This document shows, piece after piece, positions 1 to 59,294 of a DNA stretch of 59,294 bases. How positions within the stretch are numbered: the first letter of the stretch is position 1; every line of letters begins with the position of its first letter. Location: positions 1-59,294 of the forward strand of contig JAZFUU010000009.1 of NCBI GenBank assembly GCA_036447375.1, in the 5' to 3' direction. The notes under the pieces were generated by a model that worked only from the letters and a program-made list of their open reading frames with translations, was not told where the DNA came from and searched no databases. The stretch comes from Myxococcota bacterium (GTDB taxonomy: Bacteria; Myxococcota_A; UBA9160; SMWR01). Position numbers and translations under genes: made by a program.

Positions 1-117
1 CACGAGCTGGGTGTCGCGTTCCGACCCGTCGACGAAAGCATGCGGGACATTCTGCGCTGGATGCACCGGGAGCAACACCTCGGCGCCAGCGATCTCGGCA
101 GGCTCTTTCGAGAATAG
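1..117 (+). CDS. C-terminal fragment of an extended-SDR (NAD-dependent epimerase/reductase)-like protein; 5' end outside window
   Basis: Frame 1 is open from the window edge to TAG 115-117 (HELGVAFRPVDESMRDILRWMHREQHLGASDLGRLFRE). The tail resembles the C-terminal helix of epimerase/dehydratase-family proteins. It is too short for a firm call. Confidence 0.35.
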   Translation, partial: HELGVAFRPVDESMRDILRWMHREQHLGASDLGRLFRE

Positions 118-143
118 GGCGATCGACGCTCGAGGCGGTCGGC

Positions 144-2273
144 TCAGAGGTCAGCGTCGCGAAAGACCCGCCCGTCTTCGATCCGCGCTACGGGTTGCGC
201 CGAATCGGGGCCTTCTTCCACCCACACGATCGCCGCCCCGCGGCTCGCTCGAAATCCCGCCGGCGAATCCTCGCTCAAGCTCTGCGTCCGGTAGCGATAC
301 TCGTCGACCACCAGCGTGCGAACGCCGGTTCCCTGATCGTAGGTCACGTCGTGGCGGCTGCCGTCCTTGGGTGACACCCATTCGTCGTCGCCGCGAGTGA
401 GTGCGGCGTACACCGCCTCGAGCAGCGGGTACTTCTCCATGGGCTGCCCGGCACGCCCGGCCAGGTCTTCTTCGATCAAACGCGGGGGCTGAGCAAAGAG
501 CGACTCGATACATCCATCTACGGCGACGTCGCACGCCTCCGTAGAAGACGAGAGCGCCAGCATTCGGTACAGCGCCTTGGGCTTGACGCGATGCCGACCC
601 TCCACACAACCCTCTGCCTCCAAGACCATGCGGCTGTGAACGCGGTTCAGCGCGCTCCGCACGATGTCCTCATCCGCGTCGACGATCATGACCACGATCC
701 GGGGGCCCGGTAGCGCGCACACGGCGTCCTCGTCGCGAATTCGCTGGCACAGACCCTCGTAGAAACGGTCGACGAAAGCGCTTCCGGCGTTGCCATCGAT
801 GAAACGGAACTCGTAGCCCACCAGATACAGACCCACCTTGGCCTTCCGCGCGAACTTTGTGCCCACGGCGATGTGTGCTTCCAGTCGATCGGGCTGAATT
901 CTTCGCGGTCCGAGTTTCGAGCGGGCCTTCTTGAGGTCGATCTCAGGCCAGGTCACGCTCCCCGGCCGACGAGCGCGAAGCAGCTGAACGGCACGAGCCG
1001 CCAGCTCATTGGGCTCGAATGGCTTCCCCACGATCTGGTCGCCGCCCACCATGAGGCAGCGCAGGCGCTCGCCCCCGCTCGACCGCCGAGAAGACAGAAA
1101 GAGAATCGGGACGTCCACCTTGTGCTCGCGCAACAACCGACACAATCCGATGCCGTCGAGACGGGGCATGGCGATACTCGTAATCAGCAGATCCGGCTTG
1201 GCCGCCGCTGCCGATCGAAGCGCCTGGAGTCCGTCGGCGGCCTCCGCGATTCGCACCGAGACATCCAACGTCTCCGCGACTTGATCCATGACCCGGGTGA
1301 CTTCGCTGCGTATCTTGGCATTGTCATCGACCACGAGCACCAGTACCCGAGATGACTGCTTGGAACCTGTGACACGCCGGGTTACGCGAGCCTCGGAAAG
1401 CACGGGCCCCTCGACATCCGCTGCGCGGCTCAGGACCAGGGAAGTCGCGCTGGGCGTGGCTTCCTGCCGATTCGGGATCGTGGCGACTGCGCTGGGCGGG
1501 GCTTCCCGCCGATCCAGGATCGGGACGGTCGCGCCAGGCGCGGCTACCAGCCGAAATCGTGCAAAAGGCCGCGGCGTAGGTTCAGGGGCCGGGGGGGGGA
1601 TCTGACGAACGCCGCCTGCTTCGATGCAGAACTCGAGCGGATGATGGGTGAGCTCGGCGTCGCCCATTCGGTGCAGGTGCATCCAGCGCGTGGTCTGTTC
1701 TTTGTCTCCCACCTCTCGGAGCAGCTGGAAGACGGTCCAGCAGACTTCGGAGAAGAGACGAAGCGAAAAGGGCTTGTGGGCGACGGCGTCGCTGGCGAGC
1801 AGCAGCGAGGTCCAGCCAAGCTCTCCGAAGCCGGTGCTGATCGCGCGCAGCTGATCGCGGAAGTCCGCCTCCTGCGAACAAGCGGACAGGAAGGGATCGA
1901 CCGGATCCAGGATGACTCGCCGCACCGCGCTCGGATCGGTTTCACCGCGAAGCTCTTCCATGACCGCCGCGACTCCCCGCTCGGCCACGATCTCTCCGAT
2001 CTGATCCTCGTACTCCAATAGGACGAGGCGCTCGTCGTCCACGTATTCTTCCAGGGAAAGGCCGAGGCTCTTCCCGAGCGCGAGCAGCTCCTCCGCCTTC
2101 TCCCGGCAGACGTACAGAACCGTCTCGCCCGCCTGCAGGCCGGCGTAGGCAAACTGGAGCCCCAGGACCGACTTGCCGGTGCCGCTGGCCCCGAAGCCCA
2201 GATGCGACTGGGACCGCTGGAACCCCGCGGGTCCGGAATCGAAGAGATCGATACCGGTCGCGACCGCCTCCAT
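144..2273 (-). CDS. KaiC/RecA-superfamily ATPase fused to an atypical (Asp-to-Ser) receiver domain and an uncharacterised C-terminal region
   Basis: 709-aa ORF with GGAGG 6 nt upstream of ATG 2273. The N-terminus has TGIDLFD..GASGTGKS (Walker A) and RRVILDPVDPF (Walker B-like), as in KaiC/RadA-type ATPases. A Pro-rich linker follows. The REC-like segment reads VLVVDDN...PDLLITSIAMPRLDG...ILFLSS...VGKPF. I cannot name a motif in the last ~270 aa; there is a possible degenerate GGDEF-like stretch. Confidence 0.85.
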   Translation of the reverse strand: MEAVATGIDLFDSGPAGFQRSQSHLGFGASGTGKSVLGLQFAYAGLQAGETVLYVCREKAEELLALGKSLGLSLEEYVDDERLVLLEYEDQIGEIVAERGVAAVMEELRGETDPSAVRRVILDPVDPFLSACSQEADFRDQLRAISTGFGELGWTSLLLASDAVAHKPFSLRLFSEVCWTVFQLLREVGDKEQTTRWMHLHRMGDAELTHHPLEFCIEAGGVRQIPPPAPEPTPRPFARFRLVAAPGATVPILDRREAPPSAVATIPNRQEATPSATSLVLSRAADVEGPVLSEARVTRRVTGSKQSSRVLVLVVDDNAKIRSEVTRVMDQVAETLDVSVRIAEAADGLQALRSAAAAKPDLLITSIAMPRLDGIGLCRLLREHKVDVPILFLSSRRSSGGERLRCLMVGGDQIVGKPFEPNELAARAVQLLRARRPGSVTWPEIDLKKARSKLGPRRIQPDRLEAHIAVGTKFARKAKVGLYLVGYEFRFIDGNAGSAFVDRFYEGLCQRIRDEDAVCALPGPRIVVMIVDADEDIVRSALNRVHSRMVLEAEGCVEGRHRVKPKALYRMLALSSSTEACDVAVDGCIESLFAQPPRLIEEDLAGRAGQPMEKYPLLEAVYAALTRGDDEWVSPKDGSRHDVTYDQGTGVRTLVVDEYRYRTQSLSEDSPAGFRASRGAAIVWVEEGPDSAQPVARIEDGRVFRDADL

Positions 2274-2535
2274 TCCTGTCCTCCGCGCGCAGATCCGGCG
2301 CGACTGACAATGGGGTGGATCGTGCGCCCCTCATCAACCGGCAGTCTGGTGATGAGATCATCGGAGAGCCCGAGGACTCCCTTGAGCGCCGCCGGGCGCT
2401 TTCGAGCGGCCCCCCATGGGCTGGAGTGGCTGGCCTGGGAAACCGTGATTCCGCCCCGCAGCTGGGCGACGAGCCTCTATACTGGCTGCCCCAAACAGCG
2501 GTCATCGGCGCCCAGGCGCCAGAAGGAGCCCTCCC

Positions 2536-3624
2536 GTGAAGGCACTCGTCAGTCTCGAGCTCGACAAGTATTCCGTTGAAAACGTGACCCTGGATGGGCC
2601 CAAAGCCGGCGAACTGCGCATCCGAATGCGCGCGACGGGCGTCTGTCATTCGGATGTCTCGGTGATCAACGGCACCCTGCCCCTGCCCAAGCCCATGGTG
2701 CTGGGACACGAAGGCGCCGGAGTCGTCGCGGAGCTCGGTGAAGACGTCCGAGGATTCGAGGTCGGGGATCACGTGGTGCTGTCGTTCAATCCCACCTGTG
2801 GCAGCTGTCTGTCCTGCCGCCGCCAGGAACCGCAGTTCTGCAGCGTCGGCGCCCCGGACGGAAAAATGCTGGACGGCACTTCGCGCGTGAAGCTCGGTAA
2901 AGACGAACTCGGGGTGATGCAATTCCTGGGATGCATGGCCGAAGAAGCCATCGTGCCCGCGATCAGCGCCGTCGCGATCGACAAGTCGATCCCCCTGGAC
3001 AAGGCCGCCCTCGTCGGCTGCGGTGTGATGACCGGGGTGGGAGCGGTGATCAACACAGCGAAGGTCACGCCAGGATCGAGTGTGGCGGTCTTCGGCTGCG
3101 GAGGCGTTGGACTGTCGATCATTCAGGGGGCCCGGCTCGCCGGCGCCTCGCGCATCATCGCCATCGACCTGGCCGACAACAAGCTGGAAATGGCCAGGCA
3201 GTTTGGCGCCACCGATACGGTGAACGGCGGCAAGGACAATGGCGTTCTCCGCTGCAAGGAGCTGACCGGCGGCGAGGGTGTCGACTACAGCTTCGAGGCG
3301 GTTGGAATTCCGCAGCTTATGGCCGAGGCCAACGAAGCGGCGCGCCGCGGGGGCACGGTGACGATCGTGGGCGTGGGCAAACTGACGGAAAGCGTGCCGT
3401 TCAATGCGCTCATGCTCTCCATGTCCGGAAAGACCATCAAGGGTTGCTACTACGGCGACGGCAATGTCAGGGAAGACTTTCCCAAGCTCCTCGACCTGTA
3501 CCGGGCCGGAAGGCTCAACCTCGACGACATGGTGACGGCGACCTACAGCATCGACGAAGCGCCCCAGGCCATCGAGGACCTGCTGGGCAACAAGAATGCC
3601 CGCGGCGTCATCGTCTACGAATAG
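2536..3624 (+). CDS. Zn-dependent alcohol dehydrogenase (MDR family)
   Basis: GTG 2536 is preceded by GAAGGAG. Motifs are GVCHSDVSV..GHEGAGVV and the GCGGVGLS Rossmann motif. Length is 362 aa. Confidence 0.92.
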   Translation: MKALVSLELDKYSVENVTLDGPKAGELRIRMRATGVCHSDVSVINGTLPLPKPMVLGHEGAGVVAELGEDVRGFEVGDHVVLSFNPTCGSCLSCRRQEPQFCSVGAPDGKMLDGTSRVKLGKDELGVMQFLGCMAEEAIVPAISAVAIDKSIPLDKAALVGCGVMTGVGAVINTAKVTPGSSVAVFGCGGVGLSIIQGARLAGASRIIAIDLADNKLEMARQFGATDTVNGGKDNGVLRCKELTGGEGVDYSFEAVGIPQLMAEANEAARRGGTVTIVGVGKLTESVPFNALMLSMSGKTIKGCYYGDGNVREDFPKLLDLYRAGRLNLDDMVTATYSIDEAPQAIEDLLGNKNARGVIVYE

Positions 3625-3653
3625 CCGCGGTCGTAGCGGGCGCAGCCGATCCC

Positions 3654-6026
3654 ATGAACGGACTTCGCGGCATACGGGTCGTAGATTTCTCCAGCGAGAT
3701 CGCGGGGCCCTACTGCACGAAGCTCCTGGCGGACGCGGGGGCGGACGTCGTCAAGGTGGAGGACGCGGGCGGCGATCCGATGCGTCGCTGGACCGCCAGC
3801 GGGAGCGACCTGTCCGGTAGCGACTCGGCCCTCTTCTGCTTCCTCAATGCCGGAAAACGCTCGGTGGTGGGCGCTCCCGAAGATGCCGAGATTCTCGCGT
3901 TGATCGAGGGAGCCGATCTAGTGGTCGAGAGCTTCGAGCCCGGCCGCATCGATTCCCTGAATCTGCCCGCGCGATCGCCCGGTCTGGTGCTGCTTTCGAT
4001 CTCCTGGTTCGGTCGCGGCGGCCCCTGGACCCACCGCCCCGCCACCGAGTTCACGATCCAGGCCGAGTGCGGCTCGATCGGGATGCGGGGCCTCCCCGGA
4101 CGCGAGCCCTTCCAATGCGGTGGCCGTATCACGGAATGGGTGGGGGGCACCTATGCGGCGGTGGGCGCTCTGGCAGCGGTGCAACGCGCCCGTCGCAGCG
4201 GTCACGGTGAAACCGTGGATTTCTCCCTGCTCGAAGTGATGACGGTCGCCGGTAGCAACTACATGGATCTGTTCCACAGCCTGCTGGGTCGACCCGAGGC
4301 GGAGGGTCTGCCCCAGTCCGTCGAGTCCCCATCGATCGAACCGACGAAAGACGGTTATGTGGGTTTCTGCACCAACTCCCGGCAACAGTTCTCCGACTTC
4401 CTGCTGCTGATGGATCGCCAGGATCTGGCCGAGGACGGGGAGCTGGCCATGGTGCCCGGACGCATGGCGCGATTCGACGAGTGGAACGCGATCGTTCATG
4501 CCTACACCGAAAAACACACCACGGCGGAGATCATCGAAGCGGCTTCGCGACTGCGGATTCCCGTAGCGCCGGTCAACAGCGGAGCCACGGTCGCCGATCA
4601 CGAACAGATCCGCAGCCGCCGCGCCCTGGTCACGAACCCGACGGGGAATTTCTTGCAGCCGCGTCCCCCCTATCGGATCGACGACCGCGATCCGCCGCCT
4701 CCCCGGCCAACGCCGCAGCTCGGAGAGCACACCCACCAGATCGAACCCCGGGAATGCCAACGGCCCCGGGCCCAGGGGCCCGCTTCGCTCCCGCTGGAGG
4801 GCCTGCGGATTCTCGACATGACGGCGTGGTGGGCGGGACCGTCGGCGACCGGAATGTTGGCGGGCCTCGGAGCCGATGTGATCCACCTGGAGTCGACCAC
4901 CCGTCCGGACCACATGCGCATGGTCGGCGGCTTGTTTGCCGGAAAGTACGAGACGTGGTGGGAGTGTTCTCACTTCTTTCTGGCGGCCAACATCAACAAG
5001 CGAGGGCTGACCCTGGACCTGGCGAAGCCGCGGGGTCTCGAGCTGGTCCGAGAACTGATCGCGCACTGCGATGCCATCGTCGAGAACTTCACACCGCGGG
5101 TGATGACCAACTTCGGCCTCACCTGGGAGGCCGTGCAGGCCCTCAATCCCCGGGCCATCCTGTTGCGGATGCCCGCCTTCGGGCTATCGGGACCCTGGCG
5201 AGACAACACCGGTTTCGCCCAGACCATGGAGCAGATGACGGGTCTGGCTTGGCTCACGGGACACTCCGACGACCAGCCGCGCATCCAGCGCGGCCCCTGC
5301 GATCCGTTGTCCGGCATGCACGCGGCGTTTTCGTTGCTCGTCGCCCTGGCCCAGCGCGAGGCCACGGGCAAAGGCGTCCACGTGGAGTGCAGCATGGTCG
5401 AAGGAGCCCTCAACGCCGCCGCCGAGGCTCTGATCGAGTTCTCTGCCTACGGCCATCGGATGAACCGCTGCGGCAACCGGTCGCCCACGGCGGCACCCCA
5501 GGGACTGTATCCATGCCGCGGAAGTACGCCGGGTCGCGAACACTGGCTCGCGCTGTCGGTCGCCAGCGACGCCCAGTGGCAGTCGCTCAAGGAACTTCTG
5601 GGCCGACCGGAGTGGGCCGATGACCCGGCCCTCGCCAGCCTCGTCGGACGGCGCAGCGCCCACGATCGCATCGATGCCGCCCTGGCCCCCTGGTTCGCCG
5701 ACCGTGACCGCGAAAAGCTGGTGGGCGAACTCCTCAGCGCTGGGATCCCCGCAGCCCCGGTGGTGGACCCCCGCCTCACCAGCCGCAATCCTCAGCTCGT
5801 CGCCCGGGGTTTCTACGAAGAATCGAGCCATCCGGTTGCCGGCACCCATCCGATCCCGACGATGCCCTTCCGCTATGCCTCCGTGGATCGTTGGCTCCGC
5901 GAACCGGCGCCGACGCTCGGCCAGCAAAATGGCGAAATCCTGCGCGACCTGCTGGGCCTCGACGACACCGACATCGACGCGTTGACGGCCGAGGGCGTGA
6001 TTGGAACGCGGCCCGTGGGCTACTGA
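3654..6026 (+). CDS. Tandem-fused family III (CaiB/BaiF/Frc-type) CoA-transferase with two complete units in one polypeptide
   Basis: ATG 3654 lies inside the longer 2931 ORF, whose upstream part is an Arg/Gly-rich shadow of the ADH gene. Unit 1 runs GIRVVDFSSEIAGPYCTKLLADAGADVVKVE ... TPQLGEHT. Unit 2 runs LRILDMTAWWAGPSATGMLAGLGADVIHLE ... CDPLSGMHAA ... APTLGQQNGEIL. Confidence 0.88.
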   Translation: MNGLRGIRVVDFSSEIAGPYCTKLLADAGADVVKVEDAGGDPMRRWTASGSDLSGSDSALFCFLNAGKRSVVGAPEDAEILALIEGADLVVESFEPGRIDSLNLPARSPGLVLLSISWFGRGGPWTHRPATEFTIQAECGSIGMRGLPGREPFQCGGRITEWVGGTYAAVGALAAVQRARRSGHGETVDFSLLEVMTVAGSNYMDLFHSLLGRPEAEGLPQSVESPSIEPTKDGYVGFCTNSRQQFSDFLLLMDRQDLAEDGELAMVPGRMARFDEWNAIVHAYTEKHTTAEIIEAASRLRIPVAPVNSGATVADHEQIRSRRALVTNPTGNFLQPRPPYRIDDRDPPPPRPTPQLGEHTHQIEPRECQRPRAQGPASLPLEGLRILDMTAWWAGPSATGMLAGLGADVIHLESTTRPDHMRMVGGLFAGKYETWWECSHFFLAANINKRGLTLDLAKPRGLELVRELIAHCDAIVENFTPRVMTNFGLTWEAVQALNPRAILLRMPAFGLSGPWRDNTGFAQTMEQMTGLAWLTGHSDDQPRIQRGPCDPLSGMHAAFSLLVALAQREATGKGVHVECSMVEGALNAAAEALIEFSAYGHRMNRCGNRSPTAAPQGLYPCRGSTPGREHWLALSVASDAQWQSLKELLGRPEWADDPALASLVGRRSAHDRIDAALAPWFADRDREKLVGELLSAGIPAAPVVDPRLTSRNPQLVARGFYEESSHPVAGTHPIPTMPFRYASVDRWLREPAPTLGQQNGEILRDLLGLDDTDIDALTAEGVIGTRPVGY

Positions 6027-6045
6027 GCCCGAGCCCAACGATCCG

Positions 6046-6486
6046 CTAAAGGCCCACTCCGCCGAGCTTGCTGTGATCCCAGCTCACGATTCGCGTGGGC
6101 TTGATCACCACGCCGGTTCGCTTCGCCGCCATCTTCTGGGCCATTCCGTCGAGCTGCTCCTTCGAAACGCCCGGCGTATTCCGGGACATCACTTCGAGGG
6201 CCAGGGCGTGGACCTTCTCGGGGTCGGTCACGAGATCGGCCGTGCCGCTGAGGGTCACGCCGCGCAGCTGGTCGTAGCGATCGCCGTCTTCGACCAGCAC
6301 CGAGATGCGGGGGTCGCGCTGGAGATTCAGGATCTTCTGGGACTTCGTGTAGGTCTCGAAGACGATGTCTCCGTCCATGACCGCGAACCACAGCGTCGTG
6401 AGGTGAGGAGAGCCGTCTCGGTTCAGGGTGGCGACCTGCAGACTCTTCCGCTGGTCGATGAACTTCCAGACTTCCTCGTCGCTCAT
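6046..6486 (-). CDS. Pyridoxamine 5'-phosphate oxidase-family (PPOX-class flavin/deazaflavin) protein
   Basis: The start is ATG 6486 (MSDEEVWKFIDQRKSLQVATLNRDGSPHLTTLWF...), 146 aa. This is a typical PPOX split-barrel N-terminus. The longer 396-aa ORF upstream is Arg/Gly-rich junk. Confidence 0.8.
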   Translation of the reverse strand: MSDEEVWKFIDQRKSLQVATLNRDGSPHLTTLWFAVMDGDIVFETYTKSQKILNLQRDPRISVLVEDGDRYDQLRGVTLSGTADLVTDPEKVHALALEVMSRNTPGVSKEQLDGMAQKMAAKRTGVVIKPTRIVSWDHSKLGGVGL

Positions 6487-6533
6487 CCGAATTTGATCTC
6501 GTCTTTTGGGCACTTGGGTCTCCTGATGTGGTC

Positions 6534-7580
6534 TCAGTTCAACTTCGACGTCTGCGCGAGTTCCGCGGCGCGGCGCCCCATGTCGAGGACGACGTCGCCG
6601 AAGGCTGCCATCTTTGGATTGTCGGCCCCACCCTCCAGATAGCGGGCATAGCCGGCTTCCAATACGCACGCCATCTTGAAGCGCGCGAGGACGATGTAGT
6701 AGTCGATCCGATCGACGGACAACCCGCTGCGCACCGAGTAGCGGTGCATCAATTCCTCGCGCGTCGGCATGCCCGCGTAGTCGAAGTACCCGACCTGTCC
6801 GGTTTCTTCGCCGGGATCGACCCACCCCATCAGCACCCAGCCGAGATCCAGCAGCGGGTCGCCGACCGTCGACATCTCCCAGTCCACCACCGCCGCCATC
6901 CGGGCCGGTGCGTCGTGATGGAACATCACGTTCGCGAACTGATAGTCGCCGTGAATGATCCCGGGCTTGTAGGAAGGGGGAATGTGTTCGCGGAGCCAGT
7001 GGGCGGCGATGTCCAGGCCGGGAATCTCGCGAATCTTGATGCGCGACAGGTGGTGCAGCCAGCGATCGACCTGGCGCTCGAGAAAGCCCTCGGGCTTTCC
7101 GAAACCTTCCAGGCCCACGGCGCGCCAGTCGACCTGCCCCAGGCACGCGATCGCGTCGACCAGCTCGGTGGCAAGCCCTCGCTTCGCCTTCGGGTCCGTG
7201 TCGAAGGGGGAAGGCAGCCCCCCCAGAGGCGACCAACCGTCGACGAAATCCATGATGTAGAAACAGGCCCCGAGCACCTCGGCATCCTCACAACACGCGA
7301 GGACCCGGGCGTGAGGCACATCGGAATCCGCCAGGGCCGCCAGCACCCGGTACTCGCGGAGCATGGTGCGATTGCGACCCTCGGGAACCCGACGCGGAGG
7401 TCGCCTCAATACCATGCGCTGCCCACCGCGTTCGAGCCGAAAAATTTCGTTGGAGGCACCGCCGCTGATGAATTCCGCCCGCAACGGCTCTCCGGGCCCG
7501 GGGAGGTCGCGCTGGTCCATCCAGAGCGCCAGGCGTTCGATCTCGATCCGATCGACCCGTTCGACGTCGTTGGCCGCCAT
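6534..7580 (-). CDS. Phosphotransferase-family (APH/ChoK-like) kinase
   Basis: HGDYQFANVMF is the catalytic loop and VVDWEMSTVGDPLLDLG is the DxD-type motif. Length is 348 aa. This family is often linked to acyl-CoA dehydrogenase genes. Confidence 0.88.
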   Translation of the reverse strand: MAANDVERVDRIEIERLALWMDQRDLPGPGEPLRAEFISGGASNEIFRLERGGQRMVLRRPPRRVPEGRNRTMLREYRVLAALADSDVPHARVLACCEDAEVLGACFYIMDFVDGWSPLGGLPSPFDTDPKAKRGLATELVDAIACLGQVDWRAVGLEGFGKPEGFLERQVDRWLHHLSRIKIREIPGLDIAAHWLREHIPPSYKPGIIHGDYQFANVMFHHDAPARMAAVVDWEMSTVGDPLLDLGWVLMGWVDPGEETGQVGYFDYAGMPTREELMHRYSVRSGLSVDRIDYYIVLARFKMACVLEAGYARYLEGGADNPKMAAFGDVVLDMGRRAAELAQTSKLN

Positions 7581-7589
7581 CTCGCCCGG

Positions 7590-8390
7590 TCAAGCCTCCG
7601 GCATCAAGCTCTTGAACATCGGCACGAGGTCGGGGCCCTTGCGAAGGGTGTGCCCCCCGCTCACGCTGATGAGCTGGCCGGTCACCCAGCCGGCTTCGTC
7701 CGACAGCAGATAGCCCGCGCAGGCCGCGACGTCTTCGGGTTCCCCGACCCGCGAGATCGGCATCTGACGCAGGTACTCGTCCCGAGAGATTTCGTTGTCC
7801 CAAAGCATGCTCGCCATGGGCGTGCGTACGACGCCGGGAAGAATCGAGTTCACCCGAATCGAGAACTCGCCCAGCTCGTCGGCGGCACATTTCGTGAGCA
7901 TGTCGAGTCCGGCCTTGGATACGCAGTACGGGCTCATCCAGGGATGGGTCATGGCGCCGGCGATCGAGCTGATGTTGACGATGCTGCCTCCACCCGCCTG
8001 TTTCATCGCCAGCGCCTCTTCGCGGACGCAGCGGAAGGCACCGGTCAGATTGGCTTCGATCACGCGCTGGAACTCCTGAGTCCGGGTCTCGAGAAACGGC
8101 GACGCGGTCCCCGTTCCGGCGGAGTTCACCGCCAGGTGCAGAGCGCCCAGCTGCTCGACGGTGGCGGCCACGAGATCGACCACCGACTTCTCATCGGTGA
8201 CGTCGCAGACCCGCCAGCTGGCCCGGGGCCCGAGCTTCTCCGCCGCCTGTTTCAGACTGTCTTCCCGGCGGGCGCAGATCATGACCCGGCCTCCGCCGGC
8301 GACGATGGTCTGCGCGCAGCCGAATCCGATGCCGGTCGCGCCGGCGGTGACGAGGCCCACCTTGCCTTCGAAGCGGTTGTTCGAGGTCAC
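7590..8390 (-). CDS. SDR-family oxidoreductase
   Basis: GKVGLVTAGATGIGFG is the cofactor motif, with NISS..YCVSK as the catalytic Ser / YxxxK. I chose GTG 8390 as the start because it forms a GTGA overlap with the upstream stop. The longest ORF starts at 8453. Confidence 0.85.
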   Translation of the reverse strand: MTSNNRFEGKVGLVTAGATGIGFGCAQTIVAGGGRVMICARREDSLKQAAEKLGPRASWRVCDVTDEKSVVDLVAATVEQLGALHLAVNSAGTGTASPFLETRTQEFQRVIEANLTGAFRCVREEALAMKQAGGGSIVNISSIAGAMTHPWMSPYCVSKAGLDMLTKCAADELGEFSIRVNSILPGVVRTPMASMLWDNEISRDEYLRQMPISRVGEPEDVAACAGYLLSDEAGWVTGQLISVSGGHTLRKGPDLVPMFKSLMPEA

Positions 8391-9394
8391 GATGCCTCCT
8401 CTTCCGCGTGGTTCAGCGCCGGGAGCACCCGGGATTCGATCAGGCGCAGACACTGCCAGGAAAACTCGGGATCGAGCCCACCCATCAGCGGGTGCAGCAG
8501 GATGGTGTCCAGGGGGCCCATCTGTCGCGCACTCTCGATCAGCTCCTCGGGCGTCAGAATCGAATAGTCGCCGGAGCTCCGCAGCTCGTCGGCGTTCTCG
8601 ACGACCCGGTACGGACCCGCGACGTCGGAGTCCTCCATCCAGCGACCGTAGCTATTGCTTTCGTGGAGTGCGTGGGGCGCAATCCGCTCCCAGGCCGCAT
8701 CGGGATCCTCGGCGACGAACAGAAAATTTCCGCTGTGCGAAGGCGGCGGTCCGGGGTCGGGCCGATCCAGTTTCAATCGCTCGGCGCGGAACACCGCATA
8801 CAGCTCGGGCCGGGTCGGGATGAAATAATCGGCGTGACGCGCGGCGCGGCGTGCCGCCGCCTCCGACGCGCCTCCCATGAAGATCGGGGGCCGCGGCCGC
8901 TGCACCGGCCGCGGCGTCACCCGGACCGTCCGCCCCCGATACTCGAAAGGCTCGCCGCTCCAGGCCCGCTCGAGCAGAGGCACGATCTCTTCCATGGCGT
9001 CGCGACGATCCGCCAACCGCTTTCCGAAGGTCTCGAACTCCGACGCCACGTAGCCCCCACTCACGACCGGGATCACCCGCCCCTGGCTGATGACGTCGAG
9101 AACCGCGATGTCCTCCGCCAGGCGGATGGGATCGTGCAGGGGGACGGTGAGAGAGGCCAGCAAGATCCGGATTTTCCGGGTTCGCGCCGCGATCGCCGCC
9201 CCCATCACGATGGGAGACGGCAGGTAGCCATCGGGTGAGCCGTGGTGCTCCGACAGCGTGACGCTGGCGAACCCCTGGGCATCGGCCCAGGCACATTGAT
9301 CGATGGCCGTGGCGAACAGCTCCGCGGGAGCCGCCTTGGCGAAAGGCGGGCAGCGCAGGTCGTAGCGGAGTCCGAAAATGGGCATGCCGGCCAT
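8387..9394 (-). CDS. Luciferase-like (LLM-class) flavin/F420-dependent oxidoreductase
   Basis: MAGMPIFGLRYDLR...SVTLSEHHGSPDGYLPSP...IPVVSGGY is typical LLM TIM-barrel sequence. ATG 9394 (or 9385) is the likely start. The upstream part of the 443-aa ORF is low-complexity. Confidence 0.82.
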   Translation of the reverse strand: MAGMPIFGLRYDLRCPPFAKAAPAELFATAIDQCAWADAQGFASVTLSEHHGSPDGYLPSPIVMGAAIAARTRKIRILLASLTVPLHDPIRLAEDIAVLDVISQGRVIPVVSGGYVASEFETFGKRLADRRDAMEEIVPLLERAWSGEPFEYRGRTVRVTPRPVQRPRPPIFMGGASEAAARRAARHADYFIPTRPELYAVFRAERLKLDRPDPGPPPSHSGNFLFVAEDPDAAWERIAPHALHESNSYGRWMEDSDVAGPYRVVENADELRSSGDYSILTPEELIESARQMGPLDTILLHPLMGGLDPEFSWQCLRLIESRVLPALNHAEEEAS

Positions 9395-9527
9395 AGTATG
9401 CGACCCGGACAGTCCGAGGGAATCCGGGGGGAAGCGATCTGTGGCGGGCAGGTCGGAGGGATCGAAATCGGGATTTGAATCGGAACCCGCTTTCCCTGAC
9501 AATGACGGCTCCGAGAAGGAGGTTGCC

Positions 9528-10310
9528 GTGATTCTCGATTCGAAGACCGTGGTGGTTTCTGGGGTGGGGCCGGGACTGGGTCGCGAGATCGCCGCTGCCG
9601 CCCTGCGCGACGGCGCCAACGTCGTGGTCGGAGCTCGCAGCGAGGGGCGGCTCAAGGAGATTGCGTCGGAGCTCGACGCGACGGGATCGCGGATCGCGGT
9701 CTGCCCCGCCGACATCACCGACCCGGTGCAATGCGGCGCCCTGATGCAAGCCGCCGTAGACCGTTTCGATCGACTGGACGCCGTGGTTCAGGTCGCCGCC
9801 ATGGACACGCTCTTCGGCACGCTTCAGAGCACCACAGCCGACGACTGGCGAAAGTCGATGGAGGTGAACGTCCTGGGCACCATGCAGATCGCCAACGCGG
9901 CGGTCCCCCATCTCAAAGCCGGCGGCGGCGGCTCGATCGTACTCGTCGGCTCGCAGTCGATGTGGCTGCCGCCGAAGATGCCCCAGATTGCCTACGCCTC
10001 CGCCAAGGGCGCCCTGGTGTCGGCGATGTACCACATGGCGACCGAGCTCGGACCCGACCGCATCCGGGTCAACATGGTGGTGCCCACCTGGATGTGGGGC
10101 CCCATGGTCGAGATGTACGTCAAGTGGCAGGCCAACGAGCGGAAGCTGTCCGAAGACGAGATCAAGCGCGAGATCACCGCGAACATGCCGCTGGGCGAAA
10201 TTCCCGCCGACGAGGACGTGGCCAACGCGGCGACCTTCTTCTGCTCGGATCGCTCGCGAATGATCACCGGCGAGACCCTGATGGTGAACGCCGGCGAGCT
10301 GCTGCGCTGA
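9528..10310 (+). CDS. SDR-family oxidoreductase
   Basis: GTG 9528 is preceded by GAAGGAGG. Motifs are VVVSGVGPGLGREIA and YASAKGAL (YxxxK). Confidence 0.85.
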   Translation: MILDSKTVVVSGVGPGLGREIAAAALRDGANVVVGARSEGRLKEIASELDATGSRIAVCPADITDPVQCGALMQAAVDRFDRLDAVVQVAAMDTLFGTLQSTTADDWRKSMEVNVLGTMQIANAAVPHLKAGGGGSIVLVGSQSMWLPPKMPQIAYASAKGALVSAMYHMATELGPDRIRVNMVVPTWMWGPMVEMYVKWQANERKLSEDEIKREITANMPLGEIPADEDVANAATFFCSDRSRMITGETLMVNAGELLR

Positions 10311-10335
10311 CCTGGCGCGCATCAAGGAGAACGGC

Positions 10336-10854
10336 ATGGCTTCTACATCTTCCACTCGACTTACCGCTTCGGATCTGATCGAGATCGAGGAGATCAAACG
10401 TCTCAAGTACAAGTACATGCGATGCCTCGACCAGAAGCTCTGGGACGAGATCGCCGAGTGCTTTGCCCCCGACGCCACCGCCGCCTACAGCAGCGGGAAA
10501 TACGCCTTCGAAGGCTCCGAAGCCATCGTGGAGTTCCTGCGCAAGTCGATGGGGTCCGAGACCTTCCACTCGAGCCACCGGGTGCACCATCCCGAGATCG
10601 AGTTCACCGGCGAGTCCACGGCCACCGGCACCTGGGCCCTGGAGGACGTCGTGATCGAGACGCAGTGGCAGATCACCATCCGGGGAGCCGCCTTCTACGA
10701 AGACGAGTACGTGAAGCTCGACGGGGAGTGGAAGATCAAATCCACCGGATACCGTCGAACCTACGAAGAGATCCAGCCGCGCAAGGAAGTGACCGGACTC
10801 AAGCTGACCGCCAGCTGGTGGAGCACCGACGGCCGCAGCGAAATCGACGTGTAG
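10336..10854 (+). CDS. SnoaL-like / NTF2-superfamily protein (BaiE-like fold)
   Basis: 172 aa. IEEIKRLKYKYMRCLDQKLWDEIAECF is typical of SnoaL_4-type proteins. Confidence 0.75.
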   Translation: MASTSSTRLTASDLIEIEEIKRLKYKYMRCLDQKLWDEIAECFAPDATAAYSSGKYAFEGSEAIVEFLRKSMGSETFHSSHRVHHPEIEFTGESTATGTWALEDVVIETQWQITIRGAAFYEDEYVKLDGEWKIKSTGYRRTYEEIQPRKEVTGLKLTASWWSTDGRSEIDV

Positions 10855-10878
10855 CTCGCGGTCTGCGTTTGTGTGCGC

Positions 10879-12096
10879 CTAGAGGATCGCCTTGGACTGC
10901 TTGTGCTTGGCGATCTCGTCCCAGGAGATTCCCAGCTCGAGCAGCACCTCTTCGGTGTGCTGGCCGTGCTCGGGCGCCGAGGTCAGATCGGCGGTGGCTT
11001 CGTCGAATTGCACCGGGCTGCGCGCCAGCTTGAATCGCGAACCGTCGCTGCCCTCGACTTCGGGGAGATAGTCGTTGGCGATCACCTGCCTGTCATCGTG
11101 AATCTCGCGCGGCGTCTGCATGGGCGCCCAAACGCCTTCCATGGTCTCGAGCCTCTCCCGCCATTCGTCGAGGGTGCGAGACGCGAAGGTGCGATCCAGC
11201 TCGTCGACGCAGGCCTCCCGGTTCTCGAAACGCTTGCTGCCCTCGGCAAAGCGGGGATCGTCGATCAGGTCCGGGCGATCGAGGTGCCGGCAGAAGTCGG
11301 CCCAGAAGCGGTCGGGCTGCAGCATGATCACGATCAGCCAGCGATCGTCCTTGGTGCGGTATTGGTTCACCAACGGATTCGGGGCTCGCTTCCGGTTGAA
11401 ACTCGGGAACTTCGGAAGAAACGGACTCGCGGTGATGTCCGGCGAGAGCACCCAGCACGCCGTCGCCAGCAGTGAAATGTCGAGCACCGACGGCTTCCCC
11501 GTTCGCTCTCGGCGGAACAGCGCCGCCGCGATTCCCCCCGCGATGGTCAGACCCCCGATTCCGTCGCCGAAGGCGGGCCGTTGCCCGACCGGATGCTCGG
11601 CATCGGGGGTGCTGCTGGTGAAGGCTGCGGCCAGGCCGCCCCGGGCCCAGAACGAGGCCCCGTCATAGCCGCCCTTCGCAGCGTCCGGGCCGCGCACACC
11701 CTGGCCCGATCCCCGCACGTAGATGATGTTGGGATTCCGTGCCCGGATGTGCTCGAGGTCGATCTCGAGACGCTGGCGCGCGTCGGGCAAAAAACTGGTC
11801 AGGAATACGTCGGAGGTTTCCGCCAGCCGGTAGAGCAGCTCGCGACCGCCGGGTGCCGCGATGTCGATGCCAATGCTCCGTTTCCCGCGATTGGGCTGTT
11901 CCCACATGAAGTTGAAACCGCCCTTCCCCACCGGCAGCAGACCCGAGGTGATGAGGCCGCGTTGGGGGTCACCCGTGACGGGGTGCTCCACCTTGACCAC
12001 ATCCGCTCCCCAGTCGGCGAGAACCGCCCCGGCGGAGGGCACGAACCACCACTGCGCCACCTCGAGAACACGAATTCCGGCCAGAGGCTGTTCCAT
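10879..12096 (-). CDS. Family III CoA-transferase (CaiB/BaiF-type)
   Basis: GIRVLEVAQWWFVPSAGAVLADWGADVVKVEHP. The catalytic-Asp context is FGDGIGGLTIAGGIAAAL. The C-terminus has APEHGQHTEEVLLELG. Confidence 0.92.
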   Translation of the reverse strand: MEQPLAGIRVLEVAQWWFVPSAGAVLADWGADVVKVEHPVTGDPQRGLITSGLLPVGKGGFNFMWEQPNRGKRSIGIDIAAPGGRELLYRLAETSDVFLTSFLPDARQRLEIDLEHIRARNPNIIYVRGSGQGVRGPDAAKGGYDGASFWARGGLAAAFTSSTPDAEHPVGQRPAFGDGIGGLTIAGGIAAALFRRERTGKPSVLDISLLATACWVLSPDITASPFLPKFPSFNRKRAPNPLVNQYRTKDDRWLIVIMLQPDRFWADFCRHLDRPDLIDDPRFAEGSKRFENREACVDELDRTFASRTLDEWRERLETMEGVWAPMQTPREIHDDRQVIANDYLPEVEGSDGSRFKLARSPVQFDEATADLTSAPEHGQHTEEVLLELGISWDEIAKHKQSKAIL

Positions 12097-12146
12097 CGCC
12101 CACTCCCTTGATCGATTCGCCGAAGAACCGAGTAGGATACACGACG

Positions 12147-13451
12147 ATGGCGTGGGATTTCTCGACGGAGCCCGAATTTCAGGCCCAGCTCGACTGGATG
12201 GCCGGATTCGTGCGCGAGGAGATCGAGCCCCTCGACCTGCTGTTTCGCGACCCCGGGGCCCCCTACGACACGGGCAACCAGCGGGCCCGCCGAATCACGG
12301 CCCCCCTGAAGGCGAAGGTGAAGGACCGCGGACTCTGGGCCTGCCACCTGGGACCCGAGCTGGGAGGGCTGGGCTTCGGCCAGGTCAAGCTCGGGCTCAT
12401 GAACGAAATCCTGGGTCGCTCGGCCTGGGCGCCCAGCGTCTTCGGATGCCAGGCTCCGGATTCGGGGAATGCGGAGATTCTGGCTCACTACGGCAGCGAG
12501 GAGCAGAAGCGACGCTATCTCGAACCCCTCCTCGCCGGCGACATCGTGTCGTGTTACTCGATGACCGAGCCCCACGCCGGCTCCGATCCCAAGATGTTCA
12601 CCACCCGCGCCGTTCGCGACGGGGACGACTGGGTGATCAACGGGGAGAAATGGTTCACCTCGAACGCACGCTTCGCTTCGTTCCTGATCGTCATGGCGGT
12701 CACGAACCCCGACGTGAGCCCCTACGAGGGCATGTCGATGTTCCTGGTCCCCGCCGAAACTCCGGGCGTGCAGATCCTGCGCGACGTCGGTCTTTCCGGC
12801 GAAGTCCCCGGCGAGGGCGCCCACGGCTACATCCGCTACGAGAACGCTCGGGTTCCCGCCGATAGTCTGCTCGGCGACGAGGGTTCGGCCTTCCGCATCG
12901 CCCAGACGCGTCTCGGCGGCGGCCGCATCCACCACGCCATGCGTACCGTCGGGCAATGCCAACGGGCCTTCGACATGATGTGTGAACGCGTACTTTCCCG
13001 GGAGACCCAGGGAACGCTGCTGTCCGAGAAGCAGAGCGTGCAGAACGACATCGCCGACTCCTGGCTCGAGCTTCTCCAGTTTCGGCTGCTCGTGCTTCAT
13101 ACCGCCTGGCTGATCGACCACGGCGCAAAGCAGCAGGCCCGCACGCAGATCGCCGCCGTCAAGGTCGCCACACCCAAGATCCTGCACGATGTCGTGTGGC
13201 GCGCGATGCACCTGCACGGTGCCCTGGGCGTTTCCAACGAGATGCCCTTCGGCGGCATGTGGCTCACCGCCGCCATCATGTCCGTCGTGGATGGGCCCAG
13301 CGAAGTGCACCGGATGACCGTCGCGAAGCGTGTGCTACGCGACTACAAACCCTCCGAGGGTCCCTTCCCCAGCGAACATCTGCCCACCCGCCTCGAAGCG
13401 GCTCGGGCGAAATTCGCGGAAATCCTCGAGCTCGAGGTCGGCGACCTCTAA
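12147..13451 (+). CDS. Acyl-CoA dehydrogenase
   Basis: ATG 12147 (MAWDFSTEPEFQAQLDWMAGFVREEIEPL). SMTEPHAGSDP is also present. The C-terminal part is ACAD-like. Confidence 0.9.
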   Translation: MAWDFSTEPEFQAQLDWMAGFVREEIEPLDLLFRDPGAPYDTGNQRARRITAPLKAKVKDRGLWACHLGPELGGLGFGQVKLGLMNEILGRSAWAPSVFGCQAPDSGNAEILAHYGSEEQKRRYLEPLLAGDIVSCYSMTEPHAGSDPKMFTTRAVRDGDDWVINGEKWFTSNARFASFLIVMAVTNPDVSPYEGMSMFLVPAETPGVQILRDVGLSGEVPGEGAHGYIRYENARVPADSLLGDEGSAFRIAQTRLGGGRIHHAMRTVGQCQRAFDMMCERVLSRETQGTLLSEKQSVQNDIADSWLELLQFRLLVLHTAWLIDHGAKQQARTQIAAVKVATPKILHDVVWRAMHLHGALGVSNEMPFGGMWLTAAIMSVVDGPSEVHRMTVAKRVLRDYKPSEGPFPSEHLPTRLEAARAKFAEILELEVGDL

Positions 13452-13513
13452 GCGGTCGCCTCCCCGGAGCTGCGAAATCGGACACCCTTCCAATTGCACA
13501 TGAACCCGGCAGC

Positions 13514-14353
13514 ATGACTCTCGCAGACCGGCGCATCCTCGTGGTCGGTGCCTCCTCGGGCATCGGCCGGGCCTTCGCCCTCAGCGCCAGCGCCGCCGGA
13601 GCGCGGGTCGTCTTCGGCGCGCGGCGGGCGGACCGTCTCAAGGAAGCCGTCGAAGAGGCCGGCAGCGGCAGCGCGGTCGTCGCGGATGTGCGGCGCCCTG
13701 ACGAATGTGAACGCCTGGTCGCCGAGTCCGTCGAGATCCTCGGCGGTCTCGACGTGCTCATGTACGGCGCGGGGATCATCTCGATCGCGCGCCTCGCCCA
13801 CGCTGACGAGGAGCACTGGCGCAGTGTCTTCGAGACCAATCTACTGGGCGCCCAGTGGGTAACCCGCGCCGCCCTGCCCCACCTGCGCGCCGGGGGCGGT
13901 GTCGCTGCCTACCTGTCTTCGAATTCCGTCGGTCGACCCCGCCAGGGTCTCGTCGCCTACAGCGCGAGCAAAGCGGCCCTGGACGAGTCGATTCTCGGCT
14001 GGCGAACCGAACATCCCGAGCTGCGCTTCCTGCGGATCGTCGTCGGACCCACCATCGGAACCGACGCCGCCCGGGACTACGATTTGGAGCTGGCCGGCGA
14101 CCTGTTCCGCGAGTGGACCGCTCATGCGTTCATGACCGAGAAGATGATGCAGGCCGACGATCTGGGACAGCTGCTCGCCGAGATGCTGTCCAGCGTCCTG
14201 GCCCACCCGGAGATCGCCGTGCAGGACTTGCGCGTGGAGCCTCCGGGCCCGATCCAGTTGCTCGGCGCGCAAGAGCTGGTCGAGACCGTCGCGCGTCAGC
14301 AGGATCTCGCCAAGGCGAACGATCCGCCTGCGAAGAAGCCCCAGAGTTCATAG
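13514..14353 (+). CDS. SDR-family oxidoreductase
   Basis: ATG 13514. Motifs are ILVVGASSGIGRAF and YSASKAAL. Confidence 0.85.
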   Translation: MTLADRRILVVGASSGIGRAFALSASAAGARVVFGARRADRLKEAVEEAGSGSAVVADVRRPDECERLVAESVEILGGLDVLMYGAGIISIARLAHADEEHWRSVFETNLLGAQWVTRAALPHLRAGGGVAAYLSSNSVGRPRQGLVAYSASKAALDESILGWRTEHPELRFLRIVVGPTIGTDAARDYDLELAGDLFREWTAHAFMTEKMMQADDLGQLLAEMLSSVLAHPEIAVQDLRVEPPGPIQLLGAQELVETVARQQDLAKANDPPAKKPQSS

Positions 14354-14383
14354 GCGAAACTCGACCGACGTAGCGGAGCTGCT

Positions 14384-15238
14384 TCAGCCCTCGTCCGGGG
14401 GGTTCGACGCCGTGCCGGATCCGTCTTTGCGCCGGAAGTAGCGATTGATGCCGTCGAAAGGGATGTAGCGCTCGATCGTCTCGTAACCGTGCACGTGGAA
14501 GTATTTGGCCACGAGCCGGTTCTTGCCCTCGATCACGACGAGATCGGGCCGAAACCGATCGATGTCGAAGCCCGCCAGGGCCTTGGGTTCGTGGCCCTCG
14601 ATGTCCATGGAGAGCAGGTCGACCTTTTCGATCCCCTCGCGATCCAGCAGATCGTTGAGCGTGATCCTGGGGATTTTCAACTCCTCGGGCTGCATGGACG
14701 CCCCGTATTTCTTTCCCGCTGCCCGATTTCGACTGGTCGACGAAAGACCGATGTCGGGCGACTTGAAGAAAGTCCCGGCTCCCTCGGATCGGTCGGTCAC
14801 CAGAAAGCTGAAAAACTTCGCGTTGGGTCGACTCCGTTTCCAGCCCTCGGCGTATTCATCGAGGGCATCGATGCCGATTCCCGTCCAGCCGAGGTGCTTC
14901 TCGAGAAAGTAGGTATTGCTGGCTTTGATCGGCCAGGCGCAGCCCACGTCGACGAAGACACCCCCCTCCCGATCCTGAAAGAAGTCGCGGATGATGAGTT
15001 CTTCGTCGAGCAGCGAGTAGCGCTTTTCTTCGGCGAGGATACCCGTGCGGCCCGGCGCGTTTCGGATCTTTCTCTGATGGTCGCCCAACAATTCGTAGAG
15101 AGAACGCTTTTCCGGAACCGTCACAGCGGGCGTGGGAGTGGCCCCGGTCGCGAGTTCTTCCGAACACCCGGCAACGAGAATCGTCGTCGCGAACAGCGCC
15201 ACCGCGCCGAGGCGGCCAAAGAAGGGGACCCGATTCAT
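14384..15238 (-). CDS. FkbM-family methyltransferase with lipoprotein-type signal peptide
   Basis: ATG 15238 forms an ATGA overlap with the upstream stop. The N-terminus is MNRVPFFGRLGAVALFATTILVAGC, with a lipobox. The FkbM-like core reads VFVDVGCAWP...LLSMDIEGHEPKAL. Confidence 0.8.
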   Translation of the reverse strand: MNRVPFFGRLGAVALFATTILVAGCSEELATGATPTPAVTVPEKRSLYELLGDHQRKIRNAPGRTGILAEEKRYSLLDEELIIRDFFQDREGGVFVDVGCAWPIKASNTYFLEKHLGWTGIGIDALDEYAEGWKRSRPNAKFFSFLVTDRSEGAGTFFKSPDIGLSSTSRNRAAGKKYGASMQPEELKIPRITLNDLLDREGIEKVDLLSMDIEGHEPKALAGFDIDRFRPDLVVIEGKNRLVAKYFHVHGYETIERYIPFDGINRYFRRKDGSGTASNPPDEG

Positions 15239-16389
15239 TCGATGCCTGCCCGGCTGTTGCGCTGCGGCGGCTGCTCGTCGAGGCCCCTCTCCCGGAGCGT
15301 CTTCGCGAAAACGGCCGCGATCACATCGTGGCCTCCGGCACCGTAGTGTGCGTCGACGGGGAGGATCACCGAGGTTCGCTCCATACCGCTCTCGAGGTAG
15401 CGCGCCTCGAGGGCGAGGATCGCATCCTCGAAGACGATTCCGTGCCCCTCCGCCCAGTCCGCAAAGGCCTCTTGCGCGAAGAACCGCGAGTGCCGGTAGC
15501 GACGCTGGTAGTCCTTCCACAGATCCGGCATCACGAGGTTCGCGTTCCCGATGTGCACCATGACCAGGCGCGCGCCCAGCGATTCCAACAGGTCGTTCAA
15601 CGCGAGCAGCTTCTGCTTCGTCTGCTCGCTGCTCCGCACCAGCCGCTCGTCCATGCCGTGGACCGCGACCCCCAACCGGCCGAGCAGCGAGTTGCCGGCC
15701 AGGCGCAACAGCTTCCCCAGCGCGGTGCGGTTCACGAAGGTCCGGGCGAACCGGGACCTCATGACCCGCTCCTGCAGAGACTGCTCCCCGTCACCAGCCC
15801 GGGAGTAGGCGGGGTTCCGCACCAGGAATCCATCCTCGACGACAAGCAGGTCCGGGGGAAACGTGCCCGACTCGACATCGTTCCAGCTCATCGCGTACAG
15901 GACCAGCCGGATCGGTTGTCCCGCATCGTGAACGCGGCGCAGCACGTGCTCGTACTGGCTCACCCCGTAGCCGAAGACTCCGGTGTTGACCACGTTCATG
16001 TGCAGGTTCGCCTGCAGCCGCTCCACCCAGGTCGCCTCCACGCGCACGCCGTGGCCGAAGGTCTGGGAATCCCCAATCGCGATGATTCCGGGGTTGGAAT
16101 ATCGCTCGTCGTAGAGGTCACGCAGGCCGGCTTCGTCGGTTCGAACCTCCTCGGAGAAGTGCCCGTTCGTCATAATCGTCTGCTGGTTCGGCTGCAGCCG
16201 GTAGCCGATGACAGGATCCGCGACCAGGGCGACCTGCGCGAAGGGGTCGACACTTTCCACCGGCAAGATCGTCGCACGCAAGAACCATTCCGCGATCACC
16301 AGGGTGAGCGCGACGGAGAACAGACCGAGCGCCAGGCCCGCTGCGACGCCCGAGAGGGAACGAGACACGCCCCGCAGTATAGATGCCAA
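15235..16389 (-). CDS. Membrane-anchored SGNH/GDSL-family hydrolase or acyltransferase
   Basis: An N-terminal hydrophobic anchor is present (GVAAGLALGLFSVALTLVIAEWF). Block I is IIAIGDSQTFGHG, there is an SWND block, and a C-terminal D-x-H (VDAHY). Confidence 0.8.
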   Translation of the reverse strand: MASILRGVSRSLSGVAAGLALGLFSVALTLVIAEWFLRATILPVESVDPFAQVALVADPVIGYRLQPNQQTIMTNGHFSEEVRTDEAGLRDLYDERYSNPGIIAIGDSQTFGHGVRVEATWVERLQANLHMNVVNTGVFGYGVSQYEHVLRRVHDAGQPIRLVLYAMSWNDVESGTFPPDLLVVEDGFLVRNPAYSRAGDGEQSLQERVMRSRFARTFVNRTALGKLLRLAGNSLLGRLGVAVHGMDERLVRSSEQTKQKLLALNDLLESLGARLVMVHIGNANLVMPDLWKDYQRRYRHSRFFAQEAFADWAEGHGIVFEDAILALEARYLESGMERTSVILPVDAHYGAGGHDVIAAVFAKTLRERGLDEQPPQRNSRAGIE

Positions 16390-16434
16390 CGACCGGCGGA
16401 CACGGGCATCGGTTGCGTATCATAGGCGGCGTCT

Positions 16435-17235
16435 GTGGGCGAGGAGTCCGTCCACCCGCCGAGCCTGAGTCGAGGTGAATCGCCCTTGGAATACGAGCAC
16501 ATCCTCTTCGATGCAGCGGACGGAATTGCGACGATCACATTGAATCGACCCGACGTGCTCAACGCGTATCAGCCCCAGATGGGGGACGAGCTGGTCCGCG
16601 CCTTCGAGCGGGTGCGAGCCGATGCTGCACTCCGCGTCGCGATCCTGACGGGAGCCGGACGGGCTTTCTGCGCCGGGGTCGATCTCAAGTTCATGAAGGA
16701 GCACGCTGCGCGGATCGCGCAGGGCGAGGACCTGCTGCCGCTAGGGCAGGAACACTTCGTCCGGGGATTCGCTCAGGACCTGGCGAGCTTTCCCAAACCC
16801 GTGATCGTGGCGATCAATGGTCCTGCCATCGGGGTGGGAGTCACGATGTCGCTCCCCTGCGATATTCGCCTCGCCGCCGAGGGCGCCACCTTCGGCCTGA
16901 CCTTCACGAAGCTCGGGATGCTGCCGGGCCTGGGAAGTACGCACCTGTTGCCAAAGATCGTGGGGCTCGGAAACGCCCTCGAGCTGATCCTCACCGCCCG
17001 GGTCATCGAGGCCCGAGAAGCCGCCGCGATCGGTCTGGTCAATCGCGTGGTCTCCCCCGACGCCCTCCTGTCCGAAGCGCGGGCGACGGCCGCCCTGGCA
17101 GCGGAGTGTGATCCCGACGCCCTCGCCGCCGCCAAGCGCGCGCTACACTTCGGGGCCTCGGCGACGCTGGTCGAGGCCATGCAGAACGAGCGCTCGCAAT
17201 CAGGGGCGATTCGCGGCCGTCGAGACACTTCCTGA
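16435..17235 (+). CDS. Enoyl-CoA hydratase/isomerase (crotonase) family
   Basis: ILFDAADGIATITLNRPDVLNA...FCAGVDL...AINGPAIGVGVTM. The start could be GTG 16435 or TTG 16486. Confidence 0.88.
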   Translation: MGEESVHPPSLSRGESPLEYEHILFDAADGIATITLNRPDVLNAYQPQMGDELVRAFERVRADAALRVAILTGAGRAFCAGVDLKFMKEHAARIAQGEDLLPLGQEHFVRGFAQDLASFPKPVIVAINGPAIGVGVTMSLPCDIRLAAEGATFGLTFTKLGMLPGLGSTHLLPKIVGLGNALELILTARVIEAREAAAIGLVNRVVSPDALLSEARATAALAAECDPDALAAAKRALHFGASATLVEAMQNERSQSGAIRGRRDTS

Positions 17236-17297
17236 ATGCGCCACGGCATCCGAGTGCGCCACGGGAACAGACCCCTCGGGCAGCGGCGAGGAGCAGC

Positions 17298-18713
17298 ATG
17301 ATCGGAATCGCAGCGTACGGCGCCTACATCCCGTTCACGCGGCTTCCACTGGCCTTGATCGCGGGCCGATCTGCTCCGGACGGCGGTCCCGAGAAAGCCG
17401 TGGCCTACTACGACGAGGACAGCGTCACCATGGCGGTGGCCGCCGCGATTGACTGCCTTACGGGATTCGACCGCGCCGATGTCGACGGCGTGATGTTCGC
17501 GTCCACGACCTATCCGCTCCGCGAGAAGCAGGCAGCCGCCTTGATCGCCAAAGCGCTGGATCTTCGCCGCGACGTGAACACGGCGGATTTCTCGGGATCC
17601 CTGCGCGCGGGGACGACGGCCCTCGAAGCCGCGAGCAACGCGGTTGCCGCCGGCTCGGCGCGGCAAGTCCTCGTGATCGCCAGCGACTGCCGGATGGGAG
17701 CGCCCCGGGGCGCTCTCGAATCGAAACTCGGCGACGGCGCGGCGGCCTTTCTGGTGTCCGACGCGCGACCGGTCGCCACGATCGAGGCCGGCTACGCCGT
17801 GGCCGACGAACTGCAGGACCAATGGCGTAGCGACGGCGAGGCCTTTACCCACAGCTGGGAGGATCGCTTCGTCGTGTCCGAGGGCTACACCCCGAATCTC
17901 GTCGACGCGGTGCAGGGTCTGTTTCGGAAAACCGGACGCAAGGCGTCGGACTACGCGCGCGCCGCGCTCTACGCCCCCGACGCGCGCGGTCTGAGCGGCG
18001 TGGCCCGCAAACTGGGCTTCGCGGCCGAGCAACTCCAGGACGGATTCTTCGGAGCGATGGGAAACACGGGCACCGCATTCGCCCCCATGCTTCTGGTCGC
18101 CGCGCTGGAACAGGCCAAGCCCGGAGACCGGCTGCTGGTGGCAAGCTACGGCGACGGGGCCCAGGCCCTTTCTCTCGAGGTGACCGAGCACATCGAAAAG
18201 CTGGGACCGCGCCGCGGGGTCTCGAAGCACCTCGCCCGGCGGCGCCCACTCGCCAGTTACGACGCGTATCTGCGCTCGCGCCGGCTCGATCCCAAGGAGT
18301 GGTCGGCGGGTGCCGACCTCGGCCTCTCCGCCACGGTTCGCTTCCGCGAACGCGACGCCGACATCGGTTTCATCGGGGCGCGTTGTTGTTCCTGCAGCCT
18401 CGTGCACTTCCCCGGACCGAGGGTCTGCTATCGCTGCCACAAGAAGGACGAGTGGGAACCCTTCCGGCTCTCGGATCGATCCGGACGCGTGCTCGCGTTC
18501 ACCTTTGACTACTTCTTCCCCGCCGCCGAACCCCCCACCATTGTGGTGATGACCGAGATCGAGGGCTGCCGTGTGCAGGTGCAGTTGGCCAACGCGAAGC
18601 CCGATGAGGTCAAGCTCGACATGTCCGTCGAGTTCGGATTCCGAAAGATTCACGACGCCGGCGGCAAGGCCAACTATTTCTGGAAAGCCCTCCCGATTCC
18701 GGAGGATGCCTGA
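17298..18713 (+). CDS. HMG-CoA-synthase/KAS III-like domain fused to a DUF35-type Zn-ribbon/OB-fold domain
   Basis: The N-terminal ~350 aa show a thiolase-fold HMGCS-like pattern (YDEDSVTMAVAA, GDGA). The C-terminus has CCSCSLVHFPGPRVCYRCHKK (a 4-Cys ribbon) followed by an OB-like segment. GAGGAG lies upstream of ATG 17298. Confidence 0.8.
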   Translation: MIGIAAYGAYIPFTRLPLALIAGRSAPDGGPEKAVAYYDEDSVTMAVAAAIDCLTGFDRADVDGVMFASTTYPLREKQAAALIAKALDLRRDVNTADFSGSLRAGTTALEAASNAVAAGSARQVLVIASDCRMGAPRGALESKLGDGAAAFLVSDARPVATIEAGYAVADELQDQWRSDGEAFTHSWEDRFVVSEGYTPNLVDAVQGLFRKTGRKASDYARAALYAPDARGLSGVARKLGFAAEQLQDGFFGAMGNTGTAFAPMLLVAALEQAKPGDRLLVASYGDGAQALSLEVTEHIEKLGPRRGVSKHLARRRPLASYDAYLRSRRLDPKEWSAGADLGLSATVRFRERDADIGFIGARCCSCSLVHFPGPRVCYRCHKKDEWEPFRLSDRSGRVLAFTFDYFFPAAEPPTIVVMTEIEGCRVQVQLANAKPDEVKLDMSVEFGFRKIHDAGGKANYFWKALPIPEDA

Positions 18714-19867
18714 TGAGCGAGTCGATCCGAGACAAGACCGCCATCGTCGGCGTGGGCGCGTGCCAGTTCGGAGAAAACTGGGACCAGTCTCGCGAGGACA
18801 TGATCGTCGACGCCGCCTACGAAGCCTATGCCGATGCGGGAATCGAGGATCCCCAGGCGCAGATCGACGCGGTCTTCTGCGGCGCGGTCTACCCCCGGGA
18901 CGGAACCTCGGAAGTCGCCGAAGCGCTCAAGTTCTTCGGAAAGCCGATCAGCATCGTGTCCGACTACTGCCAGACGGGAACCGACGCGCTCCGCTTCGGC
19001 GTCTTCGCCGTCGCCTGTGGCATGCACGATACGGTGCTCGTGGTGGGCTTCGACAAGCCCAAGGACCGCGGTGTCTCGGGACCTTCGGTCAGCTTCGATC
19101 GGGTTCGCGGCCTCCCGGCCACGCCCGCCGGCTGGTTCTCTCTGTGCGCCGCTCGCTATTTCGAGACCTACGGCGCCGGCCGAGAAGACCTCGCACGCAT
19201 CGCGGTCAAGAACCATCACAACGGTACGCTCGCGCCCAAATCGATGCTCAAGCGCGAGATCACCATCGAGGATGTGTTGCAGGCGCGGATGATCTCCTGG
19301 CCCTTCGGGCTGTTCGACGTGGCAGCTCAGTCCGACGGCGCGGCCGCCGCGATCATCACGCGAAGAGACCGGGCGCGGAGCTTCCGGGACGACTACGTGC
19401 TCGTGAAGGCGATCTCGATCGCGGTGTCCGAGCATCCCCAGCGCGATCCCAACTTCGATTTCCTCGCCTGGAAGCCCACGATCTACGCGGCCCGCTCCGC
19501 CTACGAGCAGGCTGGAATTACCGAACCTTTCCGGGAACTTGATGTCGTACAGCTACACGACTGCTTCACCATGACCGAGCTGTTGAGTTACGAGGATCTC
19601 GGCCTGTGCAAGAAAGGCGAGGCGAAAGACCACATCGCGTCGGGAACCTTCGAGCTCGGCGGCGAGCTTCCGGTCAACACCGACGGCGGTCTCAAGAGCT
19701 TCGGCCACCCCACCGGGGCCACCGGCGTGCGCATGGTCTACGAGAACACGCTTCAACTCCAAGGCCGCGCCGGCAAGCGCCAGGTGAAGAACGCCACCCT
19801 GGCACTCAGTCACAACCTCGGCGGCCCGCCCACTACCTGCGGCATCGCGATCCTCGGAATGCCCTGA
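18713..19867 (+). CDS. SCP-x / nonspecific lipid-transfer-type thiolase
   Basis: There is a TGATG overlap with the upstream gene. TAIVGVGACQFGE...YCQTGTDAL...NTDGGLKSFGHPTGATG is a typical thiolase C-terminus. Confidence 0.88.
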   Translation: MSESIRDKTAIVGVGACQFGENWDQSREDMIVDAAYEAYADAGIEDPQAQIDAVFCGAVYPRDGTSEVAEALKFFGKPISIVSDYCQTGTDALRFGVFAVACGMHDTVLVVGFDKPKDRGVSGPSVSFDRVRGLPATPAGWFSLCAARYFETYGAGREDLARIAVKNHHNGTLAPKSMLKREITIEDVLQARMISWPFGLFDVAAQSDGAAAAIITRRDRARSFRDDYVLVKAISIAVSEHPQRDPNFDFLAWKPTIYAARSAYEQAGITEPFRELDVVQLHDCFTMTELLSYEDLGLCKKGEAKDHIASGTFELGGELPVNTDGGLKSFGHPTGATGVRMVYENTLQLQGRAGKRQVKNATLALSHNLGGPPTTCGIAILGMP

Positions 19868-19917
19868 ACCGCGCGCTCGGCCGCGAGCGCAGACACTTCG
19901 CCATCGGAGGCCCCCCA

Positions 19918-21330
19918 ATGGAAAACGAACTCTGGAAATCGAGCGCCGCGGATCTGGCGCAGGCCATTCGAGGCCGCCGCGTCTCGGCCCGCGAGGTGGT
20001 CCAGGCCCATCTCGACCGGATTGCCGCGGTGAACGACGCCGTCAACGCCATCACTGTCGTCCTCGCCGACCGCGCCCTCACCGAAGCCGACGAGGCCGAC
20101 GCGGCCGTGGCACGCGGAGGCGACCTGGGACCCCTCCACGGGGTTCCCATGACCGTGAAAGAGAATCTCGATCTCGCCGGTTCGGCCACCACCCAGGGTG
20201 TTGTCGCCATGAAGGACGCCGTCCCAGCCATCGATGCCCCACACGTTGCCCAGCTGCGCCGGGCCGGTGCGATCCCGATCGGACGCACCAACCTTCCGGA
20301 TTTCGGTTTGCGCTGGCACACGGACAACGCGCTGCGCGGGGCCACGCGCAACCCGTGGGATCCGGCGCGCACTCCCGGCGGATCGAGCGGTGGCGACGCC
20401 GTGGCTCTCGCCACCGGCATGACGCCCCTGGGAAACGGCAACGACTACGGCGGGTCCCTGCGGATTCCGTCGCAGTTCTGTGGCACCGCGGCGATCCGGC
20501 CCACCCTGGGCCGCGTCGCCCAGGCTTCGGCCCTCGCGCCCACCGAGCCGGCTTTCACGGTCCAGCTCTTCCAGGTTCAGGGACCCATGGCGCGCCACGT
20601 CGGCGACCTGCGCCTGGCCCTGGCGGCCATGAGCGGCCCCGATCCGCGAGACCCGTGGTGGACCCCGGCGCCCCTCGAAAGTCCGGCGCCCAGCACTGCG
20701 CTCCCGCGGGTCGCCGTCGTCGCCGACCCGGCGGGCTTCGGAGTGCACGAAGACGTGGAGTCGGGCGTGCGTCAGGCCGCCGAGGCTCTCGCCGACGCGG
20801 GCTACTCGGTCGACGAGGTCGAGCCTCCGGTGGTTCGCGAAGCCGCCGAGCTCTGGGGCGCGCTCGTGTTTGCCGAGATCACCACGACCATGCTTCCCCT
20901 CATGCGGCCGCTGCTCAGCGAAGGGGCCGCGACCTTCATGGATCTCTCGCTCCCCCAGCTGTCCGAAGTCGACCTGGCGGGTTTCATGTCCGCGCTGGCG
21001 GCTCGTCAGGCGATCGCTCGCCAGTGGAGCGAGTTTCATACGCGCTATCCCCTGGTGCTCGGTCCGGTGTCGACGCAACCCGCCTTCCCCGTCGGGCGCG
21101 ACGTCGAGAGCGCCGAGGCGGTTGCCGACCTGGCCGGGAGCCTCGCCCTGGTTACGACGGTGAACCTGCTCGGCCTGCCCGCCGTGGCGGTTCCTGTCGG
21201 CGTCGTCGACGGGCTTCCCCAGGGCGTGCAGATCATCGGCGATCGCTATCGGGAAGACCTGTGTCTGGATGCGGCCGATGCCATCGAGACCCGGCTCGGG
21301 GTCGTCACACCGATCGATCCGACGGGTTGA
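19918..21330 (+). CDS. Amidase (amidase-signature family)
   Basis: ATG 19918. The signature is GVPMTVKENL...TPGGSSGGDAVALATGM. Confidence 0.9.
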   Translation: MENELWKSSAADLAQAIRGRRVSAREVVQAHLDRIAAVNDAVNAITVVLADRALTEADEADAAVARGGDLGPLHGVPMTVKENLDLAGSATTQGVVAMKDAVPAIDAPHVAQLRRAGAIPIGRTNLPDFGLRWHTDNALRGATRNPWDPARTPGGSSGGDAVALATGMTPLGNGNDYGGSLRIPSQFCGTAAIRPTLGRVAQASALAPTEPAFTVQLFQVQGPMARHVGDLRLALAAMSGPDPRDPWWTPAPLESPAPSTALPRVAVVADPAGFGVHEDVESGVRQAAEALADAGYSVDEVEPPVVREAAELWGALVFAEITTTMLPLMRPLLSEGAATFMDLSLPQLSEVDLAGFMSALAARQAIARQWSEFHTRYPLVLGPVSTQPAFPVGRDVESAEAVADLAGSLALVTTVNLLGLPAVAVPVGVVDGLPQGVQIIGDRYREDLCLDAADAIETRLGVVTPIDPTG

Positions 21331-21343
21331 GAACGGATCCACG

Positions 21344-22531
21344 TTGGATCTGCGCTACTCGGAATCGGACGAACAGTTTCGCGGGGAGCTGCGGTCCTGG
21401 CTGCGGGACGCGGTCAGCGCCCACGGCCCGCCCCCGCCCCACCACGACTGGCCCGCACGACGCGCCTACGACACGGGTTGGCAGCGAAAGCTCCACGACG
21501 CCGGCTACGCCGGCATCCACTGGCCCCGGGAATACGGGGGCCGAGACGCGTCCCCCAGCGAGCAGCTCGTCTACTTCGAGGAAATCGCGCGCGCCAACGC
21601 CCCTTATGTGGGCATCAACTTCGTGGGACTGCTCCACGGCGGACCGACCCTGATCGTAGAGGGAACCCCCGAGCAGAAGCAGCGACACGTGCCCTCCATC
21701 CTGCGCGGCGAACAGACGTGGTGTCAGGGCTTTTCGGAGCCCGAGGCGGGCTCCGATCTGGCGAGCCTGCGGGCGCGCGCCGAGCGCGACGGCGATCACT
21801 ACGTCGTCAGCGGGCACAAGATCTGGACGAGCTATGCGCAAGTCGCCGACTACTGCGAGCTGCTGGTGCGCACGGATCCCGACGCCCCCAAGCACAAGGG
21901 CATCACCTGGCTGATCATGCCGATGGACCTGCCGGGAATCGAGATCCGCCCCCTGAAGACGATCGCCGGAGAGGGAGAGTTCAGCGAGCTCTTCCTGGAG
22001 AAGGTGCGAATCCCGGTCGAAAACCGGGTCGGCGCCGAGAACGACGGCTGGCGTGTCACCAATGTAACGCTTCGTTTCGAACGCGGTGCGGCGTTCGCCA
22101 GCGAGATGTACCAGCTTCGCGAGCACCTGGCCGAGATCAAGGCCGTGGCGAGTCGCGTCACCCGGCACGATGCGCGCGCTTGGGACGACACGGCGTTGCG
22201 GCGGGAGCTCGGCCGGCTGCAGGCCGAGCTCGACGCGCTCTGGGCGATGGTGAAGCTCTCGGTCTCCGAAGCCAGCGAGGCCGGGGTCCCCGGGGTCGGA
22301 AGCGCCGCGGTCAAACTCTTCTACACGGAATTAGCCCAGCGGATCAGCGACGTCGCCATGCGCGTGCTCGGGCGCGCCGGCCTCTCCCGTTCGGACGTGG
22401 CCGATCTTCCCAGCCAGCGCTTTCTGACCAAGATGTTGATGTCTCTCAACCTGACCATCGCGGCGGGGACGTCTCAGATCCAGCGAAACATCATCTCGGA
22501 GCGGATCCTCGGCTTGCCGAGGGGACGTTGA
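21344..22531 (+). CDS. Acyl-CoA dehydrogenase, large-subunit type
   Basis: IHWPREYGGRDAS..CQGFSEPEAGSDLASL..TIAAGTSQIQRNIISERILGLP. The start is uncertain. TTG 21344 is the first in-frame start after the amidase stop. Confidence 0.85.
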   Translation: MDLRYSESDEQFRGELRSWLRDAVSAHGPPPPHHDWPARRAYDTGWQRKLHDAGYAGIHWPREYGGRDASPSEQLVYFEEIARANAPYVGINFVGLLHGGPTLIVEGTPEQKQRHVPSILRGEQTWCQGFSEPEAGSDLASLRARAERDGDHYVVSGHKIWTSYAQVADYCELLVRTDPDAPKHKGITWLIMPMDLPGIEIRPLKTIAGEGEFSELFLEKVRIPVENRVGAENDGWRVTNVTLRFERGAAFASEMYQLREHLAEIKAVASRVTRHDARAWDDTALRRELGRLQAELDALWAMVKLSVSEASEAGVPGVGSAAVKLFYTELAQRISDVAMRVLGRAGLSRSDVADLPSQRFLTKMLMSLNLTIAAGTSQIQRNIISERILGLPRGR

Positions 22532-22564
22532 AGCGAAAGACGAGAGCGGGCGAGGAAACCGGGG

Positions 22565-23548
22565 TTGGATTTCCGAATCAATGCCGACCAGGAAGCCCTT
22601 CAGCAAGGGGTTCGCCGCTTCTGCGAAGGTCGGATCGCGATCGACCAGCTGCGCGAGCTCGAAGAGAAGGAGGCGTTCGATCGTTCCCTCTGGGACGACC
22701 TCGCAGAAATGGGGATCTTCCGGCTCCGGATGCCCGAGACGGCCGGCGGCCTGGGACTGAGCAGTGCCGATGCGGTGCTGGTCTTCGAAGAGCTCGGTCG
22801 GAGCCTGGCCCCGGGACCGCTGGTCTGGAGCCATCTCGCCGCGCCCTGGATCGAAGGCGCGGGAACCGGCGAGGTCGTGGTGGGCGGACTCGACCTGATC
22901 AGCGCCGCACCCCGCCCGTACCTGGTCGAGTACTGGGCACATCTGGATGTCTTGCTCTTGCTCCGCCCCGAGGGTCTCTTTCGCGTCGACCCGAAAACAC
23001 TCGACGCCCAGCCCATCGCCACACCCCTGGACCCCCTCACCCCGATGCACCACGTCACTTCCCTACCTCGGGGCGAGCGCCTCGCGGAATCCGACGTGGC
23101 TCGGCGGCTGTGGCTGGAGGGAGCCGCCCTCGTATCGGGCCAGCTGCTCGGAATCGCCGAGGCAGCCCTCGAGCGGGCACTCGACTACGCGAAGAAGCGC
23201 GAGCAATTCGGACAGGTCATCGGCTCATTTCAGGCGATCAAACACCTGTGTGCCGACATGTTCGTTCGACAGGAGGTGGCGCGCGCGGGCGCCTATGCAG
23301 CGGGGGCCACCCTCGATCATCCGGAGGTGGGTGACCTGGAGCGCGCCGTCGGAAGCGGCAAGATCACCGCCGGCGAGGCCGCGATGAAGAACGCTCGCGC
23401 GTGCATCCAGATCCACGGCGGCATGGGCTACACCTGGGAGGTACCCGCCCACTACTTCCTCAAGCGAACCTGGGTGCTCGAATCGACCTTCGGAACCGGC
23501 GACGAGCACGCAGAGCGCATCGCCCTGCGGATCGAATCCGGCACCTGA
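22565..23548 (+). CDS. Acyl-CoA dehydrogenase, small-subunit type
   Basis: TTG 22565 is preceded by GAGGAA. 327 aa. The C-terminus has IQIHGGMGYTWEVPAHYFLKR. Confidence 0.85.
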   Translation: MDFRINADQEALQQGVRRFCEGRIAIDQLRELEEKEAFDRSLWDDLAEMGIFRLRMPETAGGLGLSSADAVLVFEELGRSLAPGPLVWSHLAAPWIEGAGTGEVVVGGLDLISAAPRPYLVEYWAHLDVLLLLRPEGLFRVDPKTLDAQPIATPLDPLTPMHHVTSLPRGERLAESDVARRLWLEGAALVSGQLLGIAEAALERALDYAKKREQFGQVIGSFQAIKHLCADMFVRQEVARAGAYAAGATLDHPEVGDLERAVGSGKITAGEAAMKNARACIQIHGGMGYTWEVPAHYFLKRTWVLESTFGTGDEHAERIALRIESGT

Positions 23549-23557
23549 AGCGCCGCT

Positions 23558-24373
23558 TCACGAGCCCGTCGGCTTCTCCGACTTCTTTCCGGTGTACTCG
23601 CAGAACGCGCCGGGCACGACCACCCGGTAGCGCGATTCTTCCACGCCGACGTCCCGCAGGGCGTGGAGAATCGTATCCGGCGAGGCGCTCTTCTCCACGG
23701 TATCCCAGTAGTAATCCATCAGAACCTTCGCATCGCGACTCCGGGTGAAGAGCAGTGTCATCCCCGGAATCACACGATTCCACGCGAATCGCGTCAGCCG
23801 GTGGCCCAGTGGGGAAGTCGGAAGGTGCCCTTCCAGGATCCACAACCTGCCTCCCGGTTTGAGTACCCGGAGGTACTCGCCAAAGGCGACGGCCAGGTCG
23901 GACACGTGCCGCAGGGCGATGCCCATCGTCACGAAATCGAAGTGGTCGTCCGCAAACGGAAGACCCTCGGCCACGCCTCGGACCACGGGTCCGCGAAAGA
24001 CCTTTTGCGCCTGTCCAAGCATTCCGCGGTTCGGGTCGACGCCGATCACGGATCCCTCCGGCCCGACCAACTTCGCCGCCCCACGGGCCACGGCCGCTGT
24101 GCCGATCGCCACGTCGAGAACCTTCATCCCGCGGCGCAGCCCCGCCCGGCGCAGGGACAGACGGCGATACAGGAGGCCCCCGTTGAAGAAGAGCTTCTCG
24201 ATGGTGTCGTAGTGCTGCGCCGTCTTGTCGAAGAGATCCATGACGTAGCGGTGCCGGTTCGAATCGGTCTCGTAGTAGTCGGTCAGCGGGGAATGGGGCG
24301 GCACCCTCTGGCGTCCCCGCGTCGCCCCCTTCGGGTCGCCCTCCTGAATCGGGCCCGTCTGAATCGTATCCAT
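23558..24373 (-). CDS. Class I SAM-dependent methyltransferase, UbiE/MenG-like
   Basis: YDTIEKLFFNGGLLYRRL...VLDVAIGTAAVA...VIGVDPNRGML...LKPGGRLWILE parallels the UbiE layout. ATG 24373 is preferred; the longest ORF starts at 24439. Confidence 0.85.
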   Translation of the reverse strand: MDTIQTGPIQEGDPKGATRGRQRVPPHSPLTDYYETDSNRHRYVMDLFDKTAQHYDTIEKLFFNGGLLYRRLSLRRAGLRRGMKVLDVAIGTAAVARGAAKLVGPEGSVIGVDPNRGMLGQAQKVFRGPVVRGVAEGLPFADDHFDFVTMGIALRHVSDLAVAFGEYLRVLKPGGRLWILEGHLPTSPLGHRLTRFAWNRVIPGMTLLFTRSRDAKVLMDYYWDTVEKSASPDTILHALRDVGVEESRYRVVVPGAFCEYTGKKSEKPTGS

Positions 24374-24519
24374 CGTCCCCCCCGCGGAAGGCCAGGCTCC
24401 GCAAGTCGCGATGCTAACAAGTCGAGTCCGGCGAGACACTTCGCCGACCGAATCCGCGCGGCCCGCTCGGCATCGACCTTTGTTGCGGCCAGGATGCGAA
24501 GGGGGTACCCGTTCCGGCG

Positions 24520-25221
24520 GTGCACAGCTCGCCCTCCCAGCGATCGCCTTGGCAGGGGGGACTCGAGTTCATCCTGATCGCGATCGCCGGGGTGATGCTC
24601 GCGTCCCTGGGAGAGCGGGTCCTGGTGGCGATCGCGCGAGCGCCGGCCGGGTGGCCGATTCCGGTGGCGCTGGTTCCGGTGGCGCTGGGACTGGCAGTCG
24701 GAGTGCTGAGCGCCGATTTCACTTCCGGAGCCCTCCACTGGTTTTGCGATCGCTTCTTCCGAAAAGACACCCCGTTGCTGGGCCGATTGCTGATCCAACC
24801 GTTCCGCGACCACCATGTCGATCCACAGGGGATCGTCCGCCATGGCCTGTTGGAGCTGCACGGCAACAGCTGTATCCCGGTCATCGCGTTTCTGGCGGTT
24901 GCCCGCTGGGCCGACCTACCCGACCCCCGAAACCCAGGATCGCTCCTGGTGCACGTGTGGATCTTCGTCTTCGCCTCCAGTGCGCTGCTGACCAATCAGT
25001 TCCATCTGTGGGCCCATGCCGGGAAGGTGCCGCCGGGCGTTCGCTGGCTCCAAAGGCAGGGCCTGATTCTCACGCCGGCCCGGCACGCCGTGCACCACCG
25101 CGGCGGCTTCAGTCAGAGTTATTGCATGACGACAGGATGGTTGAATCCCCTCCTCGACCGGATCGAATTCTTTCCGCGCATCGAACGCGGGATTCGAGGC
25201 CTGGCGCGGTGGCGGAGGTGA
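24520..25221 (+). CDS. CarF/TMEM189(PEDS1)-family lipid desaturase homologue (plasmanylethanolamine desaturase-like)
   Basis: 233 aa and multi-TM. The His-rich signature is HWFCD, FRDHHVDPQGIVRH, QFHLWAH and RHAVHH. The GTG 24520 start is uncertain; an ATG near 24595 is possible. Confidence 0.8.
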   Translation: MHSSPSQRSPWQGGLEFILIAIAGVMLASLGERVLVAIARAPAGWPIPVALVPVALGLAVGVLSADFTSGALHWFCDRFFRKDTPLLGRLLIQPFRDHHVDPQGIVRHGLLELHGNSCIPVIAFLAVARWADLPDPRNPGSLLVHVWIFVFASSALLTNQFHLWAHAGKVPPGVRWLQRQGLILTPARHAVHHRGGFSQSYCMTTGWLNPLLDRIEFFPRIERGIRGLARWRR

Positions 25222-25223
25222 GC

Positions 25224-26330
25224 ATGAAACCCAGCAGCCCGGAATTTCGCCTGGGCGAGGGGATGATCAGTGGAGTTCTCTCGGCCACTCTGGGGACTCT
25301 CGGATTCGGGGCGGTGATCTGCCTGCTGTTTCCCAGCCTGCTCACCACCCCCGACATGCGTGCGATCTATCCGATGGAGTGGGTGCGCCGCCTGATTCAG
25401 TTCGTGCTCGTAACGGCCTTCGCCTTCGGCGTTCTCAGCATCGTCCTCACCCGACGCCGAGTCCTGGGCTTGACGGGCATCGCCCTGTCGCTGGGCGCGA
25501 CCCTCCTGGGCGGCTCGAAAGTGCCGGTCTCGGCACCGGTCGCGACGGCGTCCTACATCGGATTGGATTGGTTCATTCTGAATCTGTTCTTCCTGGCATT
25601 GGTGTTCGTGCCGATGGAGCGCGCCTTCGGGCGCCTCACGGAGCAACGCGTGTTCCGAAAGGGGTGGCAGACGGACATCGCGCACTTCCTGGCCAGTCAT
25701 ATCCTGGTCCAGGTGTCTGTCCTGCTCACCATGATTCCTGCGGCCCTCTTCTTTCGATGGGCCGTCGATGCCGAGTTCCAGGGAATCGTGGCGTCGCAAC
25801 CCGTTCCCTTACAGTTCATCGAAGCGCTGGTGCTGGCCGACCTCTTCGCGTATTTCTCGCACCGCCTGTTTCACTCGATTCCCTTGCTGTGGCGTTTCCA
25901 TCGGATCCACCACTCGAGTGAAACCATGGACTGGCTGGCCGGTTCCCGCCTGCATCTGGTCGACATCGTCGCGACCCGCGCCGTCGCCTTCGTCCCGCTC
26001 TACGTCATGGGGTTTTCGACGGAGGCCCTCGTTCCCTACCTGATCTTCGCGTCGATTCAGGCCGTCTTCATCCATGCGAACGTCGGTTTTCGATTCGGTG
26101 GGATCCGCCATCTACTGGTGACGCCGCAGTTCCACCATTGGCATCACACCGCCCAGAGGGAGGCTCTGGACAAGAATTTCGCCGTCCACCTTCCGCTGAT
26201 CGACTGGCTCTTCGGGACCCACCATCTTCCGAAGGATCAGTGGCCCCAGGTCTACGGAATCGCCGGCAGCCCGGTACCCGACGGGTACTGGAAGCAGCTG
26301 TGGATCCCATTCTCCCGAACGAACGGCTGA
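25224..26330 (+). CDS. Fatty-acid hydroxylase (sterol desaturase) superfamily membrane enzyme
   Basis: ATG 25224 lies 2 nt after the upstream stop. There is an N-terminal hydrophobic extension. The His boxes are HRLFH, HRIHH and FHHWHH. Confidence 0.88.
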   Translation: MKPSSPEFRLGEGMISGVLSATLGTLGFGAVICLLFPSLLTTPDMRAIYPMEWVRRLIQFVLVTAFAFGVLSIVLTRRRVLGLTGIALSLGATLLGGSKVPVSAPVATASYIGLDWFILNLFFLALVFVPMERAFGRLTEQRVFRKGWQTDIAHFLASHILVQVSVLLTMIPAALFFRWAVDAEFQGIVASQPVPLQFIEALVLADLFAYFSHRLFHSIPLLWRFHRIHHSSETMDWLAGSRLHLVDIVATRAVAFVPLYVMGFSTEALVPYLIFASIQAVFIHANVGFRFGGIRHLLVTPQFHHWHHTAQREALDKNFAVHLPLIDWLFGTHHLPKDQWPQVYGIAGSPVPDGYWKQLWIPFSRTNG

Positions 26331-26409
26331 GAGACCCGGAACCCGGATTTCGGTTGTCGCCACGACGCCCGTCGCGCATCATCATCGCAATCACACGAGG
26401 AGAGCCCCC

Positions 26410-28053
26410 ATGGCCGAGATCGACGGCGGACGCATCGCAGCGCGACAGCTGAAAGCGGCGGGAGTGGACACGATCTTCGGCGTGGTCGCGGGGCCGATGA
26501 TCGAGATCTTTGCGGGGGCCCAGGCGGAGGGTCTTCGGGTCGTGGGCTGCCGCCACGAGGAGAACGCGGCGTTCATGGCGTCGGCCTGGGGCTACCAGAA
26601 GCGCAAGCCCGGGGTCGTCGTGGCGGGTTCCGGTCCCGGCATGACCAACACCGTCACGCCGATGTACGTCGCCACCGCCAGCGCGATGCCGCTGGTCGTG
26701 CTGGGCGGCAGCACCTACGGCGCCATGCGCGGCATCGGCGGATTCCAGGAAGCAGACCAGATGGCCTTTGCCGCGCCGGGCTGCAAATGGACCGCCCAGG
26801 TCGACAGTACGCAGCGCATCGGAGAGCTCGTGCATCTGGCGCTGGGAAAAGCGGTGAGCGGCCGCCCCGGCGCCGTGTACCTGGACTTCCCCGGCCACCT
26901 GGTGGGCCAACGGGTCGCCGAGGAAGTCGTCCCGGTGCGACGAATGCCCGAGGTCGCGCGGCCTCATCCGGATCCGCAGGCCATCGACCGGCTCGCCGAT
27001 CTGCTGGCGGAAGCCGAGCGCCCTCTCCTTCTGATCGGCAAGGGCGCTGCCTGGGCCGACGCGGGGGCCTCCCTGACGCGACTGGTCGATCGCGGCATTC
27101 CCTACCTGACGTCCCCGATGGGTCGCGGAGTTGTCGCCGACGACAATCCCCACTTCGTGAATGCCGCCCGCTCCGCCGCGCTGGCCGGTGCCGACGCGAT
27201 CCTGATGGTGGGTGGTCGCTTCAACTGGATCTTCGGCTTCGGACGCGCTCCCCGCTATCGGGAAGACGTGCGCATCGCGCAGATCGATATCGAGGCCGAG
27301 GAGATGACGAGTGCTGCCGACGTCGAGCTGGGAATCGTGGCCGATGCCGCCGTCGCTGTGGAAACGCTGTGCGACGCCCTCGAGGGGCGTAAGCTCGCCA
27401 CGGCTCGGTCGACCTGGCTCGCCGACCTGCGCGCGCAACGCGAGCGCAACGAAGTGGAGATCGCCAAGGCGAGCCAACTCGATTCGGTGCCGATCAACCC
27501 CTATCGGCTGGTGCACGAAGTGCGCGAGGCGGCGGGCCGGGACACCACATTCTCCGTCGACGGCGAAACCATCATGGGTATCTGCCGCGTTCTGCTTCCC
27601 AGCTATCGGGCGCGCTCCCGACTCAATGCGGGAACAACCGGGTGTATGGGCACGGGCGTTCCCTACGCGATCGGGGCCAAGCTCGCCCATCCCGAACGAC
27701 CCTCGCTGGCGGTGCTCGGCGACTACGCTTTCGGCGCCGCCGCGATGGAAGTCGAAACCTGCGCTCGGGTCGGCGCGAACGTGGTCTTTGTCGTCGCCAA
27801 CAACGAGGGCATCGCGGGCCATCTGATTCAGGACCACATGCTGCCGCCGGACTCACCGCGGATCGCGAGCTTGCTGCCCGCGTCCTACGAGAAGATGGTC
27901 GAGATGGTCGACGGCCACGCCGAGCGGGTGGACCGACCCGAGGAGATCCGTCCGGCCCTGGACCGGGCCCTCGCCGCGGACCGGGTGGCGCTGGTGCACG
28001 TTCGGGTGGACCCCAAGGCCACGCGCATCAGCGGGGGAAACTACCTCCAGTAA
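26410..28053 (+). CDS. ThDP-dependent enzyme, oxalyl-CoA decarboxylase / 2-hydroxyacyl-CoA lyase-like
   Basis: AGGAG lies upstream of ATG 26410. The N-terminal PYR domain has CRHEENAAFMASAWGY..GSGPGMTN. The ThDP box is LGDYAFGAAAMEVETCARVGANVVFVVANNEG. Confidence 0.88.
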   Translation: MAEIDGGRIAARQLKAAGVDTIFGVVAGPMIEIFAGAQAEGLRVVGCRHEENAAFMASAWGYQKRKPGVVVAGSGPGMTNTVTPMYVATASAMPLVVLGGSTYGAMRGIGGFQEADQMAFAAPGCKWTAQVDSTQRIGELVHLALGKAVSGRPGAVYLDFPGHLVGQRVAEEVVPVRRMPEVARPHPDPQAIDRLADLLAEAERPLLLIGKGAAWADAGASLTRLVDRGIPYLTSPMGRGVVADDNPHFVNAARSAALAGADAILMVGGRFNWIFGFGRAPRYREDVRIAQIDIEAEEMTSAADVELGIVADAAVAVETLCDALEGRKLATARSTWLADLRAQRERNEVEIAKASQLDSVPINPYRLVHEVREAAGRDTTFSVDGETIMGICRVLLPSYRARSRLNAGTTGCMGTGVPYAIGAKLAHPERPSLAVLGDYAFGAAAMEVETCARVGANVVFVVANNEGIAGHLIQDHMLPPDSPRIASLLPASYEKMVEMVDGHAERVDRPEEIRPALDRALAADRVALVHVRVDPKATRISGGNYLQ

Positions 28054-28756
28054 AACGCCGGGCCCCGGGCGGACCACTTCGAGAAAAGCGACTTCCGGGC
28101 GGATCCTGAACCCAGCCGGCCGACTGCTCCCAGGCATCGTCGTACACCAGATCTCCGATCGGGCGTCGCCGCAGCGGCCCGTGGCGACCCGCCGGACGCC
28201 CCAGGGTAATCGTCAGCGAGATCCCCGCCTGCTCCGGGATGTCGAGCAGTGCCTTCAGCCGATCCTCCACCGAGAGATGCCAGACACTGAAGCAGGCGCC
28301 GTAGCCCAGGGCCCGGGCCGCCAACAGCAGGTTCTGACAGGCGGGATAGATCGAGGCACCTTCGTAGGGGTTGGGCGGATGAAAGCGCAGGAGGCAGGCC
28401 AGGATCACCACCGGAATGGACTCGAACCCGTCGACGAATTGTTGCATCGCGCGCGCCGAGCGGGCCTTCGGGGAGTTGGGCTCCGCGCCGGACCCCCGCT
28501 CCCAGCCCTCGTCGGAGGATTTTCGGGCCCAGTTGTTCCGAAAACTCTCGGCGAGCAGGGCCTTGGCCGGTTTCGCGCGCTCCCCGTCGCGCAGCGTCAC
28601 GAAACGAAACGGCTGGCTGTTCGATCCCGATGGGGCCCGTGTCGCCGCGTACAGAATGCGACCGAGATCCCGGTCCGGGATCGGGTCTGGGAGATAGCGA
28701 TGGATGGTTCGAGCCGTGGCCATCACCTCGAGTACTGCTTCGACTGCGTCCGCCAT
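28028..28756 (-). CDS. Nitroreductase-family protein
   Basis: ATG 28756 is preceded by GGAGGTG. The N-terminus reads MADAVEAVLEVMATARTIHRYLPDPIPDRDLGRILYAATRAPSGSNSQPFRF. It overlaps the convergent ThDP gene by 26 nt. Confidence 0.85.
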   Translation of the reverse strand: MADAVEAVLEVMATARTIHRYLPDPIPDRDLGRILYAATRAPSGSNSQPFRFVTLRDGERAKPAKALLAESFRNNWARKSSDEGWERGSGAEPNSPKARSARAMQQFVDGFESIPVVILACLLRFHPPNPYEGASIYPACQNLLLAARALGYGACFSVWHLSVEDRLKALLDIPEQAGISLTITLGRPAGRHGPLRRRPIGDLVYDDAWEQSAGWVQDPPGSRFSRSGPPGARRFTGGSFPR

Positions 28757-28791
28757 GGGCACCTCCAACGCTCGGGCAGTATAGAGACACC

Positions 28792-30564
28792 TCACTCGAT
28801 CTTGTCGAACTGGCGGCGCGAAGCGAGATCGTCCGGGTCGAGACGCAGGGCCTCCAGGAACAGGGCGCGCGCGCCGGGCAGATCGCCGCGCCGAACCTGG
28901 ATCAGGCCCAGGTTGCGCACCACTTCCGCGGAATCGGGTCGCAAGCGCCTGGCCTCGCCGAACGCGGCCTCGGCAGCGACGAGATCGCCCCGAGCCAGCA
29001 GCACCTTGCCGAGCCCGTGGTGCGCCCCGAAATGCTGCTGGCTCGAACGGATCGCGCCCCGATAGTGAAGCTCGGCGGGCTCCAACTGCCCCGCCTGGGC
29101 GTTCAGAACCCCGAGGTTGAAATGCGCCCCCGCGTGATCGGGCTCCGCCGCGAGGGCCGCCAGGAACGCGGCGCGGGCTTGTTCCGGACGCTTCAGAACC
29201 AGCAACACAGCTCCACGGGTCACCGCAATGTTGGCCGAGTCGGGACTGCCGCGCTGCGCCGCATCGTATTGCGCGAGGGCCTGCCCGAAGCGGCCCTCCT
29301 CGGCCAGAGCCATTCCCAGTGCGTGATGGGCGTCGGGCGAATCCGGGTCGAAGCGCAGCCACTGGCGGGCAAAGGTCTGGTCGTCGCGGAAGTACTGCGC
29401 CCGACCCAGGCTCACCCCCGCGGCGGCTAGAATCGCGCAGAGGCCGACGACTACGGCAAGCCTCCGCAAGCGCGGGTCGTGCCAGCGCGACGACACGAGG
29501 CCGGCGGCGATCGCCGGCAGGCCCAGGGTTCCTAGGAACGCGTAACGCTCCGCGAAGGGTGTTTCCTGCACGAGCCAGTTCGCCGTCGGGAGTTGGGTGG
29601 CGAGCATCCAGCCCAGCCAGAATCCGACGGCGCGGACGGGGGGGGCACCCACGCGCCGGCACGCCCCCGCCAGCGCGACCAGAACCAACGCCACCACAGT
29701 CAGCCGCCACGGCGAAATCCAGATCAGCAAACGGGGTTCGTACACGAGTTGCACGAACGGCACGATCGAAACCTGAAGCAGGTAGAGGTAGGAGAGAACT
29801 GGCAAGATGGGATCGCCGACCAGGGCGAGGCGAGTTTCGGTGTGCCCGGCCAGGGCGTACCGCACTCCGAGATAGATCAACAAGATGGCGACGCTTCCCG
29901 CATGACGCCTCGCCCAGAACCCGGGTCGGGCCATCGAGCCCGCCTCGGGCGGATCCGAACCCACGCGGCAAAGATCCGCCCATACGAACAGCAGCGGAAC
30001 GATCACGGACTGTTCTTTCGCAAAGATCGCCACCGCGAAGGCGGTGCAAGCGACGGCGCGGCGACCGCGCAGCCACGCGAGGGTCGCCGCGAGAATCAGG
30101 GCGCTGGCCAGTGCCGTATCTCTGCCCAGGATCGGATAGACACACGAGGAAGCGACCGGATGAAGTGCAAAAAAACCGGCGGCCCATGCGGCGGGAGTTC
30201 GGCGCACGTCGAACCCCCGACTGCGAAGCAACAGGTAGGCGAGCCAAGCCACCGCGCCCATCACCGCGATGTTGACGGCCCGGAAAGCCGCGGGAATGTC
30301 CCCGTGCAGCGCCTTCTGGCTCAGATACGAAGCCCGCATGACAGGCCGGTAGTACGGCAGACCCTTCACATGCGGCTCGCGGAACACCCGCGCGATGTCC
30401 GATAGGTTTCGGGGTCTCGGCTCGGAGACGATCACGCCCCGATCGTCGTAGACGAAGTCGTTGCCCAGAGAGGGCAAGTAGACCGCCGCGACGAGCAGGA
30501 CCAGCAGCCACCCGGTCGGAATCCCTCGGAGCCCTCGAGCCCAGGGCAGACGCCAAATTACCAC
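28792..30564 (-). CDS. Polytopic GT-C-like (PMT_2/TMTC-like) membrane protein with C-terminal TPR repeats
   Basis: The N-terminus has LPSLGNDFVYDD (a first-loop acidic motif) followed by ~10 hydrophobic segments. The C-terminal ~200 aa are TPR-like repeats (HHALGMALAEEGRFGQALAQY...). Confidence 0.8.
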   Translation of the reverse strand: MVIWRLPWARGLRGIPTGWLLVLLVAAVYLPSLGNDFVYDDRGVIVSEPRPRNLSDIARVFREPHVKGLPYYRPVMRASYLSQKALHGDIPAAFRAVNIAVMGAVAWLAYLLLRSRGFDVRRTPAAWAAGFFALHPVASSCVYPILGRDTALASALILAATLAWLRGRRAVACTAFAVAIFAKEQSVIVPLLFVWADLCRVGSDPPEAGSMARPGFWARRHAGSVAILLIYLGVRYALAGHTETRLALVGDPILPVLSYLYLLQVSIVPFVQLVYEPRLLIWISPWRLTVVALVLVALAGACRRVGAPPVRAVGFWLGWMLATQLPTANWLVQETPFAERYAFLGTLGLPAIAAGLVSSRWHDPRLRRLAVVVGLCAILAAAGVSLGRAQYFRDDQTFARQWLRFDPDSPDAHHALGMALAEEGRFGQALAQYDAAQRGSPDSANIAVTRGAVLLVLKRPEQARAAFLAALAAEPDHAGAHFNLGVLNAQAGQLEPAELHYRGAIRSSQQHFGAHHGLGKVLLARGDLVAAEAAFGEARRLRPDSAEVVRNLGLIQVRRGDLPGARALFLEALRLDPDDLASRRQFDKIE

Positions 30565-30593
30565 CGGAATTCGCGTCCCCTAGCCCGCACGAT

Positions 30594-32027
30594 TCATGAT
30601 CCTTTGCGCAGCCAGGTCAGACGCCCCCGACACAGGGTCGCCGCGACCTGATCGCTGGTAAGCGATCGCCGAGCTGCCGACCAGGGTCGGTCGAGCAGGC
30701 ACAGATCGGCGGATGCAGCGACGGCGATCTGTCGAGGCGGCGCACCCGGCGCCTTCGCGGGTGACGTAAACAGCCCGAGGGCCCGCTCGGGGGTGAGCGC
30801 TTCATCGCCAGCCAGCTCGAGACCCGCCGCGCTGCGGCGATCGACGGCCGCCCGCATGGCGAGCCACGGGTCGGAATTGCCAAAGGGGGCATCGGTTCCG
30901 CCTCCCAATGGGACGGCCGCGTCGAGGAACCCCCGGCCGCGGTAGAGCCACGGCCGATCTCGAGGGTCGACTTCCACCGCATAGCGATCGCCGCGCTCGA
31001 AAATGAAATTGGGTTGAGTGACAACGGTGACTCCCACATCGGAGAGCAGGGCCATCGCATCCGGAGGCACCACCGCCGCGTGCTCGATTCGATCTCCCGC
31101 GAGGCTGCCGGCGGAGGCCACGGCGGCCGACGCCAGCACCAGCTCGGCGCGGGTGACGCAATGAACCGCCACGGGCCGACGCTGGCGGTGGGCGACTTCG
31201 ATGGTTTCGACCAGGGCTTCGAAGGGCGGCAGGTCCGACTCGGCGAGCCAGATCTTGACGGCGCCGCGTTCGACCTCGGGATGCGACGATACCGGCAACG
31301 ACGACTTTCCCATCACCAGAAGCTGTTGCCGCAGCTCGCCCTTCTCGATCGCGTCGACGAACGCCGCCAGCTCGGATCGGCCGTTCGCCGGGGTCGCGTC
31401 GGTGACGCCCGTCACGCCAAAACGCGCGAGTTGCCGACCGACCCGGGCGAAGCACGGCCGTGTCGTGTCGCCGGACTCGATCTGCTCACGAAGCCACGTG
31501 TCGAGGCGAAGCAGGCGTCCGGTCGCGCGACCCGCGTCGTCACGCTCGACGCCTCGGGCGTCGACACCCCGGTCCAGACCCAGCCGGGCGACGCCGGCGG
31601 AGTTCAGGATCCACATCGCCCCGCTTCGATGTTGGATTCGCAGCGGAGTGTCCGGTGTGATTCGATCGAGAGCCACGCGGTCGAGCGCCCCCGCCACCGA
31701 CTCGCAGTAGCCCACGCCGCGGATCCAGCCGGCGTGCGGCGCCCCGCCGATCGGGGGCTCCGCCCTGGCCGAGGCCAGGGCTGCGGCCAGGCCCTCCGCG
31801 TCGCGAACCGCGGGCGGCCCGCATACCACCGACGATTGAGCCGCCGCCATCGCGAAGAGGTGGACGTGGTGGTCGTGCAGACCCGGCAACAGCGCGCCCC
31901 CCGCGGCGTCCAAAACCCGCTCGCCTCGCAGGGCCGAAAGACCGCGGCCAATTTCGGAGATGCGACCGTCGCCAATCCGCACGTCGACGCCGTCGCGTCC
32001 CGCCAGCTCTGCAGACCGGATCAGCAT
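30594..32027 (-). CDS. Amidohydrolase-family (Amidohydro_3-like) metal-dependent hydrolase
   Basis: LLPGLHDHHVHLF is the HxH metal motif, with GGTDAPF near the C-terminus. Length is 477 aa. The start overlaps the upstream stop by 7 nt. Confidence 0.85.
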   Translation of the reverse strand: MLIRSAELAGRDGVDVRIGDGRISEIGRGLSALRGERVLDAAGGALLPGLHDHHVHLFAMAAAQSSVVCGPPAVRDAEGLAAALASARAEPPIGGAPHAGWIRGVGYCESVAGALDRVALDRITPDTPLRIQHRSGAMWILNSAGVARLGLDRGVDARGVERDDAGRATGRLLRLDTWLREQIESGDTTRPCFARVGRQLARFGVTGVTDATPANGRSELAAFVDAIEKGELRQQLLVMGKSSLPVSSHPEVERGAVKIWLAESDLPPFEALVETIEVAHRQRRPVAVHCVTRAELVLASAAVASAGSLAGDRIEHAAVVPPDAMALLSDVGVTVVTQPNFIFERGDRYAVEVDPRDRPWLYRGRGFLDAAVPLGGGTDAPFGNSDPWLAMRAAVDRRSAAGLELAGDEALTPERALGLFTSPAKAPGAPPRQIAVAASADLCLLDRPWSAARRSLTSDQVAATLCRGRLTWLRKGS

Positions 32028-33457
32028 CGCGGTCCCAACTCCGCCAGAACCTCATCGGTGTCGGCGCCCAACGGAGCCGCCGAACCCTCGACCGATCGTG
32101 CCCGGGGAGGTGACACGCGCGCGCACTCGTCGCCGGCAACCACTTCCCAGATCGTTGATCGCGGCGCTCGCAGGGCTCGCGGCGCTTGTGTTGTTCGCGG
32201 TGCTTGCGTTGTTCGCGGTGCTTCCGGCACTCCCGCCGGGTCGACGCGCCGCACCCGGGCCGGCTCGGACTCCGGCCCCGTCTCTGCCCCATACGACAGC
32301 GCGTGAGCGGCGACCTCGCATAGGGAGAGGTCGAGAAGCTCCCCGCCCCCGGCGCGCCAGGACTGCAGCGCGGCCGCCGCCGCGTGCAGACCCGTGAGCG
32401 GATCCGCAATGGCGTCGCCGCAAAACACCGGGGGGTCGGCATCCGCCGCGACCGCCCGGGACAAACCGGCGGCAACCGCCGCGTCGTCGCCAAAGGCGAC
32501 CCAGTCTCCACCGGGCGCAGCCCGTCCGTAGCCGGTGATGCTCACCCAGGTGAGACCCGGTCGGGTCGCCAGCAGCCGCCGAACATCGATGCCGAGTTGG
32601 GCCAGCGCCCGGGGACGCGCGCTGTCCACAACGATATCGGCCGACTCGAGCAGGCGGCGCAGCCATCGGCGACCGGTTTCGGACGCCAGATCCAACGCCA
32701 CACTCTGCTTACCAAAATTCAAGAGATCGAAGAAGCGCGCCGGGCCGCTGCGCGCGCCGTCGGGGCGGGCGCTGCTTTCGATCTTGACCACCCGGGCACC
32801 CGCTCGCCCGAGAAGGTGCGCGCACAGCGGACCGGCCCACAGAACCGAAAGGTCGACGACGCGGGGAAAGTCGCCGGGTCGTCGGACGAGCCGCGGTCCC
32901 CGGGAACAAACTCGGCGCCAGACGGGCGCCGGCGAGGGTCCAGAGACGGCGACCGCCACCGGAAGACCGAGGAGCCGAGCCCGGGCGACCACCTCGTCGG
33001 CGGCGCGGGAGCGGACCCGATCTGCGATGAAATCCCACGGATCGTCGGCGGTGTCGCCACCGAGCCACGCCGGCAACAGATCGCGATCGTCGGGGCGCGC
33101 CAGATTGACGGCGATCCAACCGTCGCGGGTGGGCAGCAAGCGGCAGCTTCCACCGGGAGAGATGCGGCCCCGGCGAGACAGTCCGAGAATCGCCGCCCGC
33201 TCCCCGAGCAACGCGGGCCCATCGAGCCCGGGCGCCCAGCGGTCCCCAGCCAGATGGGCCAAGGCCTCGACACAGCCACGGGCGCAGTTGGCCAGCGGCC
33301 CTCGGACCAGCCGCGGCGGCCCATCGGAGCATCCGCTCAGTGCCATGGCCCCCGAGCGCGCCCACTCGATCGCGGGGTGGCTGGCGCGTTCGCCGTCGGA
33401 GCCGGCGGCCTCGGGCCGAACCGGAATACCGAGAATTTCCGCGGCGTAGCCGAACAT
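32021..33457 (-). CDS. Family III CoA-transferase-like protein with atypical (permuted-looking) domain order and a repeat-containing linker
   Basis: ATG 33457 (MFGYAAEILG). The canonical N-motif RVVDLSVLWAGPLCAHLLGRAGARVVKIES only appears after ~170 aa. The catalytic context is GDAIADPLTGLHAAAAAL. The C-terminus has APLGADTDEVLAELG. Confidence 0.78.
   Translation of the reverse strand: MFGYAAEILGIPVRPEAAGSDGERASHPAIEWARSGAMALSGCSDGPPRLVRGPLANCARGCVEALAHLAGDRWAPGLDGPALLGERAAILGLSRRGRISPGGSCRLLPTRDGWIAVNLARPDDRDLLPAWLGGDTADDPWDFIADRVRSRAADEVVARARLLGLPVAVAVSGPSPAPVWRRVCSRGPRLVRRPGDFPRVVDLSVLWAGPLCAHLLGRAGARVVKIESSARPDGARSGPARFFDLLNFGKQSVALDLASETGRRWLRRLLESADIVVDSARPRALAQLGIDVRRLLATRPGLTWVSITGYGRAAPGGDWVAFGDDAAVAAGLSRAVAADADPPVFCGDAIADPLTGLHAAAAALQSWRAGGGELLDLSLCEVAAHALSYGAETGPESEPARVRRVDPAGVPEAPRTTQAPRTTQAPRALRAPRSTIWEVVAGDECARVSPPRARSVEGSAAPLGADTDEVLAELGPRC
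32186..32221. repeat. 18-bp tandem duplication inside a CDS
   Basis: CTTGTGTTGTTCGCGGTG / CTTGCGTTGTTCGCGGTG. On the coding (minus) strand this gives APRTTQ-APRTTQ, followed by degenerate APRALR-APRS. Confidence 0.85.
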
Positions 33458-33480
33458 GGATCTGGGGACCTGGATCCCGG

Positions 33481-34566
33481 CTAGTCGATGCCGTACAGCG
33501 CGGCGCAGTTCTCGCACGCGACCTTTCGCAACACCTCGTCCCCATGCTGGGCCAGGTCGGACTCGGTGAGGGCCTTGCGAGAGTGGGGCCAGGTGCTGTC
33601 GCCGTGGGGGTAATCGGATGCCCACATGACGTTGTCGACGCCGATTCTGGGAATCAGTTCGACGCCGAGCTTCTCGTTCTCGTAGGTGACGAAGACCTGC
33701 CGCGCGAAGATCTCCGATGGACGCATCTCCAGCTTGTGGTCACCGATGGCGTCCGCGTAATTGTCGAACTCGTGCTCGAAACGCTCGATCGCGTAGGGGA
33801 TCCAACCGAGGCCGGCCTCTCCCATCACGAAGCGAACGCCGGGTCGCCGCTCGAGAATGCCCGAGAACATCATTCCGGAGAGGATCTCGTCGAGCTGCAT
33901 GGGGATCACCGCCACGAACGCGGGCGCTCGCCAGGTTCCCAGCTGCATCTTGAGGCTGTGCGTGCCCCGGTCCAGGTGGACGCTGATCGGCAGCCCCACC
34001 TCGTTCGCGGCATCCCAGAAGGGGTGCCACAGATCTTCGAAGAGCGGCTCGGAACCTTCGAACTGGCTGACGATCGCTCCGCGGAGCCCCAGCTTCGCAA
34101 CCCGCAGCAGCTCGGCCGCCGCCTCCTGGGGATCACTCGCCGGGATGCTGGCCAGCGGCACCAGTCGTTTCGGGTCGGCCTGGCCGAACTCGGCCGCCCA
34201 GTCGTTGTAGGCCATCATGCAGGCGGCGCGCAGTTTCGGGTCCTGAAGTCGGAGCTGGGTGGTCATCGGGCTGTAGATGACATGGGCATAGACACCGTCT
34301 TGATCCAGGTCTTCCAGGCGCGCCTTCGGTTGACCCGGTCGAAAGCCGTGCTGATCGGCGTTCAGCAGACCCTTGCCTTTGCGGCCGCTGGGGGTGAGAA
34401 GCCGCCCCTCGACCTGCCAGAAGGGTCCGTCGTCGGTGGGCACGACTCGGGGTCCCCGGTCTCGAAGCGGCCGGGGCAGCCGCTGCTCGAAGAGCTCGGG
34501 CGGAAGCACGTGCAGATCCATGTGATCGTCGGCCGAGATGATCCTCTGATCGGGGCTCAGGGGCAT
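33481..34566 (-). CDS. Amidohydrolase-2 family (ACMSD/LigW-like) hydrolase/decarboxylase
   Basis: ATG 34566 is preceded by GAGGAG. Motifs are IISADDHMDL and VMWASDYPHGDSTWP. Confidence 0.88.
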   Translation of the reverse strand: MPLSPDQRIISADDHMDLHVLPPELFEQRLPRPLRDRGPRVVPTDDGPFWQVEGRLLTPSGRKGKGLLNADQHGFRPGQPKARLEDLDQDGVYAHVIYSPMTTQLRLQDPKLRAACMMAYNDWAAEFGQADPKRLVPLASIPASDPQEAAAELLRVAKLGLRGAIVSQFEGSEPLFEDLWHPFWDAANEVGLPISVHLDRGTHSLKMQLGTWRAPAFVAVIPMQLDEILSGMMFSGILERRPGVRFVMGEAGLGWIPYAIERFEHEFDNYADAIGDHKLEMRPSEIFARQVFVTYENEKLGVELIPRIGVDNVMWASDYPHGDSTWPHSRKALTESDLAQHGDEVLRKVACENCAALYGID

Positions 34567-34598
34567 GGGGGCTCCTCGCAGTGGCTGACCGCGGCAGC

Positions 34599-34674
34599 GA
34601 TCACGATGCCGTACACGCCTGCACGGGTGACCCGCCGGCGACACGGATCACGATGCCATACGCGCCTGCGGGTG
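34599..34674. repeat. Two ~30-bp direct repeats in a divergent intergenic region
   Basis: GATCACGATGCCGTACACGCCTGCACGGGTG (34599-34629) and GATCACGATGCCATACGCGCCTGCGGGTG (34646-34674). They differ by 2 substitutions and a 2-nt indel. Confidence 0.8.
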
Positions 34675-34771
34675 TCTATCGCTCCGCTTCGCCCCCATCG
34701 CGCCGAAGTCGCCTACGGCCGGCCACGATCCGGGTTATGATTCCGCCCGGAAACGAGAGATAGGAGCCGCC

Positions 34772-35083
34772 ATGGACCCGCTCAAACCCGGCACCCGGCT
34801 TCGGAGCGCCGTCTGCGACACCGAGGTGATGGTGATCGCGGCGCCCGGCGCAGGAGTCGAACTCCGCTGCGGCGGTGCACCGATGATCGACCTCGCGGCG
34901 AGCCCGCCGGCGGGAGCTTCCTGCGACCCGGATGCCAAGGACGGCACGGCCATGGGCAAACGCTACGTCAACGAAGCCGGCGATCTGGAACTCCTGTGCA
35001 CCAAGCCCGGCGAGGGCTCCCTCACCCTCGCGGAAACACCGCTCACGGTGAAAGGCGCGAAGCCACTGCCTTCATCGGACTGA
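34772..35083 (+). CDS. Small conserved-looking hypothetical protein (4 Cys)
   Basis: AGGAG lies 8 nt upstream of ATG 34772. 103 aa. The stop is 2 nt before the next gene's GTG. I recognise no family. Confidence 0.55.
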   Translation: MDPLKPGTRLRSAVCDTEVMVIAAPGAGVELRCGGAPMIDLAASPPAGASCDPDAKDGTAMGKRYVNEAGDLELLCTKPGEGSLTLAETPLTVKGAKPLPSSD

Positions 35084-35085
35084 GC

Positions 35086-36591
35086 GTGAATCTGATGATG
35101 CTGCTCGAGATGGCGTCGTCGGCCTTCGGCGACCGTGTCGCCCTTACCAACGGCGACGATCAGTGGACCTACGCGGAACTCTTCGCCGCCGCGGGGTGCG
35201 CCGCCGCAGAAGTCTCAGCGGCCGGGACGGAGCAGCTGGCGCTGATCGATGTCAGCAGCCCGGCGCTGCCCGTGGGCCTGTTCGCCAGTGCCTGGGCCGG
35301 GGTCCCCTTCGTTCCCCTCAATTACCGGCTTACCGAAGACGAGATCGAGAGCCTGGTGGGACGCATCTCCCCCGCGTACCTGGTCACCGACAGCGAGCGG
35401 GTGGCGACCCTTGCGAAGCTTCCGGCGACGACCGTCGTGTCGCGCAGTGCCTTTCTCGACAACGCAGCCTCCGAAACCACGCCGGCGCCGGCCTGGCCCA
35501 TGGACCCCGACGGCATCGCGCTCCTGCTCTTCACCAGTGGAACCACCGGCGCTCCCAAGGCCGCCGTGCTGCGGCACAAACACCTGGTCTCCTACATCCT
35601 GGGTTCCGTCGAATTCGGCGCCGCAGACGAAGACGATTCGACACTGGTGAGCGTACCCCCCTACCACGTGGCGGGGGTGGCGGCGGTCCTGAGCTCCGTT
35701 TATGCGGGGCGCCGCATCGTGCAACTCCCGAACTTCAGCGCGGAAGCCTGGATCGATCTCGCCCGCCGCGAGCGCGTGACCCATGCGTTCGTGGTGCCGA
35801 CCATGCTGGCTCGAATCGTCGAGTTCCTGGAGAAGTCGGACTCCGTCGACCTGCCGTGTCTGCGCGCGCTGGCCTACGGCGGCGGAAAGATGCCGCTCCC
35901 GATCATCGAAAGAGCTCTGAAACTCCTACCCGCGACCTCCTTCACCAACGCTTACGGCCTCACCGAAACCAGTTCGACCATCTCGGTCCTGGGGCCGGAA
36001 GAACACCGGGCGGCCCTGGCCAGCGATGATGAAACGGTGAAACGCCGGCTGGCATCGGTGGGTCGGCCCCTGCCCGGTGTCGAAGTCGAGATCCACGACG
36101 AAACGGGACGGCCCCTGGATCCCGGCGGTCGCGGCGAAATCCACGTGCGCGGCGACCAGGTGTCCGGCGAATATCTGGGTCGAGGCGTGACCCTGGGACC
36201 CGACGGCTGGTTCTCCACACGCGACGGCGGCTCGATGGATGCCAACGGCTACCTCTTCGTGGAGGGTCGCATCGACGACGTGATCGTTCGCGGCGGAGAG
36301 AATATTTCTCCGGGCGAGATCGAGGACGTGTTGCTCGAGCACGAGGCCGTGGCGGATTGTGCCGTCATCGGCATCCCCGACGAGCACTGGGGCGAAGCCG
36401 TCGCGGCGTCGGTCGTTCTTCGAAAGAACCGCCCGGCGAGCCCGGAGGAGCTGCGAACCTGGGTCAAGAGCCGTCTCCGTTCTTCCCGCACGCCCGAGCG
36501 GATCGAGTTCTCGGTGGAGCTCCCCTACAGCGAAACGGGAAAGCTATTGCGGCGCGAGGTACGAGCACAATTTCGGGGAGACTCGTCATAG
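35086..36591 (+). CDS. AMP-dependent acyl-CoA synthetase/ligase
   Basis: LLFTSGTTGAPKAA and YGLTETS motifs, with GEI.VRG and a C-terminal Lys region. The start is GTG 35086 or ATG 35095. Confidence 0.88.
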   Translation: MNLMMLLEMASSAFGDRVALTNGDDQWTYAELFAAAGCAAAEVSAAGTEQLALIDVSSPALPVGLFASAWAGVPFVPLNYRLTEDEIESLVGRISPAYLVTDSERVATLAKLPATTVVSRSAFLDNAASETTPAPAWPMDPDGIALLLFTSGTTGAPKAAVLRHKHLVSYILGSVEFGAADEDDSTLVSVPPYHVAGVAAVLSSVYAGRRIVQLPNFSAEAWIDLARRERVTHAFVVPTMLARIVEFLEKSDSVDLPCLRALAYGGGKMPLPIIERALKLLPATSFTNAYGLTETSSTISVLGPEEHRAALASDDETVKRRLASVGRPLPGVEVEIHDETGRPLDPGGRGEIHVRGDQVSGEYLGRGVTLGPDGWFSTRDGGSMDANGYLFVEGRIDDVIVRGGENISPGEIEDVLLEHEAVADCAVIGIPDEHWGEAVAASVVLRKNRPASPEELRTWVKSRLRSSRTPERIEFSVELPYSETGKLLRREVRAQFRGDSS

Positions 36592-36677
36592 CCGCCGGCG
36601 TCGGCGCGGGGATCCTACCCCTGGCGGAAGCCGTCAAGCGACTGGCATCCCCCTTCGCCAACGAAACCTTCTCGGCG

Positions 36678-37640
36678 GTGGTCGGCGACCCGGTCCTCGC
36701 CGTTGCTTTCTCCGATGATGAGCTTCCGGACGGAGACTCCGTCGCGGCGGCCTGCGCCGCCCTCCCCCAGCTGGCCTGCCCCTCGATTGCTCTGAGCGCC
36801 GGACCGGTATCCGCGGTGGGTCAGCGGCTCCGCGATCGCTTCGACATCATGGTCGCGACCGAGGCCGAACTCGAAGAACTCCTGTCGGCGGTGCGGCGTA
36901 CGCCCCTGGCCGCCCTGGCCGCGGTACAGCTGCTGCGACACAACGAGCACCTCGATATCCACGAGGGGCTGATCGCCGAATCCCTGGTGTACTCGACGCT
37001 CCAAGCCGGACCGGAGTTCGCGCGTTGGCTCGAGGCCCGACCGCCGCGCCGTTCCCGAGAGCCCAATCCCGAACCGGCGGTGCTGGTGCGACGCACCGGT
37101 CGCCGGCTTCAGCTGAGCTTGAATCGCCCGGAAAAACGCAACGCGTTCTCGGTCGCGATGCGCGATGGGCTGGTCGAGGGATTGCGGGTTGCCATTCACG
37201 ACCCTTCGATCGACGAGATCGTGTTGACCGGTGAAGGCTCCGCCTTCTGTAGTGGTGGCGACCTCGACGAGTTCGGTAGCTTTCCCGACCCCGCCACCGC
37301 CCACGCCGTCCGCTCTACCCGGAGCCCCGCACGCAGTCTGGCCGCGTGCAGCAGCCGTCTGATCGCGAATGTGCACGGCGCCTGTGTGGGCGCCGGCGTC
37401 GAACTGGCCGCCTTCGCCAAGCACGTCACCGCGGAAGAGACGGCCAGCTTTCGACTGCCGGAGGTAGCCATGGGGCTCGTCCCCGGCGCCGGTGGAACCG
37501 CGAGCCTTCCCCGCCGGATCGGGCGCCAGCGAACCGCATATCTGGCCCTGTCGGGTCACGCCATCGACGCCGCCACGGCACTCGATTGGGGCCTCGTCGA
37601 CGAAGTCATCCGCTCAACGCCGGGCTCTACCCGCCGCTAA
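36678..37640 (+). CDS. Enoyl-CoA hydratase/isomerase family protein with a degenerate crotonase-like N-terminal extension
   Basis: The C-terminal half is canonical (LSLNRPEKRNAF..FCSGGDL..NVHGACVGAGVELAAF). The start is unresolved. GTG 36678 is the first standard start after the upstream stop, but the homologous-looking sequence begins right at 36592. Confidence 0.7.
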   Translation: MVGDPVLAVAFSDDELPDGDSVAAACAALPQLACPSIALSAGPVSAVGQRLRDRFDIMVATEAELEELLSAVRRTPLAALAAVQLLRHNEHLDIHEGLIAESLVYSTLQAGPEFARWLEARPPRRSREPNPEPAVLVRRTGRRLQLSLNRPEKRNAFSVAMRDGLVEGLRVAIHDPSIDEIVLTGEGSAFCSGGDLDEFGSFPDPATAHAVRSTRSPARSLAACSSRLIANVHGACVGAGVELAAFAKHVTAEETASFRLPEVAMGLVPGAGGTASLPRRIGRQRTAYLALSGHAIDAATALDWGLVDEVIRSTPGSTRR

Positions 37641-37767
37641 CCCGCCCTCCAAGGCGAGCCGCAGGGTCGCCGTGCAGGTCCAAGGCCGATGGCCGCGGAA
37701 GTAGATCGTCGCGAACGGCCAGGGCTTCTTCGCGGAATCCACCGCACCGCATTCCGGCGCAAGGAGG

Positions 37768-37932
37768 ATGTCGCTCGGCAGAGGACTGCCCTCCGTTCCG
37801 CGCGTCAGCATCGCGCCCGACGGCAGTGATCGGGTCACCCTCAAGACCTCTAGCGGACGAGTGGTCACGATCGACCCGCCGGAGCGCGACGAGGATCCCG
37901 CCGAACTCGTCTACTGGAGACAGCTCTTCTAG
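37768..37932 (+). CDS. Possible 54-aa small protein
   Basis: ATG 37768 is immediately preceded by AAGGAGG, a zero spacing that is atypical. It reads MSLGRGLPSVPRVSIAPDGSDRVTLKTSSGRVVTIDPPERDEDPAELVYWRQLF and ends 9 nt before the porin gene. It is below the ORF-track length cutoff. Confidence 0.3.
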   Translation: MSLGRGLPSVPRVSIAPDGSDRVTLKTSSGRVVTIDPPERDEDPAELVYWRQLF

Positions 37933-37941
37933 GATCGTAGG

Positions 37942-39246
37942 GTGACGCACCGCCGCCTTCGTTCGCTGGTTGAGATCCTGGCGCTGCTCGGATTCGTCGC
38001 GTCCGGAGATCCCTCCCTCGGAGCGGCCCGGCACCCCGCACACGAGGCGACCGAGGCTCCCGACATCATCCGCGCACTGATCGGGGGCAAGCTGGACCTC
38101 GATATGCGTTTCCGCTGGGAGAACGCGAAAATCGACGGGTTCAGGCGATCGAATGCCGTCACCCTGCGTACGCGCCTCGCCTACGGAACGAAGCCCTACT
38201 ACGGCTTCATGGCCTACGCCGGCTTCGAGAACATCGTCGCGTTGAAGAACGAAAACTATTTCGATGGGATCGCGCCGAATAGCGGCGGCCGCACGCCGAT
38301 CCCCGATCCGGAACACACCGAGATCGATCAAGCGTTTCTGAAGTGGTCCTCGGATGGACTCGGAGACGGTGCCTTCGCGAGGAGCCGGACCTCCCTGCTC
38401 GGCGGACGCACGAAGATCGTTCTCGACGACTCACGCTTCATCGGAAATGTGGGGTGGCGCCAGAATCAGCAGACCTATGATGCGGGCCTCATTCGAAGCT
38501 CCCTCGGTCTCGAGGGCCTCGCGACAACCTACGGCTACCTGTTCCAGGTCCACCGCATCTTCGGGGACCAGGGCGCCAGCGGCGCCCCCACCCTCGACTT
38601 CGACTCTGACTCCCATTTCCTGAATGCGACGTACTCGGGCTTCCGACCGCTTGCGATAACGGTCTTCGGATACTGGCTCGACTTTTCGAACTCTCCGGCC
38701 AATTCGTCCGACACCTACGGCTTCCGGGCCACCGGCAAGACCGACCTGGGTGAGGATCTCTACGTCGGCTACACGGGCTCCTACGCCCACCAACAGCAGG
38801 CACGCAGAAATCCCATCCACTACGACGCCAACTACTACAACATCGAAGGCGTTCTCGGTTATGAGCCATGGGTTGCGCTCACCCTCGGCTACGAAGTGCT
38901 CGGAAGCGATGGCGGCCTCACCCAGTTCCGCACGCCACTCGCCACGGCACACAAATTCAATGGCTGGGCCGATGTCTTCGTCGACAACGGCGGTGTGATC
39001 GGGCTCGAGGATCTCTATGTCGCCATCACACCGACGCTCCCCTGCGGGTTGAAGGGGCGCCTCGTATATCATCACTTCCAATCGAACGACGGAAACCTGG
39101 ACTACGGTGACGAGATCGACGGTGTTCTGAGCAAGGAATTCGACCGATGGTTCACCTTGCTCGCGAAATTCGCCTACTACGACGGCGGCAGAAGCGGGCG
39201 CGCCGATCGACATCGCATCTGGCTGGAGGCAAGATTCCAGTTCTAG
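37942..39246 (+). CDS. Outer-membrane beta-barrel, alginate-export (AlgE)-like porin
   Basis: There is a signal-peptide-like N-terminus, alternating aromatic/Gly beta-strand pattern, and a C-terminal ...WLEARFQF ending in Phe. Confidence 0.8.
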   Translation: MTHRRLRSLVEILALLGFVASGDPSLGAARHPAHEATEAPDIIRALIGGKLDLDMRFRWENAKIDGFRRSNAVTLRTRLAYGTKPYYGFMAYAGFENIVALKNENYFDGIAPNSGGRTPIPDPEHTEIDQAFLKWSSDGLGDGAFARSRTSLLGGRTKIVLDDSRFIGNVGWRQNQQTYDAGLIRSSLGLEGLATTYGYLFQVHRIFGDQGASGAPTLDFDSDSHFLNATYSGFRPLAITVFGYWLDFSNSPANSSDTYGFRATGKTDLGEDLYVGYTGSYAHQQQARRNPIHYDANYYNIEGVLGYEPWVALTLGYEVLGSDGGLTQFRTPLATAHKFNGWADVFVDNGGVIGLEDLYVAITPTLPCGLKGRLVYHHFQSNDGNLDYGDEIDGVLSKEFDRWFTLLAKFAYYDGGRSGRADRHRIWLEARFQF

Positions 39247-39313
39247 TCTAAGCGGGTTATCGGCGGGCCCGTCCGATCTACTTCCGCGGCCTTCGGCCTT
39301 GGACCCGCACGGC

Positions 39314-39349
39314 GCGCCTGCGGCTCGCCTCGCAGGTGCTTTTCATTTT
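39314..39349 (+). terminator. Rho-independent terminator downstream of the porin gene
   Basis: A 9-bp stem GCGCCTGCG / CGCAGGTGC (one G-U pair) has an 8-nt loop. It is followed by TTTTCATTTT, a rare T-run in this GC-rich DNA. Confidence 0.6.
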
Positions 39350-39353
39350 CGGA

Positions 39354-40856
39354 TCAGGGCTGGCGGATCTGTGCGATCTCTTCCGACAGCTGAAAGGCCG
39401 GATCGCCACTGGGTCGGTACGGTTCCGAATGGGCGATCTTCAGCAACTCGCCGCCCTGAAACCGCGTATTCGAGGAAATTCCGTTCAGCACCGCCGTGCG
39501 TTGGGGACCCCAACCGTTGCCCGTGCGCAGACCCAACGCGACGAGGTCTTCATCGGGCAGTGCCTTGACCACGCGCAGGCTCAATTGCCGAATGGAATTC
39601 CTCTCGTCCGGGGTCAGCGGGCGGAAGCTTCGCACGGTGTTGCGAGCGCGTCCCAGGAACTGGTCCGCGACCCGGGCCGGCGCGACCCCGGTCACTCGGT
39701 ACATCGAACCTTTGTAGGGAATGAAGGTCATCTCCGCCGCCAGGCTTTGTCCGCCAAGGACCGCCTCGACCCCGACCCGATACGCGTTCGCCGCGCGCAG
39801 CTGCACGTGCTGGGCCCGGGTCACCCGGAGGCCGTACTCCTTTTCGTGAGCCTGCACGAACTCCTCAGCGGCCAGCTTCGCGTCCCGCGCGACTCCGTGG
39901 CCCTTGAGAAAGATCACTGCGTCACCCCGCGGCGAAATCGCCCCCACCGCGACGTGGGAGTTCTGCGGGCGCCAGCCGTGGGGGAACTGGATGTGAAAAT
40001 CCAGGTCCGGGTGCAGGAACCGATCTCCCTCGAACACGCCCTCGGCGGGATTCACGCCGAGGGCGATTCCCTCGACGCGCGCCAGATACGCCGCCAATCC
40101 GGTCTCCACGGATGGATCGCGCCGCCATGGGATTGCGCGGGCCCGCGCCGCGCAGTCGGCGACGCGCTCGATCGTTCCCGGGTGGGTCGAAGCCAAGCTG
40201 GGCACCCGCGAGATACCCGAGACCAACCGTTCGACACCTCCCAGCCGCGACAGGAACGTGACCATCCCCGCGGGGTCATATCCCGCTTTGGCGGCCATCG
40301 TCTGACCTCCTTGGTCGGCGGCCCGCTCCTGGTCACGGCCGTAGGACGCCAGATTGCTCATTCGAACCCAGGGCAAAGTAAACGGATTTTGCCGGCGCGC
40401 GAACTCCTGCTGGGCGGCGGCGTGTCGGTTGGCGGAGTGGGCGATCTCGTGCCCCAGGACATTGGCGAGCTCGTCCTCTGAGTTGATCAGGGCGAGCAGA
40501 CCGCGAGTGAGATAGACGTACCCGCCGGGCAACGCGAAGGCATTGGGCTCGAACTGGTTCACCACCGAAAAGTGGTAGTCGAAGGAACGACGCGGTGCGT
40601 AGCGAACCAGGCGCTTTCCGATCCCCTGAACATATTTTACGAGCTCGGGGGAGTTGACGAGCCCAATCTGCTCCTGAACCTCCTTCGAAGCCTCCGTCCC
40701 GGCCCGCTCGTCGTGGAACTCGGTGGACAGCACCACGGTGCGCTTGCGCTCTGTCGGTTCGGGCTGGGTCCCCTTGCAGGCGATGGCCAGACCGGCGCAG
40801 ACGCCCAGACAGACGGCGAGGCGCAGGTAGCGACAGGAAAACCGTTGAAGACGCAT
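39354..40856 (-). CDS. M48-family Zn metallopeptidase lipoprotein with extended C-terminal domain
   Basis: ATG 40856. The lipobox is in LGVCAGLAIAC. The zinc motif is HEIAHSANRH (HExxH). The upstream part of the 901-aa ORF is an antisense shadow of the hydantoinase B gene. Confidence 0.85.
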   Translation of the reverse strand: MRLQRFSCRYLRLAVCLGVCAGLAIACKGTQPEPTERKRTVVLSTEFHDERAGTEASKEVQEQIGLVNSPELVKYVQGIGKRLVRYAPRRSFDYHFSVVNQFEPNAFALPGGYVYLTRGLLALINSEDELANVLGHEIAHSANRHAAAQQEFARRQNPFTLPWVRMSNLASYGRDQERAADQGGQTMAAKAGYDPAGMVTFLSRLGGVERLVSGISRVPSLASTHPGTIERVADCAARARAIPWRRDPSVETGLAAYLARVEGIALGVNPAEGVFEGDRFLHPDLDFHIQFPHGWRPQNSHVAVGAISPRGDAVIFLKGHGVARDAKLAAEEFVQAHEKEYGLRVTRAQHVQLRAANAYRVGVEAVLGGQSLAAEMTFIPYKGSMYRVTGVAPARVADQFLGRARNTVRSFRPLTPDERNSIRQLSLRVVKALPDEDLVALGLRTGNGWGPQRTAVLNGISSNTRFQGGELLKIAHSEPYRPSGDPAFQLSEEIAQIRQP

Positions 40857-40988
40857 GGAGGACGACCAGTGTATCGAACGCACACGCCGCTGCTGACAGC
40901 AGGGCCGGTTTTCTGCTAAAACGGTTCGATCTGACGCTCCGTCAGAAATCGCCTGGATCCGCCGAGGAATCCACGTGGAGAAGATCCG

Positions 40989-42800
40989 ATGAGCTACGAG
41001 CTGAATCGACGTCTCGCGGCAAAGCGCCCTCCCCTCGAAACCTCCGCGGAGGTTGATTCCGTCAGCGCCGGGATCATCCGCGGAGCCTTCGAAACCATCT
41101 GTTTCGAGACCGCCATCCATCTCGGCCGCGCTGCGTCGTCGGCGATCATCAACCAATCCAACGAGCGCGATGCCAGCATTATCGATTCCCACGGTCGACT
41201 CGCGGGCCTTTCGGTGGGAATCCCGCAGCTCCTCTTCATATCCCCCCTGGCCGTGCGCTGGGGACTCGAGCACTACGAAACCGACGACTGGGGCCCCGGC
41301 GACGTTTTTCTCGGCAACGATCCCGACCACGGCGGGGGGCATCTGCCCGACTATACGGTGTATGTGCCCTGCTTCGACTCGGCCGGCGAACTCGTCGCCA
41401 TCCAGGCGCTGCAAGCGCACCAGGGTGATACGGGAGGCAAGGATCCGGGCGGTTTCTCCGTGGATTCCGTCGACATCTTCCACGAGGGCCTGCCGATTCC
41501 GCGACTCAAGCTGGTTCATCGCGGCAAGCGCAGAGCCGACGTGCTCGATCTCCTGATTCGCAACAATCGCCTCCCGTCCTTTGCCGGAGACATCGCCGCG
41601 ATGATCGGCGCCTCGGAGCTCGGTGCGAACCGAATCGATGAGCTGGTGACAAAATGGGGTACAGACACGGTTCGCGCTGCGATGAATTTCAACATCGCGG
41701 AGACGGAGCGCCGCTTTCGAGGCGAAGTGCAAAAGTGGCCCGACGGCGACTACGAGGCGGACGTCTGGATCGACCACGATACGGTCGGCAACGAAGACGT
41801 GCGGGTTCATGTCAAGTGCAGCGTCGAAGGCGATCAGCTCACCGTGGACATGACCGGGAGCGATGACCGTCCCGAGCTGGTGAACGTCTGGAATACGTTC
41901 TCGAACAGCCGCGGCTACGCGATGGCCCAGCTCGTATCGATGGTCGATCCCACCATCGTCAAGAACGAAGGCCTCTTCGACGCGGTCGACATGATCATTC
42001 CCGAGGGCACGATCGTACAGCCGCCGCCCAACAAACCGGCTGCCCTCGGTGCCTTCCACCCGGCTTGCGAAATTGCCGAGGCGATCTGCATCGCCCTCTC
42101 GCAGATCCTACCCGAGCGCTCTTCGCCGCAGGTCTACAAGCTCGGCATGCCCAACTCCGTCATCGGCTTCGATGCCGGCGGACAGATGTGGATGGATCAA
42201 GGCGTGGATGTGCGGGCCTCCGACGCATCGGCCACCCAAGGGATCGACGGTTGGGGATCGATGTGCAGCGGTCTCGGCAATCTGCTCCTCGCCCAGGCCG
42301 AGGATGCGGAGAGTCGCTTCCCCGTCATCAACCTCGGCCGCGAGATGACCTGCGATAGCGGCGGCCCGGGCCGCTGGCGGGGGCAACCGGGAACCCTCAA
42401 TGTGAAGAAGGTCCTGGAGCCCACCATGGCCGTCGCCTGGATGGTCTCGATGAAGCACCCCTTGCGGGGGCTGCGCGGAGGGGACGACGCTTCCGCGTAC
42501 AGCAACCATTTCGAGGTGGGAACGCCGAACGAGTACAAAATCGAAAACTCGGTGCGCGCCGACCTTCCCGCCGGAGCCGTGTGTGCGTACCAATACGGTG
42601 GCGGTGCCGGCTTCGAAAGCCCGCTTCTCCGCGACCCCATCGCCGTGCGAGAGGATGTGCTCGATGAATACGTGAGCGTAGAGGCGGCTCGCGAGCGCTA
42701 CGGCGTCGTGCTGACGGGGACGGCGGAGGACTGCAATGTCGAAGTGGACACGACGGCAACGCAGCAGCTCCGCAAGAGACTCGCAGCCGAGCGGGGGTGA
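40989..42800 (+). CDS. Hydantoinase B / oxoprolinase family protein
   Basis: IIRGAFETICFETAIHLGRAASSAIINQSNERDASI..GDVFLGNDPDHGGGHLPD is typical HyuB sequence. Confidence 0.9.
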   Translation: MSYELNRRLAAKRPPLETSAEVDSVSAGIIRGAFETICFETAIHLGRAASSAIINQSNERDASIIDSHGRLAGLSVGIPQLLFISPLAVRWGLEHYETDDWGPGDVFLGNDPDHGGGHLPDYTVYVPCFDSAGELVAIQALQAHQGDTGGKDPGGFSVDSVDIFHEGLPIPRLKLVHRGKRRADVLDLLIRNNRLPSFAGDIAAMIGASELGANRIDELVTKWGTDTVRAAMNFNIAETERRFRGEVQKWPDGDYEADVWIDHDTVGNEDVRVHVKCSVEGDQLTVDMTGSDDRPELVNVWNTFSNSRGYAMAQLVSMVDPTIVKNEGLFDAVDMIIPEGTIVQPPPNKPAALGAFHPACEIAEAICIALSQILPERSSPQVYKLGMPNSVIGFDAGGQMWMDQGVDVRASDASATQGIDGWGSMCSGLGNLLLAQAEDAESRFPVINLGREMTCDSGGPGRWRGQPGTLNVKKVLEPTMAVAWMVSMKHPLRGLRGGDDASAYSNHFEVGTPNEYKIENSVRADLPAGAVCAYQYGGGAGFESPLLRDPIAVREDVLDEYVSVEAARERYGVVLTGTAEDCNVEVDTTATQQLRKRLAAERG

Positions 42801-42804
42801 TGGC

Positions 42805-44892
42805 GTGACCGTTCGGGTCGGAATCGACATCGGTGGCACCTTCACCGACTTCGCCCTCTTGAAGGAAGGCGACGTCGTGCTGGAGAAGACGCTCAGCACG
42901 CCCCATGACCATTCGCTGGCCGTGATGGAGGGATTGAAAAAGCTGGCGGATCACGAGGGCCGTTCGCTGGCCGACTTTCTGTCGGAAGTCGAGGCCATCA
43001 TCCACGGAACGACGATCGCGGACAATACCCTGATCCAGATGAACGGTGCGGTGACCGGCCTGCTCACGACCGAGGGCTTTCGCGACGAGCTCGAACTGCG
43101 CCGGGGCTTCAAAGAGGACATCTGGGATGTTCGCTTGCCGGCGCCGATCTTCATCGTACCCCGGCGGCGCCGGCTCACCGTGCCCGAACGCATCCTGGCT
43201 GACGGCTCGATCTACAAAGAGCTGGACGAGGAGGCGGCACGCCGGGCGATTCGCCGTCTGAAGCTGAACAACGTTGAATCGGTGGCCATCTCGCTGCTGT
43301 TTTCCTTCACAAATCCGATTCACGAGCGCCGTCTGGCGGAGCTCGTCGAGCAGGAAATGCCGGGGGTCGAGATCTCGCTCTCCTGTGAGGTCCTGCCCCG
43401 GGCGCCGGAATTCGATCGCACCAGTACCACGGCGGTGAACGCCTATGTCGGTCCGAGAGTCACGGGCTATCTCGATCGTCTGGTGGAGCGGCTGGAAGAG
43501 GCCGGCTACGGGCGCCAGTTGTTGATCATGCAGTCCAACGGCGGCGTCATGTCGCGGGACTATCTGCGCAGCAGTCCGGTCCGCGTTCTGGCGTCGGGCC
43601 CCGCCGGTGGCGTGGTCGGCGCCGCTCGCGTGGCCGAGGCGAAGGACGCACCGGATCTCCTGTGCGTCGACATGGGAGGCACCAGCTACGACGTATCCGT
43701 GGTGCTCGGCGCTTCGGTCCCGGCCGAGGCCGGCTGGAACTGGCACCACCGCAATTTCATCGGCGTGCCGATGGTCAACGTAGAGACGCTCGGTGCCGGC
43801 GGGGGTTCGATCTGTGCCGTCAAGAACGGGGGCATCGAGGTAGGGCCCGAGAGCGCCGGCGCGGACCCAGGGCCGATCTGTTACGGCCGGGGCGGAACCC
43901 GCCCCACGCTGACCGACGCGATCCTGGTGCTGGGGATTCTCTCGGAGCACTCACCCTTCGCCGGGGGAAGCTTCGAGCTGAGCCGGCAGGGGGTCGACGA
44001 GGCATTTCAGGAACAGATTGGGGACGCGCTGGATTGCAGCGTCGAAGCCGCGGCTTTCGACGCCTGGCGCGTCGTCAACGCCAACATGACCCAGGCCGTG
44101 AGGCGCATGACCGCGGGCAGGGGGATCGACCCCCAGGGCCTGACCCTGTTGGCCTATGGGGGCAACGGCCCGACCTTTGCCGGCATCCAGGCCGAGGAAT
44201 TGGGGATCGAGCAGGTGCTGGTGCCCCGGTCCTCGCCCACCTTCTCGGCACTCGGAGCGCTGGCGGCGAAGCCCTCGATCGACGAGGAACGGGCCTACCT
44301 GGTCTCTGCCGCCAACGCCGACGCGGACCGACTGCGCGATCTCTGGCGCGAGCTGGACGAGCGCGCGGAGAGCTACTTCCTGGCGGCGGGGTTCAAGCGA
44401 GACGACATCACGGCCCGGTACCAGATCAACCTGCGATACCCGGGCCAGAACTTCGCCCTCACGGTGGATGTCCAGCAGATCGAGGGGGCGCGTGATCTCT
44501 CCTTCGTGGACGCAGCCCTGGTCGCGAACGTGATCGAAGCCTTTCATGGCGAGCACGAGGCCTGCTACGGCCACCGGCGGAAGGACGAGGTGCCGGAGAT
44601 CACGGGAGCTCGACTCCAGACGTCGGTGGAAGTCACCAGCCCGCTCTTCGGGGCGGGGTCGTCGGCGCCGCAGCAGGCAGCCACTCCGACGAGGACCCGG
44701 CGGGCGAACCTCGGCCGGGGCTTCGAGGACACCCGCATCTACCGCGGCCCGGATCTGCGGACCGGTGACACGATCGACGGTCCGGGCATCATCGAGGAGA
44801 GCTATACCACCGTCGTCGTGTATCCGGGGTGGCGGGCACACCTCGACGATGCGGGAGACTACGTTCTCCGCGTTACTTCCTCGGCAGCTTGA
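42805..44892 (+). CDS. Hydantoinase A / oxoprolinase family protein
   Basis: GTG 42805 lies 4 nt after the HyuB stop. VGIDIGGTFTDFALL and DMGGTSYDVS are ASKHA-type motifs. Confidence 0.9.
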   Translation: MTVRVGIDIGGTFTDFALLKEGDVVLEKTLSTPHDHSLAVMEGLKKLADHEGRSLADFLSEVEAIIHGTTIADNTLIQMNGAVTGLLTTEGFRDELELRRGFKEDIWDVRLPAPIFIVPRRRRLTVPERILADGSIYKELDEEAARRAIRRLKLNNVESVAISLLFSFTNPIHERRLAELVEQEMPGVEISLSCEVLPRAPEFDRTSTTAVNAYVGPRVTGYLDRLVERLEEAGYGRQLLIMQSNGGVMSRDYLRSSPVRVLASGPAGGVVGAARVAEAKDAPDLLCVDMGGTSYDVSVVLGASVPAEAGWNWHHRNFIGVPMVNVETLGAGGGSICAVKNGGIEVGPESAGADPGPICYGRGGTRPTLTDAILVLGILSEHSPFAGGSFELSRQGVDEAFQEQIGDALDCSVEAAAFDAWRVVNANMTQAVRRMTAGRGIDPQGLTLLAYGGNGPTFAGIQAEELGIEQVLVPRSSPTFSALGALAAKPSIDEERAYLVSAANADADRLRDLWRELDERAESYFLAAGFKRDDITARYQINLRYPGQNFALTVDVQQIEGARDLSFVDAALVANVIEAFHGEHEACYGHRRKDEVPEITGARLQTSVEVTSPLFGAGSSAPQQAATPTRTRRANLGRGFEDTRIYRGPDLRTGDTIDGPGIIEESYTTVVVYPGWRAHLDDAGDYVLRVTSSAA

Positions 44893-46093
44893 TCGCCTTG
44901 TCGGCGATGATGTTCTTCTGCACCTCGGTGGTGCCCGCGCCGATCGTCGTGTAGCGCTGGAAGAGATAGAGCCGGTTCCACGCGCCACCGTCGGCCGCTT
45001 CGGGAGCCCCTTTGGCCATCATGCCCACCGGCCCGAGCAGGTCGACCGCCAGCTCGGCCAGGGTCTGGGCCAGGTGACTCCACTGGAGCTTGGCCAGCGG
45101 AACCTCGGGCCAGGTCTTCTGGTTCTTGAGGATCTTCGAGAGGGCCCGGTAGTTGAGCAGCTTCGTGTACTCGATGTCGGTATGGGCGCGGGCGATCCGG
45201 TCTCGGATGCTGGGATCCTCGAGGGCCTGGGGATTCACCGAACGCGCCAGATTGATCATGGCGTTCAAGTCGGCGCGCATGCCGATGGCGAGTCCGGCGG
45301 TACCAACGCGCTCCTTGCCCAGCGTGCCCATGGCCACGCTCCAGCCCTGCCCTTCCGCTCCGAGCCGGTAGGCCGCCGGCACGCGGGCATCTTCGAAGAA
45401 CACTTCGCAGAACATCTCCTCGCCGGCGATGTCCTTGATCGGCCGAATCTCGACTCCCGACACCTCCAGATCGACGATGAAGGCGGTGATCCCCTCGTGC
45501 TTGGCGCCGCGCTCGATGGCGGTGGGATCGGTGCGGACCAGGAAGAGTCCCCACTTGGCGACGTGGGCGCTGGAGATCCAGATCTTGCGACCGTTGAAGA
45601 CGTAGTCGTCGCCATCGCGGACCGCCAGAGTGCGCAGGTTCGCGAGGTCGCTTCCCGCCTCGGGCTCCGTGAAACCCTGGCACCAGTGATCGTCGGCATT
45701 GAGGATATTCGGAATCCACATCTTCTTCTGCTCGTCGGTTCCCCAATGAATGATCATCGGGCCGATCTGCCAGAGTCCATTGGTGTTGTAGATCCCGGGC
45801 GTGCGATAGCTGGACATCACCTCCGAGTAGATGACGTTCTGGGTAATGCTGGCGTCGCGGCCGCCCCACTCCTTTGGCCAGTGGATCGCCGCCCAGCGGC
45901 CCTCGTTGAGCTTCCGCTGCCACGCGCGGCGCCGCTCCATGGACTTCATCACGCCGGCGGCGCCCGCGGCCCCCTCGGTCTCGCCGCTTTCGACAACCGG
46001 CCGATCGGCGAGGAAGCGATCCAGGTTCTCGTCGAGCCAGGTCGTCAGCTCGCGACGGAACGCCTCGTCCTCAGCGGTGTACGCAAAATCCAT
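44873..46093 (-). CDS. Acyl-CoA dehydrogenase, large-subunit type
   Basis: AIHWPKEWGGRDAS..CQGFTEPEAGSDLANL..TIGAGTTEVQKNII. It is a paralogue of 21344-22531. Confidence 0.9.
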   Translation of the reverse strand: MDFAYTAEDEAFRRELTTWLDENLDRFLADRPVVESGETEGAAGAAGVMKSMERRRAWQRKLNEGRWAAIHWPKEWGGRDASITQNVIYSEVMSSYRTPGIYNTNGLWQIGPMIIHWGTDEQKKMWIPNILNADDHWCQGFTEPEAGSDLANLRTLAVRDGDDYVFNGRKIWISSAHVAKWGLFLVRTDPTAIERGAKHEGITAFIVDLEVSGVEIRPIKDIAGEEMFCEVFFEDARVPAAYRLGAEGQGWSVAMGTLGKERVGTAGLAIGMRADLNAMINLARSVNPQALEDPSIRDRIARAHTDIEYTKLLNYRALSKILKNQKTWPEVPLAKLQWSHLAQTLAELAVDLLGPVGMMAKGAPEAADGGAWNRLYLFQRYTTIGAGTTEVQKNIIADKAIKLPRK

Positions 46094-46221
46094 GAGGTAT
46101 CATCCTTGTCGCGCCAGTGTCGCAAAGTACCGCATTTGCCACGAATGACGCCGATACGGCCGGCGACCTCGAAAAAAAGCTTTCATGGATCCCGCGAGGG
46201 AAGACGAGGTAAAAGGTAGGG

Positions 46222-47316
46222 GTGGAGTTCACTTTCAGCGAAGAGCAGGAAGCCCTACGCCAGACGGTGCGCAGCTTCCTCGTGCGCGAATGCCCCAGTG
46301 AAACCTGGCGAGCCCTGCTCGAGGACGAGCGGGGGTTCTCCGACACGATCTGGAACCAGCTGGTCGAGCTCGGCTGGACGGGCCTGCTGGTTCCCGAGGC
46401 CCAGGGCGGCCTCGGTCTGGGCCTGGTCGACCTCGTCGTCGTCATGGAGGAGATGGGCCGCGTGCCCTTCCCCGGCCCGTTCTACTCGTCGAGTGTGTTC
46501 GCCACCCTGGCGGCATGCGCCCTGGGTCTGGAAGAGCAGCTCGCGTCGCTGGCCTCCGGTGAAAGCCGCGGCAGCGTTGCCCTGGACGAAACCGGACACG
46601 GCGACGTGGTGGACCGCATCCGAACCCGGGCCAGCCGCAAGACCGGCCGCTGGCGGCTCCACGGCTCGAAACCCGTAGTCATCGACGGCCACACCGCCCA
46701 CTGGGTGCTGGTGGTGGCTCGCACCCAGAATGGGCTGGGCACCTTCCTGGTGGAATCCCCTCGGGCCCAGGCGATTCCCACCCTCGACCTCACGCGAAAA
46801 ATCGCATCGATGGAGTTCGACGGCACCGACGCGCAGCCCGTGGGTCCCGTGGGCGACCACACGACTCTCTGGCGGCGCGTGGTGGACGACGCCTGCATCG
46901 CCCTGTGCGCCGAGCTGGTCGGCAGCAGCGAACGCGCTCACCAGCTCAGCGTGGACTACGCGAAGAATCGCGTGCAGTTCGGCCGGCCCATCGCGAGCTT
47001 CCAGGTGATCAAGCACAAGGCGGTCGACATGCTGCACAAGCTCGAGCTGTCCCGCGTGGGAACCCACTACGCCGCCTGGGCTTCGGATGTCGATGATCCG
47101 ATTCGTGCCGAGGCCGCCGCCATGGCCAAGGCCTTCGTCCCCGAAGCCGCGAATTTCATCAGCGGAGAATGCATTCAGATCCACGGGGGTGTCGGCTTCA
47201 CCTGGGACTCGGATGCCCACATCCACTACCGGAAGGCCAAGCAGAACGATCTGCTGCTCGGCTACAGCGGCATCCACCGCAAACGCGTCGCCGACATGGT
47301 TCTCGCGCGCGTCTGA
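46222..47316 (+). CDS. Acyl-CoA dehydrogenase, small-subunit type
   Basis: GTG 46222 (MEFTFSEEQEALRQTVRSF...). The C-terminus has IQIHGGVGFTWDSDAHIHYRKAK. It is a paralogue of 22565-23548. Confidence 0.88.
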   Translation: MEFTFSEEQEALRQTVRSFLVRECPSETWRALLEDERGFSDTIWNQLVELGWTGLLVPEAQGGLGLGLVDLVVVMEEMGRVPFPGPFYSSSVFATLAACALGLEEQLASLASGESRGSVALDETGHGDVVDRIRTRASRKTGRWRLHGSKPVVIDGHTAHWVLVVARTQNGLGTFLVESPRAQAIPTLDLTRKIASMEFDGTDAQPVGPVGDHTTLWRRVVDDACIALCAELVGSSERAHQLSVDYAKNRVQFGRPIASFQVIKHKAVDMLHKLELSRVGTHYAAWASDVDDPIRAEAAAMAKAFVPEAANFISGECIQIHGGVGFTWDSDAHIHYRKAKQNDLLLGYSGIHRKRVADMVLARV

Positions 47317-47343
47317 TCCCGGACGGGAGCCGCCGGTCGCAAC

Positions 47344-48942
47344 ATGGAGTTCCAGCTCGCAGACCTGTTCGAATGTCTGTGTGATGCGCGCCCCGAAGCC
47401 GATGTGCTGATCGCGGGCGGGCAGCGGCGCACGCGCGCCCAGCTCGAGAGCCGCGCCAACCGACTGGCCCACGCTCTCCAGAGCCGCGGGGTCGGCCCCG
47501 GCGATCACCTGGGCATCTATGCCCACAACCGACTCGAATGGGTCGAAACCCTGATCGCCTGCTGGAAAATCCGCGCGGTCGCCATCAACATCAACTACCG
47601 CTACGTCAGCGACGAGCTCCGCTACATCTGGGACAACGCCGAGATGGTTGCGCTCGTCTACGAACGCGGCTTCGCCCCGCGCGTTGCGGAGCTCGCATCC
47701 GGGTTTCCGTCCCTGCGCACCTATCTCGTGCTGGATGACGGGGCGGACGCCGAAGGCCCGGGCATCGACTACGAGACGGCGCTGGCCGGCGCGTCCGACG
47801 TGCGCGACTTTGGCCCCCGCTCGGGAGACGACCTCTACCTGGTGTATACGGGCGGAACCACGGGAATGCCCAAGGGCGTGCTGTGGCGCCACGAAGATCT
47901 CTACTCGAATATCGCCCGCCCCCTGACCGGGGGCATCGAGCGACCCGAGGAGATCGCGAAGCAGGCGGACAATCCCCTCAACATGCGCACCCTGACCTTG
48001 TCGCCGCTGATGCACGGCGGTGGCCAGTGGCCCCTGTTCATCACGATCTTCAACGGAGGAGTCGGCCTGTTCCCGGTATCGAAACACTTCGATCCCGACG
48101 AGGTGCTCTCGATCATCCAGCGCGAAGGCGTCACGACCCTGAGCATCATCGGGGATGCCATGGGGCGTCCCCTCGCCGAGGCGAAGCTCGACCCCGCGAA
48201 GTCCACCGACACGAGCTCGCTGATGGCGATCTCGACCGGCGGCGCGCTGCTGACGGACCCGGTGCGAAAGCTCCTGCGCGAGGCCCTGGGAAAGATCCTC
48301 ATCACGGGAGGAATCGGCAGCTCCGAGATCGGCAGCGCCGCCCGGGAGACGCGCGCCTTCGACGCCGCCAGCGGACCCCGATTCAAGCTGGACGCCAGCG
48401 TGGCGGTGCTCGACGAGGACCTGCGGCGCATTCAGCCGGGTTCGGGCCGCAACGGTCGCCTGGCGCGCAGCGGACACATTCCCCTCGGCTACTTCCGAGA
48501 CGAGAAGAAGACGGCCGAAACCTTCGTCCGCGACCCCGACGGGGTCCGCTGGGTCCTTCCCGGTGACTGGGCGCGAGTCGAGGAGGACGGCACCATCACC
48601 CTGCTGGGCCGCGGCTCGGGATGCATCAACTCCGGCGGCGAGAAGATCTTCCCCGACGAGGTCGAGGCCGTCATCGTCGGTCACCCCTCGGTGCGGGGCG
48701 CGACCGTGATTGGCGTACCCGACCCGAACTGGATGGAGCGGGTCACCGCGTTGGTGGAGCTCCAGCCCGGCGCCGCCGAGCTGGACCTGGAAGCGATCCA
48801 GGCCCACTGCCGCAAACATCTGGCGAGCTACAAGATCCCGCGCGCGCTGCTGCTCTGCGAGATTCGGCGCCTGCCCACGGGCAAGGTCGACAGCGTCTGG
48901 GCGAAGCGGCACGCCCGGGAGTCGCTCCGTGACAAGATGTGA
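47344..48942 (+). CDS. AMP-dependent acyl-CoA synthetase/ligase
   Basis: LVYTGGTTGMPKGVLWRHEDL...SGGEKIFPDEVE...KIPR..GKVD. Confidence 0.9.
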   Translation: MEFQLADLFECLCDARPEADVLIAGGQRRTRAQLESRANRLAHALQSRGVGPGDHLGIYAHNRLEWVETLIACWKIRAVAININYRYVSDELRYIWDNAEMVALVYERGFAPRVAELASGFPSLRTYLVLDDGADAEGPGIDYETALAGASDVRDFGPRSGDDLYLVYTGGTTGMPKGVLWRHEDLYSNIARPLTGGIERPEEIAKQADNPLNMRTLTLSPLMHGGGQWPLFITIFNGGVGLFPVSKHFDPDEVLSIIQREGVTTLSIIGDAMGRPLAEAKLDPAKSTDTSSLMAISTGGALLTDPVRKLLREALGKILITGGIGSSEIGSAARETRAFDAASGPRFKLDASVAVLDEDLRRIQPGSGRNGRLARSGHIPLGYFRDEKKTAETFVRDPDGVRWVLPGDWARVEEDGTITLLGRGSGCINSGGEKIFPDEVEAVIVGHPSVRGATVIGVPDPNWMERVTALVELQPGAAELDLEAIQAHCRKHLASYKIPRALLLCEIRRLPTGKVDSVWAKRHARESLRDKM

Positions 48943-48974
48943 CGCTCGCGGAGCCGAAAAGACTGGGCGCCGCC

Positions 48975-50456
48975 TCACGGCTCGATTCGATTGACGCCCC
49001 TTCCACCGTCGCGAAGCACCACCGACCGCCCGACCCATTCGCTCTCTTCCATGGAACGCACGAGGTCAGCGTCGTGAATACGGGCGTAACAGCGAGCCCC
49101 ATCGGGAAGCTCGCAGACCGCCAGACCCCAAGCGGGACCCGAGCGTCCGTGGACCACGCTGTAGGCCGCCACGGTCGCCGGGCCCGTGGCGGGCTGGCGA
49201 ATTTCGCGCTTGGGGGCGGCGTCGAGCCGAGCCTGGACCGCCCCCTCGTCGGGGAGAGTGAGGATCCCGGGCCGGGTCGAGTAGAGCGCGAAGACGTGAT
49301 TCTGCATGTGCATACCGACACCGCTCACCATCCCCACAGAGCCGGGATCTTCCCGCAGAATCTCCACGAGGCTGGCCACCGAATGGGTCAGGTAGTCGTT
49401 CCCGGGCCCGCCATGGAAGGGCAGCCCGCCGGTCACCGTGAGCGGCCGCGGATCGTCAGCTGCGAGGCCCAGCGCGTCGCGCGCGAATTGGATCGAGCTT
49501 CCGAAACAGCTGTAGAGATCGAAATAGGCGACGTCATCGATTCCCAGGCCGGCGCTGTCGAGTGCGGTGCTGCTCGCCTCCTGCATCGCCGGCGAACGCC
49601 AGAGCTCCTCGCGTTCCGCCACGTAGACGGGATCCCGTCCGTGACAGAAGCCGCGCAGGTACACGCGTCGCTCGGGCGCAACGCCCAGCGCGTCGGCTTT
49701 CTCGTGGCTCGCCAGCAGAACCCCGGCCGCCATATCGATGTCCAGCACGGAGACGAGCCTCTTGGTGTACGGGTACGCCACCATGCGATTCTCGGGAGTG
49801 ACCTCGATCAGCTCCTGCGGCGAGTACGCCCGACGCAACCAGGCACGCGGGTTCTTGGCAGCAACCTCGGACAGCGGCGCCATCAGCGCGCCGAGCTGCC
49901 GTCTATACTTTTGGGGGCTGAGACCCAGATGCTCCCGACGTGCCACGTCGAAGACGGCGAAAGTGAGGTACGCCTGGAAGACCTCGTGAGCGATTTCCGC
50001 GGGATGGAACGGGTCGTCGAAGGGCATGCGCGGCTTCTGCTCGGGTGCGAAGCTCCACTCCGGCTTGCGGCCCGCCTGCTTGAGACGCCTCTTGGTAGCG
50101 AGGGCCTCGCCTCCCACCACCAATGTCAGGTCGCCGCGTCCGCTCAGGATCTCTCGCGCCGCCTCATCCAGAAACTTCTGCGGCGAAGTCCCCGAGAGTC
50201 CCGAGTAGTGACGACCGCCTTCGGGCAGCCCCAGGCGCTCGGCCAATCGACCCGGCGGGTCGTCGTACTGCCAGCTCAGGCTGTAGACCACGCGCAGGTC
50301 GTCGATGGCGTCGAGGGCGGAAGCCTTGCCACAGTCGGCCGCCGCCGCGCGCGCCATCTCTTCCCACAGGTCGAGCGGCTCCGGCGCGTCGCCCTGCTCC
50401 GGGTGAATCGTGCGCTGGGCGACCCCGATGATGCAGGGCGCACGCGGATCGGTCAC
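48975..50456 (-). CDS. Thiolase-like protein with C-terminal OB-fold-like extension
   Basis: GTG 50456 forms a GTGA overlap with the crotonase stop. PCIIGVAQ...YDLYSCFGSS...GGLPFHGGPGNDY is the thiolase-fold part. The C-terminal ~110 aa resemble the DUF35 OB part without the Zn ribbon. Confidence 0.8.
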   Translation of the reverse strand: MTDPRAPCIIGVAQRTIHPEQGDAPEPLDLWEEMARAAAADCGKASALDAIDDLRVVYSLSWQYDDPPGRLAERLGLPEGGRHYSGLSGTSPQKFLDEAAREILSGRGDLTLVVGGEALATKRRLKQAGRKPEWSFAPEQKPRMPFDDPFHPAEIAHEVFQAYLTFAVFDVARREHLGLSPQKYRRQLGALMAPLSEVAAKNPRAWLRRAYSPQELIEVTPENRMVAYPYTKRLVSVLDIDMAAGVLLASHEKADALGVAPERRVYLRGFCHGRDPVYVAEREELWRSPAMQEASSTALDSAGLGIDDVAYFDLYSCFGSSIQFARDALGLAADDPRPLTVTGGLPFHGGPGNDYLTHSVASLVEILREDPGSVGMVSGVGMHMQNHVFALYSTRPGILTLPDEGAVQARLDAAPKREIRQPATGPATVAAYSVVHGRSGPAWGLAVCELPDGARCYARIHDADLVRSMEESEWVGRSVVLRDGGRGVNRIEP

Positions 50457-51262
50457 CGCGCCTTCCACCGGGGCTCCCGTTTCTCGGCAAAGGCCTTGGG
50501 ACCCTCTTTGGCGTCTTCGCTCTGAAAGATCGTCTGGGCCAGCTTGCTCTCGAGCCGGTACGCCTCTTTCATGTCGCAGGCCAGTCCGCGGATGACGCTC
50601 TCCTTGGTGGCCTGAACCGCGAGCGGCGCGTTCGCGGTGATGCGACGCGCCCAGTCGCGGGCCTTGTCCATCAATTCGTCCTCTTCGACAATCTCGTTCA
50701 GCAGGCCCAGCTCGAGCGCTCGCTCGGCCGGGAAATGCTCGGCTGTCAGCAGAAACTCCATGGCCGCGGGAAAGGGAATCTGGCGCGGGAGCCGCACGGT
50801 CGTTCCACCGCCGGCGAAGAGCCCGCGCTTCGGCTCCATCACGCCGAAGCGTCCGTGGCTCGTGGAAATCCGGATGTCGACACCGCCAAGCATCTCCATG
50901 CCACCTGCCACGCACGGGCCATTGACGGCGGCGATCACCGGCTTGTACAGCTTCACGTTGCGAAGTACGGCGTAGGTCCCGTCGCTCAGCTTGCAGCCGT
51001 CGATCTCCTTTACCTCGCCTTCGGCGATCTTCTTCTGGAGTTCGGTGATCTGGGGGATGTACGTCTTGAGATCTGCGCCGACCATGAAGTTGCGTTCGAC
51101 ACCGGTAACGATGGCAACCCAGGCGTCGTCATCGTCTTTGAATTGACGCCAGGCCGCGGCGAGATCCCGGAAGTGATAGAGATCCAGGGCGTTGCGCACC
51201 TGCGGGCGGTCGATGGTGATGGTGACGATGTGCTCATCGTTCTTTTCGAAATGGATCGGCAT
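50453..51262 (-). CDS. Enoyl-CoA hydratase/isomerase (crotonase) family
   Basis: IVTITIDRPQVRNAL..FMVGADL..AVNGPCVAGGMEML. Length is 269 aa. Confidence 0.9.
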   Translation of the reverse strand: MPIHFEKNDEHIVTITIDRPQVRNALDLYHFRDLAAAWRQFKDDDDAWVAIVTGVERNFMVGADLKTYIPQITELQKKIAEGEVKEIDGCKLSDGTYAVLRNVKLYKPVIAAVNGPCVAGGMEMLGGVDIRISTSHGRFGVMEPKRGLFAGGGTTVRLPRQIPFPAAMEFLLTAEHFPAERALELGLLNEIVEEDELMDKARDWARRITANAPLAVQATKESVIRGLACDMKEAYRLESKLAQTIFQSEDAKEGPKAFAEKREPRWKAR

Positions 51263-51298
51263 GGGGGCGGTCTTCCCGTGGTGTCGACTGGGCCAGTC

Positions 51299-51322
51299 GG
51301 TGGGAGCGAGGGTGGGAGCGAG
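51299..51322. repeat. Perfect 12-bp tandem repeat in a divergent promoter region
   Basis: GGTGGGAGCGAG x2 lies between the crotonase start (51262, minus) and the putative pqqC promoter. Confidence 0.85.
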
Positions 51323-51331
51323 CCGCGCATG

Positions 51332-51361
51332 TTAACACCCTTGCCCAGCGGATATGATAAT
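51332..51361 (+). promoter_or_regulatory. Putative sigma70-type promoter for pqqC
   Basis: TTAACA (51332-51337) - 18 nt - GATAAT (51356-51361), 65 nt upstream of the pqqC ATG. These are AT-rich boxes in otherwise GC-rich DNA. Confidence 0.3.
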
Positions 51362-51425
51362 CTGCCATTCGCCCAGAGACAGCGAGTCGTATGGGTCAGG
51401 CCCACGAATCACGGAAGACAGGAGC

Positions 51426-52154
51426 ATGGGCGACCCCACCGCACCGGCCTGGACCCGCGAGGAATTCGAGCGCGAGCTGCGTTCGCTGGAGCGCCTCTAC
51501 CACATCCACCACGAGTTCCACGAGCGGATGGACTCGGGACAGCTCGACCGCGAGGCCCTCCGCGGTTGGGTGGCGAACCGCTTCTACTACCAGGTCAACA
51601 TCCCGCGCAAGGACGCCGCGATCCTCGCCAACTGCCCGGACCGCGATGTCCGGCGCCTCTGGGTTCAGCGCCTCCTCGACCAAGACGGGCGGGACGGCGA
51701 AGGAGGGATCGATGCCTGGATCCAACTGGGCGAGGCGGTGGGACTCTCCCGCGAGGAGCTCTGCTCGCACGAGCACCTGCTGCCCGGTGTCCGCTTCGCC
51801 GTCGATGCCTACCTGAACTTCGCGCGCCGGGCCTCCTGGCAAGAGGCGGTGGGCTCGTCGCTGACCGAACTCTTCGCGCCGGTCATCCACCAGCGACGCC
51901 TCGACAACTGGCCGCGGCACTACCCGTGGATCAAGCCCGACGGCTACAACTACTTTCGGCGTCGGCTGGGCGAGGCGCACCGCGACGTGCAGCACGGACT
52001 CGAGCTGACCCTCGACGGGTGCCGAACTCGCGAGAAGCAGGACCGCACGATCGAAGTCCTGCGCTTCAAGCTCGACATCCTCTGGACGATGTGCGACGCG
52101 ATGTGGCTCGCCTACGTCGAGAAGCGGCCCCCGTATCATGGGACACGCGCTTAG
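51426..52154 (+). CDS. pqqC: Pyrroloquinoline-quinone synthase PqqC
   Basis: ATG 51426. [48 protein letters not shown]...[23 protein letters not shown] is typical PqqC. Length is 242 aa. Confidence 0.92.
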
Positions 52155-53257
52155 GAATCATCCGGGGCTGCTTTTCCGAAATGCCGGTACACGAACGGCG
52201 GCGGCACTGCGCCGGACTCGGCCTCGGCGAGGGCCACGACCTCGGCGTGGCGGGGAGAGAGCTCGCAGGCCGGATCCGTGTTGGCCGCGTCGCCGGTCAA
52301 GGCCAGCGCCTGGCAGCGGCAGCCCCCCCAGTCCAGCTCGCGTCGTTCGCAGGATCGACACGGATCCGGCATCCACTCGGTTCCCCGGAAGCGTTGAAAT
52401 GCCGCCGAGTTTTCCCAGATGTCGGCGAGGCGGCGCTCGCCTGCGCGCTCGAAGCGCAGGTCCGGAATCGTCTCCGCGGCATGGCACGGCAGCACCTTGC
52501 CGCTGGGTGTGATGTTCAGGAAGCGCCGGCCCCAGCCTCCCATGCAGGCCTTGGGGTACCGCGCGTAGTAGTCGGGCACCACGGTGTCGATCACGAGTAT
52601 GCCCTTCAAACGCTCCGCGGCCTTCGCCAGCACTTCTGTCGCCCGCTCGAGCTGCGCCCGGGTCGGCATGAAGGCGGCCCGGTTCGCAAGTGCCCAGCCG
52701 TAGTACTGAACCTGGGCCACTTCGATGCGGCGGGCGCCGACCTGCACGGCCAGATCCAGGACCTCTTCGAGGCGGTCGATGTTCCCGCGGTGCACGACCG
52801 CGTTCAGCGTGAGCGCGATCCCCGCTTCGCGAACCCACCGGGCCGCCACCAGTTTTTTGGCGTGGGCCCCCGCAGTTCCGGCGATGCGGTCGCCCTCTTC
52901 GCCGCGGGTGTCCTGGAAGCTGAGCTGCACGTGCTCGAGTCCCGCGCGGCCGAGCGTATCCACCATCGCGGCGTCGAAGAGAACACCCGAGGTGATCAAG
53001 TTCGTGTACAAACCGACGCGGGTCGCGTGGCCCACGAGCGACACGAGGTCCGGGTACGCCGTGGGCTCACCGCCAGAGAAATGCACCTGTAGGATTCCGA
53101 GCTCCGCGGCTTCGTCGAGGATCCCCTTCCAGGCATCCGCGGAGAGCTCGGAGCTGGCCTTCTCGAGTTCCATTGGGTTGTAGCAGTAGGGGCAACGCAG
53201 CGGGCAGCGGTGGGTGAGCTCGGCGAGGAGGGCCAGCGGGGGGGCGGGCGCGTTCAT
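52151..53257 (-). CDS. pqqE: PqqA peptide cyclase PqqE (radical SAM/SPASM)
   Basis: [19 protein letters not shown] is the CxxxCxxC motif. A C-terminal Cys-rich SPASM region is present. There is an ATGA overlap with the pqqD stop. Confidence 0.93.
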
Positions 53258-53538
53258 GCGTCGAGGATTCGCTTGTCCGCGAGATCTTGCAGGAGGTGAG
53301 TGACGTCGGTCTGGATGCGGTCGCAGGGGGCGTCGAAGCGTCGGCTGAGCTCGTCCGAGATCGCCGAGACGGTGCGCTCGCCGTCGCAGCGCTTCAGCAC
53401 CTCCACCGCAATCTCATCGGGCAAAATCAGGCGTTCCGGTGCCAACAGGACCCAGCGCTCTCGCTTCTCGTCGAAGCGGAAGCGCACATGCGGCGCCAAG
53501 CGCGGCACCGAAGCCGCCCCGATGAAGGTGCGTTTCAC
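53254..53538 (-). CDS. pqqD: PqqA-binding chaperone PqqD
   Basis: 94 aa. PRLAPHVRFRFDEKRERWVLLAPERLILPDEIAVEVLKRCDG is a typical PqqD pattern. It lies directly upstream of pqqE. Confidence 0.9.
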   Translation of the reverse strand: MKRTFIGAASVPRLAPHVRFRFDEKRERWVLLAPERLILPDEIAVEVLKRCDGERTVSAISDELSRRFDAPCDRIQTDVTHLLQDLADKRILDA

Positions 53539-53596
53539 GGTCGAGGAACCCCGGATTCAGGGCCGGGCGACTGGAGTCCGGAAGGACCCGCCGAAG

Positions 53597-53680
53597 CTAC
53601 AGCTCCGCGCAGGCGTAGCTGTTGATCTCCATCCCGAGCTGGATCTCCTCGATCTCGGGCGTCTTCCATTTCAACAGCAT
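53597..53680 (-). CDS. pqqA: PQQ precursor peptide PqqA (27 aa)
   Basis: Found by hand on the minus strand: GGAGGAAGAGC-ATG, MLLKWKTPEIEEIQLGMEINSYACAEL, stop TAG. The W-x-x-P ... E-x3-Y (EINSY) core matches known PqqA peptides. It lies 58 nt upstream of pqqD. Confidence 0.85.
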   Translation of the reverse strand: MLLKWKTPEIEEIQLGMEINSYACAEL

Positions 53681-53718
53681 GCTCTTCCTCCAAGTCGCAC
53701 TCGACGGAATTCCAGGTG

Positions 53719-53747
53719 AATATGCCTCGCGAGATCTCGCGCGGCAA
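53719..53747 (-). promoter_or_regulatory. Putative sigma70-type promoter of pqqADE with a palindromic spacer
   Basis: On the minus strand this reads TTGCCG (53747-53742) - 17 nt - CATATT (53724-53719). The spacer contains the perfect 14-bp palindrome CGCGAGATCTCGCG (53728-53741). Confidence 0.35.
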
Positions 53748-53842
53748 CCCGAGAGCGCTGCGCCGTATTTTTGAGATTGTGCGTGAACTGGCCTGGATCA
53801 CTCGGCAGTCGGGCGAGGCCCCAGCGCGCTTCTCTGCCCCTG

Positions 53843-54319
53843 TTAGGCACGCTCGTAGGTACCCATCAGCCGGTTCATCCCGATCACATCCGACTCGACC
53901 GTCTCGAGCAACTGACGCAGCGTGAGACCCGGCTCGAGATCCGGTTCGCGGTCGAGCGCGAGCACCCAGAAGAAATAGCGGTGCGTCCCGTGGCCCTTCG
54001 GGGGCATGGGACCGCCATAGCCCGGCTTGCCGAAGTCGGCCGGCCCCGTCGCATATTCAGCCACCCCCGCCGCCAGGTTCGTCGCCTTGCCCGGGACGTT
54101 GTAGAGCACCCAATGGACGAAACCGATGCTCCCGGACGAGACCAGAGGTGCATCGGGGTCGTGACAGATCACCGCAAACGAACGCGCACCCTTGGGAACC
54201 GCGCTCCACTCCAGCGGCGGGGACGTATCCTCCCCCTCCCCCGTGTGCTTCGTGGGAATGCGCCCGCCCTCTTTGAAGGCCGAACTCGAGACCCTTAGAT
54301 CCGACAGTGCGAACTTCAT
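53843..54319 (-). CDS. YbhB/YbcL-family (PEBP/Raf-kinase-inhibitor-like) protein
   Basis: SPPLEWS..FAVICHDPDAP...FVHWVLYN...GGPMPPKGHGTHRYFF. Length is 158 aa. Confidence 0.9.
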   Translation of the reverse strand: MKFALSDLRVSSSAFKEGGRIPTKHTGEGEDTSPPLEWSAVPKGARSFAVICHDPDAPLVSSGSIGFVHWVLYNVPGKATNLAAGVAEYATGPADFGKPGYGGPMPPKGHGTHRYFFWVLALDREPDLEPGLTLRQLLETVESDVIGMNRLMGTYERA

Positions 54320-55176
54320 TGCGAACCCTCCACCGGGGGGACGAAGCTGGGATTTCGCGCCAAGCGAATGTCTTCCAGGCGAGTCTCGCAGGAGCGCCGC
54401 CAGACGTCCTCGGCGAGGATATAGAAGCGATCGTCGCGAATCCCCTCCAGCACGCGCTGGGCGATCTGCTCGGGCGGAAGACCCGTGCGAAGTCCGTCGC
54501 GGATCGCCTGTTCGGTCAGGTCGCGCTCGGGCGACTCACTCGCACTCTGGGGTCGCTTCAGATGGGAGGGCCGATTGCGCTCGCCTGCGCCGATACGCGT
54601 GGCGACGACCTCGGGGCAGAGCGCCGACACACCGACCTTCGCCCCGCGGAGTTTCAGCTCGTGGTACAGCGACTCGCTCAACGACAGCACCGCATGCTTG
54701 CTCAGGGTGTACATCGCGCAGTACGGAATGCTGGTGACGGCGGCCATCGACGCGGTGTTGACGATATGGCCCTCCTCGCCGTGGGCGAGCAGGTGGGGAA
54801 CGAACGTGCGAACCCCGTGGATCACGCCCCACAGGTTCACGTTCAGCACCCACTCGTAGTCCTCGAGGGGCGCCTCCCAGGAGAGTCCCCCCGCGAAGAC
54901 CCCCGCGTTGTTGCAGACCACGTGGACCGCGCCGAAGGCCTCGAGGGTTGCTTCGGCCAATGCACTCACCGAGTCCGCCTGGCTGACATCGGTGCGCACG
55001 GCGAGAGTCTCGACGCCCCTCTTCTCGAGGTCGAGGGATGCGTTCTGAAGCGCATCGGTCTCGATGTCGGCCAGCACGACCCGCATCCCCTGCTCGCCGA
55101 GCATACGGGCCAGGGCGAACCCGATACCGCTGGCGGCCCCTGTCACCACCGCGACCTTCCCATCGAACTCGCGCAT
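54316..55176 (-). CDS. SDR-family oxidoreductase
   Basis: GKVAVVTGAASGIGFALA, NNAGV and YTLSKHAV. There is an ATGA overlap with the downstream gene. Confidence 0.9.
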   Translation of the reverse strand: MREFDGKVAVVTGAASGIGFALARMLGEQGMRVVLADIETDALQNASLDLEKRGVETLAVRTDVSQADSVSALAEATLEAFGAVHVVCNNAGVFAGGLSWEAPLEDYEWVLNVNLWGVIHGVRTFVPHLLAHGEEGHIVNTASMAAVTSIPYCAMYTLSKHAVLSLSESLYHELKLRGAKVGVSALCPEVVATRIGAGERNRPSHLKRPQSASESPERDLTEQAIRDGLRTGLPPEQIAQRVLEGIRDDRFYILAEDVWRRSCETRLEDIRLARNPSFVPPVEGSQ

Positions 55177-55217
55177 GAAACCTCCTGGTAGACGGCGATT
55201 CTACCCTCCGCCCCCGC

Positions 55218-56315
55218 TCAGAGCGACAGAACGGTGCGGACGCCCCGCCCGGCGGCGAGGTCGGCAAAGGCCTCATTGATCTCGTCGATCGGCCGTCGCG
55301 AGGTGATCAGCCCCTCGAGGTCCAGGTGTCCCGCCCGCCACAGCGAAAGCAGCCGCGGAATCTCGTGCAGGGAATGGCAGCTGCCCAGGACGCACCCGAG
55401 CAATTTCTTGCCCGATACGACGAATAGCGCGGCCGGGGCGATCTCGATCGATTCGTCCAGGGCGGGTGCGCCCACACAGACCACCGTGCCCCCGTTTCGA
55501 ACCGCGGCCAGACCGGCTTCGACGAGTTGCGCTTTCCCGGCGGTCTCGAAGGCGTAGTCGACACCAATTTCCGTCAGCTCTCTCGCACGGGCGACGACAT
55601 CGTCGTCGGTCGGGTCCCAACAGTCCGTAGCACCGAAGCGTTTGGCCACTTCCCGGCGCTCGGCCACAGGATCCGAGACCAGAATGCGCGCCGCCCCCGC
55701 CGCGCGCGCCCCTTGCACCACCGAGAGGCCCACGCCCCCAAGCCCCAGCACCAGCACCGTGGCCCCCGGTTCCACCTCGGCTGTATTGAAGACCGCGCCG
55801 ACACCGGTCTGAACGGCGCAGCCGATCACACAAGCGATGTCCAGGGGCACGTCCCGGGGAATCTTGACCGCGCCGGTGGCCGGAACCAGAGCGAACTCGG
55901 CGAACGCCGCGAGATTCAGGCCGCGGTAGATCGGCTGGCCACCCCGGGAGAGACCGGTGCGACCGTCGGGAAAGGCGTTGGTCAGGATTCCCTGGCTCAG
56001 CGTGCACACGCTCGCCTCGCCGCGAATGCACCAGTAGCAGGTCCCGCAGGGCGGACACGGGGTCAGGACCACCGAATCGCCCGGCTCCAGTCCCTCGACG
56101 CCGGGACCGAGCGCGTCGACGACACCGGCGGCTTCGTGCCCGAGAATGATGGGGACCGGACCGGGAAAGGTGCCGTCGGCCAGACTCAGATCCGAGTGAC
56201 AGACACCGCAGTGCCGAACGCGAACCCGGACTTCTCCGGCGCGGGGCGACTCGATCTCGACGTCGTCCCGCAGGAGCAGAGGCTGACCCTGGACCTCGAG
56301 CACAGCAGCACGCAT
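55218..56315 (-). CDS. Zn-dependent alcohol dehydrogenase (MDR family), paralogue of 2536-3624
   Basis: CGVCHSDLSL..GHEAAGVV..CPPCGTCYWC..GLGGVGLS. Confidence 0.92.
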   Translation of the reverse strand: MRAAVLEVQGQPLLLRDDVEIESPRAGEVRVRVRHCGVCHSDLSLADGTFPGPVPIILGHEAAGVVDALGPGVEGLEPGDSVVLTPCPPCGTCYWCIRGEASVCTLSQGILTNAFPDGRTGLSRGGQPIYRGLNLAAFAEFALVPATGAVKIPRDVPLDIACVIGCAVQTGVGAVFNTAEVEPGATVLVLGLGGVGLSVVQGARAAGAARILVSDPVAERREVAKRFGATDCWDPTDDDVVARARELTEIGVDYAFETAGKAQLVEAGLAAVRNGGTVVCVGAPALDESIEIAPAALFVVSGKKLLGCVLGSCHSLHEIPRLLSLWRAGHLDLEGLITSRRPIDEINEAFADLAAGRGVRTVLSL

Positions 56316-56364
56316 TCGTTCCTCCCGGCGGCGCGATCAGAAGAAACCGCTCACCCTCAGATAC

Positions 56365-56970
56365 TCATCGGCTGGGAATCGCCAGCGAGCGGAGGTGCGC
56401 GGTTTCGTTGAGGCTGGCGAGACTGCGCTCGCCGCTCGCGGCCGCCAGGAAGCGGCTGATGCTGGTGTAGTCCGGCTCGAAGAAGAGCGACGTGTCCATG
56501 CCGAGCACGTGGGCAGCCCAGATGTTCACGACCCCTCCGTGGCACACGACGACAACCCGCTTGCCTCCGCTCTTCGCGATGATGCGTTCGAAACTCGCGA
56601 TCGCGACTCGGCAGAATTCCGGAAAGTCGATCCCCTCGATGAGGCCGCCGTCCATCATCGACCGCCACCGCTCGTAGTCCAGCGCCTTCAGTTCCTCGAG
56701 GGGAATGTAGACGCTGGAAAGGGAGTCGAATTCGGTCACCCCCGGCTCCACCTGAATTTCGAGGCCCAGACTTTTCGCCACCGGCTGAGCCGTCTCCTGT
56801 GCGCGCCGAAGCGGACTCGCGTAGAGGGCGTCGATCGGCTCCGAAGCGATCCACTGTGCCAGGCGCTCGGCCTGACTGAGGCCCTCCTCGCTCAGGGGCG
56901 GATCCGCCGGAAGACCGTCTTCCCTCTCCACCCGGAGGGGCAGCGCGTGGCGGACGAGCAGCAGCTCCAT
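56365..56970 (-). CDS. Histidine phosphatase (phosphoglycerate-mutase-like) family protein
   Basis: ATG 56970 (MELLLVRHALP...LSEEGLSQAERLA...ASPLRRAQETA...VVCHGGV). Confidence 0.85.
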   Translation of the reverse strand: MELLLVRHALPLRVEREDGLPADPPLSEEGLSQAERLAQWIASEPIDALYASPLRRAQETAQPVAKSLGLEIQVEPGVTEFDSLSSVYIPLEELKALDYERWRSMMDGGLIEGIDFPEFCRVAIASFERIIAKSGGKRVVVVCHGGVVNIWAAHVLGMDTSLFFEPDYTSISRFLAAASGERSLASLNETAHLRSLAIPSR

Positions 56971-57058
56971 GCCTTCGGAATAGCACCTCCGCTCGTGCCC
57001 GGCATCCGCACCGTGGCGCCGGTTGCCGATGCTGGGCCGAAAATGCGACTCTAGCGGC

Positions 57059-57721
57059 ATGGATCTCTACGAAGCCCTCTACACCACCCGGGCCATGCGA
57101 CGCGTTCGCCCGGATCCGATTCCCGAAGCCGTGCAGGCCCGCATCCTCGACGCCGCGATCCGCGCTCCTACCGGTGGCAACGCCCAGGGCTGGCGCTTCC
57201 TGTTGGTGGACGACCCCGAGATCAAGGGACAGCTCGGCCCCTTGTATCGCGACGCCCTCAAACAGCTCTTCGATACGATGTACGCGCCTCGCATCGCGGA
57301 GGCCGAGGCAAACCCCGACGCACCCGAGAGCATCGCATTCGGCAAGATGCATCGTTCGGCGCTGCATCTGGCCGAGCACTTCGAGCACTACCCGCTTCTG
57401 CTCTTCGGTTTCGTCCAGCTCGATCCCACGGGCTCGTCCATCTACCCGGCGATTTGGAGCGCCATGCTGGCGGCGCGGGCCGAGGGGGTGGGCAGCGCCC
57501 TGACCACGGTGTTGCTCTTCCGCCTCGAGGAGATGATGCGGATCCTCGGTATTCCGTCCGATGAAAACTGGAAGTTCGCGTGCTGCGTAACCTTCGGCTA
57601 CCCGAAGGGTCGCTGGGGAACGGCACCCCGACGCCCGGCGCACGAGGTCGCCTACCGAAATCGATGGAAGCAGCCCGTCGGATTCGAGCTACCGGACCCA
57701 CTCTGGCCGGGGGCGGACTAA
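57059..57721 (+). CDS. Nitroreductase-family protein
   Basis: ATG 57059 (MDLYEALYTTRAMRRVRPDPIPEAVQARILDAAIRAPTGGNAQGWRFLLV). Confidence 0.88.
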   Translation: MDLYEALYTTRAMRRVRPDPIPEAVQARILDAAIRAPTGGNAQGWRFLLVDDPEIKGQLGPLYRDALKQLFDTMYAPRIAEAEANPDAPESIAFGKMHRSALHLAEHFEHYPLLLFGFVQLDPTGSSIYPAIWSAMLAARAEGVGSALTTVLLFRLEEMMRILGIPSDENWKFACCVTFGYPKGRWGTAPRRPAHEVAYRNRWKQPVGFELPDPLWPGAD

Positions 57722-57738
57722 CGGCGACACAGACTCGC

Positions 57739-57815
57739 TGGTGACCCGGGAGGGATTCGAACCCACGACTTCCTGCTCCGGAGGCAGGCGCTCTATCCAT
57801 CTGAGCTACCGGGCC
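57739..57815 (-). tRNA. tRNA-Arg (anticodon CCG)
   Basis: Hand-folded cloverleaf: acceptor GGCCCGG/CCGGGTC (one G-U), D arm GCTC-AGATGGATA-GAGC, anticodon arm CCTGC-CTCCGGA-GCAGG, T loop TTCGAAT. The CCA end is encoded. There is one U-U mismatch in the T stem. Confidence 0.88.
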
Positions 57816-57830
57816 ACGCTGAGCGAGCCG

Positions 57831-57906
57831 TGGTGGGACGTACTGGGCTCGAACCAGTGACCTCCGCGGTGTGAACACGGCGCTCTACCAACTGAGCTAA
57901 CGTCCC
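57831..57906 (-). tRNA. tRNA-Val (anticodon CAC)
   Basis: Acceptor GGGACGT/ACGTCCC, D arm GCTC-AGTTGGTA-GAGC, anticodon loop TTCACAC, T arm ACTGG-TTCGAGC-CCAGT. The CCA end is encoded. Confidence 0.92.
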
Positions 57907-57989
57907 GCCGACTCGATTCGCTCGCGCAGTTTCGGTGAGCTGACGGACGAATGCAAGCCGTTCCCAGAGCGAACGGAACCCGAAAAAAG

Positions 57990-59294
<1,305 letters not shown>

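Follow-up and report, generated by a model that had tools for sequence, protein, structure and literature searches.

The 709-aa protein encoded in the 59,294-nucleotide stretch of Myxococcota DNA analyzed here (the window) is a cytoplasmic, four-domain signaling protein, which joins a KaiC-like ATPase to a pseudo-receiver (REC*), a degenerate GGDEF domain (GGDEF*), and a new C-terminal domain. Judging from its sequence, we estimate a probability of roughly one half that the protein acts as a c-di-GMP-responsive, ATP-dependent switch, in which sensing would occur through the inhibitory (I) site of GGDEF*. The preliminary description of this gene had proposed a single-chain KaiC-type ATPase combined with a pseudo-receiver, plausibly a nucleotide-driven switch, and the domain assignments support this proposal.

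The gene and its genomic context

The gene occupies positions 144–2273 of the minus strand, exactly as first reported, and forms a single, complete ORF whose stop codon lies at 144–146. An ADH gene diverges from it on one side, and an epimerase gene converges on it from the other. Window genes were called by a GC3-minus-GC2 score, and 32 ORFs were screened (30 by Pfam, together with the ADH and a CoA-transferase). None of these 32, a non-exhaustive set, carries a transcription-factor or signaling domain, consistent with the original view of this gene as the only regulator-like one in the window. No match to a sigma-70-type promoter was obtained, and the one terminator-like site found is within chance expectation. 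The only RNA-element match nearby, to chrB-b, was discarded: it is sub-threshold, lies inside the CDS on the opposite strand, and is probably due to chance. A role as a defence-system component was likewise rejected, as PADLOC gave no match for the protein, its relatives, its neighbors, or the stand-alone proteins that resemble its C-terminal module.

Profile searches and structure prediction, as the preliminary description had suggested, resolve the four domains listed in Table 1. The intact I-site, the parallel with the cellulose-secretion regulator BcsE, the exopolysaccharide-operon linkage, and the separate C-terminal domain are observations that go beyond that description.

Table 1 Features of the gene and the encoded protein, in window coordinates
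Feature	Position (nt)	Strand	Basis or remark
Complete CDS, 709 aa	144..2273	(-)	Monocistronic here
KaiC/RecA-type P-loop ATPase domain, residues 1-228	1590..2273	(-)	Pfam PF06745 and KaiC structure matches
Walker A GASGTGKS, residues 28-35	2169..2192	(-)	G28, G31, G33, K34, and S35 invariant
R57-E58, aligned to the KaiC catalytic glutamate pair	2100..2105	(-)	Alignment to KaiC
Walker B VILDPVD	1896..1916	(-)	D123 invariant
S175-E176, invariant	1746..1751	(-)	Aligned to the 'hiST' dipeptide of KaiC CII (8zn5_B, domain 2 alignment)
Variable linker, residues 229-308	1350..1589	(-)	About 30% Pro+Ala; conserved FARFR motif at nt 1551-1565
Pseudo-receiver domain REC*, residues 309-436	966..1349	(-)	Pfam PF00072 (E 5.7e-20) and PDB alignments
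Ser366, phospho-acceptor Asp position (CheY D57)	1176..1178	(-)	PhoP alignments and family column
Degenerate GGDEF domain GGDEF*, residues ~456-606	456..908	(-)	Foldseek against PDB; profile; MAFFT register
GYEFRF, aligned to DxDxFKxxNDxxGH of genuine GGDEF domains	801..818	(-)	MAFFT alignment
R513-D-E-D516 (RxxD)	726..737	(-)	Five residues upstream of the signature position, the canonical I-site location
PGPRI, GG(D/E)EF signature position	696..710	(-)	Alignment; catalytic site lost
R544, 31 residues after R513	642..644	(-)	Invariant, 27/27; aligned to the helix Arg of genuine GGDEF domains
C-terminal alpha+beta domain, residues 608-709, ~100 aa	147..452	(-)	AlphaFold pLDDT 92.8, pTM 0.85

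A KaiC-type ATPase domain with conserved motifs

By its sequence, domain 1 is one KaiC/RecA-type P-loop ATPase with Walker A and Walker B intact, in the KaiC/RadA layout that had been read from these motifs at the outset. Pfam KaiC (PF06745) matches residues 4–225 with an E-value of 2.9e-24 and 86.2 bits, well above the cutoff of 26.6, which settles the earlier question of whether the N-domain would score as a RecA/KaiC-type ATPase. KaiC structures are the best sequence matches of the domain and are matched by the family profile over the full domain length (E 5.5e-35). Both Walker motifs align with those of KaiC and are invariant across 27 relatives; 18% of the ATPase columns are invariant in the 27-member family alignment. 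The domain is single and is not a CI-CII duplication. These motifs suggest that the KaiC-like domain apparently binds ATP.

The catalytic glutamate pair of KaiC is altered, with Arg57 in the first position and Glu58 in the second, each conserved in 26 of the 27 members. With only one glutamate of the catalytic pair left, the domain may hydrolyze ATP slowly or not at all. The KaiC CII dipeptide to which S175-E176 aligns is the S431/T432 autophosphorylation pair, with S175 at the position of S431.

REC* lacks the acceptor aspartate

A Pro/Ala-rich linker, as initially described, separates the ATPase from REC* and is 43–173 aa long, depending on the family member. The receiver fold proposed to follow it is borne out by Pfam Response_reg (PF00072), which matches residues 312–427 at 72 bits (cutoff 30.2), and by matches of REC* to the receiver domains of two PhoP regulators at E-values of 1e-15 to 1e-16. 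In the HMMER alignment to these PhoP receivers (PDB 1mvo and 3r0j), PDLLITSIAMPRLDG falls on PDLIVLDVMLPKLDG, and Ser366 is therefore at the acceptor Asp position. The preliminary description, aligning by eye, had placed a Ser here and had matched neighboring segments to D12/D13, T87, and K109 of CheY; the profile alignment upholds the Ser, with no Asp in its place, and assigns D316/D317, S394, and K417 to the other positions.

These four residues are kept in the window's clade and disappear progressively in other clades, most of which have lost the metal-binding Asp pair and the Lys. The acceptor column contains Ala in 12, Ser in 8, Gly in 4, and His in 3 of the 27 relatives. Since it is never Asp (0/27), domain 2 is a pseudo-receiver that cannot accept a phosphoryl group on Asp. 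Seven of the eight members of the window's clade have Ser at this position, and P0004, a member of the same clade that is 64% identical, has Gly. We rejected Ser366 as a conserved phosphosite given this S/A/G/H variation. Of the folded domains, REC* shows the lowest conservation (7.8% of its columns invariant).

A degenerate GGDEF domain retains the I-site residues

Domain 3 adopts a GGDEF fold whose catalytic site is destroyed. Each of the 50 matches listed in a Foldseek search of the PDB is a GGDEF domain (best 4zvf, E 2e-6, TMt 0.63), and the predicted full-protein model has a pLDDT of 77 overall and about 80–90 in the GGDEF* part. A profile search reaches genuine GGDEF proteins, against which the register was checked by MAFFT alignment, and Pfam GGDEF (PF00990) gives no match in the protein at E ≤ 1. 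The stretch aligned to DxDxFKxxNDxxGH is degenerate in the family and about 7 residues shorter than in genuine GGDEF domains. The signature position varies freely among PGPRI, ADHRI, SDKRI, SEKRL, and DERRL. What had first been noticed as a loose GGDEF-like pattern without GG(D/E)EF is thus a true GGDEF fold by Foldseek, with PGPRI at the signature.

The RxxD motif lies where the I-site has been defined (PMC7288161), and both R513 and D516 are invariant in 27/27 members. The primary I-site of PleD consists of R359, D362, and R390, the last of which is 31 residues after R359 (PMC7288161). As the spacing of R544 from R513 matches this, R544 is the equivalent of the third primary I-site residue. 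Only ~14% of columns are invariant in the family overall, and R513, D516, and R544 are among them; the RxxD motif persists as well in P0100, P0104, P0134, and P0138, degenerate relatives that are more distant. The conservation may be partly structural or inherited, because GGDEF domains in general often carry RxxD and the helix Arg.

A new C-terminal domain

The C-terminal domain is new and previously undescribed. Its fold has no match in the PDB (best E 0.57), and searches of Pfam, PHROGs, NCBIfam, and PADLOC gave no match. With 24.5% of its columns invariant, it is conserved more strongly than any other part of the protein. Stand-alone homologs exist, one of them on a jumbo-phage-sized viral contig; viral contigs were scanned with the alignment of the stand-alone proteins only, and tblastn of the module against 50,697 deposited phage genomes returned nothing. 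The last ~150 aa had originally been left unmatched, which holds for the final ~100 aa, while the ~50 aa that precede them belong to GGDEF*.

Family distribution and linkage to an exopolysaccharide operon

A survey of this architecture and its neighborhoods, also suggested in the preliminary description, recovered a small family, which forms about 12 clusters when grouped at 50% identity and comes entirely from MAGs of Myxococcota; GCA_044345325.1 and JACZXC01 are among those with clade-A copies. No characterized member was found. The literature searched likewise held no characterized counterpart of the fusion of KaiC ATPase, REC*, GGDEF*, and new domain, so that the architecture does not match a family already characterized there. 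The Asp-containing KaiC-REC-GGDEF* relative P0100 is a singleton, for which a wider search gave generic receiver matches only.

In three of the five family lineages, the window's own not among them, the gene leads a pga-like exopolysaccharide operon. Genes for a TPR protein, a GT2, and a 67–75-aa single-TM peptide follow the family gene in this order on the same strand; a ~600-aa protein, in L022 a deacetylase, comes next in most complete loci. The GT2 has 5 predicted TM segments and matches TIGR03937 (PgaC_IcaA) with an E-value of 7e-65. The full gene order is present in L001/L011, L004, L009, L010, L013, and L022, and only the first one or two downstream genes are visible on the truncated contigs of L008, L023, and L024. 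Four-base overlaps join operon genes in several loci. Neither the window's clade nor clade C has a polysaccharide operon adjoining the gene, and in the midpoint-rooted tree the operon-linked lineages are paraphyletic to the unlinked clade C. The neighborhoods listed with Pfam families contain no KaiA or KaiB family.

Comparison with known systems

BcsE, the E. coli/enterobacterial cellulose-secretion regulator (GIL), consists of a KaiC-like RecA-fold N-terminal domain, REC*, and GGDEF*, binds c-di-GMP via RxxD, and has the small membrane peptide BcsF as its partner (PMC7439463). The two proteins have the domain order RecA-like/REC*/GGDEF* in common, and residues equivalent to the RxxD I-site by which BcsE senses c-di-GMP on GGDEF* are kept here. 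BcsE is an operon leader in a synthase-dependent system with the single-pass peptide BcsF, and the clade-B relatives lead genes for the TPR protein, the PgaC-like synthase, and the 67–75-aa peptide. In contrast to the invariant Walker A and B motifs of the present family, the Walker A motif of BcsE is degenerate and the protein is thought not to bind ATP (PMC7439463). BcsE further differs in lacking the extra C-terminal ~100-aa domain and in serving the synthase BcsA instead of a PgaC-like enzyme, and the window's own copy adjoins no synthase operon. The parallel is architectural only, since sequence homology is undetectable: hhalign of the family alignment against E. coli BcsE gives a probability of 0.06 (E 0.77), and Pfam GIL (PF10995) has no match in the protein. 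Membership in BcsE/GIL was rejected at the sequence level on these grounds.

The Pseudomonas Pel regulator PelD uses the RxxD of a dead GGDEF domain as a c-di-GMP receptor and activates a synthase-dependent polysaccharide system (PMC7439463). It shares a catalytically dead GGDEF domain with RxxD, but is a GAF-containing membrane protein and has neither an ATPase nor the C-terminal module. PleD has in common a non-phosphorylatable adapter receiver directly upstream of GGDEF and the 31-residue I-site spacing; it differs in its cyclase activity, its GGEEF signature, a first receiver that truly accepts a phosphoryl group, and the lack of an ATPase. PopA of Caulobacter, which combines receiver domains with GGDEF*, is a degenerate-GGDEF c-di-GMP receptor. 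It too shares the dead GGDEF domain with RxxD; its first receiver, however, is of the phosphorylatable type, and it lacks the ATPase and the C-terminal module. A RecA-superfamily fold and the KaiC-type motif layout are shared with KaiC and with single-domain KaiC-like ATPases (archaeal ArlH, GvpD, PH0186, and SSO2452). KaiC, to whose CII phosphosite dipeptide S175-E176 align, differs in its CI-CII duplication, its KaiA/KaiB partners, and the Glu at the first catalytic position, which is Arg here.

Proposed mechanism and alternative models

In the switch that we favor, c-di-GMP would bind the I-site of GGDEF*, as in BcsE, PelD, and PopA, and may also tether GGDEF* to the adjacent REC*, comparable to the GGDEF domain and adapter receiver of PleD. 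Binding would alter either the oligomerization or the nucleotide state of the KaiC-like ATPase, for which the invariant S175 may be a site of autophosphorylation, and the highly conserved C-terminal domain would then engage partner proteins. The partner in three of the five lineages would be a translationally coupled pga/ica-like exopolysaccharide machine made up of the TPR protein, the PgaC-like synthase, the single-pass peptide, and the deacetylase. In these operon-linked lineages, the protein would be a c-di-GMP-sensing regulator of polysaccharide secretion.

The protein could instead be a KaiC-like ATPase signaling hub that does not sense c-di-GMP, in which REC* and GGDEF* are inert scaffold or dimerization modules and regulation comes from ATP binding, hydrolysis, or autophosphorylation (e.g., of S175) together with C-terminal partners. 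We consider this possible, though rather unlikely. It would fit the distribution of invariant columns, which is highest in the C-terminal domain (24.5%) and the ATPase (18%) and lowest in REC* (7.8%), as well as the alignment of S175-E176 with the KaiC phosphosite pair, and it can draw on the partly structural conservation that RxxD may have in GGDEF folds. Against a purely inert GGDEF* stand the three primary I-site residues, none of which varies although the remainder of the former active site has drifted, and the degenerate GGDEF domains with intact RxxD in BcsE, PelD, and PopA do bind c-di-GMP; to our knowledge, so does every well-studied domain of this kind.

The preliminary description speculated that the ATPase phosphorylates the acceptor Ser, which would switch the pseudo-receiver. 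In favor of this idea are the Ser/Thr autophosphorylation of KaiC-family proteins and the phosphorylation that a CheY D57N mutant can undergo at the adjacent Ser56. The window's clade, with its acceptor Ser in 7/8 members and retained D316, D317, S394, and K417, would allow this, but Ala, Gly, or His replaces the Ser in 19/27 relatives (Gly even in the same-clade P0004), and this variability means that the Ser cannot be the mechanism of the whole family. Most other clades have also lost the metal-binding Asp pair and Lys, REC* is under less constraint than any other domain, and the linker between the ATPase and REC* is variable (43–173 aa), all of which makes a Ser366 kinase very improbable. 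Pseudo-receivers occur in clock proteins (KaiA and CikA), and KaiC structures are the best matches of the ATPase domain, yet a role as a KaiC-type timer, or as part of a clock that resembles Kai systems, the comparison drawn initially, is still harder to credit: the ATPase is single-domain, KaiA and KaiB families are missing from the Pfam-listed neighborhoods, and three lineages have the gene in a polysaccharide operon. The GGDEF fold would be compatible with a diguanylate cyclase, or a different nucleotide cyclase, that is active and controlled by the ATPase and the receiver, but PGPRI (or other residues in other clades) stands in place of GG(D/E)EF, the counterpart of DxDxFKxxNDxxGH has degenerated and is some 7 residues too short, and Pfam GGDEF is not matched at E ≤ 1. 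The loss of catalytic residues in the MAFFT alignment effectively rules this model out.

Implications for the family

Among the key switches of biofilm polysaccharide secretion and the cell cycle are c-di-GMP receptors with a degenerate GGDEF domain, for example BcsE, PelD, and PopA. We know of no explanation for the KaiC-like ATPase relic and the dead receiver of BcsE. The present family has the BcsE-type three-domain order with ATP-binding motifs still under selection, and heads a pga-like operon in several lineages. It also defines a strongly conserved ~100-aa domain without a structural relative in the PDB, with stand-alone versions that include the one on a jumbo-phage-sized contig. More speculatively, and with considerable doubt on our part, the protein may be a c-di-GMP receptor whose RecA/KaiC-type ATPase, a module that survives in BcsE as a degenerate relic, is still functional. 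Binding of the second messenger would in that case be coupled to an ATP-driven or autophosphorylation cycle that gates the assembly or activity of a PNAG-like exopolysaccharide machine, and the family would resemble a surviving, ancestor-like version of the BcsE architecture; its undescribed output fold, also free-standing in a jumbo-phage-like element, would there possibly disturb this very pathway. For now the practical impact is modest, because members are rare and all known ones come from uncultured Myxococcota. The BcsE domain order of the family, its selected ATP motifs, and its leadership of pga-like operons provide a testable model of an ancestral BcsE-type regulator, one that would link c-di-GMP sensing with a cycle of ATPase or autokinase activity.

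Domain anatomy and distribution of the family

The domain anatomy of the 709-residue protein, the product of a single long ORF, was established with Pfam and HMMER alignments. KaiC (PF06745) spans residues 4–225 (E = 2.9e-24) and Response_reg (PF00072) residues 312–427 (E = 5.7e-20), with no Pfam match over residues ~440–709; NCBIfam yields generic receiver and KaiC-type partial matches only, all far under equivalog cutoffs. The preliminary description of a KaiC/RecA-type ATPase fused to a pseudo-receiver is thereby borne out, including the receiver landmarks: alignment to solved response regulators places VVDDN on the acidic pair, ILFLSS at the T87 position, and VGKPF at the K109 position. 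For the tail, its suspicion of a GGDEF-like segment held up in Foldseek, profile, and MAFFT comparisons, while the stretch it could not match, put at ~150 residues, stands for the last ~100, which have no family in Pfam, PHROGs or NCBIfam.

Among 5.8 billion proteins searched, 28 relatives share the architecture (27 full-length, 39–92% identity), all with KaiC, receiver, and the same tail; source names, present for few, are Myxococcota or Deltaproteobacteria MAGs. The tail profile reached only about 12 family clusters among 1.84 billion cluster representatives. A scan of 185,579 species genomes gave twelve loci: 11 are in MAGs whose titles read Myxococcota, Myxococcales or “Deltaproteobacteria”, and the title of the other is simply “bacterium”. 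A full-text literature search returned no paper describing a KaiC-receiver-GGDEF protein. The family is real, rare, and uncharacterised.

Coordinates of the family gene, its motifs and neighbours, and related loci
Feature	Sequence	Coordinates	Strand	Remark
Family gene	Window	144–2273	-	709 aa
C-terminal module	Window	147–452	-	
FARFR motif	Window	1551–1565	-	
S175-E176	Window	1746–1751	-	
Rfam chrB-b match	Window	206–285	+	
Epimerase gene (end)	Window	4–114		convergent with family gene
Zn-dependent ADH gene	Window	2536–3624	+	divergent from family gene
ADH and ~790-aa double CoA-transferase (family III) gene	Window	2536–6026	+	
590-aa TPR protein	Window	28792–30564	-	
901-aa M48 peptidase-domain protein	Window	39354–42059	-	
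TENA/THI-4/PQQC, 368-aa ORF and PqqD genes	Window	51354–53538		
Downstream cluster	L022	5749–11106		
Downstream cluster	L001	12381–17567		
Downstream cluster	L004	6939–10472		
Stand-alone C-module relative	L019	8001–8330		
Stand-alone C-module relative	L021	4001–4312		

ATPase and pseudo-receiver

The family profile matches KaiC across the whole domain (E = 5.5e-35). In the 27-sequence alignment there is no substitution at G28, G31, G33, K34, or S35 of Walker A or at D123 of Walker B; R57 stands opposite the first KaiC catalytic glutamate and E58 opposite the second, both conserved in 26/27. Because the Walker motifs are kept but the first glutamate is R57, ATP binding seems assured, with hydrolysis possibly slow or absent. 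An invariant S175-E176 pair aligns with the “hiST” dipeptide of KaiC CII, the S431/T432 autophosphorylation pair, with Glu at the Thr position. Directly after the ATPase, at the linker start, lies a FARFR motif in which F237 and F240 are invariant and R241 nearly so, the rest of the 43–173-residue linker being unconserved; the motif could serve in docking or as a tail motif.

In the receiver, PDLLITSIAMPRLDG aligns with PhoP PDLIVLDVMLPKLDG in the HMMER comparison with solved response regulators, which places Ser366 exactly at the position of the phospho-acceptor Asp, as the preliminary description had it. Its further proposal, that the ATPase phosphorylates this serine, finds no support across the family: the acceptor column holds Ser in only 8 of 27 sequences (Ala in 12, Gly in 4, His in 3, never Asp), and P0004, a 64% identical relative from the window's own clade, carries Gly. 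As judged from this column, a Ser366-dependent mechanism cannot be general, and S175-E176 would be the better candidate phosphosite, although only as a lead. The acidic pair and Lys are kept in the window's clade and decayed elsewhere. By share of invariant columns in the same alignment, the C-terminal module ranks at 24.5%, the ATPase at 18%, the GGDEF-like domain at 13.9%, the receiver at 7.8%, and the linker at 2.5%. With an acceptor column that is never Asp and the lowest invariance of the folded domains, the receiver is a pseudo-receiver throughout the family and the least constrained of these domains. Three more distant KaiC-receiver-degenerate-GGDEF proteins are without the C-terminal module: P0100 (522 aa, a singleton in the 5.8-billion-protein collection) and P0134 (637 aa) have Asp at the acceptor position, and P0104 (275 aa) has Glu. 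The Asp retained in P0100 and P0134 suggests that its loss is specific to the module-bearing family.

The degenerate GGDEF domain retains a predicted I-site

Against the PDB, the tail profile matches GGDEF domains alone, weakly, with “xxxRLVA” on “GGDEFTV”; in the 1.84-billion library it extends to genuine GGDEF proteins. Mean pLDDT in the AlphaFold model of the tail is 77 (about 80–90 over the first half); all 50 Foldseek matches listed are GGDEF structures, the best of them DosC (4zvf; E = 2e-6, probability 1.00, TM 0.63 relative to the target). The register was set by a MAFFT alignment of the family with four genuine GGDEF domains from the 1.84-billion library. The GG(D/E)EF position reads PGPRI in the window protein and ADHRI, SDKRI, SEKRL, DERRL, and others elsewhere, and the “DxDxFKxxNDxxGH” stretch has shrunk to GYEFRF-x-D-G, losing about 7 residues.

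R513-x-x-D516 aligns with RxxD, five residues upstream of the signature, and R544 with the conserved Arg of the next helix. The primary inhibitory site comprises RxxD (PleD R359, D362) and R390 (PMC7288161); the R513-to-R544 spacing of 31 residues equals that of PleD R359 to R390 (PMC7288161). R513, D516, and R544 are invariant in 27/27 members, and RxxD is also present in four more distant degenerate relatives, including P0100, P0134, and P0104. By these alignments the domain cannot be a cyclase and retains a predicted c-di-GMP-binding pocket.

The C-terminal module

Residues 608–709 match many stand-alone proteins of 93–127 aa that share the motif R-Y/F-x-x-Q-N-P ... S ... A ... G-A-x-I-x-W-V ... 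G-R-I/V-E-D-G and have no Pfam, PHROGs, NCBIfam, or PADLOC match. A very confident model built with the stand-alone-homologue alignment (pLDDT 92.8, pTM 0.85) predicts one helix, then strands in antiparallel arrangement and another, short helix. It has no significant PDB neighbour (best E = 0.57, TM-scores < 0.36); its best viral-library structural match is an uncharacterised Caudovirales protein (E = 0.02, probability 1.00, TMq 0.63). One stand-alone relative is present both on a 295,848-bp IMG/VR viral contig (L021) and on a 117-kb contig (L019), whose dozens of tiny unannotated ORFs, with UDG and SNase genes among them, give it a jumbo-phage appearance; deposited phage genomes yielded no tblastn match. 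An Rfam chrB-b match (23.5 bits versus a gathering score of 36.5, E = 0.053) sits within the coding sequence on the opposite strand and is probably chance.

Genomic neighbourhoods

The window gene is monocistronic. In keeping with the earlier remark that it is the sole regulator-like gene, a non-exhaustive screen of 32 ORFs of the window (the ADH, the CoA-transferase, and 30 scanned with Pfam) showed no transcription-factor or signalling domain. Its gene order is common to loci L005, L006, L007, and L012 of the same lineage, clade A. The ADH/CoA-transferase order is kept across clade-A relatives (L005, L007) whose family protein is only 52–68% identical, with ADH 86–92% and CoA-transferase 77% identical. 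In the unlinked clade C the gene is preceded by a GlcF-like gene and followed by an M10-like gene of 150 aa. Elsewhere in the window, the TPR protein and the M48 protein each have mostly enzymatic surroundings, the former showing no tblastn similarity at E < 1e-5 to the TPR partner of the polysaccharide-operon relatives (clade B). On the + strand, a gene of the TENA/THI-4/PQQC family (266 aa) diverges from an ORF of 368 aa and the PqqD-family gene (94 aa) after it; together they look like a PQQ- or RiPP-type maturation trio.

In three other lineages (L001/L011, L004, L009, L010, L013, and L022), a same-strand cluster with frequent 4-bp junction overlaps lies downstream of the family gene. It encodes, in order, a TPR protein (620–660 aa), a GT2 (435 aa, with 5 predicted TM segments and 76–89% identity between loci), and a single-pass peptide of 67–75 aa whose tail is basic; most of these loci add a ~600-aa protein, which in L022 passes the Pfam polysaccharide-deacetylase threshold. 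The best NCBIfam match of the GT2 is PgaC_IcaA (TIGR03937; E = 7e-65, nearly full profile, below the equivalog cutoff). Contigs L008, L023, and L024 end early, with the first one or two cluster genes visible. By predicted content, the cluster resembles a pga/ica-type synthase-dependent exopolysaccharide system. An NJ tree with midpoint rooting makes clade A the sister group of everything else and nests clade C within the linked lineages, which are thus paraphyletic; the linkage is therefore old, and not demonstrably ancestral to clade A.

Comparison with BcsE and proposed mechanism

The closest known architecture is that of E. coli BcsE, which combines a predicted RecA-like N-domain, modelled on KaiC and with a degenerate Walker A, with receiver and GGDEF domains that are both degenerate, the GGDEF domain binding c-di-GMP via RxxD and being most like that of PelD; the gene comes first in the bcsEFG operon, and BcsF, a short membrane peptide, is what the protein docks on (PMC7439463). 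The two share domain order, I-site, and, in three lineages, a similar operon neighbourhood, but no detectable sequence homology (hhalign probability 0.06; no GIL match). Unlike BcsE, the family keeps intact ATP-binding motifs, adds a C-terminal domain, and partners a PgaC-like rather than a BcsA-type synthase.

We read the 709-residue protein as a c-di-GMP-receptor switch, with a probability of about 0.5. That the ATPase is instead the hub, and the GGDEF-like domain merely a scaffold, seems the less likely account. An active cyclase is very improbable given the replaced GG(D/E)EF and the degenerate, shortened “DxDxFKxxNDxxGH” stretch, and we give equally little credence to Ser366 phosphorylation, with its variable acceptor column, and to a clock role. 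In the receptor-switch reading, c-di-GMP would bind R513, D516, and R544; binding would be coupled to the oligomeric, nucleotide, or phosphorylation state of the ATPase; and output would pass through the C-terminal domain, in the linked lineages to the pga-like machine. The family fits best among the degenerate-GGDEF receptors, as a previously undescribed variant that resembles BcsE in architecture and brings one new domain.

Follow-up and report, generated by a model that had tools for sequence, protein, structure and literature searches.

A CarF-like desaturase gene and an FA_hydroxylase-superfamily gene form a putative two-gene lipid module in a replaceable cassette next to an acyl-CoA lyase gene

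The window, the whole 59,294-nt stretch of Myxococcota DNA that was analysed, contains three co-directional genes, termed genes 1 to 3, and a divergent methyltransferase gene (Table 1). Gene 1 and gene 2 are separated by a gap of 2 nt, and the ribosome-binding site of gene 2 (GGAGG, 25214-25218) lies 5 nt upstream of its start codon, within the 3' end of gene 1; this arrangement suggests translational coupling. The gap between gene 2 and gene 3 measures 79 nt and includes an AGGAG, while the 3' end of the Nitroreductase-family gene overlaps that of gene 3 by 26 nt. Pfam searches match gene 1 to Lipid_desat (PF10520, E 2.4e-45), gene 2 to FA_hydroxylase (PF04116, E 1.7e-27, residues 201-332, preceded by a hydrophobic N-terminal region), gene 3 to TPP_enzyme N/M/C, and the methyltransferase to Ubie_methyltran (E 1.2e-29). 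The family matches of these genes, in Pfam and, for gene 3, against solved structures, are strong and far above chance. An earlier note on this DNA had placed the genes, both gaps, and the AGGAG of gene 3 exactly where they are found; its three family assignments agree with the profile searches, and the motifs it cited, HRLFH / HRIHH / FHHWHH in gene 2 and LGDYAFGAAAMEVET...NNEG in gene 3, are present in the translations.

Table 1. Features of the locus, in window positions.
Feature	Position	Strand	Remarks
Gene 1, CarF/PEDS1/FAD4-family (PF10520) membrane di-iron lipid desaturase	GTG 24520 to TGA 25219-25221	+	233 aa; start codon uncertain by a few codons
Gene 2, FA_hydroxylase-superfamily membrane di-iron enzyme	ATG 25224 to TGA 26328-26330	+	368 aa
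Gene 3, ThDP-dependent acyl-CoA lyase, HACL/S-OXC clade	ATG 26410 to TAA 28051-28053	+	547 aa
UbiE/MenG-like class I SAM methyltransferase	23558..24373	-	Divergent from gene 1, 146 bp upstream
Acyl-CoA dehydrogenase-like gene	22565..23548	+	327 aa; Pfam Acyl-CoA_dh_N + Acyl-CoA_dh_1; left flank of the cassette, conserved core cluster
Nitroreductase-family gene	28028..28756	-	Convergent with gene 3; Pfam Nitroreductase E 3.5e-22; start coordinate inferred from the 242-aa product
Variable 2.8-kb cassette (methyltransferase + gene 1 + gene 2)	23562..26347		blastn against L161/L164

Two contigs of a sister lineage, L161 and L164, align collinearly with the window over 17069-23561 and 26348-32057, with 88-91% nucleotide identity (blastn). 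In the slot between these segments, an unrelated 413-aa Amidohydro_2 gene takes the place of the methyltransferase and genes 1 and 2, and gene 3 is retained along with all flanking genes. In contig L166 the cassette is present although the flank has 96% identity to that of L161/L164, revealing a presence/absence polymorphism at one slot. The acyl-CoA dehydrogenase-like gene on the left flank is syntenic in L161, L164, L166, and L170. The cassette is accessory and replaceable, and it is separable from gene 3.

In L165, where gene 3 is 83% identical, it directly follows the thiolase pair, and relatives lacking genes 1 and 2 conserve 62 of the 79 nt that precede gene 3. The Nitroreductase-family gene adjoins the gene 3 orthologue in L161, L162, L163, and L170 and stands one gene further in L165, the two genes overlapping or lying about 25 nt apart in relatives. 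Conservation of gene order in relatives had been set beforehand as a refutation test of the operon reading; linkage of gene 3 to genes 1 and 2 is confined to the species of the window (L170, L171; 98% nucleotide identity), and the operon interpretation fails because this linkage is not conserved. No terminator-like or sigma-70-like site was detected in the 79-nt gap ahead of gene 3, and in the window's own species gene 3 may be co-transcribed with genes 1 and 2 by read-through.

The methyltransferase scores best with the UbiE model of NCBIfam, at 108 bits and below the cut-off of 216. Its orthologue is present with the cassette in L166, L170, and L171, and in other lineages no methyltransferase near the gene 1-gene 2 pair exceeds 29% identity to it, none being orthologous. 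It accompanies genes 1 and 2 only within the window's genus-level group and would be a lineage-specific passenger or accessory.

In a search of the PDB, the best solved structures for gene 3 are the HACL/S enzymes 8vzj and 8vzd (386 and 385 bits), followed by RuHACL (342 bits), oxalyl-CoA decarboxylases (OXC, 278-305 bits), and acetolactate synthases (about 190 bits), which upholds the earlier view of gene 3 as OXC/HACL-like rather than acetolactate-synthase-like. It remains below every curated equivalog cut-off in NCBIfam, that of OXC included. Residues E50 and F112-Q113 and the C-terminal motif RxSGxNYLQ are conserved in its family. In three distant relatives (L173, L174, and L175/176) a formyl-CoA-transferase-like (Frc-like) gene lies 17-20 nt after the gene 3 homologue, aldehyde dehydrogenases are found near it in L165 and L175, and the whole window is rich in acyl-CoA genes. 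Gene 3 is a member of the flanking core acyl-CoA cluster rather than of the cassette. As a separate observation, in the Rokubacteria locus L024 a distant HACL/ALS-like ThDP gene with 27% identity to gene 3 lies on the other strand, roughly 0.9 kb away from gene 2.

Wider sampling covered 160 loci from other lineages, comprising 80 gene-1-anchored loci from genomes and 80 gene-2-anchored loci from metagenomes. An orthologue of gene 3 or of the methyltransferase was nearby in 0/80 of the former and 0/80 of the latter. Gene 2 adjoins gene 1 in 13 of the 58 gene-1-anchored loci with enough flanking sequence, and the reciprocal adjacency occurs in 12 of 39 gene-2-anchored loci. The pair occurs in seven phyla (Myxococcota/'Deltaproteobacteria', Rokubacteria, Gemmatimonadota, Planctomycetota, Alphaproteobacteria, Acidobacteriota, and Verrucomicrobiota), and a CarF-like gene is the sole recurrent neighbour of the gene 2 family. 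Spacing is usually tight or overlapping: the 2-nt gap recurs in L170, and the two genes overlap by 1 nt in L167-L169 and by 13 nt in L166. Additionally, the 682-aa protein P0380 is a Lipid_desat-FA_hydroxylase-Lipid_desat fusion whose central domain shares 35% identity with residues 100-364 of gene 2; it is a single observation, a one-member cluster from one contig. Since adjacency is conserved in seven phyla and one natural fusion exists, genes 1 and 2 can be regarded as a functional unit, a putative two-gene membrane-lipid module present in at least seven bacterial phyla. For each of the two genes, about 70-80% of the homologues lack the other as a partner, so that each enzyme can presumably work alone. 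The earlier claim of one unit holds for the gene 1-gene 2 pair and is lost for gene 3 and the methyltransferase as members.

Gene 1 scores 138 bits against the NCBIfam CarF equivalog, whose cut-off is 500. Functional residues named for mouse PEDS1 include H96, D100, F118, H121, H131, and H187; in gene 1, H73, D77, F95, H98, H99, H108, H162, H166, H189, H192, and H193 fit the mouse PEDS1 residues, with identical spacing from H73 to H108 and H162 aligning with H187 at a 2-residue offset. Gene 1 possesses all nine PEDS1 histidines together with the Asp and Phe, H108 corresponding to mouse H131, the PEDS1-specific ninth. Among gene-2-linked CarF-like proteins, 17 carry H at this ninth position, 9 carry R, 6 carry Y, and one each has Q and S, whereas unlinked CarF-like proteins have H in 54/57; the variability suggests that the linked clade is free of the constraint seen in PEDS1. 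In a neighbour-joining distance tree of about 165 columns, the linked sequences cluster away from Leptospiraceae and most Myxococcota homologues. Because the linked relatives vary at the ninth histidine, plasmalogen synthesis by gene 1 is only possible. The Bradyrhizobium CarF homologue is non-complementing, and this protein and plant FAD4 show that PF10520 members need not be PEDS1.

Gene 2 combines an OlsE-like body (residues 107-366, the extent of the NCBIfam OlsE alignment, at 115 bits against a cut-off of 475) with a conserved N-terminal region of about 100 aa containing predicted helices. Its family exceeds 3,000 members, the best 120 matches being full-length and at least 58% identical, and one homologue is fused to a Rieske domain. 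Gene 2 is an OlsE/AGMO-like di-iron enzyme from a large uncharacterised family. A link to fatty acid 2-hydroxylase, raised previously, finds no sequence support: no solved structure matches gene 2 at E <= 1, and a crystal structure of the yeast fatty acid 2-hydroxylase exists.

Taken together, the block is probably a juxtaposition of two units, a cassette with a gene 1-gene 2 core and gene 3 within an acyl-CoA catabolic cluster. We infer that the products of genes 1 and 2, as integral-membrane di-iron oxygenases, would act together on the same membrane lipid and oxidise a hydrocarbon chain close to the head group; gene 1 would desaturate it, and gene 2 would hydroxylate it or carry out a related O2-dependent reaction. 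As a committed guess for this genome, gene 1 would introduce a near-head double bond of the PEDS1 type (vinyl-ether) or the FAD4 type, and gene 2 would hydroxylate the same lipid. Independently of both, gene 3 would cleave 2-hydroxyacyl-CoA, or less likely oxalyl-CoA, to formyl-CoA and an aldehyde, in a conserved cluster that also encodes ChsH2-like and thiolase-like proteins, an amidase, two acyl-CoA dehydrogenases, a nitroreductase, and CoA-transferases.

Alternative accounts differ in the lipid acted upon and in the number of genes involved. Tentatively, the linked CarF-like clade could be a third PF10520 class, neither PEDS1 nor FAD4, desaturating an acyl, aminolipid, or sphingoid chain near the head group, with gene 2 hydroxylating or desaturating the same lipid in OlsE-like fashion and an SCD-type desaturase and assorted SAM methyltransferases recruited in some lineages. 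The variable ninth position and the separate clustering are consistent with this, as are OlsE as the best full-length curated match of gene 2 and the Rieske-domain fusion. SCD-like PF00487 desaturase genes adjoin the pair or gene 1 in L168/L169, L126, and L061, 5 loci, L141 among them, have a similar desaturase-like gene downstream of gene 2, and L167, L139, L114, L071, and L074 have non-orthologous methyltransferases as immediate or near neighbours. However, gene 1 of the window retains the complete PEDS1 signature, the tree is a distance tree of few columns, and the accessory genes occur sporadically and could be neighbours by chance.

Ether-lipid homeostasis is an unlikely role for the pair, with gene 1 as a true plasmanylethanolamine desaturase making plasmalogens and gene 2 as an AGMO counterpart that hydroxylates 1-O-alkyl lipids at C1' and thereby cleaves the ether. 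PEDS1 and AGMO act on the same alkyl chain, each at C1', and this shared target would fit the pairing. The eight core histidines, H108, and the D100 and F118 equivalents of gene 1 agree with such a role, and gene 2 shares the HHSSE and TPxxHHxHH...DKN...FGT motifs with an approximate human AGMO sequence, identity being 29% over 153 aa in that comparison, which serves as a lead only. Against it stand the variable ninth position in linked proteins, the CarF equivalog score far under the cut-off, and OlsE rather than AGMO as the closest curated model to gene 2. Plant and alphaproteobacterial homologues are not PEDS1, reports of full aerobic plasmalogen pathways come mainly from Myxococcota, and AGPS, FAR, and ElbD genes are absent from the window, none being recurrent near the pair.

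The earlier proposal that all three genes and the methyltransferase form one operon, passing ether or 2-hydroxylated lipid chains as CoA esters to a HACL-type lyase for one-carbon shortening (alpha-oxidation), is highly improbable: co-direction, short gaps without a terminator signal, the order retained in L170 and L171, the truly HACL/S-like gene 3 with F112-Q113 as in Dhc/TbHACL/S, and the distant L024 gene near the pair speak for it, but the sister lineage keeps gene 3 without genes 1 and 2 at the same slot, the linkage is kept in 0/160 distant loci, most of the gap before gene 3 is conserved where genes 1 and 2 are absent, the recurrent partner of gene 3 is the Frc-like CoA-transferase, the cassette has no acyl-CoA synthetase or lipase to free and activate a lipid-bound chain, and gene 2 has no detectable similarity to the solved fatty acid 2-hydroxylase.

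The two-unit reading leaves the gene 1-gene 2 pair as a candidate two-enzyme lipid-tailoring module that is apparently undescribed and moderately interesting, and each component can be compared with known systems. Gene 3 resembles DhcHACL/S (8vzj), TbHACL/S (8vzd), and RuHACL (6xn8) in its end-to-end alignment, the catalytic E50, F112-Q113, and the GDxAFG...NN ThDP box, but differs at the C-terminal lid, where TbHACL/S has R540, K541, Q543, and W547 and the gene 3 family has R539 followed by xSGxNYLQ. Relatives of gene 3 pair with an Frc-like CoA-transferase as OXC does with Frc, whereas the window's gene 3 has lost the adjacent CoA-transferase, the best paralogue being only 34-36% identical.

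Gene 2 shares FA_hydroxylase superfamily membership and full histidine boxes with the ornithine-lipid hydroxylase OlsE of Rhizobium tropici and with animal AGMO, its identity to AGMO being about 29% in the catalytic core, as compared with an approximate AGMO sequence. It differs in its distance below the OlsE cut-off, in the additional conserved N-terminal region, and in belonging to a family with no characterised member. Gene 1 shares PF10520, a similar size, and the nine histidines with interacting Asp and Phe with CarF/PEDS1 (TMEM189) of M. xanthus and animals. Its clade, however, is defined by linkage to an FA_hydroxylase gene, which the CarF/PEDS1 literature examined does not mention, and ether-lipid precursor genes are absent near gene 1. 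Plant FAD4, the delta-3-trans desaturase of phosphatidylglycerol, and the Bradyrhizobium homologue have PF10520 and the eight-histidine core in common with gene 1. FAD4-type proteins lack the ninth histidine and usually carry Arg there, whereas the window's gene 1 has His; the nine gene-2-linked relatives with Arg at this position come from soil metagenomes.

The gene positions, strands, gaps and divergent methyltransferase described in the earlier note were all reproduced, and Pfam profile searches showed its family assignments to be right for gene 1 (a CarF/PEDS1/FAD4-family desaturase), gene 2 (an FA_hydroxylase-superfamily enzyme) and gene 3 (a ThDP-dependent lyase). GGAGG lies 5 nt before the start of gene 2, within the 3' end of gene 1, and the 79-nt gap between gene 2 and gene 3 contains AGGAG, in a window with a G+C content of about 66%. 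The nearest NCBIfam models scored below their cut-offs, with 138 bits against 500 for CarF (NF045946) in gene 1, and 115 bits against 475 for OlsE (NF052566) in gene 2, where residues 107-366 were aligned.

Features of the window and of related loci, with the contents of the variable slot beside gene 3
Feature	Location	Strand	Assignment or content
Methyltransferase	23558-24373	-	Ubie_methyltran (Pfam); divergent, 146 bp from gene 1
Gene 1	GTG 24520 to TGA 25221	+	Lipid_desat PF10520, Pfam E 2.4e-45
Gene 2	ATG 25224 to TGA 26330	+	FA_hydroxylase PF04116, E 1.7e-27, residues 201-332
Gene 3	ATG 26410 to TAA 28053	+	Three ThDP-enzyme domains (Pfam)
Acyl-CoA-type genes, example ranges	2931-6026, 10879-12096, 12108-13451, 16435-19867, 21269-23548, 32021-33625, 34996-36591, 44873-48942, 50453-51262
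CoA-transferase behind gene 3 homologue	L173:8661-9875, L174:8676-9890, L175:8669-9883
Slot, L170/L171			98% nucleotide identity to window, same species; cassette, complete window order
Slot, L166			Cassette, 84-85% identical to the window's; 296-nt ACAD flank 96% identical to L161/L164
Slot, L161/L164		-	Amidohydro_2; flanks 88-91% nucleotide identity

The proposed operon of gene 1, gene 2 and gene 3 (the trio) with the methyltransferase was examined from three anchors, namely an alignment-based scan on gene 1 with one genome per species (80 loci, with flanks of at most 10 kb to either side), an alignment-based metagenome scan on gene 2 (80 further loci), and the contigs that carry the closest relatives of gene 3. 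Homologues of gene 2 were directly adjacent in many of the gene-1-anchored loci, and a gene 3 orthologue or the methyltransferase was present in none of these 80. In the 80 metagenome loci a CarF-like gene frequently adjoined gene 2; neither a gene 3 orthologue nor the methyltransferase did so in any of them. ThDP genes occur near the pair (gene 1 plus gene 2) in 3 of 80 loci, L016, L024 and L052, roughly the chance level; they were rejected as counterparts of gene 3, being distant family members, for example of the PRK08266 type. The methyltransferase was also discarded as a conserved third member: L166, L170 and L171 alone have orthologues, and the methyltransferases that other lineages carry close to the pair share at most 29% identity with that of the window and fall into different subfamilies.

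The closest relatives of gene 3, with 93% amino-acid identity, lie on contigs L161 (GCA_022571825.1) and L164 of a sister lineage, in the order ChsH2-like, thiolase-like, amidase, ACAD, ACAD, Amidohydro_2 (-), ThDP enzyme, nitroreductase (-), TPR protein (-) and Amidohydro_3 (-). Their DNA aligns collinearly with window positions 17069-23561 and 26348-32057, at 88-91% identity, with homology ending and resuming exactly at the borders of the segment that holds the methyltransferase, gene 1 and gene 2 (the cassette, 23562-26347), and 62 of the 79 nt 5' of gene 3 lie within the shared flank. Gene order in relatives, the check named in the earlier note, is therefore not kept, as the sister contigs retain gene 3 without the methyltransferase, gene 1 and gene 2. 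Comparison of the slot contents of L166 with those of L161/L164 indicates that the cassette and the amidohydrolase gene are alternatives within one species-level lineage; gene 3 is constant. Assembly GCA_044345325.1 has the cassette and GCA_022571825.1 lacks it. L165, whose gene 3 homologue is 83% identical, has the thiolase pair followed directly by gene 3, and L161 and L173 have non-orthologous amidohydrolases adjoining gene 3. The search for mobile-element signs at the cassette borders returned only short, chance-level repeats, with no transposase near the cassette in the window; a promoter and terminator scan and RNA folding of the 79-nt gap gave no sigma-70-like or terminator-like site and a fold z-score of 0.27, compatible with co-transcription of gene 2 and gene 3 as well as with separate transcripts. 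With 0 of 160 loci and the sister slot as evidence, the linkage is not conserved past trivial vertical inheritance. The trio, which as proposed would have linked ether or hydroxy lipids to alpha-oxidation in a new bacterial pathway, is a lineage-specific juxtaposition, the link to gene 3 being an accident of gene order in one lineage, and the coupling of the pair to gene 3, the methyltransferase and alpha-oxidation is not supported.

Other differences from the sister lineage lie downstream. A second indel places window 28767-28807 against L161:6858-8043, and L161/L162 carry an extra 290-aa gene, absent from the window, between the nitroreductase and the TPR membrane protein, with a weak PEP-CTERM sorting-domain match in L161. 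The nitroreductase-family gene is convergent with gene 3, their 3' ends overlapping by 26 nt (window 28028-28053), and it adjoins gene 3 in relatives too, with an overlap in L170 and a spacing of about 25 nt in L161-L163.

The conserved feature is the gene 1-gene 2 pair. Where flanking sequence suffices, gene 2 adjoins gene 1 in 13 of 58 gene-1-anchored loci and gene 1 adjoins gene 2 in 12 of 39 gene-2-anchored loci, with gene 1 mostly upstream on the same strand and the two occasionally convergent. Spacing is tight: the genes lie 2 nt apart in the window and L170, and they overlap by 1 nt in L167-L169 and by 13 nt in L166. The pair spans seven phyla, with taxa taken from record titles: Myxococcota/'Deltaproteobacteria', Rokubacteria, Longimicrobiales/Gemmatimonadota, Planctomycetota, Alphaproteobacteria, Thermoanaerobaculia and Pedosphaera. 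Carriers of the pair include chromosome-level MAGs, for example OZ252253.1. Clustering of ORFs around gene 2 homologues identified the CarF-like gene as the sole recurrent neighbour (30 of 95 loci), and within 8 kb of 34 pair loci no other neighbour recurred across phyla beyond synteny among closely related Rokubacteria. The search with gene 1 of 1.84 billion representative proteins gave 2,038 relatives. One of them, P0380 (682 aa; L177:5731-7779 on a 9.7-kb contig), combines Lipid_desat, FA_hydroxylase and Lipid_desat domains (Pfam), its middle part being 35% identical to gene 2 residues 100-364; as a single instance, it supports coupling of the pair without proving it. The coupling of gene 1 to gene 2 put forward in the earlier note is thus borne out by adjacency across seven phyla and by one fusion protein. 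The literature searched contained no account of a CarF-like and FA_hydroxylase pair, apparently an undescribed conserved pairing of two known enzyme families.

Neither desaturase domain of P0380 has the PEDS1-specific ninth histidine, and a GDSL lipase gene lies divergently upstream of its gene. L017 (DASRWT010000086.1), labelled as archaeal 'Candidatus Nitrosocosmicus sp.', has the pair and shares synteny with L006, L007 and L083, which are Rokubacteria loci; this contig is probably mis-binned.

Gene 1 exhibits the residue signature of PEDS1. H73, H98, H99, H162, H166, H189, H192 and H193 are invariant in an alignment of 25 homologues, D77 and F95 are invariant in the alignment as well, and the spacing of a ninth histidine, H108, from H73 equals that of mouse H131 from H96. 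H73, D77, F95, H98/H99, H108 and H162 correspond to mouse H96, D100, F118, H121/H122, H131 and H187. What we take to be the human PEDS1 sequence aligns with gene 1 in the same residue pattern and serves as a lead only. Eight histidines are common to PEDS1 and FAD4, and the ninth (CarF H113, mouse H131) is conserved in PEDS1 and absent from FAD4; its mutation abolished CarF function and left mouse PEDS1 with 7% activity, and in mouse PEDS1 mutation of D100 abolished activity and that of F118 left about 6% (PMC8960569, PMC9131029). Plant-type FAD4 usually has Arg at the ninth position, in contrast to His108 of gene 1. Given this full residue signature, gene 1 could by its sequence be a plasmanylethanolamine desaturase, which forms the vinyl ether.

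Three lines of evidence argue against annotating gene 1 as PEDS1. The ninth position varies among linked CarF-like proteins, those with an adjacent gene 2 homologue (histidine in 17, arginine in 9, tyrosine in 6, glutamine and serine in one each), and is histidine in 54 of 57 unlinked ones. The linked proteins also cluster, in a rough distance tree, apart from Leptospiraceae, Nannocystis and most Myxococcota sequences. Finally, alphaproteobacterial and plant homologues are, as published, not PEDS1, and complete pathways for aerobic plasmalogen synthesis occur mainly in Myxococcota (PMC13012113). Of the genes that could supply 1-O-alkyl precursors (AGPS, FAR, GNPAT or ElbD), none was found in the 59-kb window and none recurred within 8 kb of the 34 pair loci. 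Caution is warranted against labelling all bacterial PF10520 proteins plasmanylethanolamine desaturase.

Gene 2 represents a very widespread family without a characterised member, with more than 3,000 matches, the best 120 of which are full-length and at least 58% identical. Its PF04116 score is 96.9 bits against a cut-off of 31, with HX3H, HX2HH and HX2HH boxes present, and H213, H217, H226, H229, H230, H304, H305, H307 and H308 are invariant, as are H244 and H284. Identity to a sequence that we take to be AGMO is 29%, over the 153-aa catalytic core only. No chain among PDB sequences matched gene 2 at E <= 1, and its AlphaFold2 model (mean pLDDT 66.8, pTM 0.59) yielded only meaningless transporter matches (E > 2) in Foldseek against the PDB, allowing no conclusion from structure. 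The yeast alpha-hydroxylase of the Scs7p/FA2H type has been crystallised (PMC8960569), and neither the PDB sequence search nor Foldseek detected similarity to it; the suggested link of gene 2 to fatty acid 2-hydroxylase is not supported by sequence.

In the most probable reading, the products of gene 1 and gene 2 both act on one membrane lipid, oxidising it close to the head group. A new, non-ether activity of the pair is a possibility that we entertain tentatively; if true, it would be a new activity in the PF10520 family, for which, to our knowledge, only two reactions are known so far. With similar reserve, the linked CarF-like proteins may be proposed as a third class beside PEDS1 and FAD4, whose OlsE/AGMO-like partner would help to make a novel head-proximal oxidised membrane lipid. 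Such a class might produce, for example, a vinyl-ether lipid bearing hydroxyl or methoxy groups, or a hydroxy-enoyl lipid, with some lineages adding an SCD-type desaturase or SAM methyltransferase to the building or remodelling, and its hosts would be mostly uncultured, widespread soil bacteria (Rokubacteria, Gemmatimonadota, Myxococcota, Planctomycetota, Acidobacteriota and Verrucomicrobiota). The reading of the pair as ether-lipid enzymes, PEDS1 plus an AGMO-like partner, is rather unlikely; if true, aerobic plasmalogen-type chemistry would reach well past Myxococcota and the pair would point to sources of environmental ether lipids. The remaining probability falls to other or independent functions of the two genes. 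Together, the conserved pair, the variable PEDS1-specific histidine and the fusion protein provide a testable lead into bacterial lipid chemistry.

Occasional neighbours and fusions are taken as hints of a lipid-tailoring context and not as module members. These include SCD-type PF00487 desaturases near the pair or gene 1 (L168/169, L126 and L061), a similar desaturase-like gene that lies 3' of gene 2 in five loci, including L141, and non-orthologous SAM methyltransferases near the pair in L167, L139, L114, L071 and L074. Furan-fatty-acid logic, combining methylase, desaturase and oxygenase, is an analogy only, as we know of no homology to UfaM, UfaD or UfaO. P0214, a gene 2 homologue of 501 aa, carries a C-terminal Rieske [2Fe-2S] domain, which suggests that Rieske-type ferredoxins may donate electrons to the gene 2 family.

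At L167:5263-11635 roughly 3 kb separates the pair from a lipid cluster of aryl-polyene-like type, containing ApeP-like and ApeI-like genes, a KAS, two ACPs, acyltransferases, a glycosyltransferase and a LolA-like gene, and at L168/L169 it lies about 2 kb from a transposase. P0486 (477 aa) has a partial patatin-like phospholipase segment before its CarF-like domain, which may be a genuine fusion or an artefact of gene calling; a genuine fusion would hint at a glycerolipid context.

Gene 3 stands apart from the pair as an HACL/S-like ThDP enzyme. Its best solved structures in the PDB are 2-hydroxyacyl-CoA lyase/synthases (8vzj, 386 bits; 8vzd, 385; RuHACL 6xn8, 342), followed by OXC (278-305 bits), the actinobacterial 2-hydroxyisobutyryl-CoA lyase (200) and acetolactate synthases (about 190). 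The guess that gene 3 is OXC/HACL-like and not acetolactate-synthase-like accordingly stands, at 386 bits (8vzj) against about 190. Beyond these nearest structures, gene 3 has the ThDP N/M/C architecture, the catalytic Glu50 and the Phe-Gln/Glu carbanion-site pair as F112-Q113, with E50 and F112-Q113-E114 invariant across the family, whose best 120 matches are at least 74% identical. In HACL/S enzymes E50 is the catalytic glutamate, and Q113 adjoins a conserved catalytic water in DhcHACL/S and TbHACL/S (PMC11271303), the corresponding water in M. extorquens OXC being held by Y134/E135 (PMC8411744). We infer that the F112-Q113 positions are equivalents of the OXC Tyr-Glu pair. Assignment as oxalyl-CoA decarboxylase was rejected, because both OXC equivalog cut-offs were missed and F112-Q113 replaces Tyr-Glu: the nearest curated model, PRK09259, gave 395 bits against 557, and TIGR03254 gave 371 against 739. 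An exact-sequence look-up for gene 3 found no record. We assign gene 3 to the HACL/S group, in which it forms a new branch, and not to OXC.

The window, over 144-59294, is unusually dense in paralogues of acyl-CoA metabolism. Acyl-CoA dehydrogenases number at least six, enoyl-CoA hydratases four and acyl-CoA synthetases two, and among the family III CoA-transferases a single ORF has two domains of this kind; also encoded are a ChsH2-like and SCP-x-type thiolase pair, SDRs, a SnoaL-like protein and a luciferase-like monooxygenase. The best reading of gene 3 places it in this acyl-CoA catabolism gene set. Aldehyde dehydrogenase genes near its homologue in L165 and L175 fit lyase chemistry. At 144-2273 on the minus strand, a 709-aa ORF fuses a KaiC-like ATPase domain to a response-regulator receiver domain.

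At greater distance, the gene 3 family includes three independent members with 75-77% identity (L173, Myxococcota; L174; L175/176), each followed after 17-20 nt by a 404-aa family III CoA-transferase, whose best curated model is formyl-CoA transferase at 215 bits, under the cut-off. None of the window's CoA-transferases is orthologous to this usual partner, the best being 34-36% identical. The gene 3 family forms an uncharacterised, well-conserved branch of HACL/S that has an Frc-like partner and a C-terminal lid of its own, and is of interest for one-carbon biocatalysis. Compared with the C-terminal lid of TbHACL/S, where R540, K541, Q543 and W547 contact acyl-CoA, it keeps only the Arg (R539), its conserved tail reading RxSGxNYLQ, and compared with MeOXC (Y134/E135), gene 3 has F112-Q113 and no Tyr-Glu pair. 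The gene 3 homologue and its Frc-like gene are an uncharacterised HACL/S two-gene module, whose order mirrors the classical OXC-Frc arrangement.
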